From contig CAVVXN010000003.1 in assembly GCA_963752285.1 (NCBI GenBank), positions 192,001 through 256,000 on the forward strand: a stretch of 64,000 bases of DNA, given 5' to 3'. The translations under genes were made by a program, and so were the position numbers. The stretch is from an uncultured Planctomycetota bacterium. GTDB taxonomy: Bacteria > Planctomycetota > PLA2 > JAEUHO01. The notes beneath the pieces are model-generated. The model worked only from the letters and a program-made list of their open reading frames with translations. It was not told the origin of the DNA and did no database searches. Positions 1 through 64,000 of the stretch are shown in pieces; position 1 is the stretch's first letter, and the number at the start of each line of letters is the position of its first letter.

Positions 1-17
1 GGGCGGACGCGTCGATC

Positions 18-791
18 GTGGCGCGTCGCACGGTCGCGGCGTTCGAGCGCCAGTGGCGGACGTGGGGACGGCTCCCGCACCTCTTCGGGAAGGACCGCGC
101 GTCGATGGCCCGGAACCTGGTCGGCGCGCGGCTCAGCCGCCGCGTGGACGCGGGCTGGTATCCAGGTCGGCGGGTCCTCGACGCCGGGTGCGGGCACGGC
201 CGCTACGTCGCCGCCTTCGCGTCGCTCGGGGCGACGGTCGTGGGGCTCGACGCCGGCCGGGGCCCCGAGGAGAGCGGGGCCCCGCTCGACGACCCGCGGA
301 TCGCCTTCGTAGAGGGGTCGGTCCTCGCGCTCCCGTTCCAAGACGCGGTCTTCGACCTCGCCTTCTCCGACGGCGTCATCCACCACACCCCGGACCCCGC
401 CCGCGCGTACCGGGAGCTCGCCCGGGTGGTCCGGCCCGGGGGAGCGGTCTACGTCTGGGTCTATCCCCGGGAGGGGCGTCTGCGCGAGGCGCTGTTCGGC
501 GCGGCGCGGGCGCTCACGACCCGCCTCCCCGGGCGGCTCGTCCACGCGGCCGCCTTCTTCCTCGCGCCCCTGACCCTGGTCGTCCGCTCCTACAGCGGGA
601 CGCGGTTCGGGCGCGCGACCTGGTCCGAGTGCGCGCAGGTCGTCCACGACTGGATCGCCCCCCCGCTCCAGAGCCACCACACCTGGGAGGAGGTCGAGGG
701 CTGGGCCCGCTCCGCGGGGCTCCTCGAGGTGGAGCGCCTGCCGGTCCCCGTGGGCCTGACCGCCTGGAAGCCCGACCCTTTGCGCGTGTGA
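18..791 (+). CDS. Class I SAM-dependent methyltransferase (probably 5'-truncated by window edge)
   Basis: VLDAGCGHG motif I, LPFQDAVFDLAFSDGVIHH, LARVVRPGG; frame is open back to the window start. Confidence 0.85.
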   Translation: MARRTVAAFERQWRTWGRLPHLFGKDRASMARNLVGARLSRRVDAGWYPGRRVLDAGCGHGRYVAAFASLGATVVGLDAGRGPEESGAPLDDPRIAFVEGSVLALPFQDAVFDLAFSDGVIHHTPDPARAYRELARVVRPGGAVYVWVYPREGRLREALFGAARALTTRLPGRLVHAAAFFLAPLTLVVRSYSGTRFGRATWSECAQVVHDWIAPPLQSHHTWEEVEGWARSAGLLEVERLPVPVGLTAWKPDPLRV

Positions 792-821
792 CCGCTCGGG
801 CGGCTCGCGCGATGGTGGGGC

Positions 822-2083
822 ATGCTCGAAGAACACGCCCTCTACGCAGAGGTCCTGCTCGCCGCCGCCGCCGACGACGCACGCGCGGCGCTCCGGGGCC
901 TGAAGGCGCTCCGGCGGCGTTACCCGCGCGCCGCCGTCTACGCCGCGATGCTCGCCGACGAACATCTCAAGCGGTCGGCGTTCGCTCCGGCCGCCCGCCT
1001 CTACCAGGAGACCCTCCGACTCCTCGACCGCCAGGGCGGCCGCCGTCCGGCGCCGTGCGGACGGCGCCTCCCGTCCGAGGCGGTCGTGAGAACGGCCCTC
1101 GCGGACGCCTTGGCCGGCGCCGGCGCCGAGGCCGCGGCACGGGCGGAGCTGCTCCGCGCCGCGGAGCTCGACCCGACGGCCGAGCGGTACGTCTCGGCGG
1201 GCCAGGCCTTCGAACGGGTGGGCCGCGTGCGCGAGGCCCGCGCGTGGTACCTCCGCGCGCTCCGGCTCGACCGGCGCGACGTGGAGGCCCAGGTCCACCT
1301 CGCGACGCTCGACCTGTGGGCGCGCCCCGCGCGCGCGGCGCGGCGCTACCGCCGTGTGCTCGTGGAGGACCCGCGCCACGGCGAGGCGCTGTGCTGCTTG
1401 GGGCTCCTCCTCCTCCAGGCGGGGTCTCTCAGCGACGCGGAGCGCCTCCTCCGGCGCGCGGCGCGGTACCGCGAAGACGCGCTGCCCCACGTGTACCTCG
1501 GCCACCTCGCCGAGGAGCGCGGTCGCCCCGACGAGGCGGTCGCCTGCTTCCTCCGTGCCGAGAAGCGGGATCCCGGGAGCGCCCACCCGCTCTACGCCCG
1601 CGGCGACCTCGAGCGGCGGCGGGGACGCTACGACGAGGCGCGGGCCGCCTACGAAGAGGCGCTCCGGCTCGAGCCGCGCTCGGGCGACGCGGCGTTCCGG
1701 ATGGGCCTGCTCTTCGAGGAGGCGTACGACGACCCCCGCGGCGCCCTGTCGTGGATCCGCCGGGGTCTGGCGGCGACGCCGCACCACCCCTGGGCCGGGT
1801 GGCTCGAGCGGGAGGTGATCCCCGAGCTCCAGGACGCCGTGCGTGGGGGGGCTCCTCGACGGGTCCGTCCGGCTCGTCGGGTCCGTCCGGCGCGTCGGGT
1901 CCGTCCGGCTCGGCGGGTCCGTCCGGACCCTCCGGCTCGTCACCGCCGGCGCCGGCGGAATCGCCAGAGCCGCCGGGCGCGGCCGGTCTTCGGCGTCCCC
2001 CCCGGACGCCGCCGGAGGCGCGGAGGGCCGCCGCGCCGCCGACCGGCGGGCCGGTTCAGGAGGAGAAGCCCGGCCCCCCGTAG
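822..2083 (+). CDS. Tetratricopeptide repeat protein; probable frameshift at G7 run 1845-1851, so the C-terminus is uncertain
   Basis: Several TPR-like units (e.g. EARAAYEEALRLEPRSGDAAFRMG). In frame it runs on as Arg-rich sequence to 2639 across the convergent gene; one extra G gives a GPSGSS tail ending at 2083. Confidence 0.65.
1860..1931 (+). repeat. 18-bp tandem repeat x4 (CGGGTCCGTCCGG-N5)
   Basis: cgggtccgtccggctcgt / cgggtccgtccggcgcgt / cgggtccgtccggctcgg / cgggtccgtccggaccct. Confidence 0.9.
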
Positions 2084-2913
2084 GACAGCCCGGGGCCGCA
2101 GGGCCCGCCGTGGGGGTGCGCGCGGGCCGCCTCGCCGTCGGAGTCCGTCCCCCCGTCGCCGGACGACGCCGCCGGGAGGGCGGGCCCCGCGCGGAGCGCC
2201 TTCACCATCACCACGTCCAGGCACGTGGGGGCGTCGGGGTAGGAGAGCTGGCGCACGAGCCGGGTCCGGTAGCCCTTGGACTCGTACCAGGGGACGAGCC
2301 CGACCTCGCGCGTCGTCCGGAGGAGCACCGAGGCGAAGCTCTCCTCCGACGCGACGCGCTCGCCCGCGGCCAGGAGCATCCCTCCGACGCCGCCGCGGCG
2401 CCAGCGGTCGAGCACGGCGAGACCGGAGAGCTCGACGTACGGAAGACGGTCCGTGTACTCCGAGAGCTCCGTGCGCGCCGCGATCCGGAGCACCCCGACC
2501 GGTTCGCGGTCGGCCCGCGCGAGGAGGAATCGCTCCCCGCGCCGCATGGCGAGCGCCACCTCGCCGGCGCCCTCGACCTCGACCGGGAACGGCGACACGT
2601 CGGGCAGCGGCGTGTTGTTGCGAAGCGCTTCGAGGCTGATCGCGGCGACGATCGGCGCCTCGTGCTCCTGCGCCTGGCCGACGGACACGTCCGGCCGGAG
2701 CCAGCGACGTAGGTCCGCGCCGCGAAGGTCCCGTCCGAAGAGCTCCCCGGGCCTCGGCGGGATCTCCTCCACGTGCGGCAGGCCCGCGAGGTGGATCGTC
2801 CAGTCGCGGCCGGCGCGCAGGTCGCGGGCGATGGCCCGGAGCCGGCGCTCCTCGCCGCGCCACCGCTGCTCGAGGGCACGGACCTTGCCAGGGGAGGGGT
2901 GGGTGACGGACAT
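2056..2913 (-). CDS. GNAT family N-acetyltransferase
   Basis: LAVLDRWRRGGVGGMLL acetyl-CoA motif A, LVPWYESKGY motif B; start at MSVTHP. Confidence 0.8.
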   Translation of the reverse strand: MSVTHPSPGKVRALEQRWRGEERRLRAIARDLRAGRDWTIHLAGLPHVEEIPPRPGELFGRDLRGADLRRWLRPDVSVGQAQEHEAPIVAAISLEALRNNTPLPDVSPFPVEVEGAGEVALAMRRGERFLLARADREPVGVLRIAARTELSEYTDRLPYVELSGLAVLDRWRRGGVGGMLLAAGERVASEESFASVLLRTTREVGLVPWYESKGYRTRLVRQLSYPDAPTCLDVVMVKALRAGPALPAASSGDGGTDSDGEAARAHPHGGPCGPGLSYGGPGFSS

Positions 2914-3031
2914 CGCCCCACCCGTATCGGCGGGCCTCGCTCCGGCCCTCAAGGCCCGTCGGGCGGGGGGCGTCGAGCCCGGCGGCCGGCTACCCTCGCA
3001 CCACGTCGGGGCCGGGACAGGAGCGCGTGCG

Positions 3032-4762
3032 ATGACGAGCCGAGGTCGCAAGCCGGGTGACGGGCGGGCTCGACGACCCCAGGCGCGTCCCGCCATCCCG
3101 CCCGCCCGCCGGCTCCCGCCCGAGCCCCCGTCGGGCGGGCCCCCGTACGGCCCGGCGCGCCGCGGCCGCGACTGGGGATCCGCGCTGATCGCCCTGGTCA
3201 TGGTCACGTGGGTGCTCTCGTACACCCCGCACCCGATCGCCCTCTTCGCCGTGCCCGGCATCGTCGGTTGGCTGGCCCTGGTCGAGCGCTGCCGGCTGCG
3301 CCGGATCCTCCTCTGGACCACGCTCTTCGGCGCCGTGGCGACGAGCATCGGCTACCGGTGGCTCGCGCCGACGATCCAGCTCTTCGGCGGGGTGTCGCCC
3401 GCGCTCTCGTGGGTGGCGGTGGCGCTCTTCGGCGTGTGGAACACGATCCACGGCTGGGTGTTCGCGGCCTTCTACCGCGGGATGCTCCGGCGTGGCCGGC
3501 GCCCGCACCCGTTCGTCACCGCGGCCCTCTTCGCGGGCTGCGAGGCGCTGCCCATCCGGATGTTCGGGTGGTCGAGCGGCCACGGGATGGTGGACGTGCC
3601 GCCGCTCGTGCAGTCGGCGGAGTGGGGCGGCGTGGTCGGCGTGTCGTTCGTGGTGTGCCTCCTCGTCGTCCCCGTGCACGAGTGGCTGCGGTGGGCCTTC
3701 GTCCGCCGCGGGCCGCCCGCGCGCGCGCGCGCGGCGCTCGCCACGTTCCTCCTCGGGCTCGCGTTCTTCGGCTGGGGGCTCTGGCGCTACCGCGAGGTGC
3801 ACCGGGAGGAAGCGGAGGCGTCGCGGCACCTCCGGGTCGCGATCGTGCAGGCCGACGTCGGGAGCCTCGACAAGCGCCGCGCGACCGAGGAGGGCGGCGC
3901 GTGGCGCGACGAGAGTCTCGCCGCGTACCGCGAGGCGACGATGCAGGCCGTCGCGAAGGACCCCGACGTGATCGTGTGGCCCGAGACGGCGATCACCGAC
4001 GCCGTGCCGTTCGGGGATCCCGTGCAGACGAATCGCTTCCTCGGGGGTCGCGGGTACGGGTTCCTGCTCGACGCGGCCCGTCGCGCCACGCTCCTCGTGG
4101 GCGTGTACGAGCGCGTGCTGGGGCGCGAGAGCCTCGCGACGGGCCAGCGCCTGGTCGATCGCTACAACGATGCGGGGCTGCGCGCGCCTGGAGGCGACGA
4201 CGCGCCGTGGAGCGTGTACCGGAAGGTCCACCTCATCCCGTTCGGGGAGACGATGCCGCTCGGGATCATGGAAGACCGGCTGCCGCAGAACTTCAAGATG
4301 CTCGCGGGCTCGCTTCCACAGCCCCTGCTCGAGTCGAACGGCGTCACGTACGCGCCGTTCCTCTGCTACGAGGGGATCCTCGCCGACCACGTGCGCGAGT
4401 ACGTGGCCGGCCGCCGCCCCGACGTCCTCGTGAGCCTCACGAACGACTCGTGGTTCGGCGACACGTGGGAGCCTCATCAGCACCTCGCGTTCACGCGGTT
4501 CCGCGCGGTCGAGCACCGCGCGCCGCTGGTGCGCGCGACGAACACCGGCATCAGCGCCTTCGTGGACGAGACCGGCGACGTCCAGTCCACGCTCGGCGTG
4601 GGGGCGAGCGGTTCGCTCGTCGCGGACGTGCCGCTCGTGAAGCGCGAGCCCACGGTCTACGTGCGGCTCGGATGGCGCTTCCCGTACCTGCTCTGGGGGG
4701 TCGCGCTCCTCGGATGGATCCTCGCGCAGCTCCGGCCCCCGCCGTTCGAGCGCGGCGACTGA
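3032..4762 (+). CDS. lnt: Apolipoprotein N-acyltransferase
   Basis: N-terminal TM helices; VWPETA, YRKVHLIPFGE, FLCYE (E-K-C triad), TNDSWFG, RATNTGIS; AGGAG upstream of ATG 3032. Confidence 0.93.
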   Translation: MTSRGRKPGDGRARRPQARPAIPPARRLPPEPPSGGPPYGPARRGRDWGSALIALVMVTWVLSYTPHPIALFAVPGIVGWLALVERCRLRRILLWTTLFGAVATSIGYRWLAPTIQLFGGVSPALSWVAVALFGVWNTIHGWVFAAFYRGMLRRGRRPHPFVTAALFAGCEALPIRMFGWSSGHGMVDVPPLVQSAEWGGVVGVSFVVCLLVVPVHEWLRWAFVRRGPPARARAALATFLLGLAFFGWGLWRYREVHREEAEASRHLRVAIVQADVGSLDKRRATEEGGAWRDESLAAYREATMQAVAKDPDVIVWPETAITDAVPFGDPVQTNRFLGGRGYGFLLDAARRATLLVGVYERVLGRESLATGQRLVDRYNDAGLRAPGGDDAPWSVYRKVHLIPFGETMPLGIMEDRLPQNFKMLAGSLPQPLLESNGVTYAPFLCYEGILADHVREYVAGRRPDVLVSLTNDSWFGDTWEPHQHLAFTRFRAVEHRAPLVRATNTGISAFVDETGDVQSTLGVGASGSLVADVPLVKREPTVYVRLGWRFPYLLWGVALLGWILAQLRPPPFERGD

Positions 4763-4799
4763 GGTCCGTCGCCCGGGACGGCGCGCGGACGCCCGCGGC

Positions 4800-6536
4800 T
4801 CACCTGAGGCTCACGCTGATCTCGACCTCCTCCGTGTCGCCCTCCGAGAGGCGGACCGTGGTGGGCGACGCGACCAGGTCGTCGCTCGTGACCTCGATCA
4901 CGTACGTCCCGGCGGCCAGGCCGGAGAGGAGCAGGCCCTCGGGGCCCGCGGCGAGGATCGGCTGGCCCGTCGCCTCGTCCACCGAGGTGCTCGTCGCGCC
5001 GACCGGAATCGCGTGGACGACCTGCCCGCCCTGCGTCAGCTGGAACACCACGACCCGCGGCTCCGGCGCGACGAACTGGACGCGGACCTGGGCGGGCGGA
5101 CGGGTGCGGAGCGTCGTCGCGGTCTCTTCGCCCGCGAACACCGTCAGGTCGGTCTCGACGGGCGCGAACTTCGCGCTCGTGAGGCGCGCGTGGTACGCGC
5201 CCGCCGGCAGCGCGGTGACCGAGAGGTCCTCCCCGGGCTGCACGACGAACGCGGACCCGCCCGCCGTCGGTTGTCGGGTCGAGAGCTGGAGCGCCACCGC
5301 GGCCGCCGCCGCGTTCACCTTGTTCCCCGACTCGTCCTCGAACGAGATGCGGACGCTGCCCGTGCCGAGGCTGCTCCTCAGCTCGACCTCGAACGTCTTC
5401 TCGCCGCCCTCGGGCGGGGGCGAGACCACGCCGCTCTGCCACGGCGCGTACCCGTCCGCCTGCACCGTGAGCGCGAGCGGCGAGACGCCCGAGGGGAGCC
5501 GCACCGCCTCCGAGGTGATCACGCCCGCGAGATCGAGCGCGCCGCCCTCGTCCGACGAGGCCGCGCGCGGCACGAGCAGGAGCGCGTGCGTTTCCTCCGG
5601 CTTCGCCGTGCGACTCCAGACGAGCGTCGGGTGCTCGGGCCGCTTCCCGTCGTCCGTGGTGAGCCGAAAGGTCGCGCGCAGCGCAGGCACGAGCACGATC
5701 TCCATCGGGTCGGCGTTCGCGGGATCGACGGGTCCCGCCGTCGCCGGCATGTAGCGCGGGTGGTCCACGTCCACGAGGAGCGCGCCCGGCCGGAGCCCTC
5801 CGACCACGAAGTGGCCGCTCTCGTCCGTGGGCGCCGCCGGGAGCGACGTCGCGTGGCCCGGCACCTGGAGGGTGTCGGGCGCCGGCCGGACCGACACGCG
5901 GGCGTCCCGGAGCGGGCGTCGTTCGGCGGTGACGACCCGGCCCGACAGCTCCAGCCCGCGCTCGAGGCGCAGCTCGACCGGGCCGGGGCGTTCCACGCGG
6001 CAGCGCACGCCGAGCACGCGTCCCTCGGCGACCGCGAACACGTCCACCACGGCCGGCGCGTCGTGGAGCGCGTCGTGGAGCGTGAACGCGCCGCTCGCGT
6101 CCGTGTGCGCGCGTTCGGACGCGGGCGGCGGGCGACGCGCGCCCGCCTCGACCGCGCCGGTCCCCGCGTCGGCGGGGTCCACCCAGGAGAGACGGGGACA
6201 GGGGTCGGCGGCCGGCTCGAACCAGACCCACGCGCCCGCGAGGGGCTGGCCGCTCTCCGCGGCGACGACCGTCCCCCGGACCACGACGGGGGCCTCGTCT
6301 CCCGGCGTCGCGTCCGGTCCCGTTCGCGGCGTCTCGACGGCGACGTCGTCGCGGCCGGGACGCCGGGGGTCGGACCGGGACCGGGGCGCCCCCTCGAGCG
6401 CCGGGGGCGGGACGTACCCCTCCTCCGGCCGGTCGAGCGCGCCGCCGACCCCCGTTCCGCCGCCGCCCCGCGTCACGAGGAGCACGATCGCGAGCGCCGC
6501 GAGGAGGACCACCGCGAGGGGCAGGGCGCGCCGCAC
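4800..6536 (-). CDS. Carboxypeptidase-regulatory-like domain protein, membrane anchored
   Basis: N-terminal TM; repeated VRGTVV..GQPLAGA, TDASGAF, TDESGHF, LPAGAY, LAAGTY beta-sandwich motifs. Confidence 0.75.
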   Translation of the reverse strand: MRRALPLAVVLLAALAIVLLVTRGGGGTGVGGALDRPEEGYVPPPALEGAPRSRSDPRRPGRDDVAVETPRTGPDATPGDEAPVVVRGTVVAAESGQPLAGAWVWFEPAADPCPRLSWVDPADAGTGAVEAGARRPPPASERAHTDASGAFTLHDALHDAPAVVDVFAVAEGRVLGVRCRVERPGPVELRLERGLELSGRVVTAERRPLRDARVSVRPAPDTLQVPGHATSLPAAPTDESGHFVVGGLRPGALLVDVDHPRYMPATAGPVDPANADPMEIVLVPALRATFRLTTDDGKRPEHPTLVWSRTAKPEETHALLLVPRAASSDEGGALDLAGVITSEAVRLPSGVSPLALTVQADGYAPWQSGVVSPPPEGGEKTFEVELRSSLGTGSVRISFEDESGNKVNAAAAAVALQLSTRQPTAGGSAFVVQPGEDLSVTALPAGAYHARLTSAKFAPVETDLTVFAGEETATTLRTRPPAQVRVQFVAPEPRVVVFQLTQGGQVVHAIPVGATSTSVDEATGQPILAAGPEGLLLSGLAAGTYVIEVTSDDLVASPTTVRLSEGDTEEVEISVSLR

Positions 6537-6574
6537 GCCCCGAGGCTACTCCCGTGCCCCTCCCCGCGCCGGGT

Positions 6575-7873
6575 TCAGCCTGCGGCGCGCGGCGTCTTCA
6601 GCGGTCCGGGGAGGAGGGCCTCGACCGGCGGCGCCTCCTTCGGGACCGGCCACGTCGGCCGCCCGCTCTGCGTGAAGACTCGCTCGTGGGGGTCCAGGCC
6701 CGCCAGGGCGATGGCCGTCGCGAGGAGCGCCGGGGGTGGGACGGGGTCCTGGACGACCTTCCGGCCGTCCTCGTCGGTCCGGCCGACGACGGTCCCGCCG
6801 GGGATCCCGCCCCCGGCGAGGACGGCCGAGAACGCGTGCGGGTGGTGGTCGCGGCCGCTCGTGGCGTTGAGGTCGGGTGTTCGGCCGAACTCGCCCATCC
6901 AGAGGACGAGCGTCCGATCGAGGAGCGAGCGCTCGCGCAGGTCCCGCAGGAGCGACGCGAACGCCGGGTCCACCTGCTTCAGGAGGTTCGCCGTGGCCGG
7001 ATACGCGTGCTGGTGGAGGTCCCATCCTCCGAGCGAGACGTGCACGACCGTGACGCCCGCCTCGACGAGTCGCCGCGCGAGCAGGCAGGCGGTGCCGAAC
7101 GGCGTCTTGCCGTAGGCCGCGCGGCTCGCCTCGGTCTCCTTCGACGCGTCGAACGCCAGGACGGCGGGCGAAGCGAGGAGCCGTCGCGCGCGCGCCCTCG
7201 CGCTCCGCCAGGCCTCGGCGACCGGCGCGTCGCCGGCGTCCGGGAGGGCGTGCCCGAGGGCGTCGAGGAGCGCCTCGCGGCGGCGCTGCCGCGCCGCGCC
7301 GACCGGGGGCGCGAGGTCCGCCAGCGGACGACTCGGGTTCGTGACCTCGAACGGCGCCGTCCTACCGCCGAGGAACCCGCTCCCCGTCGAGGGGCCGAAG
7401 GCGACGAAGGCGGGCAGGTCACAGGCCGGGTCCGCGAGCGCGCGCGCGAGCCACGCGCCGACGTGCGGATGTTCGAGGGTCGCGCTCGGCGGGTACGCGG
7501 TCTGGAGCAGCCGCGTCGCGCGCTCGTGCGCCCCCTCGCCCGACGTCAGGCCCCGCACGACCGCGAGCGCGCTGGCCTCCTTCGCGAGCAGGGGCAGGGG
7601 CTCGGAGAACGAGAGGCCGTCCACCGCCGTGGGGATCGCCCCGAGCGCGCCGGCGGTCTTGCGCCCCGGCTTCGGGTCGAACGTGTCGAGGTGCGACGGC
7701 CCGCCGGCCATCCACAGGACGATCAGGTGGTCGAGCGTCGCGCCCTCGCGGCGGGGGACGGGCGCCTCGGCGTCGCCGAACGCCATCCGGACGCGACCCT
7801 CGAGGAGCAGCGCGCCGAGCGCGGCGCCCGCGCCGGTGAGGAACGCGCGTCGATGGAAGCCCAGGTCCTGCAT
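6575..7873 (-). CDS. DUF1501 domain protein with Tat-like signal
   Basis: RRAFL signal; LWMAGGPSHLDTFDPKP, CLLARRLVEAGV, GGWDLH, GEFGRTP, GRDHHP. Confidence 0.92.
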   Translation of the reverse strand: MQDLGFHRRAFLTGAGAALGALLLEGRVRMAFGDAEAPVPRREGATLDHLIVLWMAGGPSHLDTFDPKPGRKTAGALGAIPTAVDGLSFSEPLPLLAKEASALAVVRGLTSGEGAHERATRLLQTAYPPSATLEHPHVGAWLARALADPACDLPAFVAFGPSTGSGFLGGRTAPFEVTNPSRPLADLAPPVGAARQRRREALLDALGHALPDAGDAPVAEAWRSARARARRLLASPAVLAFDASKETEASRAAYGKTPFGTACLLARRLVEAGVTVVHVSLGGWDLHQHAYPATANLLKQVDPAFASLLRDLRERSLLDRTLVLWMGEFGRTPDLNATSGRDHHPHAFSAVLAGGGIPGGTVVGRTDEDGRKVVQDPVPPPALLATAIALAGLDPHERVFTQSGRPTWPVPKEAPPVEALLPGPLKTPRAAG

Positions 7874-7914
7874 TCGTCGCTCCTCGTGGACCTCGCGCCG
7901 CCGGTCCGCGACCC

Positions 7915-10233
7915 CTAGCGTTCGAAGAGGAACTCGTCGCCGTTCATGAGGGCCCACTCCAGGTCCTCGATCGCCTCCGTCCGCGCCTTCTTCCAGGCGG
8001 GGACCTGCTTCTCGTCCCCGGGGCGCGTCGGGAGCGCCTGCTCCGCGACCTTCGCCTCCGCCGCGGTCGGCGGTCGCGAGAGGAACGCGAGGTACACGGC
8101 CTCGACCGCGCCCTTCGTGGGGAGATCGGCCGCGACGAGGCGCGTCGCGAGCCCTTCGGGCCGGCCGCGGAGCGCCTCGCCCGCCGGCGCGCCGTTCCAC
8201 ATCCAGAGCGCCCGCGCGATGCCGCCGCGCGGCTCCGTCTCCGGGTGGTCGCGACCGTCGTCGAAGTGCATGCCGTACGCGCGGAGCCACGCCTCGCGCT
8301 GGGCGCGGGGACCGCCGAGGAGGGCGTCGGGGAGCCCCGGGAGCGCCGCCTCGACGACGGCCCGGAGCGCGACGGTGGGCTCGAGCTCGCGCACCGGCGC
8401 GGTCACGACTTGGCCCCCCGGCGGGCCGGCGCCGTCCTCCGCGTCCTGTGCCGCGACCTGTGCCGTGCCCGGGGCGTCGCCCGCCGGGCGCGCGCGCGGG
8501 GGCGCGGCCGAGGCGAGCGCGTACGCGCGCGTGAGCGCGAGGACGCGGACGAGCCAGCGCAGGTCGTAGCCGGACGCGCGGAATCCGTCGGCGAGCCGGT
8601 CCAGCGCCGGCTCCGCGAACCGCTCGCCCGGACCGGTGAGGGCGTCCACCGGATCGACGAAGGGCCGGCCGAGCAGCCGTTCGGCCATTCGGTTCACGAG
8701 GGCGCGGGCGAGCCACGGGTCCTCGTGGCGGAGCATCCACCTCGCGAGCGTGTCGCGGAGCGAGGCCAGGTCGGCGCCCGCCGCGATCTCGTCGCCCTCG
8801 AGGGGCTTGGGGAGCCCGTCGCCCTTCTCGGGGTGCTCGGTGTCGGGATGCGGACCGACCTTCCCGCCCCGGTCCACCACCCGGAACACGTCGGGCGGCA
8901 CCGGCTTCCCCTCGGACACGTACGTGTCGCGGTACACGTCCGGCATCTGGCTCGCCAGGTCGTGCGCGGCCTGGACGACCTCCTTCGCCGCGGCCACCGC
9001 CGCGTCCCACGAGGTCGCCAGCCCCTGGAGCTCGTCCACGCGCGTCGAGAGCTGGGCCTCGGACCGCTTCGCCGCGGCCCACCGGTCCGCGAGCGGCTTC
9101 GCCTTCGCCTCGGCCTCGCCGAGGCGCTTCGCCCACGCCGCGGACGCGCCCGCGGCGGCCTTCGCCTCGTCGCGCGCGAGCCCGGCCGTCTCGCGCGCGA
9201 CCTTCGCCTGCTCGCCGAGCAGCCCGAGGAGGGGCTTCGCCGCGTCCTTCGCGCGCGCCTCGGCCTCGCCCGCGAGCTTCTCCGCGCGCGCGGCGAGGTC
9301 CTGCATCGCCTTCTCGCGCTGCGCGGCGTCACCGGCGGGGCCACGAACCTTCGCCGCGGCGGCGGCCAGCGGACGGAGCGCCTCGTCCGCCGTGCGCGTC
9401 GCGACCGCGGCCTTCCGGCTCGCGTCCCGCGCGGCTTCGAGGTCCTTCTTCGCCTTCGTGGCCTCTGCGACCGCCTGCGCCTCCGCGCGGTTCGCGCGTC
9501 CGAGGAGCGCGTTGGCCTGGTCCACGGGCGTCGGCACCTTCTCGCGCCCGACGGCCCGGAAGAACGCGGCGAACCCCTGGAAGTCCGACTGCTTCCACCG
9601 GTCGAAGGGATGGTCGTGGCACTCCGCACACGCGATCTCTACGCCGAGGAAGAGACGGGCGGTTCGGCCCGCGAGCGCCGGGGGCTGGTCCGCGAGCTGG
9701 TAGCAGTACGCCGCGGCGCCGTTCTCGGGGATCTCGCCCCGCGCCGAGACGAGCTCTCCGACCAGGCGGTCGTACGGCACGCGCTCGCGCCAGGCCTCGG
9801 CGAGCCAGTCCTCGAGCGCGCGGCGGTGCTCCACGCGAACGTCGTCGCGTCCGAGCAGGAGGCGCGCGTACCACTCCCCGAAGTACACGGCCGCGGTGGT
9901 GTCGTCGAGCAGACGGTCCACCGCGCGCGCCCGCTTGTCGGGCGCGGCGTCCGCGAGGTACGCGCGGACCTCGTCCGCCGTCGGCAGCCGCCCCGCCAGG
10001 TCGAGCGTGGTGCGGCGGAGGAGCACCGCGTCGGACGCGGCGGGTCCCGGCGTCCGCCCTTCCCCGGTCCACGCGTCGAGCATCGCGTCGTCCACCGCCT
10101 TGACGACGTCGGGGACCGCCGCGGGACGTGCGGCCGCGACGGGCGGCGGCTTCGTCTCGTCCGCCCACGCCGCGCCCACGGCCAGCAAGGCCGCGGGCAG
10201 GAGGATCGACCCGAAGCGAGCCGTTCGTCGCAT
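7915..10233 (-). CDS. DUF1549/DUF1553 domain protein with coiled-coil insertion
   Basis: LLRRTTLDLAGRLPT, FLGVEIACAECHDHPFDRWKQSDF, YLAFLSRPPT, DLEWALMNGDEFLF; signal peptide. Confidence 0.9.
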   Translation of the reverse strand: MRRTARFGSILLPAALLAVGAAWADETKPPPVAAARPAAVPDVVKAVDDAMLDAWTGEGRTPGPAASDAVLLRRTTLDLAGRLPTADEVRAYLADAAPDKRARAVDRLLDDTTAAVYFGEWYARLLLGRDDVRVEHRRALEDWLAEAWRERVPYDRLVGELVSARGEIPENGAAAYCYQLADQPPALAGRTARLFLGVEIACAECHDHPFDRWKQSDFQGFAAFFRAVGREKVPTPVDQANALLGRANRAEAQAVAEATKAKKDLEAARDASRKAAVATRTADEALRPLAAAAAKVRGPAGDAAQREKAMQDLAARAEKLAGEAEARAKDAAKPLLGLLGEQAKVARETAGLARDEAKAAAGASAAWAKRLGEAEAKAKPLADRWAAAKRSEAQLSTRVDELQGLATSWDAAVAAAKEVVQAAHDLASQMPDVYRDTYVSEGKPVPPDVFRVVDRGGKVGPHPDTEHPEKGDGLPKPLEGDEIAAGADLASLRDTLARWMLRHEDPWLARALVNRMAERLLGRPFVDPVDALTGPGERFAEPALDRLADGFRASGYDLRWLVRVLALTRAYALASAAPPRARPAGDAPGTAQVAAQDAEDGAGPPGGQVVTAPVRELEPTVALRAVVEAALPGLPDALLGGPRAQREAWLRAYGMHFDDGRDHPETEPRGGIARALWMWNGAPAGEALRGRPEGLATRLVAADLPTKGAVEAVYLAFLSRPPTAAEAKVAEQALPTRPGDEKQVPAWKKARTEAIEDLEWALMNGDEFLFER

Positions 10234-10552
10234 GGCCCCTCGCCGCTTCGTCGCGCCCGGGCGGGACGCGTCGGCGCCCCGACCGGACGGGATCTCGCAC
10301 CCCCGAACCGCGAGAGCGTAGGCCCGGGCGGGAGGGGCCGGCAACCCGGTCGGGCGGGGGGACCCCCCGGGGCTCGTCCCGGCCGGGCCCCGGGATCGGG
10401 CGGCCGGCGGGCCTCCGGGCCGGGTTTCGGCGGTCGGGCCGCCGATCTCGGGGTAGGCTCCGTGCTTCCTCGGCGAAGCGATGTCGCCTCGCCTTTCTCG
10501 TACTGCTCCGAGGCCCCCACCTCTTGGCAGGCCTCGTCGAGCGTGAGCATCC

Positions 10553-12082
10553 ATGACCCTACAAGACCGTGGCGCCTACCCGCGCCCCACAGAAGGTGGC
10601 GCGTACCCGCGCCCCTCGAAACGTGGCGCGTCGTCGCGCCCCTCGAACGACGGCGCGACCTCGCGCCCCACAGACCGTGCCGCGTCCGCGCGCCCCTCGA
10701 CCCGTGGCGCGTCCTCGCGCCCCTCGGACGACGGCGCGTCGTCGCGCGCCCTCGATGACCGGGCGTCCGCGCGTCCCTCGGACCCGGGCGTGACCCGCGG
10801 CCCCGACGCGCCGGATGCCGGCGCGCCGGCCCCGACGTTCGCCGACCTCCGACTCGACCCGGCGCTCCTCGCGGCGCTCCGGTCGCTTCACCACGACACG
10901 CCGACGCCCATCCAGGCCGAGGCGATCCCCTACCTGCTCGACGGACGTGACCTCCTGGGCGTCGCCCAGACGGGCACGGGCAAGACCGCCGCCTTCGCGC
11001 TCCCCATCCTCCATCGCTTCCACCGCGCACGCGTCCGCGGCACGCCGCGCCGGCCTCGCGCCCTCGTGCTCACGCCCACGCGCGAGCTCGCGGCGCAGAT
11101 CGGCCAGAGCTTCGCCGCGTACGGCCGAAACGTCCCGGTCCGGGGCACGGTCGTGTTCGGAGGCGTGGGCCAGGGCCCGCAGGTGTCCGCGCTGCTCCGC
11201 GGGGTGGAGGTGCTCGTCGCGACGCCGGGACGTCTCCTCGACCTCGTGGGCCAGCGCCACGTGGACCTCGCCCACGTCGAGGTGTTCGTGCTCGACGAGG
11301 CGGACCGCATGCTCGACATGGGGTTCCTCCGCGACGTGCGCCGTGTGATGGCCACGTTGCCCGCCGAGCGACAGTCGCTGCTCTTCAGCGCGACGATGCC
11401 GGCGGACATCGTCCGCCTGTCGAGGACCCTCCTCCGCGACCCCGTTCGCGTCGAGGTGGCGCCCCCGAGCTCGACCGTCGAGCGCGTGGACCAGCACGTG
11501 CACCACGTCGCGAAGCAGGACAAGCGCGCGCTCCTGTCGCGGATCCTCGACGACCACGCGATCCAACGGGCGCTCGTCTTCACGCGCACGAAGCACGGCG
11601 CCGACAAGGTCTGCCGGCACCTCGAGTCGGCGGGCGTGCGCTCCGCCGCGCTCCACGGCAACAAGTCGCAGGGTGCGCGGCAACGCGCGCTCGACGCGTT
11701 CCGCGCCGGCCGCCTGCGGGCCCTCGTCGCGACCGACATCGCGGCGCGCGGGCTCGACGTGCCCGGCATCACGCACGTGATCAACTTCGACCTGCCCAAC
11801 GTCCCCGAGAGCTACGTGCACCGGATCGGCCGCACCGCCCGCGCCGGACGGGACGGCGTGGCGATCTCCTTCTGCGACGCGAGCGAGCGCGGTTTCCTCG
11901 CCGACATCCAGCGCGAGATCCGCCAGGAGCTCGTCGTGGTGGGAGACGCGCCCCCTCCGGCGCCGTTCCCCCTGCGTCCCACGCCGGCCTTCGCCGGCCG
12001 CGCGGCGGGCGCCTCGCGCACGGCAGGCGCGAGCCGCGGCGCGCGACGATTCGGCCGGTCGCGGCCCCGGGCGCGCTGGTAG
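10553..12082 (+). CDS. DEAD-box RNA helicase (RhlE-like)
   Basis: PTPIQ, GTGKT, PTRELA, TPGR, DEAD, SAT, ARGLD, HRIGRTAR. Confidence 0.95.
   Translation: MTLQDRGAYPRPTEGGAYPRPSKRGASSRPSNDGATSRPTDRAASARPSTRGASSRPSDDGASSRALDDRASARPSDPGVTRGPDAPDAGAPAPTFADLRLDPALLAALRSLHHDTPTPIQAEAIPYLLDGRDLLGVAQTGTGKTAAFALPILHRFHRARVRGTPRRPRALVLTPTRELAAQIGQSFAAYGRNVPVRGTVVFGGVGQGPQVSALLRGVEVLVATPGRLLDLVGQRHVDLAHVEVFVLDEADRMLDMGFLRDVRRVMATLPAERQSLLFSATMPADIVRLSRTLLRDPVRVEVAPPSSTVERVDQHVHHVAKQDKRALLSRILDDHAIQRALVFTRTKHGADKVCRHLESAGVRSAALHGNKSQGARQRALDAFRAGRLRALVATDIAARGLDVPGITHVINFDLPNVPESYVHRIGRTARAGRDGVAISFCDASERGFLADIQREIRQELVVVGDAPPPAPFPLRPTPAFAGRAAGASRTAGASRGARRFGRSRPRARW
10568..10783 (+). repeat. Degenerate 27-bp (9-aa) tandem repeat, about 8 units, at helicase N-terminus
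   Basis: RGAYPRPTE GGAYPRPSK RGASSRPSN DGATSRPTD RAASARPST RGASSRPSD DGASSRALD DRASARPSD. Confidence 0.85.
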
Positions 12083-12088
12083 CGCGGG

Positions 12089-12895
12089 TCACGCGAGCAA
12101 CGCCTCGAGCCGGTCGAGCCCGTCGGTCAATGCCGCGGGCCCCGGCTGGAGGATCACGCTCGCGGGGATCTCGTGGACGCGCCCCGTCCGGACCGCGGGC
12201 AGGTCCGCGAAGCCCGGCCGGGCGCGCACCGCCTCGGGGTCGAACGGCTTCCCGCACCACGAGGCGAGGATCACGTCGGGTCGTCGTGCGACGACCTCGC
12301 CGGGCGTCACGACGCGCCCGCTCGCCGCGCAGGACGGCGCGCGCTCGCGGAAGACGTCCTCGCCGCCCGCCGCCTCGATCAGCTCGCTCACCCACGCGCT
12401 GCCGCAGAGGAGCGGGTCCATCCACTCCTCGAAGTAGACGCGGGGTCGCCGGGGTCGCGCCGCGGCGCGGGACCGCGCGTCGCGGATCCGTGTCTGGTAG
12501 CCCTCCACGAGCTCGCGCGCGCGCGCCTCCCGACCGACGAGGCGGCCGAGCAGGCGCACGAGGTCGAGGATCTCCGCGATCGTGCGCTGGTTCGTGATCC
12601 ACACCGACAGGTGCGCGCGCACGAGGCGCTGGGCGAGGTCCGCCTGCACGTCGGAGAACCCGAGCACCAGGTCGGGGCAGAGCGCGGCGATCCGTTCCAC
12701 GCTCCCGCCCGTGAAGCCCGACACCACGGGCTTGTCGCGACGCGCCTCGGGCGGCCGCTCCGTCCACGCGCTGATGCCCACCACGCGATCGCCCTCGCCG
12801 AGCGCGTAGAGGATCTCGGTCGTCTCCTCCGTGAGGCACACGATGCGCCGCGGAGGGTCGGGTTCCCGGTCGGGGGGAGGGGGCCTGTCCGCCAT
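12089..12895 (-). CDS. BtuF-like helical-backbone metal/cobalamin-binding protein, no signal peptide
   Basis: RRIVCLTEETTEILYALG, PDLVLGFSD, RVYFEEW.DP, PDVILASWCGK, LQPGP. Confidence 0.85.
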   Translation of the reverse strand: MADRPPPPDREPDPPRRIVCLTEETTEILYALGEGDRVVGISAWTERPPEARRDKPVVSGFTGGSVERIAALCPDLVLGFSDVQADLAQRLVRAHLSVWITNQRTIAEILDLVRLLGRLVGREARARELVEGYQTRIRDARSRAAARPRRPRVYFEEWMDPLLCGSAWVSELIEAAGGEDVFRERAPSCAASGRVVTPGEVVARRPDVILASWCGKPFDPEAVRARPGFADLPAVRTGRVHEIPASVILQPGPAALTDGLDRLEALLA

Positions 12896-12962
12896 CGCCC
12901 GACACCATGCCACGCGGGGCCGGCGTGCCGCGCGGGGAGCGGCCCGCGCGTAGACTCGCCGC

Positions 12963-14327
12963 ATGTCCCTGCCCCCGTCCCGGCCGCTCGTCGGGATCTC
13001 CTCGTGCCTGATCGGCCTCCGTACCCGCCACGACGGGACGGACCGGCGGCACGCCGCCGCGACGGCGCTCGCCGACGAGGTCCTGTGGTTGCCGGTCTGT
13101 CCCGAGGTCGAGGCGGGGTTCGGCGTGCCGCGCGCGCCGATCCGGCTCGTCCGGGCGGACGGCGTCGTCGGGCTGGAGGTCGTCCAGACGGGCGAGGACG
13201 TCGGAGCGCGGATGGTGTCGTGGACCCGGTCCCGCCTCGACGCCCTCCCCCTCGACCGGATCTCGGGGTGGGTGCTGAAGGCGCGGAGCCCCTCGTGCGC
13301 GAAGGACGACGCGGCCGTTCACGACGCGGCGGGGAACGCGGCGGAGGTCCTTCCCGGTCGCTTCGCGGCCGCGCTCCACGACCGCTGCCCCGACCTCCCG
13401 CTCGCGAGCGAGGTGGACCTCGACGACCCCGGGCGGCGAAACGCGTTCCTCGCGCGCGTGCGCGCACGCCACGCGGCGCTCGCCGCGCGCGCCGCCGCCA
13501 CGGCGCCGGCCCGCGGGCACGACGCCGCGGCCGCGCCGGCGGCCCCGTCGTCCGCCGGTCCCGAGGCCGGCCGCGGCCCGCGTCCGCGGTACGACGCGTA
13601 CGACGCCTTCGCTCCCGCGTACGCGCGGTGGTGGGGGGCCGAGGCCGCGCGCACCCTCGCGGACCTCGACCGGTTCGTGCTCGCGGACCTGCCCGCGCCG
13701 GCGCGCGTGCTCGACCTCGCGTGCGGGACCGGCGACCTCGCCGCCGCGCTCGCCCAGCGAGGGTACGAGGTCGTGGGCCTCGACGGGTCCGCCGCGATGC
13801 TCGACCTCGCCCGACGAAACGCGCCCGACGCGACGTTCGTGCTCGGCGACGCGCGCGCCTTCGATACGGAGCGCCCGTTCGACCTCGTGGTCTGTACGTT
13901 CGACAGCCTGAACCACGTGATGCGCGCGGAGGAGCTCGGCGAGGTATTTCGCGCGGTGTTCTGCGCGCTCCGACCGGGAGGGCGGTTCGCGTTCGACCTG
14001 AACCTCGACGCGAAATACCGCTTTGCGTGGCGCGGCTCGTTCGCGCGCCTCGACGACGACCTCGCGGCGATCGTCCGGACCGACGTGGACCTCGACGCGC
14101 GCGTCGCGACGTTCGACGCGGCGTGCTTCGCGCGGCACGGCGACGCCTGGCGGCGCGACGACGTGCACCTCGAGCAGACCTGGTACGAAGAGGGCGCGGT
14201 GCGAGACCGCCTCCTCGCCGCCGGCTTCGAGGCGATCCGGATGGAGCCGCTCGGCCGAGACGCCGGAGCGTCGGCGGAGGTGCGGCGCGCGCTCTTCCTC
14301 GGCGCGCGGCCGTCGGGCGCACGATGA
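12963..14327 (+). CDS. DUF523 (thiouracil desulfidase TudS family) fused to class I SAM methyltransferase
   Basis: ISSCLIG..RHDG, VCPEVEAGFGVPR, LKARSPSC; Ala/Pro linker; VLDLACGTG, FDLVVCTFDSLNH, LRPGGRFAFD. Confidence 0.85.
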   Translation: MSLPPSRPLVGISSCLIGLRTRHDGTDRRHAAATALADEVLWLPVCPEVEAGFGVPRAPIRLVRADGVVGLEVVQTGEDVGARMVSWTRSRLDALPLDRISGWVLKARSPSCAKDDAAVHDAAGNAAEVLPGRFAAALHDRCPDLPLASEVDLDDPGRRNAFLARVRARHAALAARAAATAPARGHDAAAAPAAPSSAGPEAGRGPRPRYDAYDAFAPAYARWWGAEAARTLADLDRFVLADLPAPARVLDLACGTGDLAAALAQRGYEVVGLDGSAAMLDLARRNAPDATFVLGDARAFDTERPFDLVVCTFDSLNHVMRAEELGEVFRAVFCALRPGGRFAFDLNLDAKYRFAWRGSFARLDDDLAAIVRTDVDLDARVATFDAACFARHGDAWRRDDVHLEQTWYEEGAVRDRLLAAGFEAIRMEPLGRDAGASAEVRRALFLGARPSGAR

Positions 14328-14776
14328 GGACCGTCCTGCAACGGGTCGCGAGCGCGGAGGTCGGCGTGGACGGCCGGCGGCACGCGGCGATCGGGCACGG
14401 CCTGCTCCTCCTCGTGGGCGTCGAGAAGGGCGACGGCGAGGCCGACGCCGACGCGACCGCGGCGAAGGTCCTCCGCCTGCGCGTGTTCCCCGGCCGGACC
14501 CCGATGGACCGCACGGTGGGCGAGGTCCACGGCGCGTGTCTCGTCGTGAGCCAGTTCACGCTCCTCGCCTCGCTCTCGAAGGGGAACCGCCCGGGTTTCG
14601 ACCGCGCCGAGGCGCCCGCGCGGGCCGAGGCGCTCTACCTCCGCGTCGCCCGAGGGCTTCGCGACGCGGGGCTCCCCGTCGAGACCGGGGTCTTCGGCGC
14701 CGCGATGGAGGTCGGGCTCCGAAACGACGGCCCGGTCACCCTCGTCCTCGAGGCCCGGGGCGGTCGGGTCGCCTGA
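14324..14776 (+). CDS. dtd: D-aminoacyl-tRNA deacylase
   Basis: MRTVLQRV, SQFTL, FGAAM, NDGPVT; ATGA overlap with upstream gene. Confidence 0.95.
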   Translation: MRTVLQRVASAEVGVDGRRHAAIGHGLLLLVGVEKGDGEADADATAAKVLRLRVFPGRTPMDRTVGEVHGACLVVSQFTLLASLSKGNRPGFDRAEAPARAEALYLRVARGLRDAGLPVETGVFGAAMEVGLRNDGPVTLVLEARGGRVA

Positions 14777-14864
14777 TCGCGCGCTCCGGGCCCCGGCATG
14801 CCCGCGCTCCGTCCCGACCGGGCGGCCGCGCCCGGGCGCTCCGGCGCGCCGCCGGCGGGGTTCA

Positions 14865-15716
14865 ATGGAGCGTCCCCGTCCGGAGCCTGTGATGCGACCC
14901 CTCGCCCAAGTCGTCTTGACCGCGGTCCTCGTGGCCACGGGACTCGTCGCCTACCACTTCGTCGTCCACGACGGCGCCTCCCCGACCGCGGCGCTCGCGT
15001 CCGCGTCGGGCGTCCGCCCGGCCGGCGACGACCTCGAGCGTCGCGTCGAGGCGCTCGAGTCGCGGCCCGGCGTGCTCGTCCCCGCGCTCGCGGGCAGCAC
15101 GAGCCCCGACGACCTCGCGCTCCGCGTACGCCGGCTGGAGCAGCGGCTCGAGAGCCTCGCGCCGGGGCGGTCCGGCGGGACCGCCCCCTCGGGCCTTCCC
15201 GACGCCGCCCAGCCGAGATCGGCCCCGGACGGCGCCCCCGCGGACGGTGCGGACGACGACCCCGCCGCGTTCGTCGAGGGCGGGACCCTCGCCACCCTCC
15301 TCACGCCGTCCCAGCGCCGGACGTTCGAGAACCTCGTGGACGACGCGCTCGACTCGCGCGGCGAGCGCCAGCAGTGGCGGCGGGCCGAGGAGCGGATCCA
15401 GGCGCTCGGCATCGAGCTGAGCGCCGACCAGGCGCAGAAGGTCCAGGACGCGATGGGCGCCCGACGGAAGGCGATCTCCGACGCGTTCCAGAAGGTCCGG
15501 GCCACCGGGGTCCAGGGCGCCGACTTCCGCGACCAGCTCGGCGAGGCCCGCACCCAGGCGGACCAGACGTTCACGCAGACGCTCTCGACCTTCCTGGCGG
15601 CCCCCGACGCCGAGGCGGTCTCGAAGGCGCTGACCTCGCCCGGCGGCGGTCGGGGCGCGTTCTTCCGCGGTCCCGGCGGCGGTCGCGGGGGGCGGGACGC
15701 GGGCGCCGGCCGCTGA
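14865..15716 (+). CDS. Hypothetical membrane-anchored coiled-coil protein
   Basis: N-terminal TM, LERRVEALE and LRVRRLEQRLE coiled segments, Gly/Arg tail; start may be 14892. Confidence 0.65.
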   Translation: MERPRPEPVMRPLAQVVLTAVLVATGLVAYHFVVHDGASPTAALASASGVRPAGDDLERRVEALESRPGVLVPALAGSTSPDDLALRVRRLEQRLESLAPGRSGGTAPSGLPDAAQPRSAPDGAPADGADDDPAAFVEGGTLATLLTPSQRRTFENLVDDALDSRGERQQWRRAEERIQALGIELSADQAQKVQDAMGARRKAISDAFQKVRATGVQGADFRDQLGEARTQADQTFTQTLSTFLAAPDAEAVSKALTSPGGGRGAFFRGPGGGRGGRDAGAGR

Positions 15717-15828
15717 CGCGCGCGGCCACGCCCGCCGCCGCGCCGTTCGAAGAGAGGCGCCGGCGCTCGCGCGAGACGGGGCGGCCGGTCTATACCGGCG
15801 GCCGCCGGGCGCCGTCCAAACGGGCGTC

Positions 15829-16428
15829 ATGGTGGACCCGGCCGGCCTTGCCCTCGAGACGCCGTTCCAAGTGGGCCGGGCGAGGAGGTGCCAAGCGCAC
15901 GTGGACCTCGGCGAGCGACGACAGGCGTTCGTCCGTCTCGTCCAGACCCACGCGGGCCGCGCGCACGCCCTCGCCCGGCGCCTCCTCGGCGACGACCGCG
16001 CGGACGACGCGGTCCAGGAGGCGTTCCTCCGCGCCTGGCGGGGGCTCGCGCGGTTCCGGGACGAGGCCCGGATCGAGACCTGGCTGTACCGCATCGTCCT
16101 GAACGTGTGCCGCGACCGCTGGCGCGCGCGGCCGGCGCCGGCTTCGCTCGGAGCGGAGCCGGAGCGCGCGGGCCCCGCATTCGATCCCGAACGGCGGCTC
16201 CTCTCCCGCGACCTCGCGGCGCGCGTGTGGCGCGCCACCGCGTCGCTCACGCCCCGCCAGCGCGAGTGCCTCGTGCTCCGCGCCCAGGTCGGCTTGGGGC
16301 ACGGCGCGATCGCCGAGCTCCTCGGCGTCGCGCCCGCCGTCGTGAAGCTCCACCTGGTCAACGCGCGCCGCGCGCTGCTCGAGCGATTCGCGAAGGAGGT
16401 CGAGGAATGGGGCATCGAGAAGCGATGA
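15829..16428 (+). CDS. ECF RNA polymerase sigma factor
   Basis: ADDAVQEAFLRAW, TWLYRIVLNVCRD (region 2); LTPRQRECLVLR..IAELLGV (region 4); start may be GTG 15901. Confidence 0.9.
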   Translation: MVDPAGLALETPFQVGRARRCQAHVDLGERRQAFVRLVQTHAGRAHALARRLLGDDRADDAVQEAFLRAWRGLARFRDEARIETWLYRIVLNVCRDRWRARPAPASLGAEPERAGPAFDPERRLLSRDLAARVWRATASLTPRQRECLVLRAQVGLGHGAIAELLGVAPAVVKLHLVNARRALLERFAKEVEEWGIEKR

Positions 16429-18143
16429 GCTGCCCGCCCGACGAACGGCTCCTCCTCGCCGCCGACGGCGGGGGGGAGGCTGGCGAGGTCCGACGGCACG
16501 CGGCCGGCTGCGCGCGGTGCCGGGATCGCCTGGAGGCGCTCGCGGCGCTCGAGTCGCTCCTCGCGGAGGCGGACCCGCTCGACCCGGACCTCGCGTCGCG
16601 GCTCCTGGCGATCCCCGACCGCGCGGGGAGGCCCCTCGCGCCGATGGCCCTCGTCGCGGCTTCGCTCGCGGCGGCGGCGCTCCTCTCGGGCCTCGCGCTC
16701 TGGCTCCACGCGGCGGACCGCCGCCCCGACCGATCCACCGTCGTCGCCCGCCCCCCGACCGCGCCTCGCGCCGCGCCCGCGCCCGAGACGGCGGCGGCGC
16801 CCGAGCGGGGTCCCGCCGCCGGGGCGCCGACCTCGCCGCCCGGCGCGGGCCCGGCCCCCGAGCCGGGCGTGGCGGACCTCGGCCGCGAGGACCTCGGTCG
16901 TCTCGCCCGGATCGCACGGGGTCCCGACGCCGCCCGCGCCCGCGAGGCGGTCGTCCGGCTGGGCGAGATCGGCCGCGCCGAGTCCGTGCCGGTCCTGGTC
17001 GAGGCGCTGGCCGTGGACGGCCTCCGCCGGGACGCCGTCGTCGCGCTCGGCCGGGTCGGCGACGCGCGGTCCCTCGCTCCCCTCGCGACGTGGCTGTCGG
17101 ACCCGGCGCTGGCGGACGTCCTCTGCGACGCGGTGGTGGCGATCGGGGGCGAGGAGGCCGCCCGCCTCCTCGCCCGGCACGTCGGGGTCGTCCCGTCCGC
17201 CGAAGCCGGTCCCTGGGTCCGCGCCCTCGCGCGGGTGGACGGCGACACGGGCCTCTGCCTGCTGCTCGAGCTCGGCGACCGGGCCGCCCTCACGGGCCTC
17301 GTGCGGGCCGCGCTCCGCGCCGAGGAGTCGCGCGTGGTGCCCCACCTCCTGGCGATCGCAGCGGGTCGGGACGACGCGCTCGCGTACCGCGCGCTCCTGC
17401 GCCTCGAGGACCTCGCCCCGCCCTCGGCCGCGGCCGACCTCGGGGCCCTCCTCGACCGGCGCACGCGCCGCGCGCGCGCCGCGCAGGCCCTCGCGCGGAT
17501 CGACACGGCCCAGGCGGCGGCGCGTCTCTGGGACGCCGCGACGTGGCCCGAGGTGCGCGCGGCCTTCCGGCGCGGCGGCGTGGGCGTCGAGTCGTACCTG
17601 CTCGCCCGGCTCGCGGACGGGCGGTTCCGCGACCAGCTCCTGGCCGTGGACCTCCTCGGCCTCTCGGGCGGCCCCCGCGCGGTCCGCGCCCTCGAGCCGC
17701 TCGCCCGGACGCCGTCCCTCGCGCCGGGCGTCGTCACCGCGCTCGGGCGCATCGGGGGACCCGACGCGGTCACCGCGCTCGGGCGGCTCGCCGACACGCC
17801 CTCGCTCCGGCGCGACGTGATCGAGGCGCTCGGCTACACGGGGTCGGCCGACGCGGTCGCGGTGCTCGCGCGACTCGGCGCCTCGGAGCGCTCGCTCCGT
17901 GACCCCGCGATCGACGCCCTCGCGCGTCTGCCGGCGCCCGAGGCGGTGTCCGCGATCGTCCGGCTCGACGGCGAGGGGCCCCGGCGCTCGACCGTCCGCG
18001 CGCTCCGCGCGATGGACCACGCGGACGTGGTCGCCGCGCTGCACCATCTCCTGGACGGCGACCTCGCCGACGACGCCCGTCGCACGCTCGCCGCCCTGGA
18101 CCTGCCGGTCTCGCGGGGACCCGGCCGGGTCCGGCTCCGCTGA
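16425..18143 (+). CDS. Zinc-finger anti-sigma factor with TM helix and HEAT repeats
   Basis: HAAGCARC (HxxxCxxC), TM segment, many AVVALGRVGD-type HEAT units; ATGA overlap with sigma gene. Confidence 0.82.
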   Translation: MSCPPDERLLLAADGGGEAGEVRRHAAGCARCRDRLEALAALESLLAEADPLDPDLASRLLAIPDRAGRPLAPMALVAASLAAAALLSGLALWLHAADRRPDRSTVVARPPTAPRAAPAPETAAAPERGPAAGAPTSPPGAGPAPEPGVADLGREDLGRLARIARGPDAARAREAVVRLGEIGRAESVPVLVEALAVDGLRRDAVVALGRVGDARSLAPLATWLSDPALADVLCDAVVAIGGEEAARLLARHVGVVPSAEAGPWVRALARVDGDTGLCLLLELGDRAALTGLVRAALRAEESRVVPHLLAIAAGRDDALAYRALLRLEDLAPPSAAADLGALLDRRTRRARAAQALARIDTAQAAARLWDAATWPEVRAAFRRGGVGVESYLLARLADGRFRDQLLAVDLLGLSGGPRAVRALEPLARTPSLAPGVVTALGRIGGPDAVTALGRLADTPSLRRDVIEALGYTGSADAVAVLARLGASERSLRDPAIDALARLPAPEAVSAIVRLDGEGPRRSTVRALRAMDHADVVAALHHLLDGDLADDARRTLAALDLPVSRGPGRVRLR

Positions 18144-18169
18144 CGCCCCCCCGCGCAAAGGACCGACCC

Positions 18170-19900
18170 ATGCGCTCGACCTGGATCGTGCTCTCCCTCC
18201 TGCTCCTCTCGTCCTTCGGCGCGGCCTCGCTCGCCGCCGGGGACGACGTGGAGATGCGCCGGTACGACCTCGGCGCCCTCGTCCTCCCCCGTTGGAACGA
18301 GGAGGCGCCCCTCCTCGGCGCCAACGCGCCCATGTACGCCGCGGCCTCTGCGGAGCCCCCGGAGCCGGAGGCGTACCTCTCCGCGGACGAGGTCGTCGAG
18401 CTGGTCCGGTCCCTCGTGGACCGCGCGTCGTGGGACGAGCTGGACGGGGCGGAGCTCTCGGTGAACGGCGCCACGCTCGTCGCGCGAAACCGCGGGACCA
18501 CGCTCGACGAGGTCGGCGCCTTCCTGGCCGCGCTCTCGGCCGCGGCGCGGGGCGGCCTGGACCTGCAGGTGCAGGTCCTCTCGGCGCCGACCCCCTCGTG
18601 GCCCTCGGCGCCCGACGGCGCCGAGCAGGCCGCCTCGGGCACGCTCGTGCTCCCGTTCGGGGCGCGCCGGGTCCTCACCGACACCGAACGGGTCTCGTTC
18701 GTGGCGGACTACGACGTCGAGATCGCGCAAGGCTCCGAGATCGCCGATCCGATCGTCGTCACGGCCGACCAGGGCCTGGCCGTCGAAGCGGTCGCCCACC
18801 CGGCCTCGGACGGGCAGCGGGCCCTCCTCGACCTGTTCCTCCAGTGGGCCCGGTACGGGAAGAGCCGGACGATGGACACCGGGGTGGACGAGGAGTACCT
18901 GCCTCGCCCGTACCGGTCCGACGAGCGGATGCGCAACGGGCGGATCGAGCTGCCCCAGTACGACCACGTGCAGGCGCACGTGAGCACGTTCGTGGGTGCG
19001 GACGGCACGTTCTCGGTTCCCGTCGTGGTGGGGGGCCGCACGCTCGAGCTGCGGGGAAGCGTGTCGAGGTTCGACAACCCCCCCGTGCCCTCAGCCGTGT
19101 CGGTCGGCGCGCTCGCGGCCCGCCCGTTCCATCTGCGCTTCGGCATCCCCGGCGAGGTGGATCGCCCCGATCGCTTCGCCCCCCGGGCGTACCGCGAGAC
19201 CGAGGAGCCGGCCCCGCTCGACGCCGACAGCCTCCTCGAGGGGATCCGGCGCGACGTGGACCCCGAGGTGTGGGAGAGCGAGGGCGTCGTGGCGGACCGG
19301 TTCCGCGGCAAGATCTTCCTCTCGGCGCCGGACAGGGCACGCGAGAACGCGCGCACGTACGTGGCGGCGCGTGAGGCGGAGGCGCTCCGCCCCGTCCGCG
19401 TGGACCTCCAGGTGTTCTCCACCGCGGGCGCGATCCCCCCGGGCCCCGGCCGGCAGGTCCCGCGCGAGGGCGCGACGCTGCTCGACGCCGGCCGCCTGGA
19501 GACCCTGTCGGGGCGCGCGGCGTCGCTCCTGGCGGGCAACACCGCGAACTACCTGGCGGACTACGACGTCGAGGTCGCGCAGGAGTCGCGGATCGCGGAC
19601 CCGATCATCGGGCAGGCCTTCGACGGGCTCGTGCTGAACCTCGTGCCCCACGTCGGCCTCGGCGCGCGGACGATCACGATCGAGCTCCAGCTCCTCCGGG
19701 CGCGCCGGCGCATCGGGGAGGAGCCGTACCGGAGCGGGACGCGGTATCTCGGCCCCGTCGATCACGTCCGGACGGACCGCGCGCTCGTCCACACGACGCT
19801 GGAGGTCCCTGCCGGCGGCACGTACGTCCTCGACCTGGGTCCCGACCCGGACGCGCCCGGGCGGCACGTCTCGCTGGAGGTCTCGGCCGCGGTCCGCTGA
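18170..19900 (+). CDS. Exported protein with two degenerate secretin-like modules
   Basis: Signal peptide; internal duplication VADYDVEIAQGSEIADPIV / LADYDVEVAQESRIADPII, each followed by GL-V-[strand]-P. Confidence 0.6.
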   Translation: MRSTWIVLSLLLLSSFGAASLAAGDDVEMRRYDLGALVLPRWNEEAPLLGANAPMYAAASAEPPEPEAYLSADEVVELVRSLVDRASWDELDGAELSVNGATLVARNRGTTLDEVGAFLAALSAAARGGLDLQVQVLSAPTPSWPSAPDGAEQAASGTLVLPFGARRVLTDTERVSFVADYDVEIAQGSEIADPIVVTADQGLAVEAVAHPASDGQRALLDLFLQWARYGKSRTMDTGVDEEYLPRPYRSDERMRNGRIELPQYDHVQAHVSTFVGADGTFSVPVVVGGRTLELRGSVSRFDNPPVPSAVSVGALAARPFHLRFGIPGEVDRPDRFAPRAYRETEEPAPLDADSLLEGIRRDVDPEVWESEGVVADRFRGKIFLSAPDRARENARTYVAAREAEALRPVRVDLQVFSTAGAIPPGPGRQVPREGATLLDAGRLETLSGRAASLLAGNTANYLADYDVEVAQESRIADPIIGQAFDGLVLNLVPHVGLGARTITIELQLLRARRRIGEEPYRSGTRYLGPVDHVRTDRALVHTTLEVPAGGTYVLDLGPDPDAPGRHVSLEVSAAVR

Positions 19901-20122
19901 GGTCCCGGGGGGCCAGGCCGGGCCCTTCGCCGGGTCCCGGCGCGCCCGGGCGCCCGGGGCCGAGCCCGGGCGGGGGCGAAGACCCCGAGCCACCGCGCTC
20001 CGGAGAGAGGGCCCGGCGCCGACCGGGTCGCCGGGCACCGCCACCCCGCTTCCGTGCCAGCATGACCGGGCGACCGCCTCGTCGGGACGGCCCGACCCGT
20101 CGGCGGCCGCGGGGAGCTCTCC

Positions 20123-21820
20123 ATGTCACGACGTCTCCGGTACGCATTCCTCCTCCTCGTCCTCGGCCTGCTCGTCCCGGCCGCAGCGCGCGCGGGGGAC
20201 GCGAGTCCCACGACGGACGCGCCCGCCGACCTGGCGGCGCTCGTGCCCCCCGGCTCGTTCGCGTTCGTCTTCGTTCCCTCGATCGACGCGCTCCAGCAGC
20301 GCGTGCACGACATCGTGGCCGCGGTGGACCCGAGCGCGGTCGAAGAGGCGGACCTCGACGCGCTCTTCCAGCAGCTCCCGTTCGCGGACCAGATCGACCA
20401 CGCCGGGGCCATGGGACTCGCCGTGACGCTGCCGCAGGGCGACGAGAGCCCGGCGCCCTACTTGATCCTTCCGGTCACCGACGCGTCGGCCGCCGCGGCG
20501 GCCGCGGGGGAAGCCGGGATGCCTCCGCCGCCGATGAAGGGCTCGTACCTCCGGATGGCCATGGGTGCGGGCGACGTCGGAGAGGGAGAGCCGGCGACCG
20601 CGTTGACGAAGGGCCTTCCCGCCGGCGACCTGGTCGCGCGCGTGGACCTCGCCGCGCTCGTCGCGCGGTACGGCGACCAGCTCCGCGAGGGCCTGAAGGA
20701 GATGGAGCGGGAGATGCCCACCGGGCGCGCCCGGATGCCGGGCATGCCCGGCACGGAAGGCCTCGGCGCCATGCTCGAGGGGATGCGGAAGGCCCTGGAC
20801 GCCGTCCTCGTGTCCGCGGAGCGGCTCGACCTCGCCGTCACGGCGAAGGACACCGCCCTCGACCTCCACGTCCACTTCGTGGCGAAGGAGGGGAGTCCCC
20901 TCGCCAGGCCCCCCGTGGGCGGCGGCGACCTCCTCGCCGTGGGGAAGGGCCTGCCGGGCGACTGGCCGGTCCAGTGTCTCTTCTCCGCGGATCCCGCGCA
21001 GCTGCTCGAGTGGATGAAGCCCCTGCTGGGCACGTGGACCGCCAGCCTGCCCGAGGCGCAGCGGCCGGGCCTCGAGGCGATGATGGAGAAGGGGATCGAG
21101 ATCTGGAAGACGTACGGGGGCCACGAGCAGGCCCTGGCCATGCAGCTCGGCGATCAGGGCATCCAGCTCGTGCAGATCCAGTCCGCGAAGGACGCGAAGG
21201 GCCTCCTCGACCACATGAAGCAGCTCGTGACGGGAGGGGGCGGGGACGCCATGAAGGCGTTCGGCGTCACGTACGAGTTCACCGGGCCGGAGACGCTGTC
21301 CGGTCACGACGTCTACACCATGCGGATGGACTTCGACTGGGACAAGCTCGCCGCGACGTCCGGCCAGAAGATGCCGCCCGAGGCGAAGCAGATGGTCCAC
21401 GAGATGATGACCCGCATGTTCGGTCCGGACGGCATGCGCGTGCGCTACGCCGCGCTCCCCGGGAAGGTCGTGAGCGTCCTCGGGGACGACGCGCTGCTCG
21501 GGAGCACGCTCGCCCAGGTGGACGCCGGCGCCGCGCCGACCGGCGCGCTGGGCCAGGCGCTCCAGAAGGCGGGGCCGAAGCCGGCGTTCCTGCTCCGTGT
21601 CGAGGCGCGGAGCTTCGTCCGAGGGGTCCTCCAGTTCGTGCGCTCGATCATGCCCCCCGAGCGCCGCCCCGACGTCCCGGAGCTCTCGAAGGGCTGGCCC
21701 GCCACGCTCGTGCTCTGGGCGTCCGCGGAGGGCCGCGACTACCACGGCGGCCTCTCGACCGACGTGAAGGCGATGGCCGACCTCGTGAAGGAGCTCATGC
21801 GCATGGGGAAGTCCCGCTGA
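20123..21820 (+). CDS. Hypothetical exported protein
   Basis: Signal peptide (AARA), protein-like composition, GGAG upstream. Confidence 0.75.
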   Translation: MSRRLRYAFLLLVLGLLVPAAARAGDASPTTDAPADLAALVPPGSFAFVFVPSIDALQQRVHDIVAAVDPSAVEEADLDALFQQLPFADQIDHAGAMGLAVTLPQGDESPAPYLILPVTDASAAAAAAGEAGMPPPPMKGSYLRMAMGAGDVGEGEPATALTKGLPAGDLVARVDLAALVARYGDQLREGLKEMEREMPTGRARMPGMPGTEGLGAMLEGMRKALDAVLVSAERLDLAVTAKDTALDLHVHFVAKEGSPLARPPVGGGDLLAVGKGLPGDWPVQCLFSADPAQLLEWMKPLLGTWTASLPEAQRPGLEAMMEKGIEIWKTYGGHEQALAMQLGDQGIQLVQIQSAKDAKGLLDHMKQLVTGGGGDAMKAFGVTYEFTGPETLSGHDVYTMRMDFDWDKLAATSGQKMPPEAKQMVHEMMTRMFGPDGMRVRYAALPGKVVSVLGDDALLGSTLAQVDAGAAPTGALGQALQKAGPKPAFLLRVEARSFVRGVLQFVRSIMPPERRPDVPELSKGWPATLVLWASAEGRDYHGGLSTDVKAMADLVKELMRMGKSR

Positions 21821-21869
21821 TCCCGTCCCGGTCGGGCGGGTGATCGGGCCCGCGCGCGGCCCGATTGCA

Positions 21870-21896
21870 GAACTTTTGCGGCTCGGCGCGATCGAA
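21870..21896 (+). promoter_or_regulatory. Candidate ECF (RpoE-type) promoter
   Basis: GAACTT-N16-TCGAA, ending 30 nt before ATG 21927. Confidence 0.4.
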
Positions 21897-21926
21897 CGGG
21901 GTAGACCGTTCGGATCGGAGCCGACC

Positions 21927-24107
21927 ATGCGTTTCCTCCTCCTCCCCCTCGCGTTCCTGGGCGTCCTCGCCCTCCTCGCCCTCCTCGCGCCGTGCGCGCG
22001 GGCCGACGGGTTCCTCATCCCGACGAGGCCCGGCATGCCCGTGCGCGGGGCCTGGGCGGTCACGTACCACAAGGTGGACGTGGTGGTGCGGGGACCGCAC
22101 GCGCGCGTGTCGGTGGACGAGGAGTTCCAGAACCTCGGCGTGACGGCGCTCGAGGCCGAGTACGTCTTCCCGCTCCCGCACGGCGCGATGGTCTCCTCGA
22201 TCACGCTGTTCGAGAACGGGAAGGGGCTCGAGGGCGTGATCCTCCGCGCCGACGAGGCGCGTCGGGCGTACGAGGAGATCGTGCGCCGGCAGCGCGACCC
22301 GGCCCTGCTCGAGTACCTCGGCGACGACTTCTTCCGCGTGCGCGTGTTCCCCATCCCTCCGGGGGGTCGGCGGCGCGTCGTCCTGAAGTACGACCAGCTC
22401 CTCTCGACGGACGGCGGCACCACGGAGCTCCTCTACCCCCTGAACACCGAGAAGCTGTCCGCGCGCCCGCTCTCGGAGGTGGTGGTGGACGTGGACCTCG
22501 ACGCCGGGGCGCCTCTCGGGCCCGTGTACAGCCCGACGCACGACGTCGCCGTCGTCCGGAAGAGCGCCGAGCGTGCGCAGGTCACGTACGAGGCGTCCGA
22601 CGTCCTGCCGCAGGACGACTTCCTCCTCTACTGGGGGACCACGCACAACCAGGTGGGCGCGACGCTCCTCACGTACTGGCCTTCCCAGGACGACCGGGGG
22701 TACTTCCTCTTCCTCGCCTCGCCGGCGGCCGGCGGCCCCGAGGTCGCGGCGCGCCCGAAGCAGATCACGTTCGTCGTGGACACGTCCGGCTCGATGGCCG
22801 GACCGAAGATCGACCAGGTGCGCGCGGCGCTCCGCCAGGTGATCGGGAGCCTGAACCCCGGCGACCGGTTCAACGTCATCGCGTACCACACGGCCGTGAT
22901 GCCGCTCTGGGACGCCGTGCACGAGGCGACGCCGAAGAGCCGGGACGAGGCCCTCGCGTTCGTCGCGGGCCTGCGCGCGGAGGGGGGGACGAACATCGAG
23001 GAGGCGCTCACCGCCGCCCTCGCGGGCACGAAGGACGACGACGTGGCCTCGGCGATCGTCTTCTTGACCGACGGCCGTCCCACGATCGGCACGACCGACA
23101 CCGACGAGATCCTCCGTGCGGTGGACGGGGCGAACCCGAAGGGGCGCGTGCGCGTGTTCGTGCTCGGGGTCGGCGTGGACGTGAACACGGTGCTGCTCGA
23201 CCGACTCGCGCTCGAGAACCACGGGGCGCCCTCGTTCCTCCGCCCGGGCGAGGACGTCGAGCCGAAGGTGGCGTCGCTCTACGAGAAGATCCGCTACCCC
23301 GTCCTGACCGACCTCTCGCTCACCGCCCCGGGCCTCTCGGTCTCGGAGCTGCTCCCCCGCGTCGTGCCGGACCTGTTCCGCGGCGGCCAGGTGGTGCTGG
23401 CGGGTCGCTACCAGACGCCCGGTCGGAAGGAGGTCGTGCTCTCGGGTCGGGACGGGAACCTCACGCGCGAGTACCACTACGTCCTCCAGGCCGCCGACCG
23501 CGGGCAGGGCCTGCTCTCGGACTTCCCCGCGCGCGTCTGGGCCACCCGCCGCATCGCGGAGCTCATCGACGCGATCCGGCTCCAGAAGCGGGCCGATCCG
23601 GAGCTCGTGACCGAGATCGTCCGGCTCTCCACGCGCTTCGGGATCCTGACCGAGTACACGGCCTTCCTCGCCGCCGAGGGCGCGGACCACACCCGCTTCC
23701 GCGACAACGTCGTCGCGGCGGGCCGTCAGCTCGACGAGCTGGGCGCGAGCGAGGTGGGCGCCGTCGGCGTGGCCCAGTCGAAGAACCAGGCTTCCCGCCG
23801 CGGCGCCGACCGCGCGGCCGGGCCGACGCTCTGGACCGCCGAGGAAGACGGACGGGACGTCCAGAACGAGCAGCTCGGCGACGCGGTGCGCCAGGTCGGG
23901 AACCGGACCTTCTATCGCCGCGCGCACGGCTGGGTGGACGCGGAGGTGCACGACCTCTCCCACGTGGACGAGACGGTTTCGCGCTGGTCGCCGCGCTTCT
24001 TCGAGATCCTCCGCACGACGACGCCCGACGAGAACGCACGTCTCGCCCAGAGGGGCGCGGTCGTTCTGGAGGTCGGGGGCCGGGTCCTTCGTATCGTGGA
24101 CGCGTGA
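21927..24107 (+). CDS. VIT and vWA domain protein (inter-alpha-trypsin inhibitor-like)
   Basis: Signal peptide; LEAEYVFPLP..ARRAYEEIV..DPALLE (VIT); VDTSGSM, GGTNI, FLTDG (MIDAS). Confidence 0.92.
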   Translation: MRFLLLPLAFLGVLALLALLAPCARADGFLIPTRPGMPVRGAWAVTYHKVDVVVRGPHARVSVDEEFQNLGVTALEAEYVFPLPHGAMVSSITLFENGKGLEGVILRADEARRAYEEIVRRQRDPALLEYLGDDFFRVRVFPIPPGGRRRVVLKYDQLLSTDGGTTELLYPLNTEKLSARPLSEVVVDVDLDAGAPLGPVYSPTHDVAVVRKSAERAQVTYEASDVLPQDDFLLYWGTTHNQVGATLLTYWPSQDDRGYFLFLASPAAGGPEVAARPKQITFVVDTSGSMAGPKIDQVRAALRQVIGSLNPGDRFNVIAYHTAVMPLWDAVHEATPKSRDEALAFVAGLRAEGGTNIEEALTAALAGTKDDDVASAIVFLTDGRPTIGTTDTDEILRAVDGANPKGRVRVFVLGVGVDVNTVLLDRLALENHGAPSFLRPGEDVEPKVASLYEKIRYPVLTDLSLTAPGLSVSELLPRVVPDLFRGGQVVLAGRYQTPGRKEVVLSGRDGNLTREYHYVLQAADRGQGLLSDFPARVWATRRIAELIDAIRLQKRADPELVTEIVRLSTRFGILTEYTAFLAAEGADHTRFRDNVVAAGRQLDELGASEVGAVGVAQSKNQASRRGADRAAGPTLWTAEEDGRDVQNEQLGDAVRQVGNRTFYRRAHGWVDAEVHDLSHVDETVSRWSPRFFEILRTTTPDENARLAQRGAVVLEVGGRVLRIVDA

Positions 24108-24120
24108 CCCCGGAGCCCCG

Positions 24121-24819
24121 ATGTCCGACCACGACGCCCCGCGCGTCCTGATCGTCGAGGACGAGCCGGCGCTCGCCGAGGGCCTGGCCGAGGCGCTCGG
24201 CTTCCAGGGCTACGTCTGCGACGTCGCGGGGGACGGGCGATCGGCGCTCGACCGGGCGCGGGTCCGTCGCTACGACGTGATGCTCCTCGACGTGATGCTC
24301 CCGCACGTGAGCGGGTTCGACGTCATGGCCACCCTCCGCTCCGAGGGCAACAAGGTCCCGACCATCATCCTGACGGCGAAGAACGCCGAGTCGGACCGGG
24401 TGAAGGGCCTGGACCTCGGCGCGGACGACTACGTCACGAAGCCCTTCGCGATCGCCGAGCTCCTGGCGCGCGTCGCCGCGCAGGTGCGCCGCGCGCGCAT
24501 GGACCGGGGCGACGGCGAGGTGTTCGAGGCCGACGGGATCCAGTTCGACCTGGGGCGGCTCGTGGCCGAACGCGGTGCGGAGGCGATCCTGCTCACGCCG
24601 CGCGAGGGCGAGATCCTCTCGTACCTCCGAGCGCGGCGCGGGAACGTGGTCACGCGGGACGAGTTCCTGCTCCAGGTGTGGCGCTACCCCACGGCGAACG
24701 TGCAGACGCGGACGGTGGACAACACCCTCGCCGCGCTTCGGCGCAAGGTCGAGCGAGATCCCGCGGCGCCGCGCATCGTGCTCACCGTTCGGGGCAAGGG
24801 CTACCGGTGGGGCGGGTGA
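24121..24819 (+). CDS. OmpR-family response regulator
   Basis: VEDE, LLDVMLP, GADDYVTKPF, TVRGKGY. Confidence 0.95.
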   Translation: MSDHDAPRVLIVEDEPALAEGLAEALGFQGYVCDVAGDGRSALDRARVRRYDVMLLDVMLPHVSGFDVMATLRSEGNKVPTIILTAKNAESDRVKGLDLGADDYVTKPFAIAELLARVAAQVRRARMDRGDGEVFEADGIQFDLGRLVAERGAEAILLTPREGEILSYLRARRGNVVTRDEFLLQVWRYPTANVQTRTVDNTLAALRRKVERDPAAPRIVLTVRGKGYRWGG

Positions 24820-26657
24820 CGAGATCGTCGCACCGCCGACCGCGGGGCCTCGCCGACCGGCCCTTCGTGCTGTTCGGACTGCTCCTCCTCGTGCCCGCGG
24901 TGGGCTTCGGGCTGCTCGGATGGCGGAGCGTGGAGCGCGAGCGCGACGCGCACGCGCGCGAGATCGCGAGCGAGGCGCGCGACGTGGTGGAGCGACGGCT
25001 CCAGGACGTGGCGGCCGGCCTCCGCACGCTCGAGGCGCGCGAGAGCGACCGCCCCTACTACGCGTACCAGTCGCAGTTCGCGCCCGAGGAGACGATCTTC
25101 CAGCAGCTCGACTTCCAGCCGAGCCCGCTCACGAAGGCGCCCGAGGACCCGCGCGTCCTGGGCTGGTTCCAGTGGGAGCTCGGCGCGAAGGGCGTCTTCT
25201 CGGGTCCGGAGGTGTTCGGCCCGGAGACCGCGGCGTGGGCGCCCGCGCTGGGCGCGGTCTACGGCCCCGCGCTCGAGGCGCGTCTCGCCGCCGCGCCGGG
25301 CAGCGTGGACCTGCGCGGCGCGCGGCGGGTGGACCACCCGCTCCGCGTGGTGAAGGCCAACGAGGAGCGCGGTCAGCTGATCGAGGAGATCCAGCTCCTG
25401 CAGAACCAGCAGCGCCTGGCGAAGGACGAGTCCGAGAAGAAGAGCTCGTACCTCGACACGTTCTCCCGCCGCGCCACCGACGCGCCGGTCCCCGTGCGCT
25501 ACGGCGCGTTCCGCTACCTCGCCCGGCCGGCCGGGCTCGACGGCCCGCCGCTCGTCGCCTGGCGGCTCGTGTGGATCCCCGGCGTCTACGCGGAGCAGCG
25601 CGAGGTCCGTCGGGACCGCTGGCTCCTCCAGGGCTACGCGCTGGACCCGGGGAACGCGCTTCCGACCGTCTGGGAGCCCGTCGGCAGCGTCCGGATCGTC
25701 CGCGCGGACCTCGCCGGGAGCGCGCCCGCGGAGGGCCGTCGCGACGACTCCGTGGCGAGCGTGCTCGGCGCGACGGTCCTCCCGTCCGGGGACGGCGTGC
25801 TTCGTCCCGACCCCCGGCTCTCCCTCGTGGCGGTTCCGAACCAGGCCGTGATCGAGGGCGCCTACGCCGACGCGCGCGCGCGGTTCCTCTGGCTGCTCGC
25901 GAGCGTCGTCGCGGTCGTGGGCGTGGGGTTCTTCGTGCTGACGCGCGGTCTGCGCCGGGAGGTGGCCCTCGCGCGACAAAAGGAAGACTTCCTCGCGGCG
26001 GTGACGCACGAGCTGAAGACGCCCCTCGCGGCGATCCGCATGCACGCCGACATGCTGCGGGAGGGGTGGGTCGCCGATCCGGACGCCGCGGTGCGGTACG
26101 CCTCCCGGATCCTCGACGAGACGGACCGTCTCGGCCATCTCGTGGACCAGGTCCTGGACCTCGCGGCGCTCGAGCGCGGCGTGGCGCGGGCGCACGCGGT
26201 GCCGGGCGACCTCGCGGCCTGTGTCCGCGACGCGGCGTCGCTCGTCGAGGCGCGCGTCGCGGCGAGGGGCGCGCGCCTCTCGATCGAGACGGCGGCCGAC
26301 CTCCCGCTCGTCGCCTTCGACCCACGTCTCGTCCGCCCGCTCGTCCTGAACCTCCTCGACAACGCGCTGAAGTACGGTCTCACCGACGACGCGCGCGAGA
26401 TCCGCGTCGTGCTCTCGCGCGAGAGCGACGCGGTCCTCCTCGCGGTCGCCGACCGCGGGCCGGGCATCGACCCGTCGATCCGGCGGCGGCTCTTCGAGCC
26501 GTTCCTCCGCGCGGGCGACGAGATGACGCGCACCGCGCCGGGGGTGGGCATCGGTCTGGCGCTCGTGAAGCGCTATGCGGTCGCGCACGACGCCCGGATC
26601 GGGATTTCGAGCGACCCGGGGCTCGGCACCCGCGTCGAGGTCCGCTTCCCCCTCTGA
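24816..26657 (+). CDS. Sensor histidine kinase
   Basis: Two TM helices; HELKTPL, NLLDNALKY, DRGPGI, GVGIGL; GTGA overlap. Confidence 0.93.
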   Translation: MTRSSHRRPRGLADRPFVLFGLLLLVPAVGFGLLGWRSVERERDAHAREIASEARDVVERRLQDVAAGLRTLEARESDRPYYAYQSQFAPEETIFQQLDFQPSPLTKAPEDPRVLGWFQWELGAKGVFSGPEVFGPETAAWAPALGAVYGPALEARLAAAPGSVDLRGARRVDHPLRVVKANEERGQLIEEIQLLQNQQRLAKDESEKKSSYLDTFSRRATDAPVPVRYGAFRYLARPAGLDGPPLVAWRLVWIPGVYAEQREVRRDRWLLQGYALDPGNALPTVWEPVGSVRIVRADLAGSAPAEGRRDDSVASVLGATVLPSGDGVLRPDPRLSLVAVPNQAVIEGAYADARARFLWLLASVVAVVGVGFFVLTRGLRREVALARQKEDFLAAVTHELKTPLAAIRMHADMLREGWVADPDAAVRYASRILDETDRLGHLVDQVLDLAALERGVARAHAVPGDLAACVRDAASLVEARVAARGARLSIETAADLPLVAFDPRLVRPLVLNLLDNALKYGLTDDAREIRVVLSRESDAVLLAVADRGPGIDPSIRRRLFEPFLRAGDEMTRTAPGVGIGLALVKRYAVAHDARIGISSDPGLGTRVEVRFPL

Positions 26658-26818
26658 ACGGGTCCCGGGGTGATTTGCGGGTTTCGAGGCAGAAGGCCCG
26701 GCCGGCGGGCGCGCGCGTGGACCATCGGGGATAGAATCGTGACGTCCCGTCGCACCCCCGGCGCCTGCCGTTCCCGCCGGAGCTCCTCCTGGATGCCATC
26801 ACGTGCCATCGGCTGCGG

Positions 26819-27586
26819 ATGTTGGGGGCCCTCGAGCCGTCGCTCTGCTCGCTACCGCTCGAGGAACGACTCTCGCGCGTGTACCGCGCCTTCGTGGACC
26901 GTCTGCCGTTCGAGAACCTCTCCAATCACCGCGCGTGCAGCGCGGCGCCGGCCGATCCCGACGCGTGGCCGCGCGCGACGGACCGCGTGCTCCGCGACCA
27001 CCTCTCGTGCGGGCTCGGCGGCACCTCCTTCTCGCTCGCCTACGCCCTGCGCGACCTGCTGCACGGCGTGGGCGGGAACGCGCACCTCGCGCTCGGGAGG
27101 AACCTGGTCACCGAGGAGATGCACGCGGCCGTCCTCGTGTTCCTCGACTCCGGGCCCGTCCTCTTCGACGCGTCGATCCTCGCCTCCGGTGCCGTGCCGG
27201 TACACCCCGGCGGCGCGCTCGAGGACCCTCTCGGCCGCGTCCGCCTGGAGCCCTGCCGCGGCGCGACGTTGACGCTCGTGATCGCGCGTGCGGGCGCGGA
27301 CCGGCCCCGGGCCGCGTACGCCCTCGCGCCCGCGCCGTCGCCTCCGCACCGCTTCCGCGCGGCGTGGGTCGCGTCGTTCGAGCGCGGGCGCCGCCGACCC
27401 CTGCGCCTCGCGCGGCGCGTGGGAGACGTCATCCGCAGGTACACGCAATCGTCCTCGCGCCTCGAGGTGCTCACGCCCGGCGGCATCGAGACGCGTCGGC
27501 TCGGCACGGCGCCCGTGGACGAGCTGCACGAGCTCTTCGGGATCCGCGCGGACTGCCTCACGGAGTGGTTCGCCCTGGCCGGCTGA
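26819..27586 (+). CDS. Arylamine N-acetyltransferase-like protein (Ser at catalytic Cys position)
   Basis: LPFENL, GGTSF, MHAAV, LFDAS. Confidence 0.7.
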   Translation: MLGALEPSLCSLPLEERLSRVYRAFVDRLPFENLSNHRACSAAPADPDAWPRATDRVLRDHLSCGLGGTSFSLAYALRDLLHGVGGNAHLALGRNLVTEEMHAAVLVFLDSGPVLFDASILASGAVPVHPGGALEDPLGRVRLEPCRGATLTLVIARAGADRPRAAYALAPAPSPPHRFRAAWVASFERGRRRPLRLARRVGDVIRRYTQSSSRLEVLTPGGIETRRLGTAPVDELHELFGIRADCLTEWFALAG

Positions 27587-27609
27587 GGACCCCGGGCGGG
27601 AGCCCGCGG

Positions 27610-30492
27610 CTACTGCACGCGCTTCACGCCGACCCGGACGAGGACCACGCGGCCCGTCCCCTCGGGCGCCGGCAGGGTCAGCAGGAGCGACTGGCCGTCT
27701 CCGAGCGGCGGCGCGGCCGTCCGGGACTGGACGGGGTAGTGGCGCGGGACGGTCACCTGCGCGGCGCTCGAGCCCAGCGTGGGCAGGGCCACGCGTTCGA
27801 GCGACTTCAGGCGCGCGGCGAGGGCCTCCACGCGCACGAGGCGGCGTCCGTTCTCGTCGAGGTCCGGGCGGACCAGCACGACGATGCCCTCCTCGGCGAC
27901 GCCGTTCACGGGCGTGTAGCGCATCTCGCCGCCCGGATCCCGCCAGAAGCGGATGTCCTCGACGATCCGGACGGTGTGCAGGTTGCTCGCGGCGACCTTC
28001 TGCGTGGCGCGGGCCAGCAGTCTCGACTGCAGCGCGTACAGGCCGCCCGTGGCGCTGAGCGCCCGCATGCGCTGGTCGAGCGCCGTCTCCGCCTCCTCGT
28101 CCAGCAGGAGGTACGCGCCGGGGAGGTTCGACCACGTCGTCGCCTTCCCGAGGCGGAGGAGCTCGGCGAGCGTCTCCTCCGTCACCTCGGCGCTCGTGAC
28201 CTCGACGTCGTAGAGCGTGAGGTCGGCGGCGCGGAGACGGTCCACCGCCGCCTTGAGGCGCTCCTGCTGCTCGGGGAGGAGCGTCGCGCGGGCGACGTCG
28301 CCGGTCACCGTGACGGGGCTCTCCGCGCCGTCCGTGGCCAGGCCCGACCACGCGCCGCCCAGCTCGCTCGCGAGGTACCGCTCGCGCGCGCGCCGCTCCG
28401 TCGCGAGGGGGACGGGCACGGTCATCGGGCGCTGCGGCCAGCTCGCGGCGATCAGGTCGTCCACGACCTCCGTGGCGAGAGGGCCGAGGGCGTACTCGCG
28501 CTCCTCCGGTCCGCTCGGCGCGGGCTGCGGGGCGAGCGGCACGTCGGGCACCGGGACGTCGGCGGTCCCGTGCCGCACGGGACGTGCGCCGGCGAGCACG
28601 ACGAGGCCGGGGAACTCCGTCGCGGAGCCGGGGAACGGGTTCGCGAGGCCCAGCAGGACGAGCGTGCCGCTGTGGGGCACGACGTCCGCGGCCTCCACGG
28701 TCTGCTCGGCCATCGGTCGCGCGAGTCGCGCCCAGTCGCCGCCCGCGTTCGCCTTCGGCACGACGACCGATCCGAGCGGAACGCGTCGAGTCGCGGAGAG
28801 GCCGAGCGCGGCGACCGGCGCGCCGGGAGCGTGCGGCAGGTCCTCCGAGTAGACCTCGAGCCAGACGCCGTACCGCGCCTCGTCGGGCCCGAGCACGAGC
28901 GACGGCGCCGGCTCGTCGGCGAACACGGGGTTCTCGTCGGACCGCTGCGTGATCTCCACCGTGGCCGAGGGACGGCCCCCGAGCGTGAGTCGTGTGGTCC
29001 CGAGCAGCCTCACGCCCTCGAGCGGCTGGACCGACGCGAGGCACTCTTCGAAGAGCCGGTTCGAGACGACGAGGTCGAAGCCCGACTCGCGGGGCGTGGC
29101 CTTGAGGCCGAGGCGCGTGGCGAGGCGCGTGCCGCCCGCCGAGGTGGAGAGGAGCACGGCGATGTCCACGGCCATCGGCGGCGCATCGGGCGCGAAGCCC
29201 TGCAAAAGGTCCTCGACCCGCTTGTGCGCGGCGCGGTTGTTCTGGACGATCAGCGCGTCGCCGAAGCGGCTGAGGATGCGCTGCGGGCCCCCGGGGTTCG
29301 GGGACTCCGACCAGCCCGTGCCGACGTTCTGCCGGATCCAGCGCTCCGCCCACCACGCCCGCACCAGCCCGCCTGGCGCCCGCGTCACCGAGAGGCCCTC
29401 GGGGAACGCGCCGGCCACGAGCGCGGCCTCCTTCGCGTCGGGGGGGACGGGCGGAGGGCGCGCGTCGTAGATGACGAGCGGGTCCTCCTCCTCGGGTCGC
29501 GGCGTGAACACCTCGCTCAGGAGGTCGTAGAAGCGGCGTCGCCAGCCCGCCACCGCGGTCGTGGGGTCGGGGAACGGGGGCTCGTGCCCGAGGTCGAGCC
29601 CGCGGTGACGACCGTCCTCGATCGTCCGCCGGAGCCACACGAGGACGTAGGCCCGCTCCTCGCGGAGGTCCGGCAGGAACTCGCTCGCGTCGATCTTCTC
29701 GATCGCCGACTGGAACCGGTCGGCCGCGCCGGAGAGGTCCTCGGCCTTGTAGCGGTCGATCCCCTCCCGCGCGAGGCGCTCCACCTCCGTCCGGAGGCGT
29801 CGGAAGCCCTGGACGTGCTTCGTCTCGGCGAAGCGCAGCAGCTGCCGGAGCAGGTCGCCCCGGTCGGGCATCGCCTTGTTGATGCGGGCGAGGAGGAGGT
29901 CGGCGTCCGGGTTCTCGGGCAGGAGGTTCTTCGCGTCCAGACAGAGCTGCCGCGCGAGCTCGAGCCGTCCCTCGTCGTACGCGCGACGCGCCTGCTCGAC
30001 GAGACCCCGGGCCTCCTCCCGCTTCTGCTCCTCGATGCGCTGGAGGGCGGCGTCCACGAGCTGCCTCTGGTCCACGGACGGGTGCGCGGCGGCGCTGGCG
30101 GCGCGGGCCTTCTCGGCCTCCTCGCGCACTTCGGCGGGCAGCGTCGTGTCGCCGTGGATCGTGTCCCAGATGGCGACGGCCTCGTCGGTCCGGGACAGGA
30201 GGACCAGACACCTCGCCTCGCCGAGCAGCGCGGCGCCCCGGTGCTCCGGGTCGAGGGTGGGCTCCGCGAGCAGCTGCACGTACGTCCCGAGCGCCTTCGC
30301 CGCGTCGCCCTCGGTGTGCTCCTGGTATCGCGCCTGGCTCAGCAGACGGTCGAGGCGCGCGCCCGAGTCGGCGTCGTCGGCGCGCGCGCCGACGGCGGCC
30401 AGGGCGAGGAGGGCCGGCACGAGCCACCCGGCCGAGCGCCGTCGGAGAACGGGGGGCAAGCTCCGGGTCGGGCTGCGCGGCACGGCCGTCAT
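27610..30492 (-). CDS. Large exported protein: TPR-like N-terminus plus degenerate secretin-like C-terminal modules
   Basis: Signal (AVGARA), helical TPR-like repeats, ALIVQN..AHKRVEDLL, EEGIVVLVRP..PLGDGQSLLL. Confidence 0.65.
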   Translation of the reverse strand: MTAVPRSPTRSLPPVLRRRSAGWLVPALLALAAVGARADDADSGARLDRLLSQARYQEHTEGDAAKALGTYVQLLAEPTLDPEHRGAALLGEARCLVLLSRTDEAVAIWDTIHGDTTLPAEVREEAEKARAASAAAHPSVDQRQLVDAALQRIEEQKREEARGLVEQARRAYDEGRLELARQLCLDAKNLLPENPDADLLLARINKAMPDRGDLLRQLLRFAETKHVQGFRRLRTEVERLAREGIDRYKAEDLSGAADRFQSAIEKIDASEFLPDLREERAYVLVWLRRTIEDGRHRGLDLGHEPPFPDPTTAVAGWRRRFYDLLSEVFTPRPEEEDPLVIYDARPPPVPPDAKEAALVAGAFPEGLSVTRAPGGLVRAWWAERWIRQNVGTGWSESPNPGGPQRILSRFGDALIVQNNRAAHKRVEDLLQGFAPDAPPMAVDIAVLLSTSAGGTRLATRLGLKATPRESGFDLVVSNRLFEECLASVQPLEGVRLLGTTRLTLGGRPSATVEITQRSDENPVFADEPAPSLVLGPDEARYGVWLEVYSEDLPHAPGAPVAALGLSATRRVPLGSVVVPKANAGGDWARLARPMAEQTVEAADVVPHSGTLVLLGLANPFPGSATEFPGLVVLAGARPVRHGTADVPVPDVPLAPQPAPSGPEEREYALGPLATEVVDDLIAASWPQRPMTVPVPLATERRARERYLASELGGAWSGLATDGAESPVTVTGDVARATLLPEQQERLKAAVDRLRAADLTLYDVEVTSAEVTEETLAELLRLGKATTWSNLPGAYLLLDEEAETALDQRMRALSATGGLYALQSRLLARATQKVAASNLHTVRIVEDIRFWRDPGGEMRYTPVNGVAEEGIVVLVRPDLDENGRRLVRVEALAARLKSLERVALPTLGSSAAQVTVPRHYPVQSRTAAPPLGDGQSLLLTLPAPEGTGRVVLVRVGVKRVQ

Positions 30493-31184
30493 GCGTAGCA
30501 CGAACCGGGGCGTTCCGCCCCCCGTGGTCCCAGCCCCGCCGCGATCCGGCGGACCGCCGCCGCGGGGTCGGCGGCGAGGAGGACCCCCGCGCCGACCGCG
30601 GCCCGCAGGGCGCCCGCGCGGCCCAGGGCGGCCGCGTTCCCGGGCGTCACGCCTCCGATCGGGAACACGGGGAGGTCGCCCGCCGCCGCGAGCGCGGCGG
30701 CGACGAGGCCGGGACCTCCCGGCGCCCGTGCGAGGCGCTTCGACCGCGAGGGGAAACAGGGGCCGAGACCCGCGTAGTCGGCGCCGCGCACCGCAGCGGT
30801 CCGGACCTCCGAGGCGTCGTGGGTCGAGAGGCCGAGCAGCAGGCGCGCTCCGAGCGCCTCGCGCGCGCGCTCCGGGGCGAGGTCGTCCTCGCCGACGTGC
30901 GCGCCGTCGGCGCCGGCGTCCGGGACGAGGTGGACGCGGTCGTTCACGATCACCAGCGCCCCGGCCGCCCGCGCGAGCCGGCCCACGCGCTCGGCGAGAC
31001 GTAGGAACGTGGGGTCGTCGGCCCGCTTCTCGCGCACCTGGACCATCCCGACGAGGCCCGTCGCGAGCGCGCGCTCGAGCGCCGCCTCCCACCGGGGGCC
31101 GTGTGCGGCCGGCGTGACGACGACGTAGACCGTCGTCGCCAGGAGACGCTGCCGCAGCGAGGTGCCGTCCGCGTCGTCGCGCAT
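30489..31184 (-). CDS. thiE: Thiamine phosphate synthase
   Basis: VQVREK, IVNDR, GAHVGEDD, GLSTH, ADYAGLGPCFPSRSK, FPIGGV. Confidence 0.92.
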   Translation of the reverse strand: MRDDADGTSLRQRLLATTVYVVVTPAAHGPRWEAALERALATGLVGMVQVREKRADDPTFLRLAERVGRLARAAGALVIVNDRVHLVPDAGADGAHVGEDDLAPERAREALGARLLLGLSTHDASEVRTAAVRGADYAGLGPCFPSRSKRLARAPGGPGLVAAALAAAGDLPVFPIGGVTPGNAAALGRAGALRAAVGAGVLLAADPAAAVRRIAAGLGPRGAERPGSCYA

Positions 31185-31221
31185 GGGGCGAGGCTACCAA
31201 GAGCGGACCGCGCGCCTCGCG

Positions 31222-32616
31222 TCAGAGGAGGACGAACGCGACCAGCACGTAGAGCGGGCCGAGGATCGCGAGCGACCAGAGCATGTAGCCGAAGAACGAC
31301 GGCATCCGCTGGCCCGCGCGCTCCGCGATCGCCTTGACCATGAAGTTCGGTCCGTTGCCGATGTACGTCATGGCGCCCATGAACACGGCGCCGAGCGAGA
31401 TCGCCACGAGGAACGTCTCGGGAACCGCGCCGCGCGTCATGTGGATGAGCGGGCCGCCGGCGGGAAGCGCGGCCTCGACGCCGGCGGCGACGGTCACGAA
31501 GGTCAGGTACGTCGGCGCGTTGTCGAGGAACGAGGAGAGGCTCCCGGTCGCGAAGAAGAAGTGCCACGGCTCGCGGAGGCCGAGCGCGGCGCCGTGCACC
31601 TGCAGGTACTGCAACGCCGGCACCATCGCGACGAAGATCCCCACGAAGAGCACGGCGACCTCGAGGATCGGGTCCCAAGAGAAGGCGTTCGACTCCCGGA
31701 TCTCCTTCGGGGTGCTCCAGTACGCGAGGAGCGCCATCAGGAGCATGCCGAGCACCTGATAGGCCTCGTGCAGGTGGAGGAGACCGGGCAGCACGATCGC
31801 GGCCATGATGCCGAGGAGGAACACCACGTTGTGGAGGCCCCGGACCCGGACGGGCTCGATGCGGGTCTCGTCGAGGCGGACGTCCTCGGGCCGCTCCCGC
31901 CGGTACTGGACGCTGTCGATGATCCAGAAGATCAGGAGGAGGACCGAGAGCATCATCGCCCACTCCTTCCACAGCCCGAGGGTCCACGAGAAGGGGACGC
32001 CTTCGAGGTAGCCGAGGAAGAGCGGAGGGTCGCCGAGCGGGGTGAGGCACCCGCCCACGTTCGACACGACGAAGATGAAGAAGATGACCGTGTGGTACGT
32101 GCGACGCCGTTCGCCGTTGATGCGGATCAGCGGTCGGATCAGCAGCATGCTCGCGCCCGTCGTCCCGACGACGTTCGCCAGCACGCCGCCGAGCGCGAGG
32201 AGCACCACGTTGTTGCGCGGCGTCGCGCGGAGGTCTCCGGTGACGAGGATCCCCCCGGAGATCACGAAGAGCGCGCCGAGGAGCACGATGAACGCGACGT
32301 ACTCGCCGAGCGCGTGCTCGAGGACGGAGATGCCTCCCCGTTCGCGCTCCGCGACGAGCAGCACCAGCACGAGGATGGCGCACACCCCGGCGACGAGGGC
32401 CTTGTTCCGGTGGCGCTCCCACCAGTGCGGAGCGAAGAGCGGGAACAGCGCGATCCCGAGGAGGAGGCCCGCGAACGGGAGGACCCACAGCACCGAGAGG
32501 TCCTTGGCGAACGGTGCGACGCCGCTGTCCGCCGCCTCTTCGGCGTGGGCCGGAAGAGCCAGCGCCAGGGACGCCGTCGCCAGGACCAGGAGGACGAGGA
32601 CGAGCCGGCGGGGCAT
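31222..32616 (-). CDS. Putative sodium:proton antiporter (ion transporter superfamily)
   Basis: Many TM helices; GTTGASMLLIRP, NVGGCLTPLGDPPLFLG, SSFLDNAPTY, MTYIGNGPNFMV. Confidence 0.88.
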   Translation of the reverse strand: MPRRLVLVLLVLATASLALALPAHAEEAADSGVAPFAKDLSVLWVLPFAGLLLGIALFPLFAPHWWERHRNKALVAGVCAILVLVLLVAERERGGISVLEHALGEYVAFIVLLGALFVISGGILVTGDLRATPRNNVVLLALGGVLANVVGTTGASMLLIRPLIRINGERRRTYHTVIFFIFVVSNVGGCLTPLGDPPLFLGYLEGVPFSWTLGLWKEWAMMLSVLLLIFWIIDSVQYRRERPEDVRLDETRIEPVRVRGLHNVVFLLGIMAAIVLPGLLHLHEAYQVLGMLLMALLAYWSTPKEIRESNAFSWDPILEVAVLFVGIFVAMVPALQYLQVHGAALGLREPWHFFFATGSLSSFLDNAPTYLTFVTVAAGVEAALPAGGPLIHMTRGAVPETFLVAISLGAVFMGAMTYIGNGPNFMVKAIAERAGQRMPSFFGYMLWSLAILGPLYVLVAFVLL

Positions 32617-32678
32617 GGGTGGGGAGGACTCTACCCGTCCGAGCGGGCGGCGTCTCGCGCGTCCCCCCCGCGCGTCCC

Positions 32679-33986
32679 TCAGGGCCCGACCCGTTGGCTC
32701 CGACCGTGCTTCCGGTGCGCCGCGACGTACGCCTCGAGCAGCGCGAGCTGCCGCGCGAACCCCTGCTCCTCGACGCCCGCGGGACTCTTGAAGTAGGCCG
32801 CCGCGTGCGTCATGAGGCCGTGCTCCCCCCGGGCCCCGGCGAAGGCCGCGAGCCGGGCCAGGTCGAGCACGAGGGGCGCGGCGAGCGCCGAGTCGTTGCC
32901 CTGCCAGGTGAAGTGCATCGACATCTTGGCGCCGAGGAACCCCTCGAAGTGGATGAAGTCCCAGGCGACCTTCCAGTCGTCGAGGCTCGGCACGTAGTCG
33001 ATCGTCACCTTCGCGTGCAGGTCGTGGTCGCCGAGGATCTGTCGGACCGCTCGGTCCTTCGAGCGCGTCTTGCTCTCGCGCGCCTCCGGGTCGGCCAGCA
33101 CGAATCCGTCGCGGTTGCCGAGGAGGTTGTAGCCCTCCCACGAGAGGACGCGCAGCGCGCGGCCCGCGAAGAGCGGCGCGAGCACGGTCTTCACGAGGGT
33201 CTCGCCGGTCTTGCCGTCGCTCCCCATGTGCGGGACGCGCCGGGCCTCCGCCAGCTCCATCAGCGCCGGGATCGTGCTCGCGGGCGTCGGGGTGAAGTTC
33301 ACGAAGGGCAGGCCGAGGTCGATCGCCGCGTAGGCGTGGAGGAGCGCGCTCGTGAGGCCCTTGCTCGCACGGCGCGCCTCGAGCATCCGCCGGAAGCCGT
33401 CCAGGTGCGCGAACTCGATCGGAAGCCGCCGCGGCGGCTCCGTGCTGGCCACGTGGACCACGACGACCTGCGACAGCGCGTGCGTCTCGCGGAACGCCTC
33501 GAGGTCGGCCTGGATGCCCTCGACGACGCGCCGCGGGCTGCGCGCGCGCGCCACCCGGCCACCCTCGGCGAGCGCCCGGACCGACGGGCTCGGATTCACG
33601 AGGTATCCCGGCGCCAGCGCCGAGGAGGCGCGGGCGAGGTCCTCGTCCAGGGACGACAGCAGGTCCAGGTCGAGGACGCCGGCCCGGCGCGCGTACTCCC
33701 GCGCGGCGCCCGCGAAGTCGGTGTCGCGGATCTCGTGACCCCCGAAGACGAGCTGCCCCACTCCGGGGAGGGCGAGGCCCTCGAAGAGCGGGGTGGAGGT
33801 GAGGAGCCCGACGGGCGGTCGCAGCCCGCGCGCGACCGCGCGCGCGCCGACCACCGCGAGCGTGCCCACGCCGCCGCAGGCGCCGACGAGCCACACGCCG
33901 ACCCGGGGGGCCTCGCGCGACGGAGACCCGCTCCCCGTCGGCCTCGGCCGGCTCGGGCTGCGTCGGGACGCGCCGTCATGGGTCAC
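32679..33986 (-). CDS. ino1: Myo-inositol-1-phosphate synthase
   Basis: VWLVGACGGVG, VASTE, FVNFTP, DGKTGETLVK, NLLGNRDG, DDWKVAWD, DSALAAPLVLDL, YFKSP. Confidence 0.93.
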   Translation of the reverse strand: MTHDGASRRSPSRPRPTGSGSPSREAPRVGVWLVGACGGVGTLAVVGARAVARGLRPPVGLLTSTPLFEGLALPGVGQLVFGGHEIRDTDFAGAAREYARRAGVLDLDLLSSLDEDLARASSALAPGYLVNPSPSVRALAEGGRVARARSPRRVVEGIQADLEAFRETHALSQVVVVHVASTEPPRRLPIEFAHLDGFRRMLEARRASKGLTSALLHAYAAIDLGLPFVNFTPTPASTIPALMELAEARRVPHMGSDGKTGETLVKTVLAPLFAGRALRVLSWEGYNLLGNRDGFVLADPEARESKTRSKDRAVRQILGDHDLHAKVTIDYVPSLDDWKVAWDFIHFEGFLGAKMSMHFTWQGNDSALAAPLVLDLARLAAFAGARGEHGLMTHAAAYFKSPAGVEEQGFARQLALLEAYVAAHRKHGRSQRVGP

Positions 33987-34909
33987 TTCGTCCCTCCGTC
34001 CGGGGTCGCCCCGGTCCCGAAATAGCGCTCGAGCAGCGGCCGCCGGGCGGGCGGGACCGGAAGCGCGGGCGACGCGACCCGGCGCCGCGCCTCCTCGCGT
34101 CGGACCGCCTCGGCCTCGTCGCCCGCGCGCCGGCCCTCGGCGAGGGCCTCGGCGAGGTCGTGCGCGGCGTCGGGGCCCGCGCTGGCGAGGCGTTCGAGGA
34201 TCTCGTTCCCCCGCGCGGCGGCGGCCGCGGCGCTCCGGATCCGCTCGTCCACGAGGCGGTCGGCGAGGCGCGCGGGGTCCTCCGCGGCGTGCGGCCCGAG
34301 GCCGAGCGCGTCGCGCACCGCGGCCGCCGTCGCGGCCTTGTGCGCCGCCTCGGCCGCCCGGCCCGCGAGGTCGCCGCCCGGCGCCCCGGGCGCGGGGCCG
34401 CCGCCGGCCCCCGCGGCGGCCCCCGGGACGGCCGGTCCGGCGGCCGCGCCGACGGGCGGCACCAGGAGGGCCACGAGGGCGAGGAGGCCTCCACAGAGCG
34501 AGAGCGCGAGTCCCCGGGGCGAGAGGAGCCGGACCCGGGGCGGGGCCCGTCGGCCCGGTCCCCAGTGCGCCTCGGCGCCGACCGGGCCCGGGACCGTGGC
34601 GGCGGCCAGACCGCGTCCCCCGGCCTCCGCGACGCGGTCGAGGGCCCAGGCCGCGTCCGAGGGGCGGACGGTCCCGACGCCCCGGGACCGCCGCCAGCCG
34701 AGGACGAGCGCGACGAAGGCGCCGGCCGCGAGGGGGAGCCAGGTGGTCACGCCGTCGGCGCCGAACGCCTTCACGCCGAGCGCGAGGACCGCCGCGGGGC
34801 CGACCGCGGGACCCAGCGGGCCCACCCACGCGCCGATCCGGTCCCGGCGCTCCACCGCGCGCGCCAGCCGCGCCGCAGCCTCCGGCCAGGTGGTCTCCGC
34901 CCGGCTCAT
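33983..34909 (-). CDS. Hypothetical membrane protein
   Basis: TM segments, C-terminal LLERYF; overlapping start/stop with both neighbours. Confidence 0.65.
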   Translation of the reverse strand: MSRAETTWPEAAARLARAVERRDRIGAWVGPLGPAVGPAAVLALGVKAFGADGVTTWLPLAAGAFVALVLGWRRSRGVGTVRPSDAAWALDRVAEAGGRGLAAATVPGPVGAEAHWGPGRRAPPRVRLLSPRGLALSLCGGLLALVALLVPPVGAAAGPAVPGAAAGAGGGPAPGAPGGDLAGRAAEAAHKAATAAAVRDALGLGPHAAEDPARLADRLVDERIRSAAAAAARGNEILERLASAGPDAAHDLAEALAEGRRAGDEAEAVRREEARRRVASPALPVPPARRPLLERYFGTGATPDGGTK

Positions 34910-36057
34910 CGCGGCGCGGATCCGATCGGCGGCGGCCGCTCGATCGGGCGCGCTCCGTCCCCCTTCGGTTCGAGCGGCGTCCGGGAGAGGACGATGTCCA
35001 TGTAGAGGGGACCCTCGCCCTCGGGCTTCGGGATGCGCTCGAAGTTGTACGTGTAGTCGTTCCGGAGCGAGGACTCGAGCGCCACCTCGATCAGCGCCGT
35101 GGGCGTGGGCCACACCGAGACCAGGAGGCCCATGTTCTCGGCCGCGAGGCTCTCCTCGCCCGTGTCGGGGTCCTCCGCGCGCGCGGAGCCGGTGAAGCGG
35201 AAGGCGTCCACCGGCAGCACGCTCTTCGCCTCGGGGTCGATCACCCAGTCCGTCGCGAGGGCGAGGTGCTCCTGGCCGGCGTGGCGGTACGCGACACCGA
35301 TGTACACGACGTCGCCCGTGGCCAAGACCCACGTCGGGTCCTTGGGGTCGGAGCCGGGATCGGGGTGGGTCGGCTGACCCGGGCGAAACCCCGCCGCGAC
35401 CATGCCTTTGTAGAGGGCCGTCGCGAGTCCGTGGAGGGCCTCGTACGGGTTCTCGCCGAGATCCTCGAGGTCCTTGTTGCCCACGAGGTGGATCAGCGTC
35501 TCGTGCCCGGCCTGCGGGAAGCGCGTGATGAAGTACTCGATCGGCATGCGCACGTTCGGCGACACGTTGAGGAAACCGCGCACGGTGACGCGGCCGTCCT
35601 CGACCCGGACGCCGTGCTTCTCGGCTTCCTCCCGGTACGCCTTCGCGGTCGCCTCGTCGATCGGGGCGCCGGCGGGGAGGAGGCCCCAGCCGATCAAGGA
35701 GGCGCCGCCGGGACCGCGGCCCAGGCCCTGGACGACCTGCTTGAACATGGCCTTCAGCTGCGAGACCTCGCGCCGGAGGTCGTAGATGTCCTTGCCGAGG
35801 TCCATGTAGTGCTGGTACGTGTCGTCGTCGAGGCGGTCCACGTCGTCTACGAGCTGCGAGAGCGTCTTCGCGGCGTCCTTGGGGAGGCCGGCGTCCTTCC
35901 CCGCCTCGGCGGGGGGCGTGGCCTGGGCCTCGGCGGGGGGGCTTCGTCGCGCCCTCGCCTCCTCCAGGCGGTCGAGCCGCTGCAGGACCGCGAAGAAGCC
36001 GCCGACGACGAGGATCAGCGACGAGACGGCCAGGGAGAGGGCGAGCCTTCCGTTCAT
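34906..36057 (-). CDS. YdjY domain protein, membrane anchored
   Basis: IEYFIT..HETLI, AGFRPGQP, GDVVYI, DWVID, FRFTGS. Confidence 0.72.
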   Translation of the reverse strand: MNGRLALSLAVSSLILVVGGFFAVLQRLDRLEEARARRSPPAEAQATPPAEAGKDAGLPKDAAKTLSQLVDDVDRLDDDTYQHYMDLGKDIYDLRREVSQLKAMFKQVVQGLGRGPGGASLIGWGLLPAGAPIDEATAKAYREEAEKHGVRVEDGRVTVRGFLNVSPNVRMPIEYFITRFPQAGHETLIHLVGNKDLEDLGENPYEALHGLATALYKGMVAAGFRPGQPTHPDPGSDPKDPTWVLATGDVVYIGVAYRHAGQEHLALATDWVIDPEAKSVLPVDAFRFTGSARAEDPDTGEESLAAENMGLLVSVWPTPTALIEVALESSLRNDYTYNFERIPKPEGEGPLYMDIVLSRTPLEPKGDGARPIERPPPIGSAPR

Positions 36058-36179
36058 CGAGCGCTCCGGCGGACCGGAAGGACGATCCTACGGGGCGGAC
36101 CGCCCCCTGGGACCAAACGACCGCCGCGCGCGGCGGTTCGACCGCGCCCCGCGTCCCGTCGGGCCGACCCGGTTCCGGC

Positions 36180-38714
<2,535 letters not shown>

Positions 38715-38950
38715 GAAACCTCCGGGGGTCATTCTGGCCCGGATCGGGCCCCCCGTCCCCCTGGACCCGGGGTTCCGTCCCCGGGTTGGGGGCGCGGGCG
38801 AGGCCACCGACGGCGTGCCACCCGCCCGGGCCCACCTGCCACATCGGCAGGAACGCCCGGGCGACGAAACCCGTCGCCGGCCCCGGGACTTCGAACGCAC
38901 GGAGCGTGCCATCGCCCGCCCCCGCCTCGAGGGCTTCGAGGGGGCGCGTA

Positions 38951-39958
38951 TCAGGGCGGGGGCGGGAGCCCGATCCGCTCGCGTACCTCGGCGAGTGTCC
39001 GTCGCGCGATCTCCCGCGCGGCCGCCGAGGACGCCTCGAGGACGCGCCGCACGCGCGCTCGGTCCGCGCGTAGCTCCGCCCGCCGGGCGCGCAGCGGTTC
39101 CGTCGCGGCGACCACCGCGTCCGCGACGGCGTCCTTGAGGGGCGCGTAGCGCCGGTCGCCCGTCCGGAACCGGTCCGCGAAGTCGGCCGCGGCGTCGGGA
39201 GCGCCGGCGGCGCCGAGGAGCGTGAGCAGGCCCTCGACGCCGGGGCTCAGCGAGCCGTCCGCAGGGACGTCGCCGGTGTCGGTCACCGCCGAGCGGATCT
39301 TCTTCCGCTGCGCCGCCGGCTCCTCGAACACGCCGATGACGTGCCGCGGCCCGAGCGACTTGCTCATCTTCCTCGTCGGGTCGGCCGGAGAGAGGATCTT
39401 CGGCGTCGTCGTGTGGAGGGCCTCGGGCTCGGGAAAGGTCTCGCCGAACAGGCGGTTGAACGTCCGCGCCACGTCGCGTGCGAGCTCCAGGTGCTGGTCC
39501 TGGTCCTGGCCCACGGGCACGCGGGCCGCCTTGTAGATCAAGATGTCCGCGGCCTGGAGCACGGGATACGAGAAGAGGCCCGCCGAGTACGACGCGCCCG
39601 CCGCCTCGACCTGCCGGGCCTTGTCCTTGAACTGGGTCATCTTCGCGACCCAGGCGTAGGGCGTGATCGAGCCGAGGATCCACTGGAGCTCGGCGTGCTC
39701 GGGTACGAGCGACTGGACGATCAGGGCCGAGCGCTCGGGGTCGAGCCCGCAGGCCATCAGGTCGAGGCCCATGTCCCACGTCCGCTGCCGGAGGCGTGCG
39801 GGCTCGAAGGGCACGGTCAGGGCGTGGTAGTCCACGACGCCGAACAGGCACCGGTGCTCGTCCTGCAAGCGCACCCAGCCCTGGACCGCCCCGAAGTAGT
39901 TCCCGAGGTGGAGCTCGCCGCTCGGCTGGATCAGGGACAGGACCTCGAACGGCGCCAT
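38951..39958 (-). CDS. trpS: Tryptophan--tRNA ligase
   Basis: [48 protein letters not shown]. Confidence 0.96.
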
Positions 39959-40074
39959 CGGACCTCCGCGGGGGCGGAACGGTTCCATACCCGCCGGGCG
40001 GGGGAGGGGGGAGTCCTTTCGCCGGCCCGTCCGCGGCGCGCGCCGGCACGGCGGGCCCGCGTACCATGCCGTCG

Positions 40075-40546
40075 ATGCGGGCCCGTGACCCTCCTTCTGC
40101 TCCTCGCCGTGGGGTGCGCCGGCGGCGGCGACGGGACCGCGTCCTCCCTCCCTCCCGGCGCGGACCTCTCGGGGTTCCGCGTGGCGCGGATCCTCGTGGA
40201 CGCGGTCGAGATGGAGGTCTACGTCGCCGAGACGCCCGACCAGCGGGCCCAGGGGCTCATGAACGCGACGCCGGGCCAGGTCGCGTCGCTGCCGGACGGG
40301 ACGCCCCGGGGGATGCTCTTCTCGTTCGGCCTGGAACGGCCCACCAGCTTCTGGATGAGGGACACGTTCGTCCCGCTGGACCTCGCGTACGCGCCGCTCG
40401 ATGGCACGATCGTCGAGGTCCATGGCCTCGCGCCGCTCGACACCACCTCCGTGCCGTCGGGCCAGCCCGTGGCGTTCGCGCTCGAGGTGCCCGCCGGCAC
40501 GCTCGCCGCGCACGGCCTGGGCGTCGGCAGCGTGATCCGGCCCTGA
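40075..40546 (+). CDS. DUF192 domain lipoprotein; ATG 40075 is one base out of frame, in-frame GTG at 40085
   Basis: LAVGC lipobox; [38 protein letters not shown]. Confidence 0.85.
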
Positions 40547-40669
40547 AGCGACGGGGGAGGCGGACGTCCCGTCCTGTCCCGTTCCCGCGCGGCGGGCCGT
40601 TCCCGGAGGCCGGGGTAGGGTTCGCCCCGGCGGCGCCCCGAGAGCCCGGGCCGCCCTCGGAGCCTCGCC

Positions 40670-41158
40670 ATGTCCGCCGACGACCCCGTGCGTGAGAGCC
40701 TCCTCCACCTCCTCTCCGGCGGCGGCGCGCACCGGCCGATGGAGGCCGCCCTCGCCGGATGGCCCGAGGCGCTCCGCGGCGTCCGGCCCGACGGACAGCC
40801 CCACACGCCGTGGCGTCTCCTCGAGCACGTCCGCATCGCGCAATCCGACATCCTGGAGTTCTGCCGCGACCCGGGCCACGTCTCGCCCGCCTGGCCCGAG
40901 GGCTACTGGCCGGCGGGAGACGCGCCGCCCGACGCCGCGGCGTGGGACCGGTCCGTCGCCGCGTTCCTCCAGGACCTTGCGGCCATGAAGGCGCTCGTGC
41001 GGGACCCCGGGAACGACCTCCTGGCCTCCCTGCCCCACACGGACGGAGCGAGCCTGGTGCGGGAGGCGCTCCTGGTCGCGGACCACAACGCGTACCACCA
41101 GGGGCAGATCATGCTCCTCAGGCGCCTGCTGGGGCTGGCCCCGCACGCCGGGCCCTGA
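40670..41158 (+). CDS. DinB family protein
   Basis: HTPWRLLEHVRIAQSDI, DHNAYHQGQI. Confidence 0.88.
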   Translation: MSADDPVRESLLHLLSGGGAHRPMEAALAGWPEALRGVRPDGQPHTPWRLLEHVRIAQSDILEFCRDPGHVSPAWPEGYWPAGDAPPDAAAWDRSVAAFLQDLAAMKALVRDPGNDLLASLPHTDGASLVREALLVADHNAYHQGQIMLLRRLLGLAPHAGP

Positions 41159-41211
41159 GGCCGGCGAACCCGGACCGGGGCGCGGGCGGCGGCGCGAAGG
41201 ACAAAGCCCGG

Positions 41212-42622
41212 TCAGCGACCGCCGCGGCGCGGCGCGGGCCACCACCTCGCGGAGGCCTTTGTCGCCCATGCCCGGTCCTTGCCCTCGTGGCAGAGGAGGC
41301 ACGCGTTCGGCGTCTTCGCGTCGTCCGGGTTCCGCCGCGGGTCGGGGCTCCAGTACGTGTGCGAGCGGAGTCGCTGCGTGCCCGCGTGGTTCACGATGCG
41401 CGGCATGTGGCACTCGACGCACCGGGCCCCGGCGTTCTTCGCCGGGTCCGACGCCGTGGTGGGTGTGCGCCGCGAGGGCAGGCGCGGCGCGGTACGCCCG
41501 GTGGCACGCGAGGCAGAGCGCGTTGTTCTCGATCGGGAGCTTCAGCGCTGCCGCGCGGTGCGGCTCGTGGCACGTGGTGCAGGTGGGGGACTTCTCGCGT
41601 CCCCTCGCGAGCATGTCGGATTCGCGGTAGTCGGTGAGCTGCTGGTGGTGGTTCGCCGAGGACCCGTCCGGCCAGAACTCCTTCGCGTCGTGCTCGGGCG
41701 TCACCTGGACGTAGTGGGCGTCGAGGACCGTTCCCGGGGTCATGTTGTAGGGGTACGCCAGCCGCCCCGGCAGCCCGGCCGGCGCGCCCTGCTCGGGTCC
41801 CGCCGTCCCCCGGGAGTGGCACTTGCCGCACGCGTCGAGCTGACGGTCGTGGGGAAACGCGCTCGGGGAGAGGATGTTGCCCTTGCCCCCGCCCGCCTTC
41901 ACGTGTTCGAGCCCGGGCCCGTGGCACGCCTCGCAGCCGATCGCCAGCTCCTTCCACCGCGTGTGCCACGTGTGGTCGCTCGCGTCGTAGCCGAGGTCGA
42001 GCCCCGTCGTGTGGCATCCGGCGCACTGGAGCTGCCAGGCCCACTTCTCCGCCGTCCAGAACCCGTCCGTGCCGGGTTCGCCCGACGCGAGTCCCAGCCA
42101 CTCCACGTACTCGTGGTCCTTCCGGTTCCACTGCACGGGCAGCACGCGATACGAACCGTCCGGCAGCTTCGTGAGGTAGCGCTGCTTGTAGCGATTCCCG
42201 ACCGTGCGTTCGATCGCGTACCGGTGCGGCTTCCCGTCGTCGCCCGGCGCCTCGATCACGTAGTGGTCGCCCTCGCGGATCATCTCCATCCGACGACCCT
42301 GGCCGACCTCCAGCACGACGCCGTCCGTCGAGAAGTCGCCGATCACCGAGTGCGGGGTCGCCGCCTGCTCCATGTACGAGTGGAGCGAGGTCTTCCAATC
42401 GGCGTAGGCCTGCGCGTGGCAGGACGCGCACGCGTCGGATCCGACGTAGCCGGGCACGACGTCGTCCAACACCTCGGCGACGCGGCCCGGCGCCTTCGCA
42501 ACCGGTGCGGGGGAGGCCGGGGCGTCCGCGCGCGCGAGCGTCCAGGCGGCGAAGAGAACGGCCACCAGGGCGACGAGGGCCAGGCCCTCTGCGCGACGGG
42601 CGGTCCCGTTCCGGTCCGGCAT
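41212..42622 (-). CDS. Octaheme c-type cytochrome, frameshift near 41455
   Basis: Signal peptide; CASCH, CAGCH, CEACH, CGKCH, CTTCH, CLACH, then in shifted frame CVECH, CLLCH. Confidence 0.9.
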
Positions 42623-43354
42623 GCGCAGGCTCCGTCGTGGTGCGCGCGCTCGACGCGTCACCCCCGGAGTACACGGTCGCAATCCGGATGCCGCGCGCCG
42701 GACCCCGCGAGCCTGCCGAGGCCCGCTTGCGCGAGACGCCCATCGACCGGAGCCCCGCGCCTCGACGCGCCACACGTCGGCCGCCCTCGAGCCACCACGA
42801 TCCCGGATCGCGGCGCCGCGTTGCTACGGATTCGCAACGGGCCGGCCGGGGCGTTGGCGCGCGCGGCGGTGGGAGGGAACGCTTGCGGACGGCCCGGGAC
42901 TACGGCCCGGAGAAGACGGATACCGTCTTACCATCGACGACGCGACAACCAGGTTGCCGGACGAGCCCGAACCGAGCGCCCGGCGGGCCCCGCGGCGGGC
43001 CGGCGTCCTGACCCCCATCGCGTCCCGGGTGACGGCCGGCCCGTCGTTCCGCCGACCGGCGCGAAGGCCACGGAGCTTCATTTCCAGCCCTTCTAGGGCT
43101 GTGAGCCACCCCGGTCCGGGTCCCCGGAGCCGGACGGGGACCGGCCGGACGCGCCGGCATCGCAACCCGTCGCTCCGGGGCGGCCGGAGGCGGTTCTTCC
43201 CCGGAACGTGCACGCGTGCTCCGCCGCTTCTCCATACGCTCCGCTTATCGCCCCCATGTCCAACTCGATCGTGTGCTACCGACCGGCGCGTGGCCACAAT
43301 GCTGCGCGAAAGAGGCGGGTTGTCCGAGGGCGGTCTGCCCGAACCGGAGAGGCC

Positions 43355-46300
43355 ATGTCCAGAGCGCGATTCCCTTTCTACGTCCTCGTGGGTGCCCTGT
43401 TGGCTGCGCTGCCGGCGTGCGGTGGCAGCGGTCAAGGGCTGCGTTCACCCGACAACCCCGTGCGCGTGATGAGCACGTCCATCCCGCCGGCCCTGTCGGG
43501 CCAGAAGGTGGATTTCCCCATCGACCTGAACGGCGGGTGTGGCGGCCCCTACGTGATCAAGCTGATCCAGGGGAAGCTTCCGCCGGGCGTCGTGTTCGAC
43601 AACGCGACGCACAGCATGAACGGCACGCTCCTGATGGACGGGACGTACTCGTTCACGTTGCAGATCGACGACACGGGTTGTAACCCGTTCTCGTCCACGC
43701 AGGCGAAGTTCACGTGGAACGTCGGGGTCGGGGACGTGGTCGTCGTCGACGTCCTGCAGGACGGCAACAGCGCGCTCCTCCCCGCGGGCGCCGAGGCGTT
43801 CAACCCGGACTACCCCGCGCTCCCGACGACCGTCTACAACCAGAATACCTCCCTCCAGTTCGTGGTCGCCGGCGGCGTCGGCCCGTACAAGATGAAGCTG
43901 TACGACGACCCCGCGCTCCAGGACGGGAACCTCCCGCTCGGCGTCGTGGTGGCCTCGGGCTCCCCGAATCTCGTCGGGTCGCCCGTAGAGGTGGGCCCCG
44001 GTGGCGGCGCGTTCCTGCTCTCGTTCGAACTGACGGACGCGGTGGGGACGAAGGGGTACTTCCACGCGTACTGGAAGATCGACACCCCGCCGATCACGAT
44101 CGCGACGACCAGCCTCGGGAACGGCGTCTGTGGCCAGACGTACAGCGAGACGTTCTTCCTCGTGGACGGCGTTCCGCCCTTCACGCACGACCTCGTGGAG
44201 CAGGGGCTCCCGCTCGGCTACACGTCCGACCAGAACCCGAATCCGCAGGATCCCGGCGCGGACGTCCTCTACAACCAGGCCGGGCCGCCGACGGTCAACC
44301 CGTCACAGGCGCTGAACAAGATCGACGCCTACGTCTATCCCACGCCCAGCGCGATCGGCCCGAACTACGCCGTCTCGAACCAGGGCGCCCCGCCCGAGGG
44401 CATCTACATGGTCGAGGACACGGGAGCCCTGACCGGGATCCCGCGCCGGCGCGGCACGTTCTCGATCAACTACCACGTCCAGTCCTCGCTGGTCCCGAAC
44501 TCGTTCGGGCAGCACGCGTGGCGAACCTACACCTTCCAGATCAGCCCGTCGGGCTCGCTGGCGCAGGACCCGTCATACACGGTGGACGGCGTGTTCCGTC
44601 CGATCGCGCCGTACAGCCGGATCGGGGACTTCGAGCTCGGCCAGGTCTACAACCCGGACGGCGGCGTCGCGGGCCTGCAGCTCAAGGCCACCGGCGGCTG
44701 CCCGCAGGACGGCAAGTCCGACCACCCGCACCTCTCGCAGGTGGTCGCGGACCCGGCGGTCGGCGAGGTGCTCGGCGCGTACACGTGGGCGGTCGACTGG
44801 GACCCGCTGTCCCTGGGCACGCCGCCGATCCCGCACGTCGAGCTGCTTCCGTCCGGCGTGTTCCGCGTGGTGCCCGGTGAGCAGAGCCAGCTCGCCACGC
44901 AGGCCTTCCAGACGTTGACGTTCACGGTGAACGACTACGCGTTGCCGACCTCGTTCGCGAGCACGAACTCACAGTACGTACGCACCTCGGTCGGACCGGA
45001 TGTCCTCGTCATCACCGAGTCCACGACCTCGTTCGCCTTCGGCAACACCACCTCGTCGATCACCACCGGGTTCAACGACCCGAACATGAAGGTGAAGGTG
45101 ATGCTCCCGTACAGCTCGGGGGCGGTCGTCCGTTCGCTCGACGACGCAAAGGACATGGCGGGAACGGGCGCGAGCCAGCACACGATCCCGAGCACGGCGG
45201 GCAGCGGCAAGACGCTGAAGGACCTGCTGGAGGGCGTGGACCTCCTGCGCACCTCGGTGAACGCGACCGGATGGTGGGACGACACCTGGTCCCTCAACCC
45301 GAAGGCGGGCATCGCGGCCGCCCACGGCGACATGAACCAGGGGTACGGCTACTACGGTCTCACGTACTCCTACGAGTACTGGTCCACCACCAGCTCGTAC
45401 ACGTACAGCTACGGGGCGAACCCCGAGAGCACGTGCGTGCAGATCCCGGTGTGCACGACGCCGGGCGTGACCGAGGACCGGGACGCCGGCGTCTACACGA
45501 GCGGCGGGAAGCTCTACCTCTTCGACTCGAGCAGCTACATCGGCGCGTTCATCGTGCGTCCGGAGTCGAAGGTCTACGTGCCGATCGCGTTCAACAAGTC
45601 CTCGACGGGCTACTACTCGTTCGGGGACGTCTGGGTGAACGCGTACTCGAACACGCAGACCGTCATGTCGATCTGGAAGGTCCCGCAGATCACGATCAGC
45701 CCCGACGGGCGCTTCGCGGCGCTCAAGCTCGGCACGAGCACGACGCAGAACCTCTCCCAGGGAGGGGAGCTGGCGTCGAGCAGCCGGCTCGTGATCTTCT
45801 CGCTCACGGGCGAGCGGATCGCGGCGTGGGGCAACAAGACCTGGATCGTGGTCCAGTCGGGGGCCAACGGCGGCTACTCCCACACCTCGAGCACGGGGGA
45901 GCGGTTGATCGCGGCGAGCCTCGCGCTCTCCAACGACAACCTCTACTACGTGTGCGGCTGCAACGACTTCACCTCGTCCGAGTGGTACTCGTGGCGCTAC
46001 GAGTGGGTGTACCGCTACGGGATCCAGAGCGGCGGAAGCTCGGGGGCCCTCCTGGCCTGCGGTGACTCGGAGTGGACCAACACGAATGGGAACCCCCTCC
46101 AGCTGCCGATGCAGCGCTACTACGAGGCGGGGTACGGCTACAACTACGGCACGTACGGGTACAACTACTGCGACTCCACGATCTACTACGGCGGATACGC
46201 GGGCCAGGAGTGGGGCAACCCGCCGATGCCGTTCCGCATGAGCGCGGACGGCCATACCGTCGCGATCGTCGCGGGCCGTTCCACCACGTCGAGCGCCGAC

Positions 46301-47929
46301 TCGACGACCATGTACATGAGCCACGTGTGGGTAGACGACGCCACGGGCGTCCACCGGCTCTCGTCGCGGGTGCGGCACCAGCCGTGGGGCGGCGGGCGCG
46401 GGTCCGCCCTCTCCGGCGGCTCGCTCAGCAGCTACACGTACCAGTGGGGCATGCAGTGCGGCCCGAGCACGCAGCTCGAGGTCGCGGACGACGGCTCGAG
46501 GGTGGCCGTGGTGGTCAACCGCTACAGCGGCACGGTCTACTACTCCAGCTCGTACGCCTACGAGCTCGGGTACGACCGCCAGGACGTGATCGCCTTCGAG
46601 CCCGCGGTGAGCGGGACCTGGGCGGGCGGCGCGGTCGAGCGGCAGGTCACGGGCTCGGAGTCCGCGACGACCCCGATCTTCTCGACCAACCTCAACTGGA
46701 AGTTCGGCGCGCTCGTCTTCACGAAGGACGGCAACGGCCTGGTCTTCTGGGGCGGGGCCGCGGCGTACTACCCGAACAACTTCAACACCTCCTCGTACCA
46801 GCCCTACGTGGGCGCGCCGGGCCTCACGGGCAGCCTGTACCTGTACAGCTTCCCGAACAGCACGGTGACGCACATCCTGGACTACGACGAGGGCGGGAAC
46901 TCGGACGACATCGGGAAGGTGTACCCGACGCAGTCCACCCAGGTGAACCCGTCGTTCACGGACTACTCGTTCCCGGGCGCCCGGAACATCGGGACGGTGA
47001 AGCCGCTCGGCGGGTTCATGTCGCCGAACCGGAACTTCTACTACATCTCTACGGCCCACGCGCTGAGCTCGACGCTGCAGGACGCCACGCAGCTGATCGG
47101 GATCAACGTGCGGAGCCTCGACTCGACGCAGGCGATCAACGGGCACTCGGACGGCCGCGCATTCGCGCTCGGCGGCACGAGCTGGCCCACGCACCGGAGC
47201 TGGATCCCGACCTACGGGTACAGCTCTTCCTACTGCTACTGCGGGTACTACGGGATCTTCTACCAGTACATCGCGCCCGGATGCGAGTACGGCACGATGC
47301 GCGTGATGACCCGCGGCGGCAAGGTGTTCTACGGCTCGCACTACCAGATCTTCGGGCCGACACCGACATACTCCTCGTACACGTACGCCGGACCGATCGA
47401 GACGACGTACCACGGCTGCGACGCGGCCTTCGCGGGACAGGTGGGGTACTTCGACGCGAACGTCGGCGGCACGCCGGTGATGCTCACCACGCTGCCCGAG
47501 ACGATCATCATGAACAACTACTCGTCCACCACCTACCGGACGATGAAGTACCTGGAGGTCTCGAGCGACGAGACGGCAGTGGCGTTCGTCTACGCGCCGT
47601 TCGCGTCCACGAGCTACAGCTACCCGGTCAACTGCGCAGCCGAGCGAGTCGGCTGGATCGGGAACCTCATCACGAACGCCACGACGGGCGCCGTGGTCAG
47701 CAAGTCGGTGGTGGCCGACCTGCAGGGCGCAGCCGGGCGCATCTCGTCGTCGATCGCGCACGACTCCACCGGGACGAGCGTGTTCTACGGCGACGCGGTC
47801 TCGGGGGCCGACGAGAAGGACAAGTACATCTACCAGACGGCCGTCAGCTCGGCGGGCGCCGGGACGCCGAAGAAGTACTCGTTCTCCGGTGACCCGAAGC
47901 GCTACAACATCCTGAACGCCGGCCGCTGA
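43355..47929 (+). CDS. Giant lipoprotein copy A (1524 aa): about 4 putative Ig domains plus Tyr/Ser-rich beta-propeller-like region
   Basis: LPAC lipobox; GKLPPGV..GTYSFTLQIDD-type Ig repeats; recurring SPDG/SADG/ADDG/TKDG blade motifs; GGAGAGG RBS. Confidence 0.85.
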   Translation: MSRARFPFYVLVGALLAALPACGGSGQGLRSPDNPVRVMSTSIPPALSGQKVDFPIDLNGGCGGPYVIKLIQGKLPPGVVFDNATHSMNGTLLMDGTYSFTLQIDDTGCNPFSSTQAKFTWNVGVGDVVVVDVLQDGNSALLPAGAEAFNPDYPALPTTVYNQNTSLQFVVAGGVGPYKMKLYDDPALQDGNLPLGVVVASGSPNLVGSPVEVGPGGGAFLLSFELTDAVGTKGYFHAYWKIDTPPITIATTSLGNGVCGQTYSETFFLVDGVPPFTHDLVEQGLPLGYTSDQNPNPQDPGADVLYNQAGPPTVNPSQALNKIDAYVYPTPSAIGPNYAVSNQGAPPEGIYMVEDTGALTGIPRRRGTFSINYHVQSSLVPNSFGQHAWRTYTFQISPSGSLAQDPSYTVDGVFRPIAPYSRIGDFELGQVYNPDGGVAGLQLKATGGCPQDGKSDHPHLSQVVADPAVGEVLGAYTWAVDWDPLSLGTPPIPHVELLPSGVFRVVPGEQSQLATQAFQTLTFTVNDYALPTSFASTNSQYVRTSVGPDVLVITESTTSFAFGNTTSSITTGFNDPNMKVKVMLPYSSGAVVRSLDDAKDMAGTGASQHTIPSTAGSGKTLKDLLEGVDLLRTSVNATGWWDDTWSLNPKAGIAAAHGDMNQGYGYYGLTYSYEYWSTTSSYTYSYGANPESTCVQIPVCTTPGVTEDRDAGVYTSGGKLYLFDSSSYIGAFIVRPESKVYVPIAFNKSSTGYYSFGDVWVNAYSNTQTVMSIWKVPQITISPDGRFAALKLGTSTTQNLSQGGELASSSRLVIFSLTGERIAAWGNKTWIVVQSGANGGYSHTSSTGERLIAASLALSNDNLYYVCGCNDFTSSEWYSWRYEWVYRYGIQSGGSSGALLACGDSEWTNTNGNPLQLPMQRYYEAGYGYNYGTYGYNYCDSTIYYGGYAGQEWGNPPMPFRMSADGHTVAIVAGRSTTSSADSTTMYMSHVWVDDATGVHRLSSRVRHQPWGGGRGSALSGGSLSSYTYQWGMQCGPSTQLEVADDGSRVAVVVNRYSGTVYYSSSYAYELGYDRQDVIAFEPAVSGTWAGGAVERQVTGSESATTPIFSTNLNWKFGALVFTKDGNGLVFWGGAAAYYPNNFNTSSYQPYVGAPGLTGSLYLYSFPNSTVTHILDYDEGGNSDDIGKVYPTQSTQVNPSFTDYSFPGARNIGTVKPLGGFMSPNRNFYYISTAHALSSTLQDATQLIGINVRSLDSTQAINGHSDGRAFALGGTSWPTHRSWIPTYGYSSSYCYCGYYGIFYQYIAPGCEYGTMRVMTRGGKVFYGSHYQIFGPTPTYSSYTYAGPIETTYHGCDAAFAGQVGYFDANVGGTPVMLTTLPETIIMNNYSSTTYRTMKYLEVSSDETAVAFVYAPFASTSYSYPVNCAAERVGWIGNLITNATTGAVVSKSVVADLQGAAGRISSSIAHDSTGTSVFYGDAVSGADEKDKYIYQTAVSSAGAGTPKKYSFSGDPKRYNILNAGR

Positions 47930-47951
47930 CGCGGTCGGTCGGGGACCCTCG

Positions 47952-47988
47952 CGCCGCCCGCGGGCTTCGGCCCGCGGGCGGCGTTTTT
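47952..47988 (+). terminator. Rho-independent terminator
   Basis: Perfect 14-bp stem CGCCGCCCGCGGGC-TTCG-GCCCGCGGGCGGCG followed by TTTTT. Confidence 0.93.
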
Positions 47989-48105
47989 CGTACGTGGGGA
48001 CCGCGCGGTCCCGCGCTCCGCGGGCACTGCGCACGTGGCGCCGCACGGGCTGCGGCGGATCGTGATCCTCGACGCGGCCCAATCACCACAAGAGCATGAT
48101 GAGTG

Positions 48106-48143
48106 TGAGAGTGAGTCTCAATTTGAGTTGAGATTTATTCGCA
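48106..48143. promoter_or_regulatory. Two Fur-family-like 7-1-7 operator boxes
   Basis: TGAGAGTGAGTCTCA (48106-48120) and TGAGATTTATTCGCA (48129-48143) in an AT-rich island upstream of TAGAAT (48182-48187). Confidence 0.55.
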
Positions 48144-48243
48144 GCCATCGTCTTTCGGTGTCCGGCGGGGATGGGATTTCGTAGAATACGCGCCGAAAGA
48201 GGCGGTTCTTCTCTTGGGCAGCATTCCCCGGATCGGAGAGGCC

Positions 48244-51200
48244 ATGTCGAGAGCGCGAATCCACGCGTACATCCTGATCGGCGTGCTGCTGGCAGTGCTC
48301 CCTGCCTGCGGCGGCGGACAGGGACTCCGGATGCCGAGCGACGCCGTGCGCGTCACGAGCACGTCGATCCCGGCGGCGCTCTCCGGACAGCCGCTGGCGT
48401 TCGAGATCCCGCTCGAAGGGGGCTGCGGCGGTCCCTACGTCTTCCATCAGCTGAGTGGGAGGCTGCCCAAGGGCGTGGCCCTCGACAGCGCCACGCACAG
48501 CATCCGCGGGACGCCGCTCGAGGACGGGACCTTCACCGTCAAGATCCAGATCGACGACACGGGCTGCAACCCGTTCTCTTCCACGTCCGCCACGTTCAGG
48601 ATCGACGTGGGTGTGGGGGACGTGGTCGTCTGCGACGTGCTCCGCGACGGCAACTCGGCGCTGATCCCCGTCGGGGGTACGAGCTTCAACCCGGACTACC
48701 CCGCGCTCCCGACGACCGTCTACAACGAGTCCACCTCCCTCCAGCTCGTGGTCGCCGGTGGCGTGGGCCCGTACAAGATGAAGCTCTACGACGATCCCGC
48801 GCTCCCGGACGGGAACCTCCCGCTCGGCGTCGTGGTGGCGTCGGGCTCGCCGAACCTCGTCGGGTCGCCGGCCGAGGTGGGGCCGGGCGGCGGGCCGTTC
48901 CTCCTCTCGTTCGAGCTGACGGACGCCGTCGGGACGAAGGGGTACTTCCACACGTACTGGAAGATCGACACCCCGCCGATCACGATCGCGACGGCCACCA
49001 TCGGGAACGGCGTCTGCGGCCAGACGTACAGCGAGACGTTCTTCCTCGTGGACGGCGTGCCGCCCTTCACGCACAACCTCGTGGAGCAGGGGCTCCCGGT
49101 CGGCTACACGTCCGACCAGAATCCGAACCCGCAGGACCCAGGCGCGGACGTCCTCTACAACCCGGCCGGGCCGCCGACGGTCAACCCGCCGCAGGCGCTG
49201 AACAAGATCGACGCCTACGTCTATCCCACGCCCGACGCCGCCGGTCCGAACTACGACGTCTCGAACCAGGGCGCCCCGCCCGAGGGCATCTACATGGTCG
49301 AGGACACGGGAGCCCTGACCGGGATCCCGCGCCGGCGCGGCACGTTCTCGATCAACTACCACGTCCACTCCTCGCTGGTCCCGAACTCGTTCGGGCAGCA
49401 CGCGTGGCACACGTACACCTTCACGATCAGCCCGTCGGGCTCGATGGCGCAGGACCCGTCGTACACGGTGGACGGCGTGTTCCGTCCGACCGCGCCGTAC
49501 AGCCGGATCGGCGACTTCGAGCTCGGCCAGGTGTACAACCCGGACGGCGGCGTCGCGGGCCTGCAGCTCAAGGCCACCGGCGGCTGCCCGCAGGACGGTA
49601 AGTCCGACCACCCGCACCTCTCGCAGGTGGTCGCGGACCCGGCGGTCGGCGAGGTGCTCGGCGCGTACACGTGGGCGGTAGACTGGGACCCGCTGTCCCT
49701 GGGCACGCCGCCGATCCCGCACGTCGAGCTGCTCCCGTCCGGCGTGTTCCGCGTGGTGCCCGGTGAGCAGAGCCAGCTCGCCACCCAGGGCTTCCAGACG
49801 TTGTCGTTCACGGTGAACGACTACGCGTTGCCGACGTCACTCGCGAGCACGAGCACCCAGCGGGTCCGTACGTCCGTCGGTCCCGACGTGTTGATCATCA
49901 CCGAGTCCACGACCTCGTTCACGGGGGCGAACACGACGTCGTCGGACACCAGCCGGCTGAACGACCCGAACATGAAGGTGAAGGTGATGCTCCCGTACAG
50001 CTCGGGGGCAGTCGTCCGTTCGCTGGACGACGCGAAGGACATGGCGGGAACGGGCGCGAGCCAGCACACGATCCCGAGCACGGCGGGCAGCGGTAAGACG
50101 CTGAAGGACCTGCTGGAGGGCGTGGACCTCCTGCGCACCTCCGTGAACGCGACGGGATGGTGGGACGACACGTGGTCCCTGAACCCCAAGGGCGGTCAGG
50201 CGGCCGCGCACGGCGACGCCAACCAGGGGTACGGCTACTACGGCCTCACCTACGCCTACGAGTACTGGTCCACCACCAGCACCTACTCATACAGCTACGG
50301 GGCGAGCCCCGAGACCACCTGCGTGCAGATCCCGGTGTGCACGACGCCGGGCGTGACCGAGGACCGGGACGCCGGCGTCTACACGAGCGGCGGGAAGCTC
50401 TACCTCTTCGACTCGAGCAGCTACATCGGCGCGTTCATCGTGCGTCCGGAGTCGAAGGTCTACGTGCCGATCGCGTTCAACAAGTCCTCGACGGGCTACT
50501 ACTCGTTCGGGGACGTCTGGGTGAACGCGTACTCGAGCACCCAGACGACGATGTCGGCCTGGAAGATCCCGCAGATGACGATCAGCCCCGACGGGCGCTT
50601 CGCGGCGCTCAAGCTCGGCACGAGCACGACGCAGAACCTCTCCCAGGGAGGGGAGCTGGCGTCGAGCAGCCGGCTCGTGATCTTCTCGCTCACGGGCGAG
50701 CGGATCCCGGCCTGGGGCAACAAGACCTGGATCGTGGTCCAGTCGGGGGCCAACGGCGGCTACTCCCACACCTCGAGCACGGGGGAGCGGTTGATCGCGG
50801 CGAGCCTCGCGCTCTCCAACGACAACCTCTACTACGTGTGCGGCTGCAACGACTTCACCTCGTCCGAGTGGTACTCGTGGCGCTACGAGTGGGTGTACCG
50901 CTACGGGATCCAGAGCGGCGGAAGCTCGGGGGCCCTCCTGGCCTGCGGCGACTCGCAGTGGACCAACACGTCCGGGAGCCCCATGCAGCTCCCGATGCAG
51001 CGCTACTACCAGGCGGGGTACGGCTACAACTACGGCACGTACGGGTACAACTACTCCGACTCCACGGTCTACTACGGCGGATACGCCGGGGTCGAGACGG
51101 GCAGCCAGCCGATGCCGTTCCGCATGAGCGCGGACGGCCACACGGTCGCGATCGTCGCGGGTCCGTCCACGTCGTCGAGCGGCGACTCTACGACGATGTA

Positions 51201-52818
51201 CATGAGTCACGTGTGGGTCGATGACGCCACGGGGGTCCACCGGCTCTCGTCGAGGACACGGCACATGCCGTGGGGTGGGGCCCGGGGCTCGACCCTCTCG
51301 AGCGGGTCGCTCAGCAGCTACACGTACCAGTGGGGCGTGCAGTGCGGACCGAGCACGCAGCTCGAGATCTCCGACGACGGCTCGAGGGTGGCCGCGGTGG
51401 TCAACCGCTACAGCGGAACCGTCTACTACTACACCTCGTACGCCTACGAGCTCGGCTACGACCGGCAGGACGTGATCGCCTTCGAGCCCGCGGTGAGCGG
51501 GACCTGGGCGGGCGGCGCGGTCGAGCGGCAGGTCACGGGCTCGGAGTCCGCGACGACCCCGATCTTCTCGACCAACCTCAACTGGAGGTTCGGCGCGCTC
51601 GTCTTCTCGAAGGACGGCGCCGGCCTGTTCTTCTGGGGAGGCGCTGCGAGCTACTACCCCAACAACTTCAACACGAGCTCCTATCAGCCCTACACCGGAG
51701 CCGTGGGCCTGGCGGGCAGCCTGTACGTGTACAGCTTCTCGGCTGGCACGGTGACCCACATCCTGGACTACGACGAGGGCGGGAACTCGGACGACATCGG
51801 GAAGGTGTACCCGACGCAGTCCACCCAGGTGAACCCCTCGTTCACGGACTACTCGTTCCCGGGCGCCCGGAACATCGGGACGGTGAAGCCGATCGGCGGG
51901 TTCATGTCGCCGAACCGGAACTTCTACTACATCTCGACCGCCCAGGGGTTGAGCGCGTCGCTGTCGGACTCCACGCAGCTCGTGGCCATCAACGTCCGCA
52001 GCATCGACGCCACGCAGACGATCAACGGCCACTCGGACGGTCGGGCGTTCGCGCTCGGCGGCACGAGCTGGCCCACGCACCGGAGCTGGGTCCCGACCTA
52101 CGGGTCCAGCTCGTCGTACATGTACGTCGCGTACTACGGCATCTACTACCAGTACCTCGCGCCCGGTGGACTGTTCGGAACGATGCGGGTCATGACCCCG
52201 GGGGGCAAGGTCTTCTACGGGTCGCACTACATGATCTTCGGGCCGTCCACCGGGGCCTCCGCGAGCTACTCGTACGGCGGTCCGATCGAGTCGACGTACC
52301 ACGGCTGCGACGCGGCGTTCGCGGGACAGGTGGGGTACTTCGACGCGAACGTCGGCGGCACGCCGGTGATGCTCACCTCGCTGCCCGAGACGATCATCAT
52401 GAACAACTACTCGTCCACCACCTACCGGACGATGAAGTACCTCGAGGTCTCGAGCGACGAGACGGCGGTGGCGTTCGTCTACGCGCCGTTCGCGTCCACG
52501 AGCTACAGCTACCCGGTCAACTGCGCCGCCGAGCGAGTCGGCTGGGTCGGGAACCTCATCACGAACGCCACGACGGGCGCCGTGGTCAGCAAGTCGGTGG
52601 TGGCCGACCTGCAGGGCGCCGCCGGACGCATCTCGTCGTCGATCCAGCACGACTCCACCGGGACGAGCGTGTTCTACGGGGACGCGGTCTCGGGGACCGA
52701 CGAGAAGGACAAGTACATCTACCAGACGGCCGTCAGCTCGGCGGGCGCCGGGACGCCGAAGAAGTACTCGTTCTCCGGTGACCCGAAGCGCTACAACATC
52801 CTGAACGCCGGCCGCTGA
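48244..52818 (+). CDS. Giant lipoprotein copy B (1524 aa), tandem paralog of copy A
   Basis: Same architecture, LPAC lipobox, identical C-terminus (GDPKRYNILNAGR). Confidence 0.85.
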   Translation: MSRARIHAYILIGVLLAVLPACGGGQGLRMPSDAVRVTSTSIPAALSGQPLAFEIPLEGGCGGPYVFHQLSGRLPKGVALDSATHSIRGTPLEDGTFTVKIQIDDTGCNPFSSTSATFRIDVGVGDVVVCDVLRDGNSALIPVGGTSFNPDYPALPTTVYNESTSLQLVVAGGVGPYKMKLYDDPALPDGNLPLGVVVASGSPNLVGSPAEVGPGGGPFLLSFELTDAVGTKGYFHTYWKIDTPPITIATATIGNGVCGQTYSETFFLVDGVPPFTHNLVEQGLPVGYTSDQNPNPQDPGADVLYNPAGPPTVNPPQALNKIDAYVYPTPDAAGPNYDVSNQGAPPEGIYMVEDTGALTGIPRRRGTFSINYHVHSSLVPNSFGQHAWHTYTFTISPSGSMAQDPSYTVDGVFRPTAPYSRIGDFELGQVYNPDGGVAGLQLKATGGCPQDGKSDHPHLSQVVADPAVGEVLGAYTWAVDWDPLSLGTPPIPHVELLPSGVFRVVPGEQSQLATQGFQTLSFTVNDYALPTSLASTSTQRVRTSVGPDVLIITESTTSFTGANTTSSDTSRLNDPNMKVKVMLPYSSGAVVRSLDDAKDMAGTGASQHTIPSTAGSGKTLKDLLEGVDLLRTSVNATGWWDDTWSLNPKGGQAAAHGDANQGYGYYGLTYAYEYWSTTSTYSYSYGASPETTCVQIPVCTTPGVTEDRDAGVYTSGGKLYLFDSSSYIGAFIVRPESKVYVPIAFNKSSTGYYSFGDVWVNAYSSTQTTMSAWKIPQMTISPDGRFAALKLGTSTTQNLSQGGELASSSRLVIFSLTGERIPAWGNKTWIVVQSGANGGYSHTSSTGERLIAASLALSNDNLYYVCGCNDFTSSEWYSWRYEWVYRYGIQSGGSSGALLACGDSQWTNTSGSPMQLPMQRYYQAGYGYNYGTYGYNYSDSTVYYGGYAGVETGSQPMPFRMSADGHTVAIVAGPSTSSSGDSTTMYMSHVWVDDATGVHRLSSRTRHMPWGGARGSTLSSGSLSSYTYQWGVQCGPSTQLEISDDGSRVAAVVNRYSGTVYYYTSYAYELGYDRQDVIAFEPAVSGTWAGGAVERQVTGSESATTPIFSTNLNWRFGALVFSKDGAGLFFWGGAASYYPNNFNTSSYQPYTGAVGLAGSLYVYSFSAGTVTHILDYDEGGNSDDIGKVYPTQSTQVNPSFTDYSFPGARNIGTVKPIGGFMSPNRNFYYISTAQGLSASLSDSTQLVAINVRSIDATQTINGHSDGRAFALGGTSWPTHRSWVPTYGSSSSYMYVAYYGIYYQYLAPGGLFGTMRVMTPGGKVFYGSHYMIFGPSTGASASYSYGGPIESTYHGCDAAFAGQVGYFDANVGGTPVMLTSLPETIIMNNYSSTTYRTMKYLEVSSDETAVAFVYAPFASTSYSYPVNCAAERVGWVGNLITNATTGAVVSKSVVADLQGAAGRISSSIQHDSTGTSVFYGDAVSGTDEKDKYIYQTAVSSAGAGTPKKYSFSGDPKRYNILNAGR

Positions 52819-52840
52819 CGCGGTCGGTCGGGGACCCTCG

Positions 52841-52876
52841 CGCCGCCCGCGGGCTTCGGCCCGCGGACGGCGTCTT
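52841..52876 (+). terminator. Degenerate copy of the terminator hairpin
   Basis: Same hairpin with one stem mismatch (G>A) and TCTT in place of TTTTT. Confidence 0.6.
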
Positions 52877-52991
52877 GGCCGGCGCCGACGGGACATTCGG
52901 CCCCCCGAGGCGCCCGGGTGCCGTTGCCCGTCGTCGCCGCACCCGATAGAGTCCCCCCCGGCCCGACCTGCCGGGCCCGGAGGAGACTCGA

Positions 52992-53510
52992 ATGAGACGT
53001 ACGACGACCCTTCTGTCGGCGCTGCTGCTCGTCGGCGGCTGCCTCGCCCTCGGTCGGTCCGAGGACGCCGACGCGTTGCCGGCGGTGGCCCGCGCGCGGC
53101 CCCACGCCCTGTTCCAGGTGGCGATCGACGGCGTCGCCGTCGGCGGCTTCAAGAGCGTGGACGGCCTCTCGGCCGAGGTGGAGACCGTGGAGTACCGGGA
53201 CGGGGGCGACAACCTCGTTCGCAAGCTGCCCGGCCGCCTCGCGTTCGGGAGCGTCACGCTCGTGCGCGACCTGACCAAGGACACCACGTTCTTCGACTGG
53301 ATCCACGAGGCCGCGTCGACGAGCGGCCCCGACCGCAAGGACGTGACGGTCACCGTGTACGACCCGAAGAGCGGGGACACCGTCCGGACCTTCAACCTCG
53401 TGGACTGCTTCCCCACGCACCTGGCCGTCAAAGCCCTCGACGCGAAGGGCGGGGGCGAGGTCGCGATCGAGGAGATCGTCCTGGCGGTCGAGAACGTGAG
53501 TCTCGACTGA
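52992..53510 (+). CDS. T4 gp19-like phage tail-tube protein with N-terminal signal peptide
   Basis: FQVAIDG..GGFKSVDGLSAEVETVEYRDGG..RKLPGR..VTLVR..FFDW..RKDVTV..CFPT..VAIEEIVLAVE; AGGAG RBS; MRRTTTLLSALLLVGGCLALG leader. Confidence 0.9.
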   Translation: MRRTTTLLSALLLVGGCLALGRSEDADALPAVARARPHALFQVAIDGVAVGGFKSVDGLSAEVETVEYRDGGDNLVRKLPGRLAFGSVTLVRDLTKDTTFFDWIHEAASTSGPDRKDVTVTVYDPKSGDTVRTFNLVDCFPTHLAVKALDAKGGGEVAIEEIVLAVENVSLD

Positions 53511-53794
53511 GAGCCTATGGAGGAATCGAGTCCGGGGCCTCGGCCGGATGCGGCGCCGCGATGCGGCGTTGCTCGTCGTCAGCGACCCACGGCGGGGTCG
53601 CCTCCGGCTCGCACCATGCCTTGCGCCCCCGCGCTCGGCCCCGGGGCCCCGGCCCACGCATTCACACGCGGAGCGGCGCGGCGGCGGGCGCTGCGTGCGT
53701 GCCGCCCTGGAAGCGGCACGCACGACCCCCCCGACGGGCGTAGGAAAGGCCCGGGCCCGGTGCGGCGGTGTGCCGGCGCGCCGGAGGACGTGCC

Positions 53795-54814
53795 ATGCAG
53801 ATCGGCATGATCGGCCTCGGCCGGATGGGTGCGGACATGACCCGCCGCCTCCTCGCCGGTGGTCACGAGTGCGTCGTCTTCGACCTCGATGAGGGCCGCG
53901 TGCGCGCGCTCGAACGAGCGGGCGCCACCGGCGCCAGCTCCGTCGAAGCGCTCGTCGGTCGGCTCGCCCGCCCGCGCACGGTGTGGCTGATGGTGCCCGC
54001 GGGCGCCGTGGACCGCGCGTTGGCCGATCTGGCGCCTCGGCTCGAAGCCGACGACGTCGTGGTGGACGGAGGCAACACGAACCCGCAGGACGACCGACGC
54101 CGTGCGGCGCGGCTCGAGGAGCGCGGGATCCATCACGTGGACTGCGGGACGAGCGGCGGAGTCTGGGGCCGGGAAGGTGGCTACTGCCTGATGGTCGGGG
54201 GCGACGACGCGATCGTCTCCCGGCTGGACCCTCTGTTCCGGACGCTCGCGCCGGGACGGGACGCGGCGCCGCCCACCGCCGCTCGCGCCGCCCGGTCCGG
54301 GACGGCCGAGGACGGGTATCTCCACTGCGGCCCGCACGGCGCGGGGCACTTCGTCAAGATGGTGCACAACGGCATCGAGTACGGCGTGATGGCCGCGTAC
54401 GCCGAGGGGCTCGCGCTCCTCGGGCACGCGGCCGCGGGCCTCGAGACCCGGGAGACCGACGCGGAGACGACGCCGCTTCGGGACCCCGGCGCCTACGCCT
54501 ACCGCTTCGAGCTGGCCGACGTGGCCGAGGTGTGGCGACGGGGCAGCGTGATCCGGTCGTGGCTGCTCGACCTCGCCGCGAGCGCCCTCGCGAGGGACCC
54601 TGGCCTCGAGGCCTTCGCGGGGCGCGTCTCGGACTCCGGGGAGGGGCGCTGGGCCCTCCAGGCCGCGATCGACGTCGGGGCGCCCGCGCCGGTGCTCGCG
54701 ACCGCGCTCTTCGCCCGCTTCGCCTCGCGCGGCGAGGCGGACTACGCCGGTCGGCTCCTCTCGGCGATGCGCCACGAGTTCGGAGGGCACCAGGAGAAGG
54801 GGCCGGGACGATGA
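53795..54814 (+). CDS. gnd: 6-phosphogluconate dehydrogenase (decarboxylating, short type)
   Basis: GLGRMG, DGGN, DCGTSGG, KMVHNGIEYG, SDSGEGRW, MRHEFGGH. Confidence 0.95.
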   Translation: MQIGMIGLGRMGADMTRRLLAGGHECVVFDLDEGRVRALERAGATGASSVEALVGRLARPRTVWLMVPAGAVDRALADLAPRLEADDVVVDGGNTNPQDDRRRAARLEERGIHHVDCGTSGGVWGREGGYCLMVGGDDAIVSRLDPLFRTLAPGRDAAPPTAARAARSGTAEDGYLHCGPHGAGHFVKMVHNGIEYGVMAAYAEGLALLGHAAAGLETRETDAETTPLRDPGAYAYRFELADVAEVWRRGSVIRSWLLDLAASALARDPGLEAFAGRVSDSGEGRWALQAAIDVGAPAPVLATALFARFASRGEADYAGRLLSAMRHEFGGHQEKGPGR

Positions 54815-56178
54815 CGCGCCCGCGCTCCGACGCCCTGGTCTTCTTCGGCGCCACGGGCGATCTCGCGAAGAAGAAGGTGTTCCCGGCGCTCTACGCGCTC
54901 GCCCGCCGTCGCCGCCTCGACGTGCCGGTGATCGGCGTCGCCCGGAGCGCCGGGAGCGTCGACGACCTCGTAGAGCGCGCGCGAGAGGCGGCGGAACGCG
55001 GCGGCGCGCTCGACGAGGTGGCTTTCGGCCGGCTTGCCAAGCGCCTCCGCTACGTCCAGGGCGACTACGGCGACGACGCGACGTTCGACGCGCTCCGGCG
55101 CGAGCTCGGCTCGGCCGCGCGACCGCTGCACTACCTGGCCATCCCGCCGGGCGCGTTCGCCACCGTCGTCCGGGGACTGGCGCGCTCGGGCTGCGCGAAG
55201 GGCGCGCGCATCGTGGTCGAGAAGCCGTTCGGACGCGACCTGGCCTCCGCGAAGGCCCTGAATCGGACCCTCCGCGAGGTGTTCGACGAGAGCGCGGTGT
55301 TCCGGATCGACCACTACCTCGGGAAGGAACCGGTGCTCAACCTGCTCGTATTCCGGTTCTCGAACACCTTCCTCGAGCCCATCTGGAACCGGAACTACGT
55401 GCGGAGCGTCGAGGTCACGATGGCCGAGTCGTTCGGCGTCGAGGGCCGCGGCGCGTTCTACGAGGAGGCCGGCGCCATTCGGGACGTGGTCCAGAACCAC
55501 CTCCTGCAGGTCGTGGGGTTCCTCGCGATGGAGCCGCCGCTGGCGACCTACGACGAGGCGATCCGCGACGAGCAGGTGAAGGTGTTCCGCGCGATCCGTC
55601 CCCTCGCGCCGAAGGACCTGGTCCGGGGACAGTTTCGGGGCTACCGCGACGAGGCCGGCGTCGCGCCGGACTCGACGGTCGAGACCTACGCGGCCGTGCG
55701 GCTCTGCGTGGACTCCTGGCGATGGGACGGCGTGCCCTTCTTCGTGCGGGCCGGGAAACGCCTCCCGGTCACGGCCACGGAGGTCTTGGTCACGCTCAAG
55801 CGACCGCCGCACCGCGCCGTGTCGAGGAGCGAGTCGAACCACCTTCGCTTCCGCCTCGGACCGGACGTCGCCATCGCCCTGGGCGCGCGCACGAAGCGGC
55901 CGGGCGACGAGCTGCTCTCGGATCCGACGGAGCTCCGGGTCGTGAGCCGGCCGGAGGGCGACGAGATGGACGCCTACGAGCGTCTCCTCTCGGACGCGAT
56001 GGACGGCGACGGGACGCTCTTCGCGCGCCAGGACGAGGTGGAGCAGGCGTGGGCGATCGTCGATCCGGTCCTCGGCGGGGTCACCGAGGTCCTGCCGTAC
56101 GAGCCCGGGTCGTGGGGGCCCGAGGCCGCGGCGCGCCTGCCCGAGAGCGTCGGCGGCTGGCACGACCCCGAGCCGTGA
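54811..56178 (+). CDS. zwf: Glucose-6-phosphate dehydrogenase
   Basis: GATGDLA, EKPFG, RIDHYLGKE, RDVVQNH, RWDGVPF. Confidence 0.96.
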   Translation: MTRPRSDALVFFGATGDLAKKKVFPALYALARRRRLDVPVIGVARSAGSVDDLVERAREAAERGGALDEVAFGRLAKRLRYVQGDYGDDATFDALRRELGSAARPLHYLAIPPGAFATVVRGLARSGCAKGARIVVEKPFGRDLASAKALNRTLREVFDESAVFRIDHYLGKEPVLNLLVFRFSNTFLEPIWNRNYVRSVEVTMAESFGVEGRGAFYEEAGAIRDVVQNHLLQVVGFLAMEPPLATYDEAIRDEQVKVFRAIRPLAPKDLVRGQFRGYRDEAGVAPDSTVETYAAVRLCVDSWRWDGVPFFVRAGKRLPVTATEVLVTLKRPPHRAVSRSESNHLRFRLGPDVAIALGARTKRPGDELLSDPTELRVVSRPEGDEMDAYERLLSDAMDGDGTLFARQDEVEQAWAIVDPVLGGVTEVLPYEPGSWGPEAAARLPESVGGWHDPEP

Positions 56179-56943
56179 CGCCCGACACGCCCGCGTCGCG
56201 CGTCGTGGGGCCGGGGCGCGCCGAGGTCCGGGTTTGCGTCGATCCCGAGGCGCTCGCGCGCGAGGCGGCGCGGCGCGTCGTCTGCGCGCTGGCGCTCCGG
56301 GAGGCGGGGGGCGAGCGGTTCACCGTCGCGCTCTCGGGCGGCTCGACGCCCTCGGCGACCCTCCGGCGTCTCGCCGCGGCGCGGGCTCCCGGCGCCTGGA
56401 GCTCCCTCGATGTGTTCTTCACGGACGAGCGCTGCGTCGAGCCCCGCGACCCCGACAGCAACTACCGCCTCGCCGACGAGACGTTCCTTCGCCCCGCGCG
56501 CGTGCCGGCGGAGCACGTCCACCGCATCCACGGCGAGGAGCCCCCGGACGTCGCAGCCGCGCGCTACGAGGACGAGCTTCGGCGCACGTTCGGTCCCGGT
56601 GTCCCGCGTCTGGACCTCGTGCTCCTCGGGCTCGGGTCGAACGCGCACACCGCCTCGCTCTTCCCCGGTGACCGCGCGGTCCGGGAGGCGCGGCGGAACG
56701 CCCTCGCCGTGCAGCGTCCCCGCGACGCCGCCCTGGCGCGTGACGCTGACCCCGCCGGTCCTGAACGCCGCGCGCGAGGTGCTCTTCCTCGTCACGGGCG
56801 CGGCGAAGGCGGAGGCGCTCCGCGCCGTGCTCGAAGGACCGCGCGACCCGGACCGCTGGCCGGCGCAGGTGGTCGTCGCCGAGGGCGGTCGCGTGACGTG
56901 GCTCGTGGACCGCGCCGCCGCGAGCGGGCTCACGGCGGGGTGA
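56175..56943 (+). CDS. pgl: 6-phosphogluconolactonase, frameshift near 56712
   Basis: [29 protein letters not shown], then shifted frame [25 protein letters not shown]. Confidence 0.9.
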
Positions 56944-56961
56944 CGCGCAAACGGGCGTCGT

Positions 56962-57573
56962 TCACTCGGGAGGCGGGGACGGCGGGGACGGCGGAGCGGG
57001 CGGAGCGAGCTGCCGCGCGTACTCGATCTCGTCGTGGATCGGCCGGCCGCCGACCCCGATGCGCGGGATCTCGTGCTTGATGCGCCGCGCCGCGTCCACC
57101 GCGCCCGCGTGGACGGCGACGCGCGAGAAGCCCACGGCCTCGAAGAACGCCTGCGCGGGCAGGTTGTCGTTCGTCGTCACGAGCCAGACCAAGCCGACGC
57201 GTCGCCGCGCGGCCTCGGCGAGGCACGCCTCCACGAGCGCGCGTCCCACGCCGCGCCGGCGCGAGAGCACGTTCAACGACACGATCTCGATGCGCGGGCC
57301 GTCCATCCGCCACACCAGGAGCCCGACGGGCGAGCCGCTCTCCCGCGCGACGAGCTGGGGCAGGGCGTCCGCGGCGTGCACGTGGCCGCGCGTGATCACG
57401 CGGGTGGACCCCCACGCCGACGACAGGATCACCCTCGCCCACGAGAGGTCGGACGGCTCGGCGGGCTGGATGGAGAGGGAGGGAGGGGGCGGGCTCGCGG
57501 GGGACACGGGAAGACGCCTTCGCTCCGGGGACGGGACCGTCCATCGTCCCACCGCGAAGGCGCCGGGGCGCAC
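56962..57573 (-). CDS. GNAT family N-acetyltransferase (start uncertain)
   Basis: RRRGVGRALV, WLVTTNDNLPAQAFFEAVGF, PIHDEIE. Confidence 0.82.
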   Translation of the reverse strand: MRPGAFAVGRWTVPSPERRRLPVSPASPPPPSLSIQPAEPSDLSWARVILSSAWGSTRVITRGHVHAADALPQLVARESGSPVGLLVWRMDGPRIEIVSLNVLSRRRGVGRALVEACLAEAARRRVGLVWLVTTNDNLPAQAFFEAVGFSRVAVHAGAVDAARRIKHEIPRIGVGGRPIHDEIEYARQLAPPAPPSPPSPPPE

Positions 57574-57616
57574 CGGGCACGAGGGTGGTCCCGCGTTCCG
57601 CGCCCCGCCTCGCGTG

Positions 57617-57871
57617 TCACTCGCGGCCGGCGAGCCGCGCCAACGCCTCGAGGTCGCGGCGCTCGAGGATGCCCCGTACCTCGGGCGGGGGGGCCTCCCC
57701 GCGGTCGAGGAGCTCCGCGACGCGCGTCCAGAGCCGTTCCCGCTTCTTCTCGGAGCCGGCCAGGAAGATCTCGCCCACGATCTCCTGGAGCCGGTCCGCC
57801 CGGATCTGGTCGAGGTTCCGGTAGTAGCTCCGGACGATCCGCTGCTGGTAGGGGGTCAGGTCCTTGGCCAC
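57617..57871 (-). CDS. Small hypothetical protein
   Basis: Protein-like 84-aa ORF (YQQRIVRSYYRNLDQI) with TAGAGT 7 nt upstream of GTG. Confidence 0.75.
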   Translation of the reverse strand: MAKDLTPYQQRIVRSYYRNLDQIRADRLQEIVGEIFLAGSEKKRERLWTRVAELLDRGEAPPPEVRGILERRDLEALARLAGRE

Positions 57872-57947
57872 GGCGGGGACTCTACCGCTCGGGGCTCCCT
57901 CCGGCCCGGAAAGCCCTCGTCCTGCCCGGGCCGTTACCGACGGGGGG

Positions 57948-58994
57948 TCAGGAGAGGCTCGCGCGGACGAACGCGGCGCGCCGGGCCTCTCGCTCCTCGC
58001 CGTCGAGGGTCCGGCCCTCCATCTTCTGGAGGTGCGCCGGCTGGGTCAGGACGAGGAGCTCGTTCACGCGGTGCAGGTCCACGTCCTCGAGGAGGCCCAT
58101 CACCACGCCCAGGCGCACGCTCGAGAGGTGGCTCATCACCTCGTCGCTCGTGAGCATGCGGGCGGCGCGGAGCGTCGCGAGGCTCCGGTGGACCTTGTCC
58201 TCCAGTCGGCGCCGGCCGCGGCTGGCGAGCTCCTGCCGGCACAGGTCCTCGTACTCGAGGATGCGCGGCAGCATGTTCCGGAGGCCGAGGAGGATCTCCT
58301 CCTCCGTCCGGCCGAGCGTGACCTGGTTCGAGATCTGGTACAGGTCGCCCAACGCCATCGTGCCCTCGCCGTAGAACCCGCGGACGGTGAGGCCCGTTCG
58401 CGAGCAGGCGTGGAAGACCTTCTCGACCTGCTTCATGTGGACGAGCGCCGGCAGGTGCAGCATCACGCTCGCGCGCAGGCCCGTCCCGACGTTCGTCGGG
58501 CACGCGGTCAGGTATCCGTGCTCGGTCGTCGCCGCGTACTCGACCACGTTCTCGAGCGTCCGATCGACGTCCACGGCCGTGTGCCACGCGTCCTCGAGCG
58601 AGAGCGACGAACGGATCGCCTGGATGCGCAGGTGGTCCTCTTCGTTGACCATCACGCTCACGACCTCGTCGGACCCGAACGCGACGCCGCGCGGTCCCTT
58701 GCCCGACTCCAGCTCGCGGCTGATCAGGTGGCGCTCGAGCAGGAACTTCGCGTCGAGTCGTTCGGCGACCTCGAGGTCCACGTAGTGCTGGCGGGCGCCG
58801 AGGGCGAGCGCGCTCAGGTGCTCGTGCATCCGTTCGAGGATCTCGCGCTTCTGATCTTCGCCCGCGCGCGTGGCGAAGGGGTACCCCGCGAGGTTGCGGG
58901 CCAGGCGTACGCGAGACGAGATCACGGTCTCGGCGCGCGGTCCCTCGCCCCGCAGCCACTCTCCGCATCGGCGATCGAGGTCAACGAGTTCCAC
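57948..58994 (-). CDS. mcsB: Protein arginine kinase
   Basis: SSRVRLARN, NEEDHLR, GYLTACPTNVGTGLRAS, RGFYGEG, QISNQ. Confidence 0.95.
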   Translation of the reverse strand: MELVDLDRRCGEWLRGEGPRAETVISSRVRLARNLAGYPFATRAGEDQKREILERMHEHLSALALGARQHYVDLEVAERLDAKFLLERHLISRELESGKGPRGVAFGSDEVVSVMVNEEDHLRIQAIRSSLSLEDAWHTAVDVDRTLENVVEYAATTEHGYLTACPTNVGTGLRASVMLHLPALVHMKQVEKVFHACSRTGLTVRGFYGEGTMALGDLYQISNQVTLGRTEEEILLGLRNMLPRILEYEDLCRQELASRGRRRLEDKVHRSLATLRAARMLTSDEVMSHLSSVRLGVVMGLLEDVDLHRVNELLVLTQPAHLQKMEGRTLDGEEREARRAAFVRASLS

Positions 58995-59529
58995 CGCTCG
59001 GCTCGTCTCCGTGGGCCGGGCCGGACGCCGCGGCCTGCGGGCCCTGCTCCAGCTCGCGGATGGCGTCGCGGATGCGCGCCGCGTCTTCATAGCTCTCGGT
59101 GCGAACCGCGTCCTGCAGCTCACGCCGGAGCGCGAGCAGTCGATCGGCCCACTCCGTCTCCACGGTGACGCGCCCGCGCGGGAGCCTCCCGGTGTGGCGA
59201 TGCGCCCCGTGGATCTTGTCGAGGAGGGGGTTCAGCCGCTCCGCGAAGACTTCGTAGTCTCGCGGGCAGCCGAACCTCCCCTTGGTGCGGAACTCCTCGA
59301 ACGCGATGCCGCAGTGCGGACAGCGGAGCGTGGAACCCCCGCCCGCCTGCCGGATGGCACTCGACATCAGGTTGGCGAGGCCGGAGGGCACGGGCGCGCC
59401 GCTCGCGATTCCCTGCTCGTTCGCGCAGGCCTCGCAGATGTGCAGCGTCCGCTTCTTGTCGCTCTTGATCTCGGTGAAGTGGATGGTCGCCGGATACTTC
59501 CCGCAGCACTGGCACAGCGTCGGGCTCAT
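58981..59529 (-). CDS. mcsA: McsA (CxxC motifs plus UvrB/UvrC motif)
   Basis: CQCC, CEAC, CPHC, GRFGCPRDY, AVRTESYEDAARIRD. Confidence 0.92.
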   Translation of the reverse strand: MSPTLCQCCGKYPATIHFTEIKSDKKRTLHICEACANEQGIASGAPVPSGLANLMSSAIRQAGGGSTLRCPHCGIAFEEFRTKGRFGCPRDYEVFAERLNPLLDKIHGAHRHTGRLPRGRVTVETEWADRLLALRRELQDAVRTESYEDAARIRDAIRELEQGPQAAASGPAHGDEPSGGTR

Positions 59530-59600
59530 CTGTCGGGGAGGGTACCACGCGACGTGGCGCCGGCGGCGCGCCGCGCACGCCCCCGCGCTCGGTGACGCGG

Positions 59601-61001
59601 TCACGCGCCCCCGCCGCCAGTCGCGGCGGCCGCGACCCGATCGGCCAGCGCGCGGACCGCGGCCGCGAACCGCTCGCCCCGGACCACGAAGGACGGGTGC
59701 TCGTCGAGGCTCGAGTAGGCCGGCGAGAGCAGCACGGCGTCGCCGGGGCGGGCGAGGGCGGCGGCCCGCTCGACCGCGTGCTCGAGGTCCGGACCTCCTC
59801 GAACGGCGACGCACCGTCCCTCGAGCCTTTGCACGACGAGGTCGCCGCAGGTCCCGATGCCGACCACGGCACGGGCGCGTTCCGCGAGGACCGCGAGGAG
59901 CGGCTCGACGTCGAGTCCCTTGTCCTTGCCGCCGACCAGGACGACGGCGGGTCGCGGGCACGCCTCGAGGGCGCGGATCGTGCTGGTCGGGTTGGTCGCG
60001 TTGCTGTCGTCCACGTAGAGGACGCCCGCGACCTCGCCGATCGGCGCGAGCCGGTGCGGGAGGGGCCGCGCGTCCCGCGTGCCCACCTCGACGGCCGCGG
60101 GCGTGACGCCGTCCACCTGGGCGGCCGCCGCGGCGGCCGCCAGCGCGTTCCTGCGGTTGTGCGCGCCCCAGAGCGGGAACCCGGCGAGACGCGCGACGAA
60201 CCCGCCAGGACCGAGGATCCGGTCGCCGTCGAGGTCGAACGCCCCGCCCGTGCCGAAGAGCACGCGTCGCGCCGGCCCCGCGGACTCGTAGCGCGCCTCT
60301 CGGACGCGCGGATCGTCGGCGGGCAGCACGGCCACGTCGCCGGGCCGCTGTTGGTCGAGCGCGCTCCGCTTCGCCTCGGCGTACGCCTCCCACGTCCCGT
60401 GCCGGTCCAGGTGGTCCTCCAGCAGGTTCGTGACGAGCGTCACGTGCGGTGCGCGACCGATCCGTCGCGTCCACCAGAGCTGGAAGGAGGAGAGCTCGAG
60501 CACGACGAGGTCGCCGGGGGCGATCGCGTCCACCTCGGCGAGCAGCGCCCGCCCCACGTTGCCGCCGAGGTGGACGCGGCGACCGGCCGCGCGAAGCATC
60601 CCGGCGAGCAGCGTCGCGGTCGTGGACTTCCCCTTCGTGCCCGTCACGCCGAGCACGGGGGCCCGCACGCGTTCGAGGAAGAGGTTCGTCTCGGTCGTCA
60701 CGGGCAGGCCGCGCCGCCACGCCTCGGCGAGCACGGGGTGTTCGAAGGGGATGGCGGGGCTCGCGACCACGAGGTCGAACCCCTCGTCGAGGAGCGCGGG
60801 GGTCTGCGGCCCGAACACGAGGCGCGCGTCGAGCGCCTCCGCCTCCGCCGCGGAGAGGGCGAGCGCCGCGCGAGACGCCGAGTCCGAGACCACGACCTCC
60901 GCCCCGCGCCGGCGAAGGAAGCGGACGGTCTCGGTCCCGCCCGAGAACCGGCCGAGCCCGAGGACGAGCACACGGGCCGACCCGAACCCGGCGTCGATCA
61001 C
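59601..61001 (-). CDS. murD: UDP-N-acetylmuramoyl-L-alanine--D-glutamate ligase
   Basis: GVTGTKGKSTT, GGNVG, ELSSFQL, DHLDRH, DDSNATN, GGKDKG, LLSPA. Confidence 0.93.
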   Translation of the reverse strand: MIDAGFGSARVLVLGLGRFSGGTETVRFLRRRGAEVVVSDSASRAALALSAAEAEALDARLVFGPQTPALLDEGFDLVVASPAIPFEHPVLAEAWRRGLPVTTETNLFLERVRAPVLGVTGTKGKSTTATLLAGMLRAAGRRVHLGGNVGRALLAEVDAIAPGDLVVLELSSFQLWWTRRIGRAPHVTLVTNLLEDHLDRHGTWEAYAEAKRSALDQQRPGDVAVLPADDPRVREARYESAGPARRVLFGTGGAFDLDGDRILGPGGFVARLAGFPLWGAHNRRNALAAAAAAAQVDGVTPAAVEVGTRDARPLPHRLAPIGEVAGVLYVDDSNATNPTSTIRALEACPRPAVVLVGGKDKGLDVEPLLAVLAERARAVVGIGTCGDLVVQRLEGRCVAVRGGPDLEHAVERAAALARPGDAVLLSPAYSSLDEHPSFVVRGERFAAAVRALADRVAAAATGGGGA

Positions 61002-61558
61002 CGGTGGCCTCCCCGCGGGCTCACGACGGGCGGCGGCGCCTCGACCGGGCGCGCCCGTTCCGGTGGCGGTCGTTCGCCCGGGACCGGTTGGGAGAGGGCC
61101 TCGCGCGTCGCCAGCCGGCGCGTGCGTTCCCGGAATGCGTTCGCCCTGTCGAGGGTCGCCCGTACCTCCCCCTCCGTCGCACGTTGCGCGAGGGGCGCGA
61201 GCGTCGCGGCCCACCGGAAGTGACGTCGGGGGACGGTCAGCTCGTACGGGAGGTCCACGATCGGATAGCCGTCGATCTGCGTGGGGACGACGACCACGGC
61301 GGCGAGGGAGCGGTAGCCCTCCTTCTCGAGGCGCACGTCGAGGTCGCCGTAGTAGACGAAGGGGATCGTCACCGGCGTGGTCCCCCGCGCGACCCCGTCC
61401 ACCCAGACCCGGGCGCCGGCCGGGTCGCTGTCGATCGTGAGCGTGCGCTGCGTGCTGCACGCCGACGAGAGGAGGAGGGACGCGACGACGACGAAGAACG
61501 CGCGCCGCCCCCGCGGGGCGCGCCCGGCGTCGGGCGGGGACGGCCTGCGGCGCGTCAT
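60998..61558 (-). CDS. PEGA domain lipoprotein
   Basis: LSSAC lipobox; LTIDSDPAGARVWVDG..GTTP..LEKEGY. Confidence 0.85.
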   Translation of the reverse strand: MTRRRPSPPDAGRAPRGRRAFFVVVASLLLSSACSTQRTLTIDSDPAGARVWVDGVARGTTPVTIPFVYYGDLDVRLEKEGYRSLAAVVVVPTQIDGYPIVDLPYELTVPRRHFRWAATLAPLAQRATEGEVRATLDRANAFRERTRRLATREALSQPVPGERPPPERARPVEAPPPVVSPRGGHR

Positions 61559-62007
61559 CGAGCGGCGAGTCCCGAGAGCGCTACGAGCGGCTCGGCCCGT
61601 GCGGCGGCGACGGCGCGGATCGCGCGCGCCACCGCGGCGCCCCGCCGGAGCTTCCTCCGCTCGAGGTGGTCGGCGAGGTCCGCCTCCGAGCGGAGCTCCA
61701 AGGGGAAGGGAACCGCGTCCACGAACTCGCACGTCGCGGCGTCGTACCCCGCGCAGGTCGTCATCCGGTCCTGGTAGATCCCGCAGAGGTTGTCCGCGCG
61801 CAGGTGACGGCAGGGGGTCTTGACGTGGAGGAGCCACCCGTCCTCGTCCTTCGTCACCATCGTCCCCTCGTGCGCCAGCCACCAGCGCATCTCGTCCCAG
61901 TCGGCGTGGGCGCGGGGGGCGTCCACGTGGACGGTCAGGTACCCGCAGCACCGGGCCCGGCACCGGCGGGTACAGACCTCGATCTGGCGAGCGGCCTCCG
62001 CGTCCAT
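61555..62007 (-). CDS. YkgJ family cysteine cluster protein
   Basis: CTRRCRARCC, PCRHL..CGIYQDR..C..Y....CE. Confidence 0.85.
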   Translation of the reverse strand: MDAEAARQIEVCTRRCRARCCGYLTVHVDAPRAHADWDEMRWWLAHEGTMVTKDEDGWLLHVKTPCRHLRADNLCGIYQDRMTTCAGYDAATCEFVDAVPFPLELRSEADLADHLERRKLRRGAAVARAIRAVAAARAEPLVALSGLAAR

Positions 62008-62153
62008 CGTCCCTCCACGGCCTGCCCGGGGCGGCCGACCGGGCCCCGCATCCCGCGGTCCGTCCCCGCGGCGGCCGAGGCCGGCACGCGACAAGGTACA
62101 CTCTGCCGCCCCGCCCGCCGGACGTGGGGTTCGGCGTGACCAGGACCTCTGAC

Positions 62154-62927
62154 ATGCCCTCGCCGCCCCCCGTGGACCTCGCGCGGCCGATTCTCGGTCA
62201 GGTCGCCCGACTCGGCGACGCGTACGACGCGTGGGTGCACCGGTCGATCAAGCCGAAGCAGGGGATCCGGATCTTCCGGCGCGACGTGCTCGAGGCCCTG
62301 ACGCACACCCCGTGGTGGCTCGTCCCGGTCGTGTGGGGCCCGATCTTCCTGGGCCTGTTCGTGGCGGCCCTCCGTCTTGGGCTCGGCGGCTCGACCGTGC
62401 TCGCCCTCGTCGTGCTCGGCCTCTTCCTGTGGACGTTCCTCGAGTACGCGCTCCACCGGTGCGTCTTCCACTACCGGCCGCAGTCCGCGTTCGGCCGCCG
62501 CGTGCACTTTCTCGCGCACGGCATCCACCACCTCGACCCCTGGGACCGCACGCGCCTCGTCTTCCCGCCGCTCCTGGCCCTGGCGATCGCGCTCCCGGTC
62601 TTCGGCCTGATCTGGGCCGTGTGCCTGATCTTCCAGGCCGTGCTCCCGTTCGCGACCGCGGTCGCCACGATGGCGGGGCTGATCCTCGGCTACGTCGTCT
62701 ACGACCTCACGCACTACGCGATGCACCACAAGCGGGCGACGACGCGCTGGGGGAAGTTCCTCAAGGCCTATCACCTGACCCACCACCACAAGCATCCCGA
62801 CCGGATGTTCGGGGTGAGTCAGCCGTTGTGGGACCTCGTCTTCGGCTCCGGGCGTCCCGAGCCCGCCACCGGCGACTGCCGCGCGCGAGAGGGGGCCGCC
62901 CGCGCGTCGCCCGACGCGACGCCATAG
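62154..62927 (+). CDS. Fatty acid hydroxylase / sterol desaturase family (FA2H-like)
   Basis: EYALHRCVFH, HGIHH, RLVFPP, YDLTHYAMHH, YHLTHHH, FGVSQPLWD. Confidence 0.92.
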   Translation: MPSPPPVDLARPILGQVARLGDAYDAWVHRSIKPKQGIRIFRRDVLEALTHTPWWLVPVVWGPIFLGLFVAALRLGLGGSTVLALVVLGLFLWTFLEYALHRCVFHYRPQSAFGRRVHFLAHGIHHLDPWDRTRLVFPPLLALAIALPVFGLIWAVCLIFQAVLPFATAVATMAGLILGYVVYDLTHYAMHHKRATTRWGKFLKAYHLTHHHKHPDRMFGVSQPLWDLVFGSGRPEPATGDCRAREGAARASPDATP

Positions 62928-64000
62928 CGCCTTCGCCCCGGGGAGGCCGGCGACCGCCCCCCGGAGCGCGTGCGGCGCCCAGCCGCAGAAGAGCGCCGCG
63001 GGCCGAAGAGGGTGGAGGGTCGCGCGGTTCACCCAGGTCCGTTCCATCGCCCAGAGGTCGTGCCACGGCATGTCGGTGATGCAGTCGATCACGTCCACGT
63101 CGCCGTCCTCGGACGCCCGGCGCACGACCTCGTCGAGGAGCACGTGCCCCGGGGAGAGACGGGCCCGGGTCTCGTCGTACGCGATCCGAACCAGGACCAG
63201 GCTCCGCCCCACGTGGACGCCGAGGTGGATCGCCGAGAGGCGTCCCTCCATCTCCAGTAGGTTCCAGCGGAGCCAGCCCCGCGCGTGGAGCCGGCCCACG
63301 AGCGCACGGTAGAACCGGAGCCCGGAGTCGCTCGACCGGACGGGATCTCCGTGCTCTCCCTTCCAGCCCGCGGCCTCGAGCTCCAGGAAGGCGTCGAGCC
63401 GTGCCGGGTCGGCCGCGGCGCCCCCCTCGATGACGAACCGGACGCCCCGGAGGCGTTCGACCCGGTTCCTCGCCTTCTTCAGGTTCCGGCGGAAGTTCGG
63501 GGAGAGACGGGCGCGGACGGCCTCGTGCCCCCGCCGCACGTCGAGGTAGCGCGCCGCGAGGTCCGTCTCGCTTCGTGCGACGAGGCCCGTCAGGCTCGGG
63601 AGCGCGGTCCCGGTCGGCGCGCCCCGGCGGATCCCCCCCAGCCGGATCCCGACCGCGCCCCGCGCCACCGCGAAGGCGGCTCGGGCGAGAGCCTGGAGGG
63701 CCTCCGGGGCGTGTCCGGGGTCGAGGAGGGCGTTCCCCTCGTTCGTGTAGAAGTCCGCGGGCACGCGCAGCCAGGGGCGCCTCTTCCCGAGGAGCCGGTG
63801 GGGGGTCTCGACCACGGGCAGGACCCCGACCAGCCGCTCCCGGTCGAAGGCGAGGTAGACCCGCCAGGGGCGGTCCCGCTCGAGCTTCTGGGCCAGGTAG
63901 GAAGCGGTCCAGGCGTGGCTGGCGAGGGGGAGGCCCGTCGGCGCCGGGACCGTGGCCGCGAGACCGTCCCACGCCGCGGCGTGCGGCTCCAGGCCGTCGA
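62900..64000 (-). CDS. CelD/BcsL-like GNAT acetyltransferase (5' end outside window, 3' end unclear)
   Basis: NFRRNLKKARNR, LELEAAGWKG, AYDE..ARLSPGHVL. Confidence 0.8.

What the first reader, a model, noticed from the sequence alone, without database searches (positions are those of the whole stretch)
43355..52870. Tandem paralogs with mosaic identity, suggesting gene conversion with variable loops
Seen: both genes are exactly 4575 nt, with one codon lost early and one gained late. Some tracts are nucleotide-identical (e.g. 45434-45650 = 50320-50536) and the 3' end plus about 45 nt downstream is near-identical. The first Ig domain and short Tyr/Ser/Thr patches are diverged with many synonymous changes (e.g. 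YCYCGYYGIF vs YMYVAYYGIY; TPTYSSYTYAG vs STGASASYSYGG). Inference: an old duplication homogenised by conversion, with ligand-contacting loops kept different.
Basis: partly seen in the sequence, partly recalled or inferred. Interest (0 to 1): 0.7.

Follow-up and report, generated by a model that had tools for sequence, protein, structure and literature searches.

The report
Gene-converted tandem propeller lipoprotein genes
Two neighbouring copies of a large, uncharacterised surface-lipoprotein gene in an uncultured planctomycete have repeatedly overwritten parts of each other, a familiar way for duplicated genes to evolve; nothing shows that the parts still differing are kept different on purpose.

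Summary
Genes A (43355-47929) and B (48244-52818) are each 4575 nt, differ by one codon early and one late, and share identical tracts of up to 236 nt.

The identity is a mosaic. Seventeen near-identical blocks (3% different, pS 0.07) alternate with 17 diverged blocks (27% different, pS 0.48). Synonymous changes cluster far beyond chance. The near-identical blocks are not slow-evolving: A against a third paralog has pS 0.38 there. The best reading is an old tandem duplication partly homogenised by repeated short-tract gene conversion. Tandem arrays of the same family in two other genomes show the same signal.

The claim that ligand-contacting loops are kept different is not supported:
- pN/pS is below 1 in all 17 diverged blocks.
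- The pattern does not recur in the other arrays.
- The largest tyrosine-rich loops are homogenised.
- The largest diverged block is the signal peptide plus the anchor-proximal Ig domain.

The proteins are 1524-aa lipoproteins: a stalk of Ig/cadherin-like domains carrying a large beta-propeller. The family is small, unnamed and restricted to Planctomycetota. Function is inferred as surface binding. This is a new member of a known kind, of moderate interest.

The parts
43355..47929 (+). Gene A, 1524-aa lipoprotein (stalk of Ig-like domains plus propeller head)
   Evidence: ORF and translation. GC3 is 0.95, like the rest of the genome. RBS GGAGAGG lies before the ATG.
48244..52818 (+). Gene B, the tandem paralog of A, 1524 aa
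   Evidence: He_PIG (PF05345) matches residues 36-122 at 31.9 bits against a cut-off of 24.
43355..43420 (+). Signal peptide and lipobox of A (MSRAR...LPAC, Cys22), followed by a Gly-rich linker
   Evidence: Read from the translation. The same layout is seen in 14 of the 17 family members inspected; in the other 3 the simple pattern did not pick a start. The lipobox consensus is recalled, and no lipoprotein predictor was run.
43355..43801 (+). Largest diverged block (A codons 1-149; B 48244-48687): signal peptide, linker, first Ig-like domain and start of the second
   Evidence: 138 differences in 446 nt. pS 0.51, pN 0.23. A-B path 0.50 against A-C5a 0.42.
43421..44986 (+). Stalk: four to five beta-sandwich (Ig/cadherin-like) domains
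   Evidence: AlphaFold model of A 22-560: pLDDT 90.3, pTM 0.75. Foldseek matches protocadherin, CELSR, SbsB and contactin domain strings.
44987..47926 (+). Head: one large all-beta, propeller-like domain with long Tyr/Ser/Gly-rich loops
   Evidence: Model of A 545-1524: pLDDT 82.7, pTM 0.90. All Foldseek hits are propeller proteins. The best VIA matches are propellers of S9 peptidases, DPP-IV and TolB, with Z 10-12.7.
45434..45650 (+). 217-nt tract identical to B 50320-50536
   Evidence: A short-read contig X2 record 14 covers B 50320-50844 with 0 differences.
45827..46062 (+). 236-nt tract identical to B 50713-50948, the longest one
   Evidence: X1 record 3 covers A 45795-46062 with 0 differences.
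47219..47395 (+). Diverged block at A codons 1289-1348 (aligned to about B 52105-52284), holding the quoted Tyr-rich patches and the second one-codon indel
   Evidence: 45 differences in 179 nt. pS 0.40, pN 0.19.
47396..47977 (+). Homogenised 3' block (13 differences in 531 nt of CDS) plus 48 identical nt past the stop
47951..47984 (+). Intrinsic terminator of A: a 15-pair stem followed by TTTTT. The copy after B (52840-52873) has one stem mismatch and a broken T run.
43300..43354 (+). About 55 nt of leader weakly alike upstream of both genes (B: 48189-48243), including the RBS. This is the 5' edge of the duplicated unit.
   Evidence: Local alignment.
47986..48188 (+). Unique spacer between the two repeat units, with a locally A+T-richer stretch at about 48090-48190
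   Evidence: No sigma-70-like match was found.

Best explanation
A and B are an old tandem duplication. The repeat unit is about 4.7 kb: a 55-nt leader, the CDS and the terminator, with about 200 nt of unique spacer between the copies. The gene encodes a lipid-anchored stalked-propeller protein.

Repeated short-tract, non-reciprocal homologous recombination (interlocus gene conversion) between the two direct repeats has overwritten about 70% of the gene. It did so in at least several events of different ages. The result is 17 homogenised blocks of 21-531 nt.

The 17 blocks that escaped (10-446 nt) keep the original, synonymously saturated divergence. I infer that they persist mainly because they are too diverged to seed or carry strand exchange: the longest identical run inside any of them is 17 nt. 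I do not think selection holds them apart.

Shown: the mosaic, its statistical significance, the two age classes, and the same signal in other arrays of the family. Inferred: the RecA-type mechanism, the divergence-barrier explanation, and surface binding as the protein's function.
For: Two age classes.
- Two-state HMM: 26.8% against 3.0% differences, delta lnL 176.
- pS 0.482 and pN 0.204 in diverged blocks; pS 0.072 and pN 0.017 in homogenised blocks. Among codons coding the same amino acid, 123 of 293 differ in diverged blocks and 55 of 1015 in homogenised blocks.
- Synonymous-only clustering exceeds all 5000 permutations. The share of same-amino-acid codons with a synonymous difference falls from 25% next to an amino-acid change to 2.8% more than 25 codons away.
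- Diverged blocks are homogeneous in divergence (p 0.44); homogenised blocks are heterogeneous (p 0.002). Differences in diverged blocks are polarised evenly against C5a: 142 A-like, 137 B-like.

The homogenised blocks are not intrinsically constrained. A-C5a pS there is 0.38.

Run test on polymorphic sites. A/B has concordant runs of 117, 94 and 71 sites, against a null maximum of 69 in 5000. A/C5a and B/C5a are not significant (p 0.09).

Segment trees. The A-B path is 0.50 in the N-terminal segment and 0.087 in the rest.

Same signal elsewhere in the family.
- G016_4/5 has a run of 143 sites (null maximum 46) and dS of 0-0.03 over codons 51-250, against 0.1-0.96 elsewhere.
- G001 C10a/b has a run of 29 (null maximum 24).
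- G001 C2mid/up has p 4e-4.
- Tandem copies cluster by genome in the family tree.

Independent support for the sequence. Short-read contigs reproduce both copies across the identical tracts together with their copy-specific flanking letters (X1 record 3, X2 record 14).

Barrier to exchange. Identical runs inside diverged blocks are at most 17 nt, against up to 236 nt in homogenised blocks.
Against: - No conversion event is observed directly.
- Only one genome carries this locus. No close strain was found, so orthology and paralogy cannot be contrasted block by block.
- Even in the N-terminal segment A and B still pair (support 74/76). The incongruence is in depth, not in topology.
- With GC3 at 0.95, pS saturates near 0.45-0.5, so the duplication cannot be dated.
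- The HMM blocks were defined by difference density, which inflates the pS contrast. The synonymous-only tests avoid this.
- The genome is a metagenome-assembled one (5 contigs, 89% complete). No read spanning both copies was available.
- The environmental contigs that mix A and B letters could be k-mer assembly chimeras at depth of about 3.
Confidence: 0.8

Rival explanations
1. One reading: the diverged patches are ligand-contacting loops, and selection keeps them different between the copies by removing convertants there.
For: Amino-acid differences are enriched in coil: 65 of 557 residues against 29 of 423, odds ratio 1.8, p 0.012. They are also enriched in lower-confidence parts of the model (rho -0.32). 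Diverged blocks are slightly more variable family-wide (entropy 1.54 against 1.40). There is a weak correlation with the A/C5a profile (rho 0.28) and with C2mid/up (rho 0.34).
Against: - pN/pS is 0.13-0.81 in all 17 diverged blocks.
- There is no correlation with G016_4/5, G016_2/3, G001 C10a/b or C2mid/dn (rho -0.05 to 0.07).
- In G016_4/5 the Ig1-Ig2 region is the homogenised part.
- The biggest Tyr-rich loops are homogenised, and Tyr is not enriched in diverged blocks.
- The biggest diverged block is next to the lipid anchor, not in the head.
Confidence: 0.15
2. A recent duplication in which patches diverged quickly through relaxed or positive selection on amino acids, with no conversion.
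For: The diverged patches do hold most of the amino-acid changes.
Against: Synonymous changes are about as clustered as amino-acid changes. pS is 0.48 in diverged blocks against 0.07 in homogenised ones, and 42% against 5.4% of same-amino-acid codons differ. pS in diverged blocks equals that between A and C5a or the G001 copies.
Confidence: 0.03
3. Assembly or polishing artefact: the identical tracts, or the whole second copy, were produced by collapse or cross-polishing in a metagenome assembly.
For: The genome is a metagenome-assembled genome. No spanning reads were available. X1 and X2 may come from the same sample as the assembly.
Against: - The two copies have different upstream regions and a unique spacer.
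- Independently built short-read contigs match each copy exactly across identical tracts and into copy-specific sequence.
- Tandem arrays with the same kind of mosaic occur in other genomes (G016, G001).
- Homogenised blocks are not uniformly identical (dS 0.076, heterogeneous).
Confidence: 0.04
4. The mosaic arose the other way round: a young duplicate pair received many short divergent segments from outside, either from alleles of other strains or from other paralogs.
For: With only two sequences, homogenised tracts and imported tracts look alike. Environmental contigs show strains with other combinations of letters.
Against: - No donor exists in the genome. A and B are 47-87% identical to C5a in every 40-codon window, never near-identical, and there is no significant shared run with C5a.
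- Derived changes in diverged blocks are split evenly between A and B, 142 against 137.
- Divergence is equal across the 11 diverged blocks of 30 nt or more that were tested (p 0.44).
Confidence: 0.07
5. Cycles of unequal crossing-over (array expansion and contraction creating hybrid genes), as opposed to short-patch conversion, produced the mosaic.
For: Copy number differs among relatives: 2, 3 and 5 in tandem. A Staphylococcus aureus tandem lipoprotein cluster is described as evolving this way (PMC2568036, abstract read).
Against: Seventeen alternations, with homogenised tracts as short as 21-58 nt, would need many precisely placed crossovers. Both genes kept the same length and register.
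Confidence: 0.08
6. Targeted hypermutation by a diversity-generating retroelement.
For: Tyr/Ser/Thr-rich variable patches superficially recall such targets.
Against: - There is no adenine bias: 93 of 455 differences are at A in copy A, where A makes up 17.6% of bases, and C-G exchanges dominate at 190 of 455.
- No RVT_1 match was found in the own genome, which is 89% complete.
- Differences are spread over 17 blocks, not one C-terminal region.
Confidence: 0.01

Closest known systems
Tandem lpl (lipoprotein-like) paralog cluster of Staphylococcus aureus (Tsuru and Kobayashi 2008, PMC2568036; abstract read, body not read)
   Same: Tandem arrays of lipoprotein paralogs, reshaped by homologous recombination between copies. 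Segments within one ORF have different histories.
   Different: In lpl one central conserved region serves as the crossover site between two variable ends, and the arrays rearrange among strains. Here 17 short homogenised tracts alternate with diverged ones, the 3' end and terminator are homogenised, and the 5' end is diverged. The proteins are unrelated.
Concerted evolution of bacterial paralogs by gene conversion, for example the cases surveyed in PMC6053082 (search listing and start of abstract only) and tufA/tufB (recalled)
   Same: Paralogs within a genome are more alike than they are to relatives in other genomes, with a mosaic of identity.
   Different: The surveyed cases are mostly conserved housekeeping genes. 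This is a lineage-restricted surface protein in direct tandem, and only partly homogenised.
Helicobacter pylori babA/babB and related outer-membrane-protein gene conversion (PMC4552749 and PMC3960876 seen in the search listing only; details recalled)
   Same: Conversion between paralogous surface binding proteins, giving chimeric genes.
   Different: Those loci are dispersed, belong to a host-associated pathogen, and have documented phenotypic switching. No phenotype or switching is shown here.
Cassette-type antigenic variation (pilE/pilS, vlsE, msp2; review PMC4534519 seen in the listing only; details recalled)
   Same: Segmental, non-reciprocal transfer between tandem or nearby homologous sequences of a surface protein.
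   Different: Those systems have one expression site plus silent, promoterless partial cassettes. Here both copies are complete genes with an RBS and a signal peptide, and A has its own terminator.
Paralog G000_C2 of the same genome, described earlier in this scan as a 'stalked propeller lipoprotein of Planctomycetota' (finding e1-2778508)
   Same: Same family (48% identity to A) and the same architecture, as found independently here.
   Different: That copy is solitary. The present pair is tandem and gene-converted.
Beta-propeller domains of S9 peptidases, DPP-IV and TolB
   Same: Best structural matches of the head: Z 10-12.7, with 270-400 residues aligned. SPDG/SADG/SDDG strand motifs recall PD40 repeats (read from the sequence; motif recalled).
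   Different: There is no peptidase domain, no Pfam propeller match, and no PDB match by sequence. The head is about 980 residues with long Tyr-rich insertions.

Membership tests
Interlocus gene conversion / concerted evolution | Copies in one genome are closer to each other than to relatives in other genomes | tested here: met
   A and B pair at 100/100, and the tandem copies of G001 and G016 cluster by genome. The arrays are not positional orthologs, so lineage-specific duplication also fits this feature taken alone.
Interlocus gene conversion / concerted evolution | Significantly long shared fragments at polymorphic sites (a GENECONV/Sawyer-type test) | tested here: met
   Runs of 117, 94 and 71 sites against a null maximum of 69 in 5000 permutations. 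This used my own implementation, not the GENECONV program.
Interlocus gene conversion / concerted evolution | Synonymous divergence differs between segments, so segments have different coalescence times | tested here: met
   pS 0.482 against 0.072. Synonymous-only dispersion is 4.68 against a null maximum of 1.76. A-C5a pS is 0.38 in the homogenised blocks.
Interlocus gene conversion / concerted evolution | Phylogenetic incongruence between segments | tested here: inconclusive
   Depth differs more than five-fold (A-B path 0.50 against 0.087), but the topology is the same, with weak support (74/76) in the N-terminal segment.
Interlocus gene conversion / concerted evolution | Recombinant alleles seen in populations or over time | tested here: inconclusive
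   Of the 40 variant places listed (40 more were not shown), 31 lie where A and B differ, and 29 of those carry the other copy's letter. X1 record 7 has 8 A letters followed by B letters at 44 later differing sites. These are k-mer contigs at depth of about 3, so chimeras are not excluded.
Bacterial lipoprotein | Signal peptide ending in a lipobox with an invariant Cys | tested here: met
   MSRAR..., a hydrophobic stretch, then LPAC followed by GG, in A and B. Similar starts were picked in 14 of 17 family members. This rests on reading the sequence; the consensus is recalled and no predictor was run.
He_PIG putative Ig domain (PF05345) | Pfam match above the gathering score | tested here: met
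   B residues 36-122 score 31.9 bits against a cut-off of 24. A itself has no hit at E of 1 or below. Several relatives carry a precomputed PF05345 match. The model shows beta-sandwich domains.
PD40/DPP-IV-type beta-propeller | Propeller fold of the C-terminal 980 residues | tested here: inconclusive
   All Foldseek hits are propeller proteins, but TM-scores are 0.13-0.22. VIA Z is 10-12.7 over 270-400 residues. There is no Pfam or PDB sequence match. Blade number was not determined because no coordinates were available.
Cassette-type antigenic variation system | One expressed locus plus silent partial donor cassettes | tested here: not met
   Both copies are full-length, each with an RBS, a start codon and a signal peptide. 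A has its own terminator.
Diversity-generating retroelement target | Adenine-specific differences and a nearby reverse transcriptase | tested here: not met
   No adenine bias. No RVT_1 match in the own genome, which is 89% complete.
S. aureus lpl-type tandem cluster | A single central conserved recombination region flanked by 5' and 3' variable regions | tested here: not met
   Seventeen alternating blocks, a diverged 5' end and a homogenised 3' end.

The most novel reading that the evidence does not exclude
The tandem arrays of this family could work as a standing shuffling system. Ongoing short-tract exchange between complete, expressed copies would keep generating new combinations of stalk and propeller-loop segments within populations of a free-living soil or wetland planctomycete. 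That would diversify a surface binding protein, or a phage receptor, without silent cassettes or dedicated enzymes. The environmental contigs that mix A and B letters in other combinations would then be real recombinants.
Probability: 0.12. Interest if true: 0.6.

Novelty: new member of a known kind. Interest (0 to 1): 0.33.

Why it matters
This is a clean, quantifiable example of partial concerted evolution in an uncultured, free-living bacterium, and it recurs in several tandem arrays of the same family. It shows that the small 'stalked propeller lipoprotein' family of Planctomycetota evolves by tandem duplication plus conversion. Trees of this family therefore cannot be read as gene genealogies, and copy-specific segments cannot be taken as functional specialisation without further tests. 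It does not reveal a new mechanism or a function.

Tried and rejected
Family and defence libraries.
- NCBIfam, PADLOC and PHROGs gave nothing meaningful for A or B.
- A PDB sequence search with a family profile returned 0 hits.
- The protein atlas gave only sub-threshold leads, at 0.86-0.87, to PD40/WD40-like and LpqB-like propellers.

Search for close strains.
- A protein scan of metagenome contigs gave 56 pattern matches, none confirmed.
- An exact 29-nt pattern from the longest identical tract gave 0 matches.
- The two big protein searches found only the same family. The first returned 36 hits, the nearest non-self at 63%. The second returned 96 representatives out of 1.84 billion.

Public sequencing runs.
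- Nine runs hold part of the stretch, with the best share at 0.26. All are Logan contigs, and none is raw or long reads.
- Parts without cover say nothing.
- The single X6 'joint' from 43756 to 48845 rests on a 22-nt side and is out of register between the copies, so I treat it as spurious.

Linkage and synteny.
- The tail-tube-like gene downstream of B was checked for linkage with the family. It is single-copy in this genome. It was found in 1 of 5 relatives searched, on a different contig from that genome's family members.
- The ClpC-like and 6PGDH-like neighbours lie on other contigs than the G001 arrays.

Other checks.
- No sigma-70-like promoter was found in 42700-53600.
- Mapping the diverged patches on the three-dimensional model was not possible because coordinates are not exposed. 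Only secondary structure and confidence could be used.
- Literature: two full-text searches turned up no paper on this protein family or on gene conversion in Planctomycetota lipoproteins. That is a statement about those two searches only.
Full report
WHAT IS THERE. The window is about 75% G+C, and the two genes are about 67%. Their third-position G+C is 0.95, like the rest of the genome, so the dip reflects amino-acid composition and not foreign origin. Gene A (43355-47929) and gene B (48244-52818) lie head to tail on the + strand. Each starts at an ATG preceded by GGAGAGG, a motif also found before two other paralogs of the genome. Each is 4575 nt and 1524 aa.

THE DUPLICATED UNIT. About 55 nt of leader are weakly alike upstream of both genes. 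Identity continues 48 nt past the stop, into a 15-pair terminator hairpin with a T run after A (47951-47984). The copy after B has a stem mismatch and a broken T run. About 200 nt of unique spacer separate the two units.

OBSERVATION CHECK.
- There are two one-codon gaps, at alignment columns 25 and 1336.
- Identity is 4114 of 4575 nucleotide columns and 1351 of 1525 amino-acid columns.
- The quoted 217-nt tract is exact, and a 236-nt tract (45827-46062 = 50713-50948) is longer still.
- The quoted Tyr-rich patches are at A residues 1293 and 1336.

The clumping is far beyond chance.
- The longest identical run is 236 nt, against a null maximum of 123 in 10,000 permutations.
- The variance/mean of differences per 90 nt is 8.6.

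THE MOSAIC HAS TWO AGES. A two-state HMM on nucleotide differences fits 176 log-likelihood units better than one state. It splits the alignment into 17 diverged blocks (10-446 nt, 26.8% different, 435 codons) and 17 homogenised blocks (21-531 nt, 3.0% different, 1090 codons).
- In diverged blocks pS is 0.482 and pN 0.204. In homogenised blocks pS is 0.072 and pN 0.017.
- Because the blocks were chosen by difference density, I also tested synonymous changes alone. Among 1308 codons coding the same residue, 178 differ. Their dispersion (4.68) exceeds all 5000 permutations (maximum 1.76). Their frequency falls from 25% next to an amino-acid change to 2.8% more than 25 codons away.
- Diverged blocks are equally diverged (chi-square p 0.44), as expected for one old split. 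Homogenised blocks are heterogeneous (p 0.002), as expected for several events of different ages.
- The homogenised blocks are not constrained at the DNA level. A against the third paralog C5a has pS 0.38 there. In diverged blocks A-B pS (0.48) equals A-C5a (0.51) and A-G001 (0.51).
- With GC3 at 0.95, pS saturates near 0.45-0.5, so the duplication is 'old' but cannot be dated.
- The changes are not adenine-biased, and C-G exchanges dominate at 190 of 455. No reverse transcriptase was found in the genome. A retroelement mechanism is therefore out.

COMPARATIVE EVIDENCE. The genome (4.64 Mb, 5 contigs, 89% complete) has five family members: A, B, C5a (64% identity to A), C2 (48%) and C5b (41%).
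- Among 40 relatives, 24 have a match. These are 23 of 24 genomes of the same taxonomic family and 1 of 16 outside it.
- Tandem arrays occur in G001 (three copies plus two) and in G016 (five). They do not share neighbours with the A/B locus.
- In the family tree, tandem copies cluster by genome.
- In the N-terminal segment the A-B path (0.50) is as long as A-C5a (0.42), and A+B is weakly supported (74/76). In the rest the A-B path is 0.087 against 0.46, with full support. This is a difference in depth, not in topology.
- A Sawyer-type run test on polymorphic sites gives A/B runs of 117, 94 and 71 sites (null maximum 69 of 5000). It gives nothing for A/C5a or B/C5a (p 0.09).
- The same test finds clear signals in other arrays: G016_4/5 with 143 sites (null maximum 46), G001 C10a/b with 29 (null maximum 24), and G001 C2mid/up with p 4e-4.
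- In G016_4/5, dS is 0-0.03 over codons 51-250 and 0.1-0.96 elsewhere.

Conversion between tandem copies is thus a property of the family.

READS. Only low-depth k-mer contigs of soil runs (X1, X2; one study, possibly the source of the assembly) and wetland runs (X3, X6) were available.
- X1 and X2 contigs match both copies exactly. This includes pieces that run from copy-specific letters through the identical tracts (X1 record 3; X2 record 14). That argues against a polishing artefact.
- Of the 40 variant places listed (40 more were not shown), 31 lie where A and B differ, and 29 of these carry the other copy's letter.
- One X1 contig laid on B has eight A letters at 50971-51010 and then B letters at 44 further differing sites.
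- These could be real recombinants. They could also be chimeras formed at shared 31-mers at a depth of about 3. I cannot tell which.

ARE THE DIVERGED PATCHES 'KEPT DIFFERENT'? I find no support beyond what any protein would show.
- pN/pS is 0.13-0.81 in all 17 diverged blocks.
- The A/B divergence profile does not correlate with G016_4/5, G016_2/3, C10a/b or C2mid/dn (rho -0.05 to 0.07). It correlates only weakly with A/C5a (0.28) and C2mid/up (0.34).
- Diverged blocks are barely more variable across the family (entropy 1.54 against 1.40). They are not Tyr-enriched (8.1% against 7.3%).
- The two largest Tyr-rich loops (A 663-690 and 922-950) are homogenised.
- The largest diverged block covers the signal peptide and the first Ig-like domain. 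This lies next to the lipid anchor (an inference from the N-terminal Cys), not in the head.
- Amino-acid differences are mildly enriched in coil: 65 of 557 residues against 29 of 423, p 0.012.

A simpler account is a divergence barrier. Inside diverged blocks the longest identical run is 17 nt, against up to 236 nt in homogenised blocks. That is below the length usually needed for efficient RecA-type exchange (a recalled figure of roughly 20-30 nt or more). Once a patch has drifted far enough, it is rarely overwritten. This step is inference.

WHAT THE PROTEINS ARE. Each has a signal peptide with the lipobox LPAC and a Gly-rich linker.
- Next come four to five beta-sandwich domains. The model of A 22-560 has pLDDT 90.3. 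Its matches are protocadherin, CELSR, S-layer SbsB and contactin domain strings. He_PIG is above cut-off in B only.
- Then comes a 980-residue all-beta head. Its model has pLDDT 82.7 and pTM 0.90. It matches only propeller proteins, best the propellers of S9 peptidases, DPP-IV and TolB, at Z 10-12.7 over 270-400 residues.
- No enzyme domain, defence-system match or phage-family match was found.
- The family is tiny: 96 representatives among 1.84 billion proteins. Where it is named at all, it is named only 'hypothetical protein' of Planctomycetota MAGs.
- An earlier finding of this scan on the solitary paralog C2 reached the same architecture (e1-2778508).
- I infer a surface binding or adhesion role, at about 60%. 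Nothing tests it.

VERDICT. This is a real, well-supported case of partial gene conversion between tandem paralogs of an uncharacterised planctomycete lipoprotein family. It is a known evolutionary process in a new family. The adaptive reading of the variable patches is unsupported.

Noticed in passing
window 52992-53510 (+): A 172-aa protein of the T4 gp19 tail-tube family lies 174 nt downstream of B (Pfam PF06841, E 6e-32; PHROG 'tail tube'). It is the only match in this genome. It was found in 1 of 5 relatives searched, on a different contig from that genome's family members. No sheath or baseplate genes were looked for.
   Followed up: partly
L028/L029 (G016:C3:136982-161510): Five tandem copies of the same lipoprotein family. 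Copies 4 and 5 share a tract of about 600 nt that is nearly identical (codons 51-250, dS 0-0.03), in genes that are otherwise at dS 0.1-0.96.
   Followed up: partly
window 38951-42775 (-): One long open frame carries both a class-I Trp/Tyr tRNA synthetase domain (residues 942-1223) and multihaem cytochrome c motifs (residues 246-428). This is probably two genes in one high-G+C open frame. Starts were not determined.
   Followed up: no
window 48090-48190: A locally A+T-richer stretch (GAGT/TGAG-rich) sits in the unique spacer just upstream of gene B. It may be B's own promoter region. The simple scan found no sigma-70-like match.
   Followed up: no
window 27610-31221 (-): A 1200-aa open frame with gene-like codon bias (GC3 0.89) has no Pfam match.
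   Followed up: no
window 53768-57080 (+) and 57948-59123 (-): An ordinary pentose-phosphate cluster (6PGDH-like, G6PD, 6-phosphogluconolactonase) is followed by an ATP:guanido phosphotransferase (McsB-like). A ClpC-like ATPase lies at 36180-38339 (-). The lipoprotein pair therefore sits among housekeeping genes.
   Followed up: no
window 43735-43756 / 48845 (run X6): One short contig joins A 43756 to B 48845 with 7 extra letters. The aligned side is only 22 nt and the join is out of register, so it is probably from another organism.
   Followed up: no

Follow-up and report, generated by a model that had tools for sequence, protein, structure and literature searches.

A stand-alone tail-tube protein with a predicted Sec-type signal and its leader-bearing relatives

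P0001 is a 172-residue protein encoded in the 64-kb stretch of DNA analysed here (hereafter the window, in whose coordinates all positions are given unless a locus is named). The evidence set out below is best explained, with a probability of about 0.7, if P0001 is a stand-alone tube subunit of the Cis1 type to which a Sec-type signal has been added and which acts outside the cytoplasm. The gene would be monocistronic and translated from the ATG at 52992, and its product would be a full-length subunit of the Cis1/Pvc1/Afp1 type with the T4 gp19 fold and a Sec-type signal peptide at its N-terminus. The residues MRR and the 18-residue uncharged stretch that follows would steer the unfolded chain through SecYEG, with the N-terminus in and the domain out; signal peptidase I would then cut after A-D-A28, most likely, or after A-L-G21 to leave a mature protein of ~144 aa, the domain of which would fold in the periplasm or at the cell surface. 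There it may act in the absence of a sheath, a baseplate and a spike; the likeliest role is that of a structural module that associates with itself into hexameric rings or short stacks. Signal-bearing tubes of this kind would make up a large, phylogenetically scattered group that has arisen from ordinary injection-system tubes more than once.

To our knowledge, the tail tubes that have been studied (those of phage tails, tailocins, eCIS and the T6SS) all assemble on a baseplate within the cytoplasm. When a tube subunit is exported unfolded by Sec, it must fold and, if it polymerises, nucleate without an initiator, a tape measure or a sheath; if true, Sec-routed tube polymerisation would put the tube fold to a new use and have it assembled by a new route.

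The tube gene and its product

52992..53510, + strand: tube gene encoding the 172-aa precursor P0001 (PF06841, TIGR02241, codon-position G+C)
52979..52985, + strand: Shine-Dalgarno-like GGAGGAG, 6 nt ahead of the ATG at 52992, read directly
53109..53498, + strand: tube domain of the gp19/Cis1 type, residues 40-169 (PF06841, AlphaFold, Foldseek)
52840-52873, + strand: G+C-rich hairpin with a UUCG loop, just past the stop of the upstream giant gene

Because the G+C content of the window is ~74%, open reading frames were judged by their G+C content at the three codon positions. The reading frame of the tube gene starts at the ATG at 52992, which is the first start codon past an in-frame TAG at 52947, and its G+C content at codon positions 1/2/3 is 0.69/0.46/0.95. 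The leader codons (2-31) taken alone give 0.73/0.60/0.87, which is a coding periodicity, and the spacer upstream of the gene is flat by codon position (0.84/0.75/0.81). An earlier note on this DNA had claimed a strong AGGAG ribosome-binding site, and this was found as part of the GGAGGAG that ends 6 nt before the ATG; a GGAGG at -16 to -5 precedes just 13 of the 639 ATGs of the window. No Shine-Dalgarno-like sequence precedes either of the codons at which translation might begin further in, TTG 53076 and GTG 53085. A true start downstream of the leader, which would have undone the case for export, is therefore not borne out, given the ribosome-binding site at the ATG and the periodicity within the leader; the tube gene is real and its leader is translated. 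The earlier note had also proposed a candidate -10 element, TAGAGT (52947-52952). The hexamer is present but is given no weight, because a scan for sigma-70 promoters found no promoter-like site and the TAG of the hexamer is the in-frame stop. Indeed, the scan of 52500-54000 returned neither sigma-70 promoters nor intrinsic terminators, and hairpins in the two flanking spacers were found to fold no better than shuffled sequences (z of -1.28, -0.54 and +0.55). The hairpin at 52840-52873 could terminate the transcript of the giant gene, but its region is no more stable than shuffles (z of -1.28) and it does not satisfy the T-run rule. No match to Rfam was found within 52000-54500.

P0001 is a member of PF06841 and TIGR02241 by both score and fold. 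The full gp19/Afp1-type tube sequence that had been read from the letters was recovered by the profile searches: PF06841 (Phage_T4_gp19) is matched nearly end to end, over profile positions 4-133 of 134 (E 6.4e-32, 110.6 bits against a cut-off of 28.2), and TIGR02241 is matched with 97.2 bits against 62.4, so that both scores lie above the curated cut-offs. An AlphaFold model made from a 52-sequence alignment has a mean pLDDT of 83.4, with most of the domain above 90 and the leader at 55-61; per block of 10 residues the values are 88-97 from residue 41 onwards, except for 68 at residues 151-160. The model shows the tube fold, in which a beta-sandwich is accompanied by a long hairpin and a single helix; strands were placed at 61-69 and 76-85, and the helix at 99-109. 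The first matches returned by Foldseek were the tube chains of PVC, AFP, AlgoCIS, the Anabaena tCIS and the Streptomyces CIS, and 12 CIS tube chains were matched with E values of 1e-11 to 5e-9 and TM scores, normalised to the target, of 0.71-0.76.

A sequence search of the PDB gave Pvc1 as the best solved relative (8.9e-15) and reached the Cis5-type All3323 only at 1.4e-3, which places P0001, as judged from sequence, with the main-tube (Cis1-type) subunits. The NCBIfam equivalog models CIS1_fam and CIS5_fam do not discriminate here: P0001 scores below the cut-offs of both (44.4 against 220 and 83.6 against 260, respectively), and the tube of a bona fide eCIS locus (L004, described below) fails likewise, with 61.3 and 85.9. 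Identity as a tube adaptor, for which the higher CIS5 score might be taken, was dropped, as the bona fide tube scores alike and the PDB search puts Pvc1 first. When 157 leader-bearing proteins were compared with 119 leaderless ones, conservation per column was correlated at r = 0.79 and the median net indel was 0; there is thus no net deletion in the domain, and the long lumen-forming hairpin has been kept.

The leader and the proteins that share it

52992..53075, + strand: leader, residues 1-28, MRRTTTLLSALLLVGGCLALGRSEDADA, with n-region MRR, h-region T4-G21 and c-region RSEDADA
53040..53042, + strand: Cys17 of a loose lipobox, L-V-G-G-C (motif match)

The basic n-region, the h-region and the ADA and VGG-C motifs that had been reported for the leader are all present as described. 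In the leader, R2 and R3 precede an 18-residue uncharged run, with a charge of +3 on the N-terminal side and -2 on the C-terminal side. The consensus rules for signal peptides and lipoboxes were applied, and the rule-based checks found the features of a Sec signal for signal peptidase I (n-region, h-region, small residues at -3/-1 and an N-in charge distribution). There are two small-x-small sites, A-L-G21 (53054) and A-D-A28, the second of which aligns with the small-x-small sites of relatives; if the chain is cut after A28, 144 residues remain, as many as in a normal tube subunit with its N-terminal arm counted. For signal peptidase I, RSEDADA is a c-region with an unusual amount of charge. 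The lipobox consensus is L-[ASTVI]-[GAS]-C closing the h-region and leading into a polar linker; V-G-G-C17 fits a loose pattern of this kind, the Cys lying in the middle of the run and being followed by LALG. A signal-like stretch was defined by four conditions: K or R ahead of the core, a Kyte-Doolittle mean over 10 residues of at least 2.5, absence of acidic residues and 14 or more uncharged residues. The six frames of the window contain 2570 open stretches that begin at a start codon, and only 14 of these, the real signal peptides of the window included, fit the definition. Similar leaders are found on window proteins that are presumably exported, e.g. MSRRLRYAFLLLVLGLLVPAAARA, and the giant neighbours of the tube gene carry LPACGG lipoboxes. 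The Tat consensus is S/T-R-R-x-F-L-K; a Tat signal was rejected, since M-R-R-T-T-T-L-L has the R-R pair followed by residues that misfit and since the n-regions of most relatives are K-rich. Of the earlier claim of export, the signal-like character of the leader stands and the nearest relatives keep it, with the localisation itself resting on comparison; export of P0001 by Sec is considered probable, with A28 or G21 as the most likely cleavage site under the rules.

A search with the single sequence of P0001 gave 45 non-self matches at 31-42% identity, 44 of them without a leader and one (P0006, 179 aa) with. With P0006 as the query 17 proteins were found, 11 of which are 168-180 aa long and have hydrophobic leaders. 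A profile of 12 leader-bearing members was then used to search 1.84 billion representatives, giving 12,713 matches at E <= 1e-3 and 394 at E <= 1e-30. With a leader counted as an N-terminal extension of at least 14 aa together with a hydrophobic N-terminus, the best 150 of the 12,713 comprise 90 proteins with a leader, 38 without an extension and 22 others. Among the 90, 72 are single-domain proteins of up to 200 aa, in which the extension has a median of 26 aa (interquartile range 24-29), and 18 are longer. A K or R is found in the n-region of 84 of the 90 leaders, and the N-terminal side is more positively charged than the C-terminal side in 82, so that the domain is predicted to lie outside. 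A second profile was built from the nearest sub-clade of P0001; when 8000 candidates were scored with it there were 2892 matches at E <= 1e-10, and among the 120 matches listed (90%-identity clusters) 85 carry a leader, and the first 60 do so without exception. Both profiles held leader columns and hence favour leader-bearing matches in their ranking; for this reason the counts are taken to mean that the group is large and are not turned into a share of the family.

The nearest clusters in the ESM Atlas have lengths of 169 aa (commonest phylum Chloroflexota) and 175 aa (Acidobacteriota), NCBI names place some leader-bearing relatives in Terriglobia and Candidatus Limnocylindria, and some lie on contigs of up to 730 kb. 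No leader-bearing copy was found in a plasmid collection (91 matching records, none covering at least 80% of the query) or in a phage collection (2 matching records at E <= 1e-5, neither covering the leader). Full-text literature searches, judged from their result lists, returned no description of tube proteins with Sec signals. These comparisons place P0001 in a group of tube proteins with predicted signals that is large and widespread and has so far gone undescribed. The earlier note's statement that Sec signals are absent from tube proteins is right for the systems that have been studied; it does not hold across the family, in which at least 90 clusters (at 50% identity) have leaders. Where the source databases name the leader-bearing relatives, they do so as ‘phage tail protein’ or ‘phage tail-like protein’, and, because of these names and the size of the group, genome surveys that count PF06841 as a marker of prophages or injection systems may miscount leader-bearing tubes.

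Trees were built from the tube domain only, and with 141 columns their deep forks are weak. In a FastTree tree of 166 rows, among which the best identity to P0001 is 46% (P0125), the five rows nearest to P0001 all carry leaders, and the leader label changes 13 times against 55 when shuffled. In a quick IQ-TREE analysis of 76 rows, P0001 was found within a set of 21 rows with 98% support, as sister to P0125 and P0254 (support 89) and on a long branch (1.13). The possibility that homologs would lack the leader was not borne out, as the nearest relatives keep it: 20 of these 21 rows have one, the exception being P0267. It appears from this placement that P0001 inherited its leader within a leader-bearing clade. 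The label changes five times on the IQ-TREE tree, well-supported branches forcing at least three of these changes, and a leader-bearing clade (P0052, P0061, P0064 and P0065) is nested among leaderless proteins of the MPNRR type found in Myxococcota eCIS loci; leaders were thus gained or lost several times.

Two other fates of the leader were weighed against cleavage by signal peptidase I. The first, which is improbable, is that the leader escapes cleavage and, as a signal anchor, makes P0001 a single-pass membrane protein (N-in) whose tube domain is fixed to the cytoplasmic membrane on its outer face. The uncharged run of P0001 (18 residues) and those of its relatives (median 19, with at least 20 in 41 of 90) have the length of a membrane helix, and the charged RSEDADA makes a poor peptidase site; on the other side, a small-x-small motif follows the hydrophobic run in 90 of 90 leaders, although this is a weak test, and many relatives have classic A-x-A endings, e.g. 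VQA, SVSA and TQA. The second, to which we give somewhat less credence still, is that signal peptidase II cuts before Cys17 (L-V-G-G-C), so that the tube domain would be held at the membrane by a lipid anchor. Besides the motif in P0001 itself, lipobox-like motifs are found in 11 of the 90 leader-bearing representatives, some of them clear (LLTGGCGVGG, LTSACGPG), the window encodes Lnt, and LPACGG is present in the two giant genes upstream. This reading of Cys17 is made less likely by its position inside the hydrophobic run, with the hydrophobic LALG after it where a flexible polar linker would be expected, and P0001 is the sole bearer of the motif among the 85 leader-bearing sub-clade proteins listed.

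Genomic surroundings

43208-47929 and 48214-52818, + strand: giant lipoprotein genes in tandem, upstream of the tube gene
53768-54814, ~54811-56178 and 56410-56943, + strand: pentose-phosphate cluster gnd-zwf-pgl, downstream of the tube gene
38951-42775, - strand: multihaem cytochrome c (residues ~246-428) and class I Trp/Tyr-tRNA synthetase (942-1223)
57948-59123, - strand: ATP:guanido phosphotransferase of the McsB-like protein arginine kinase type
36180-38117, - strand: ClpB/ClpC-like double AAA+ protein with a UVR motif
2276-4762, + strand: Lnt (apolipoprotein N-acyltransferase), with its domains from residue 311 of 828 aa
7915-10554: PSCyt2/PSD1 protein

The absence of sheath, baseplate, spike and capsid genes from the window had been pointed out earlier, and Pfam scans of 44 ORFs across the 64 kb agree, as no contractile-injection or phage family was found in them. 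A search of the six-frame translation with the tube HMM matched only 52992-53510, so that the window has no second tube gene. The two giant genes upstream, separated from the tube gene by a spacer of 173 nt, encode proteins of 1573 and 1534 aa that are 88% identical. Both have the LPACGG lipobox near the N-terminus and a high content of S, T, G and Y. A He_PIG Ig domain in one of them is the only family match, and NCBIfam gave none. The G+C content of this stretch is 0.67-0.68, against ~0.74 in the rest of the window, and the giant genes have the look of a recent duplication of surface lipoprotein genes. Neither the tube protein nor its two giant neighbours was matched by PADLOC, and a role of the tube protein in a defence system was dropped on this ground. 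The downstream cluster encodes 6-phosphogluconate dehydrogenase, glucose-6-phosphate dehydrogenase and 6-phosphogluconolactonase, which have no evident functional connection with the tube gene. With regard to the more distant genes, the ORF at 38951-42775 is probably two genes joined by the longest-ORF rule in G+C-rich DNA, and that of Lnt either has been called too long or encodes a long N-terminal extension. The PSCyt2/PSD1 protein points, as a loose placing, to Planctomycetota or a related group.

Scanning genome contigs with one peptide pattern gave 61 loci, mostly from Myxococcota, of which 3 are leader-bearing and 58 leaderless; the genome of the window is not among them, although P0001 fits the pattern. 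The leader-bearing loci come from Dehalococcoidia (L016), a MAG labelled as an archaeon with 44% G+C (L039) and Chloroflexota (L056); their leaders begin at ATG, ahead of which stands AGGAGGTG in L039 and GGGAG in L016. The proposed survey of the neighbourhoods of signal-bearing homologs was carried out on these three loci, and it found no injection-system neighbours and no conserved partner gene common to the three in the 40 ORFs scanned, which are unrelated housekeeping genes. As a control, the eCIS locus L004 was seen to hold Pvc16_N, two sheath genes, two tube genes, a CIS_tube-LysM gene and a GPD-like hub gene. A sheath homolog is present in 38 of the 58 leaderless loci (25 of 36 when only loci flanked by 5 kb or more on each side are counted) and in none of the three leader-bearing ones; with the window counted, the comparison is 0/4 against 38/58 (Fisher p = 0.019). 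In L039 the leader-bearing tube gene (1653-2165, + strand) has a perfect AGGAGGTG ribosome site and lies on a contig of an ‘uncultured archaeon’ MAG, where it adjoins genes for a HicA toxin, a thrombospondin-type-3-repeat protein and a PD40 beta-propeller protein; the archaeon label or the binning may be wrong.

Leaderless tubes can be orphans as well. In four of four Myxococcota loci examined (L008, L012, L024 and L048) the gene, at ~10000 in the locus, encodes a leaderless orphan tube of 143-144 aa, and all 39 scanned non-tube ORFs around these genes are housekeeping genes; the orphan tube of L048 and the eCIS locus L004 are found in the same MAG. The description of P0001 as an orphan tube is hence right in that the window has no injection gene, and it goes too far if orphanhood is thought special to leader-bearing tubes, so that orphan status alone is no argument for a new role. 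That the start has been mis-called, with GTG 53085 (V32) opening a 141-aa cytoplasmic subunit that would serve as a spare paralog for an injection system elsewhere in the genome, is very improbable: a start at V32 would give the canonical length and N-terminal arm, leaderless orphan paralogs do exist in Myxococcota genomes with an eCIS (L048 and L004), and the DNA covered here is 64 kb of a 508-kb contig, but GGAGGAG stands before the ATG with nothing like it before GTG 53085 or TTG 53076, the leader has coding periodicity and is of a signal-like kind that is rare by chance (the 14 in 2570 above), and the nearest relatives in the trees carry leaders.

Known tube systems, fusions and possible assembly

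When compared with the tubes of known injection systems (Pvc1, Afp1, Alg1 of AlgoCIS, All3324 of Anabaena and the Streptomyces CIS tube), P0001 belongs to the same Pfam/TIGRFAM family and has the same fold (TM 0.73-0.76, normalised to the target), at 25-30% identity. It shares with the Cis1-type tubes the conservation pattern and the long hairpin, and would have their length (~144 aa) after the predicted cleavage. Cis1-type tubes have no signal peptide, assemble in the cytoplasm and are encoded beside sheath, baseplate and spike genes, as in L004, whereas P0001 has a Sec-type leader and no injection-system neighbours within 64 kb; it thus departs from an injection-system tube in two features, the linked machinery (within 64 kb) and the absence of an export signal. 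The tubes of T4 (gp19), myophages and tailocins are of the same superfamily and fold (5w5f_A, E 6.5e-6, TM 0.59; pyocin 5w5e_A), and P0001 matches phrog_4542, a tail tube protein family; phage tubes are nevertheless much more distant from P0001 than injection-system tubes are, and there are no phage genes nearby. Hcp of the T6SS has a distantly related tube fold (Hcp1, 6bdc, E 1.5e-5), and Hcp is found outside cells because it is fired by the T6SS, having no Sec signal itself. Membership of P0001 in the Hcp family was dropped, there being no Hcp Pfam match. The leaderless orphan paralogs of Myxococcota (143 aa, with an MPNRR start) resemble P0001 in standing alone among housekeeping genes and differ from it in having no leader; they are presumably cytoplasmic, and their genomes can hold a full eCIS (L004/L048).

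Tube domains also occur in larger proteins, 24 of which (the long relatives) were scanned with Pfam. Two or three tube domains are present in 12 of the 24, Kazal domains in three (P0134, P0140 and P0150), DUF5667 in two and CIS_tube (PF19266) in three, and many long multi-domain relatives start with a signal peptide or a lipobox. Kazal domains are disulfide-rich extracellular modules, and their fusion to tube domains therefore supports an outside location of the latter; taken together, the fusion partners support a placing of tube domains outside the cytoplasm, as far as domain composition can suggest it. The AlphaFold model of a tandem relative, P0063, has a pTM of 0.73, and each of its halves matches CIS tubes in the PDB; compared with tandem tail-tube chains (T5, P74-26), the model gives TM scores of 0.27-0.30 and an rmsd of ~25 A, with no superposition.

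In granular sludge, a gp19-domain protein has been reported as the most abundant protein of one cluster of extracellular proteins, in passages that make no statement on a signal peptide (PMC12019908). The ‘signal peptide’ of another article is a cargo-loading tag of an eCIS and not a Sec signal (PMC12210884).

What such proteins would build outside the cytoplasm can be put forward with less assurance than their export. Assembly of P0001 into rings or a tube outside the cell is given somewhat less than an even chance; self-association is suggested by the correlation of conservation with leaderless tubes (r = 0.79), by the retention of the hairpin and by the recurrence of tandem tube repeats behind signals. 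A wider and more doubtful proposal is that tubes have repeatedly been captured by the Sec pathway and now form widespread rings, short tubes or fibres outside the cytoplasm, without sheath or baseplate, that would be a new kind of structure in the envelope or matrix. It is equally tentative that the captured tubes would serve as single proteins, as tandem repeats or as modules of giant surface proteins, and that such capture would extend over Planctomycetota-like bacteria, Chloroflexota, Acidobacteriota and others.

Some of the larger signal-bearing proteins have tube domains as modules, for example together with Kazal domains and DUF5667 or fused to PF19266. P0162 is among the relatives in which the tube domain is a module of a larger protein, P0092 has three tube domains and DUF922, and P0074, which is 1943 aa long, carries DUF4214, CIS_tube and an Ig-like ASH domain alongside its two tube domains.
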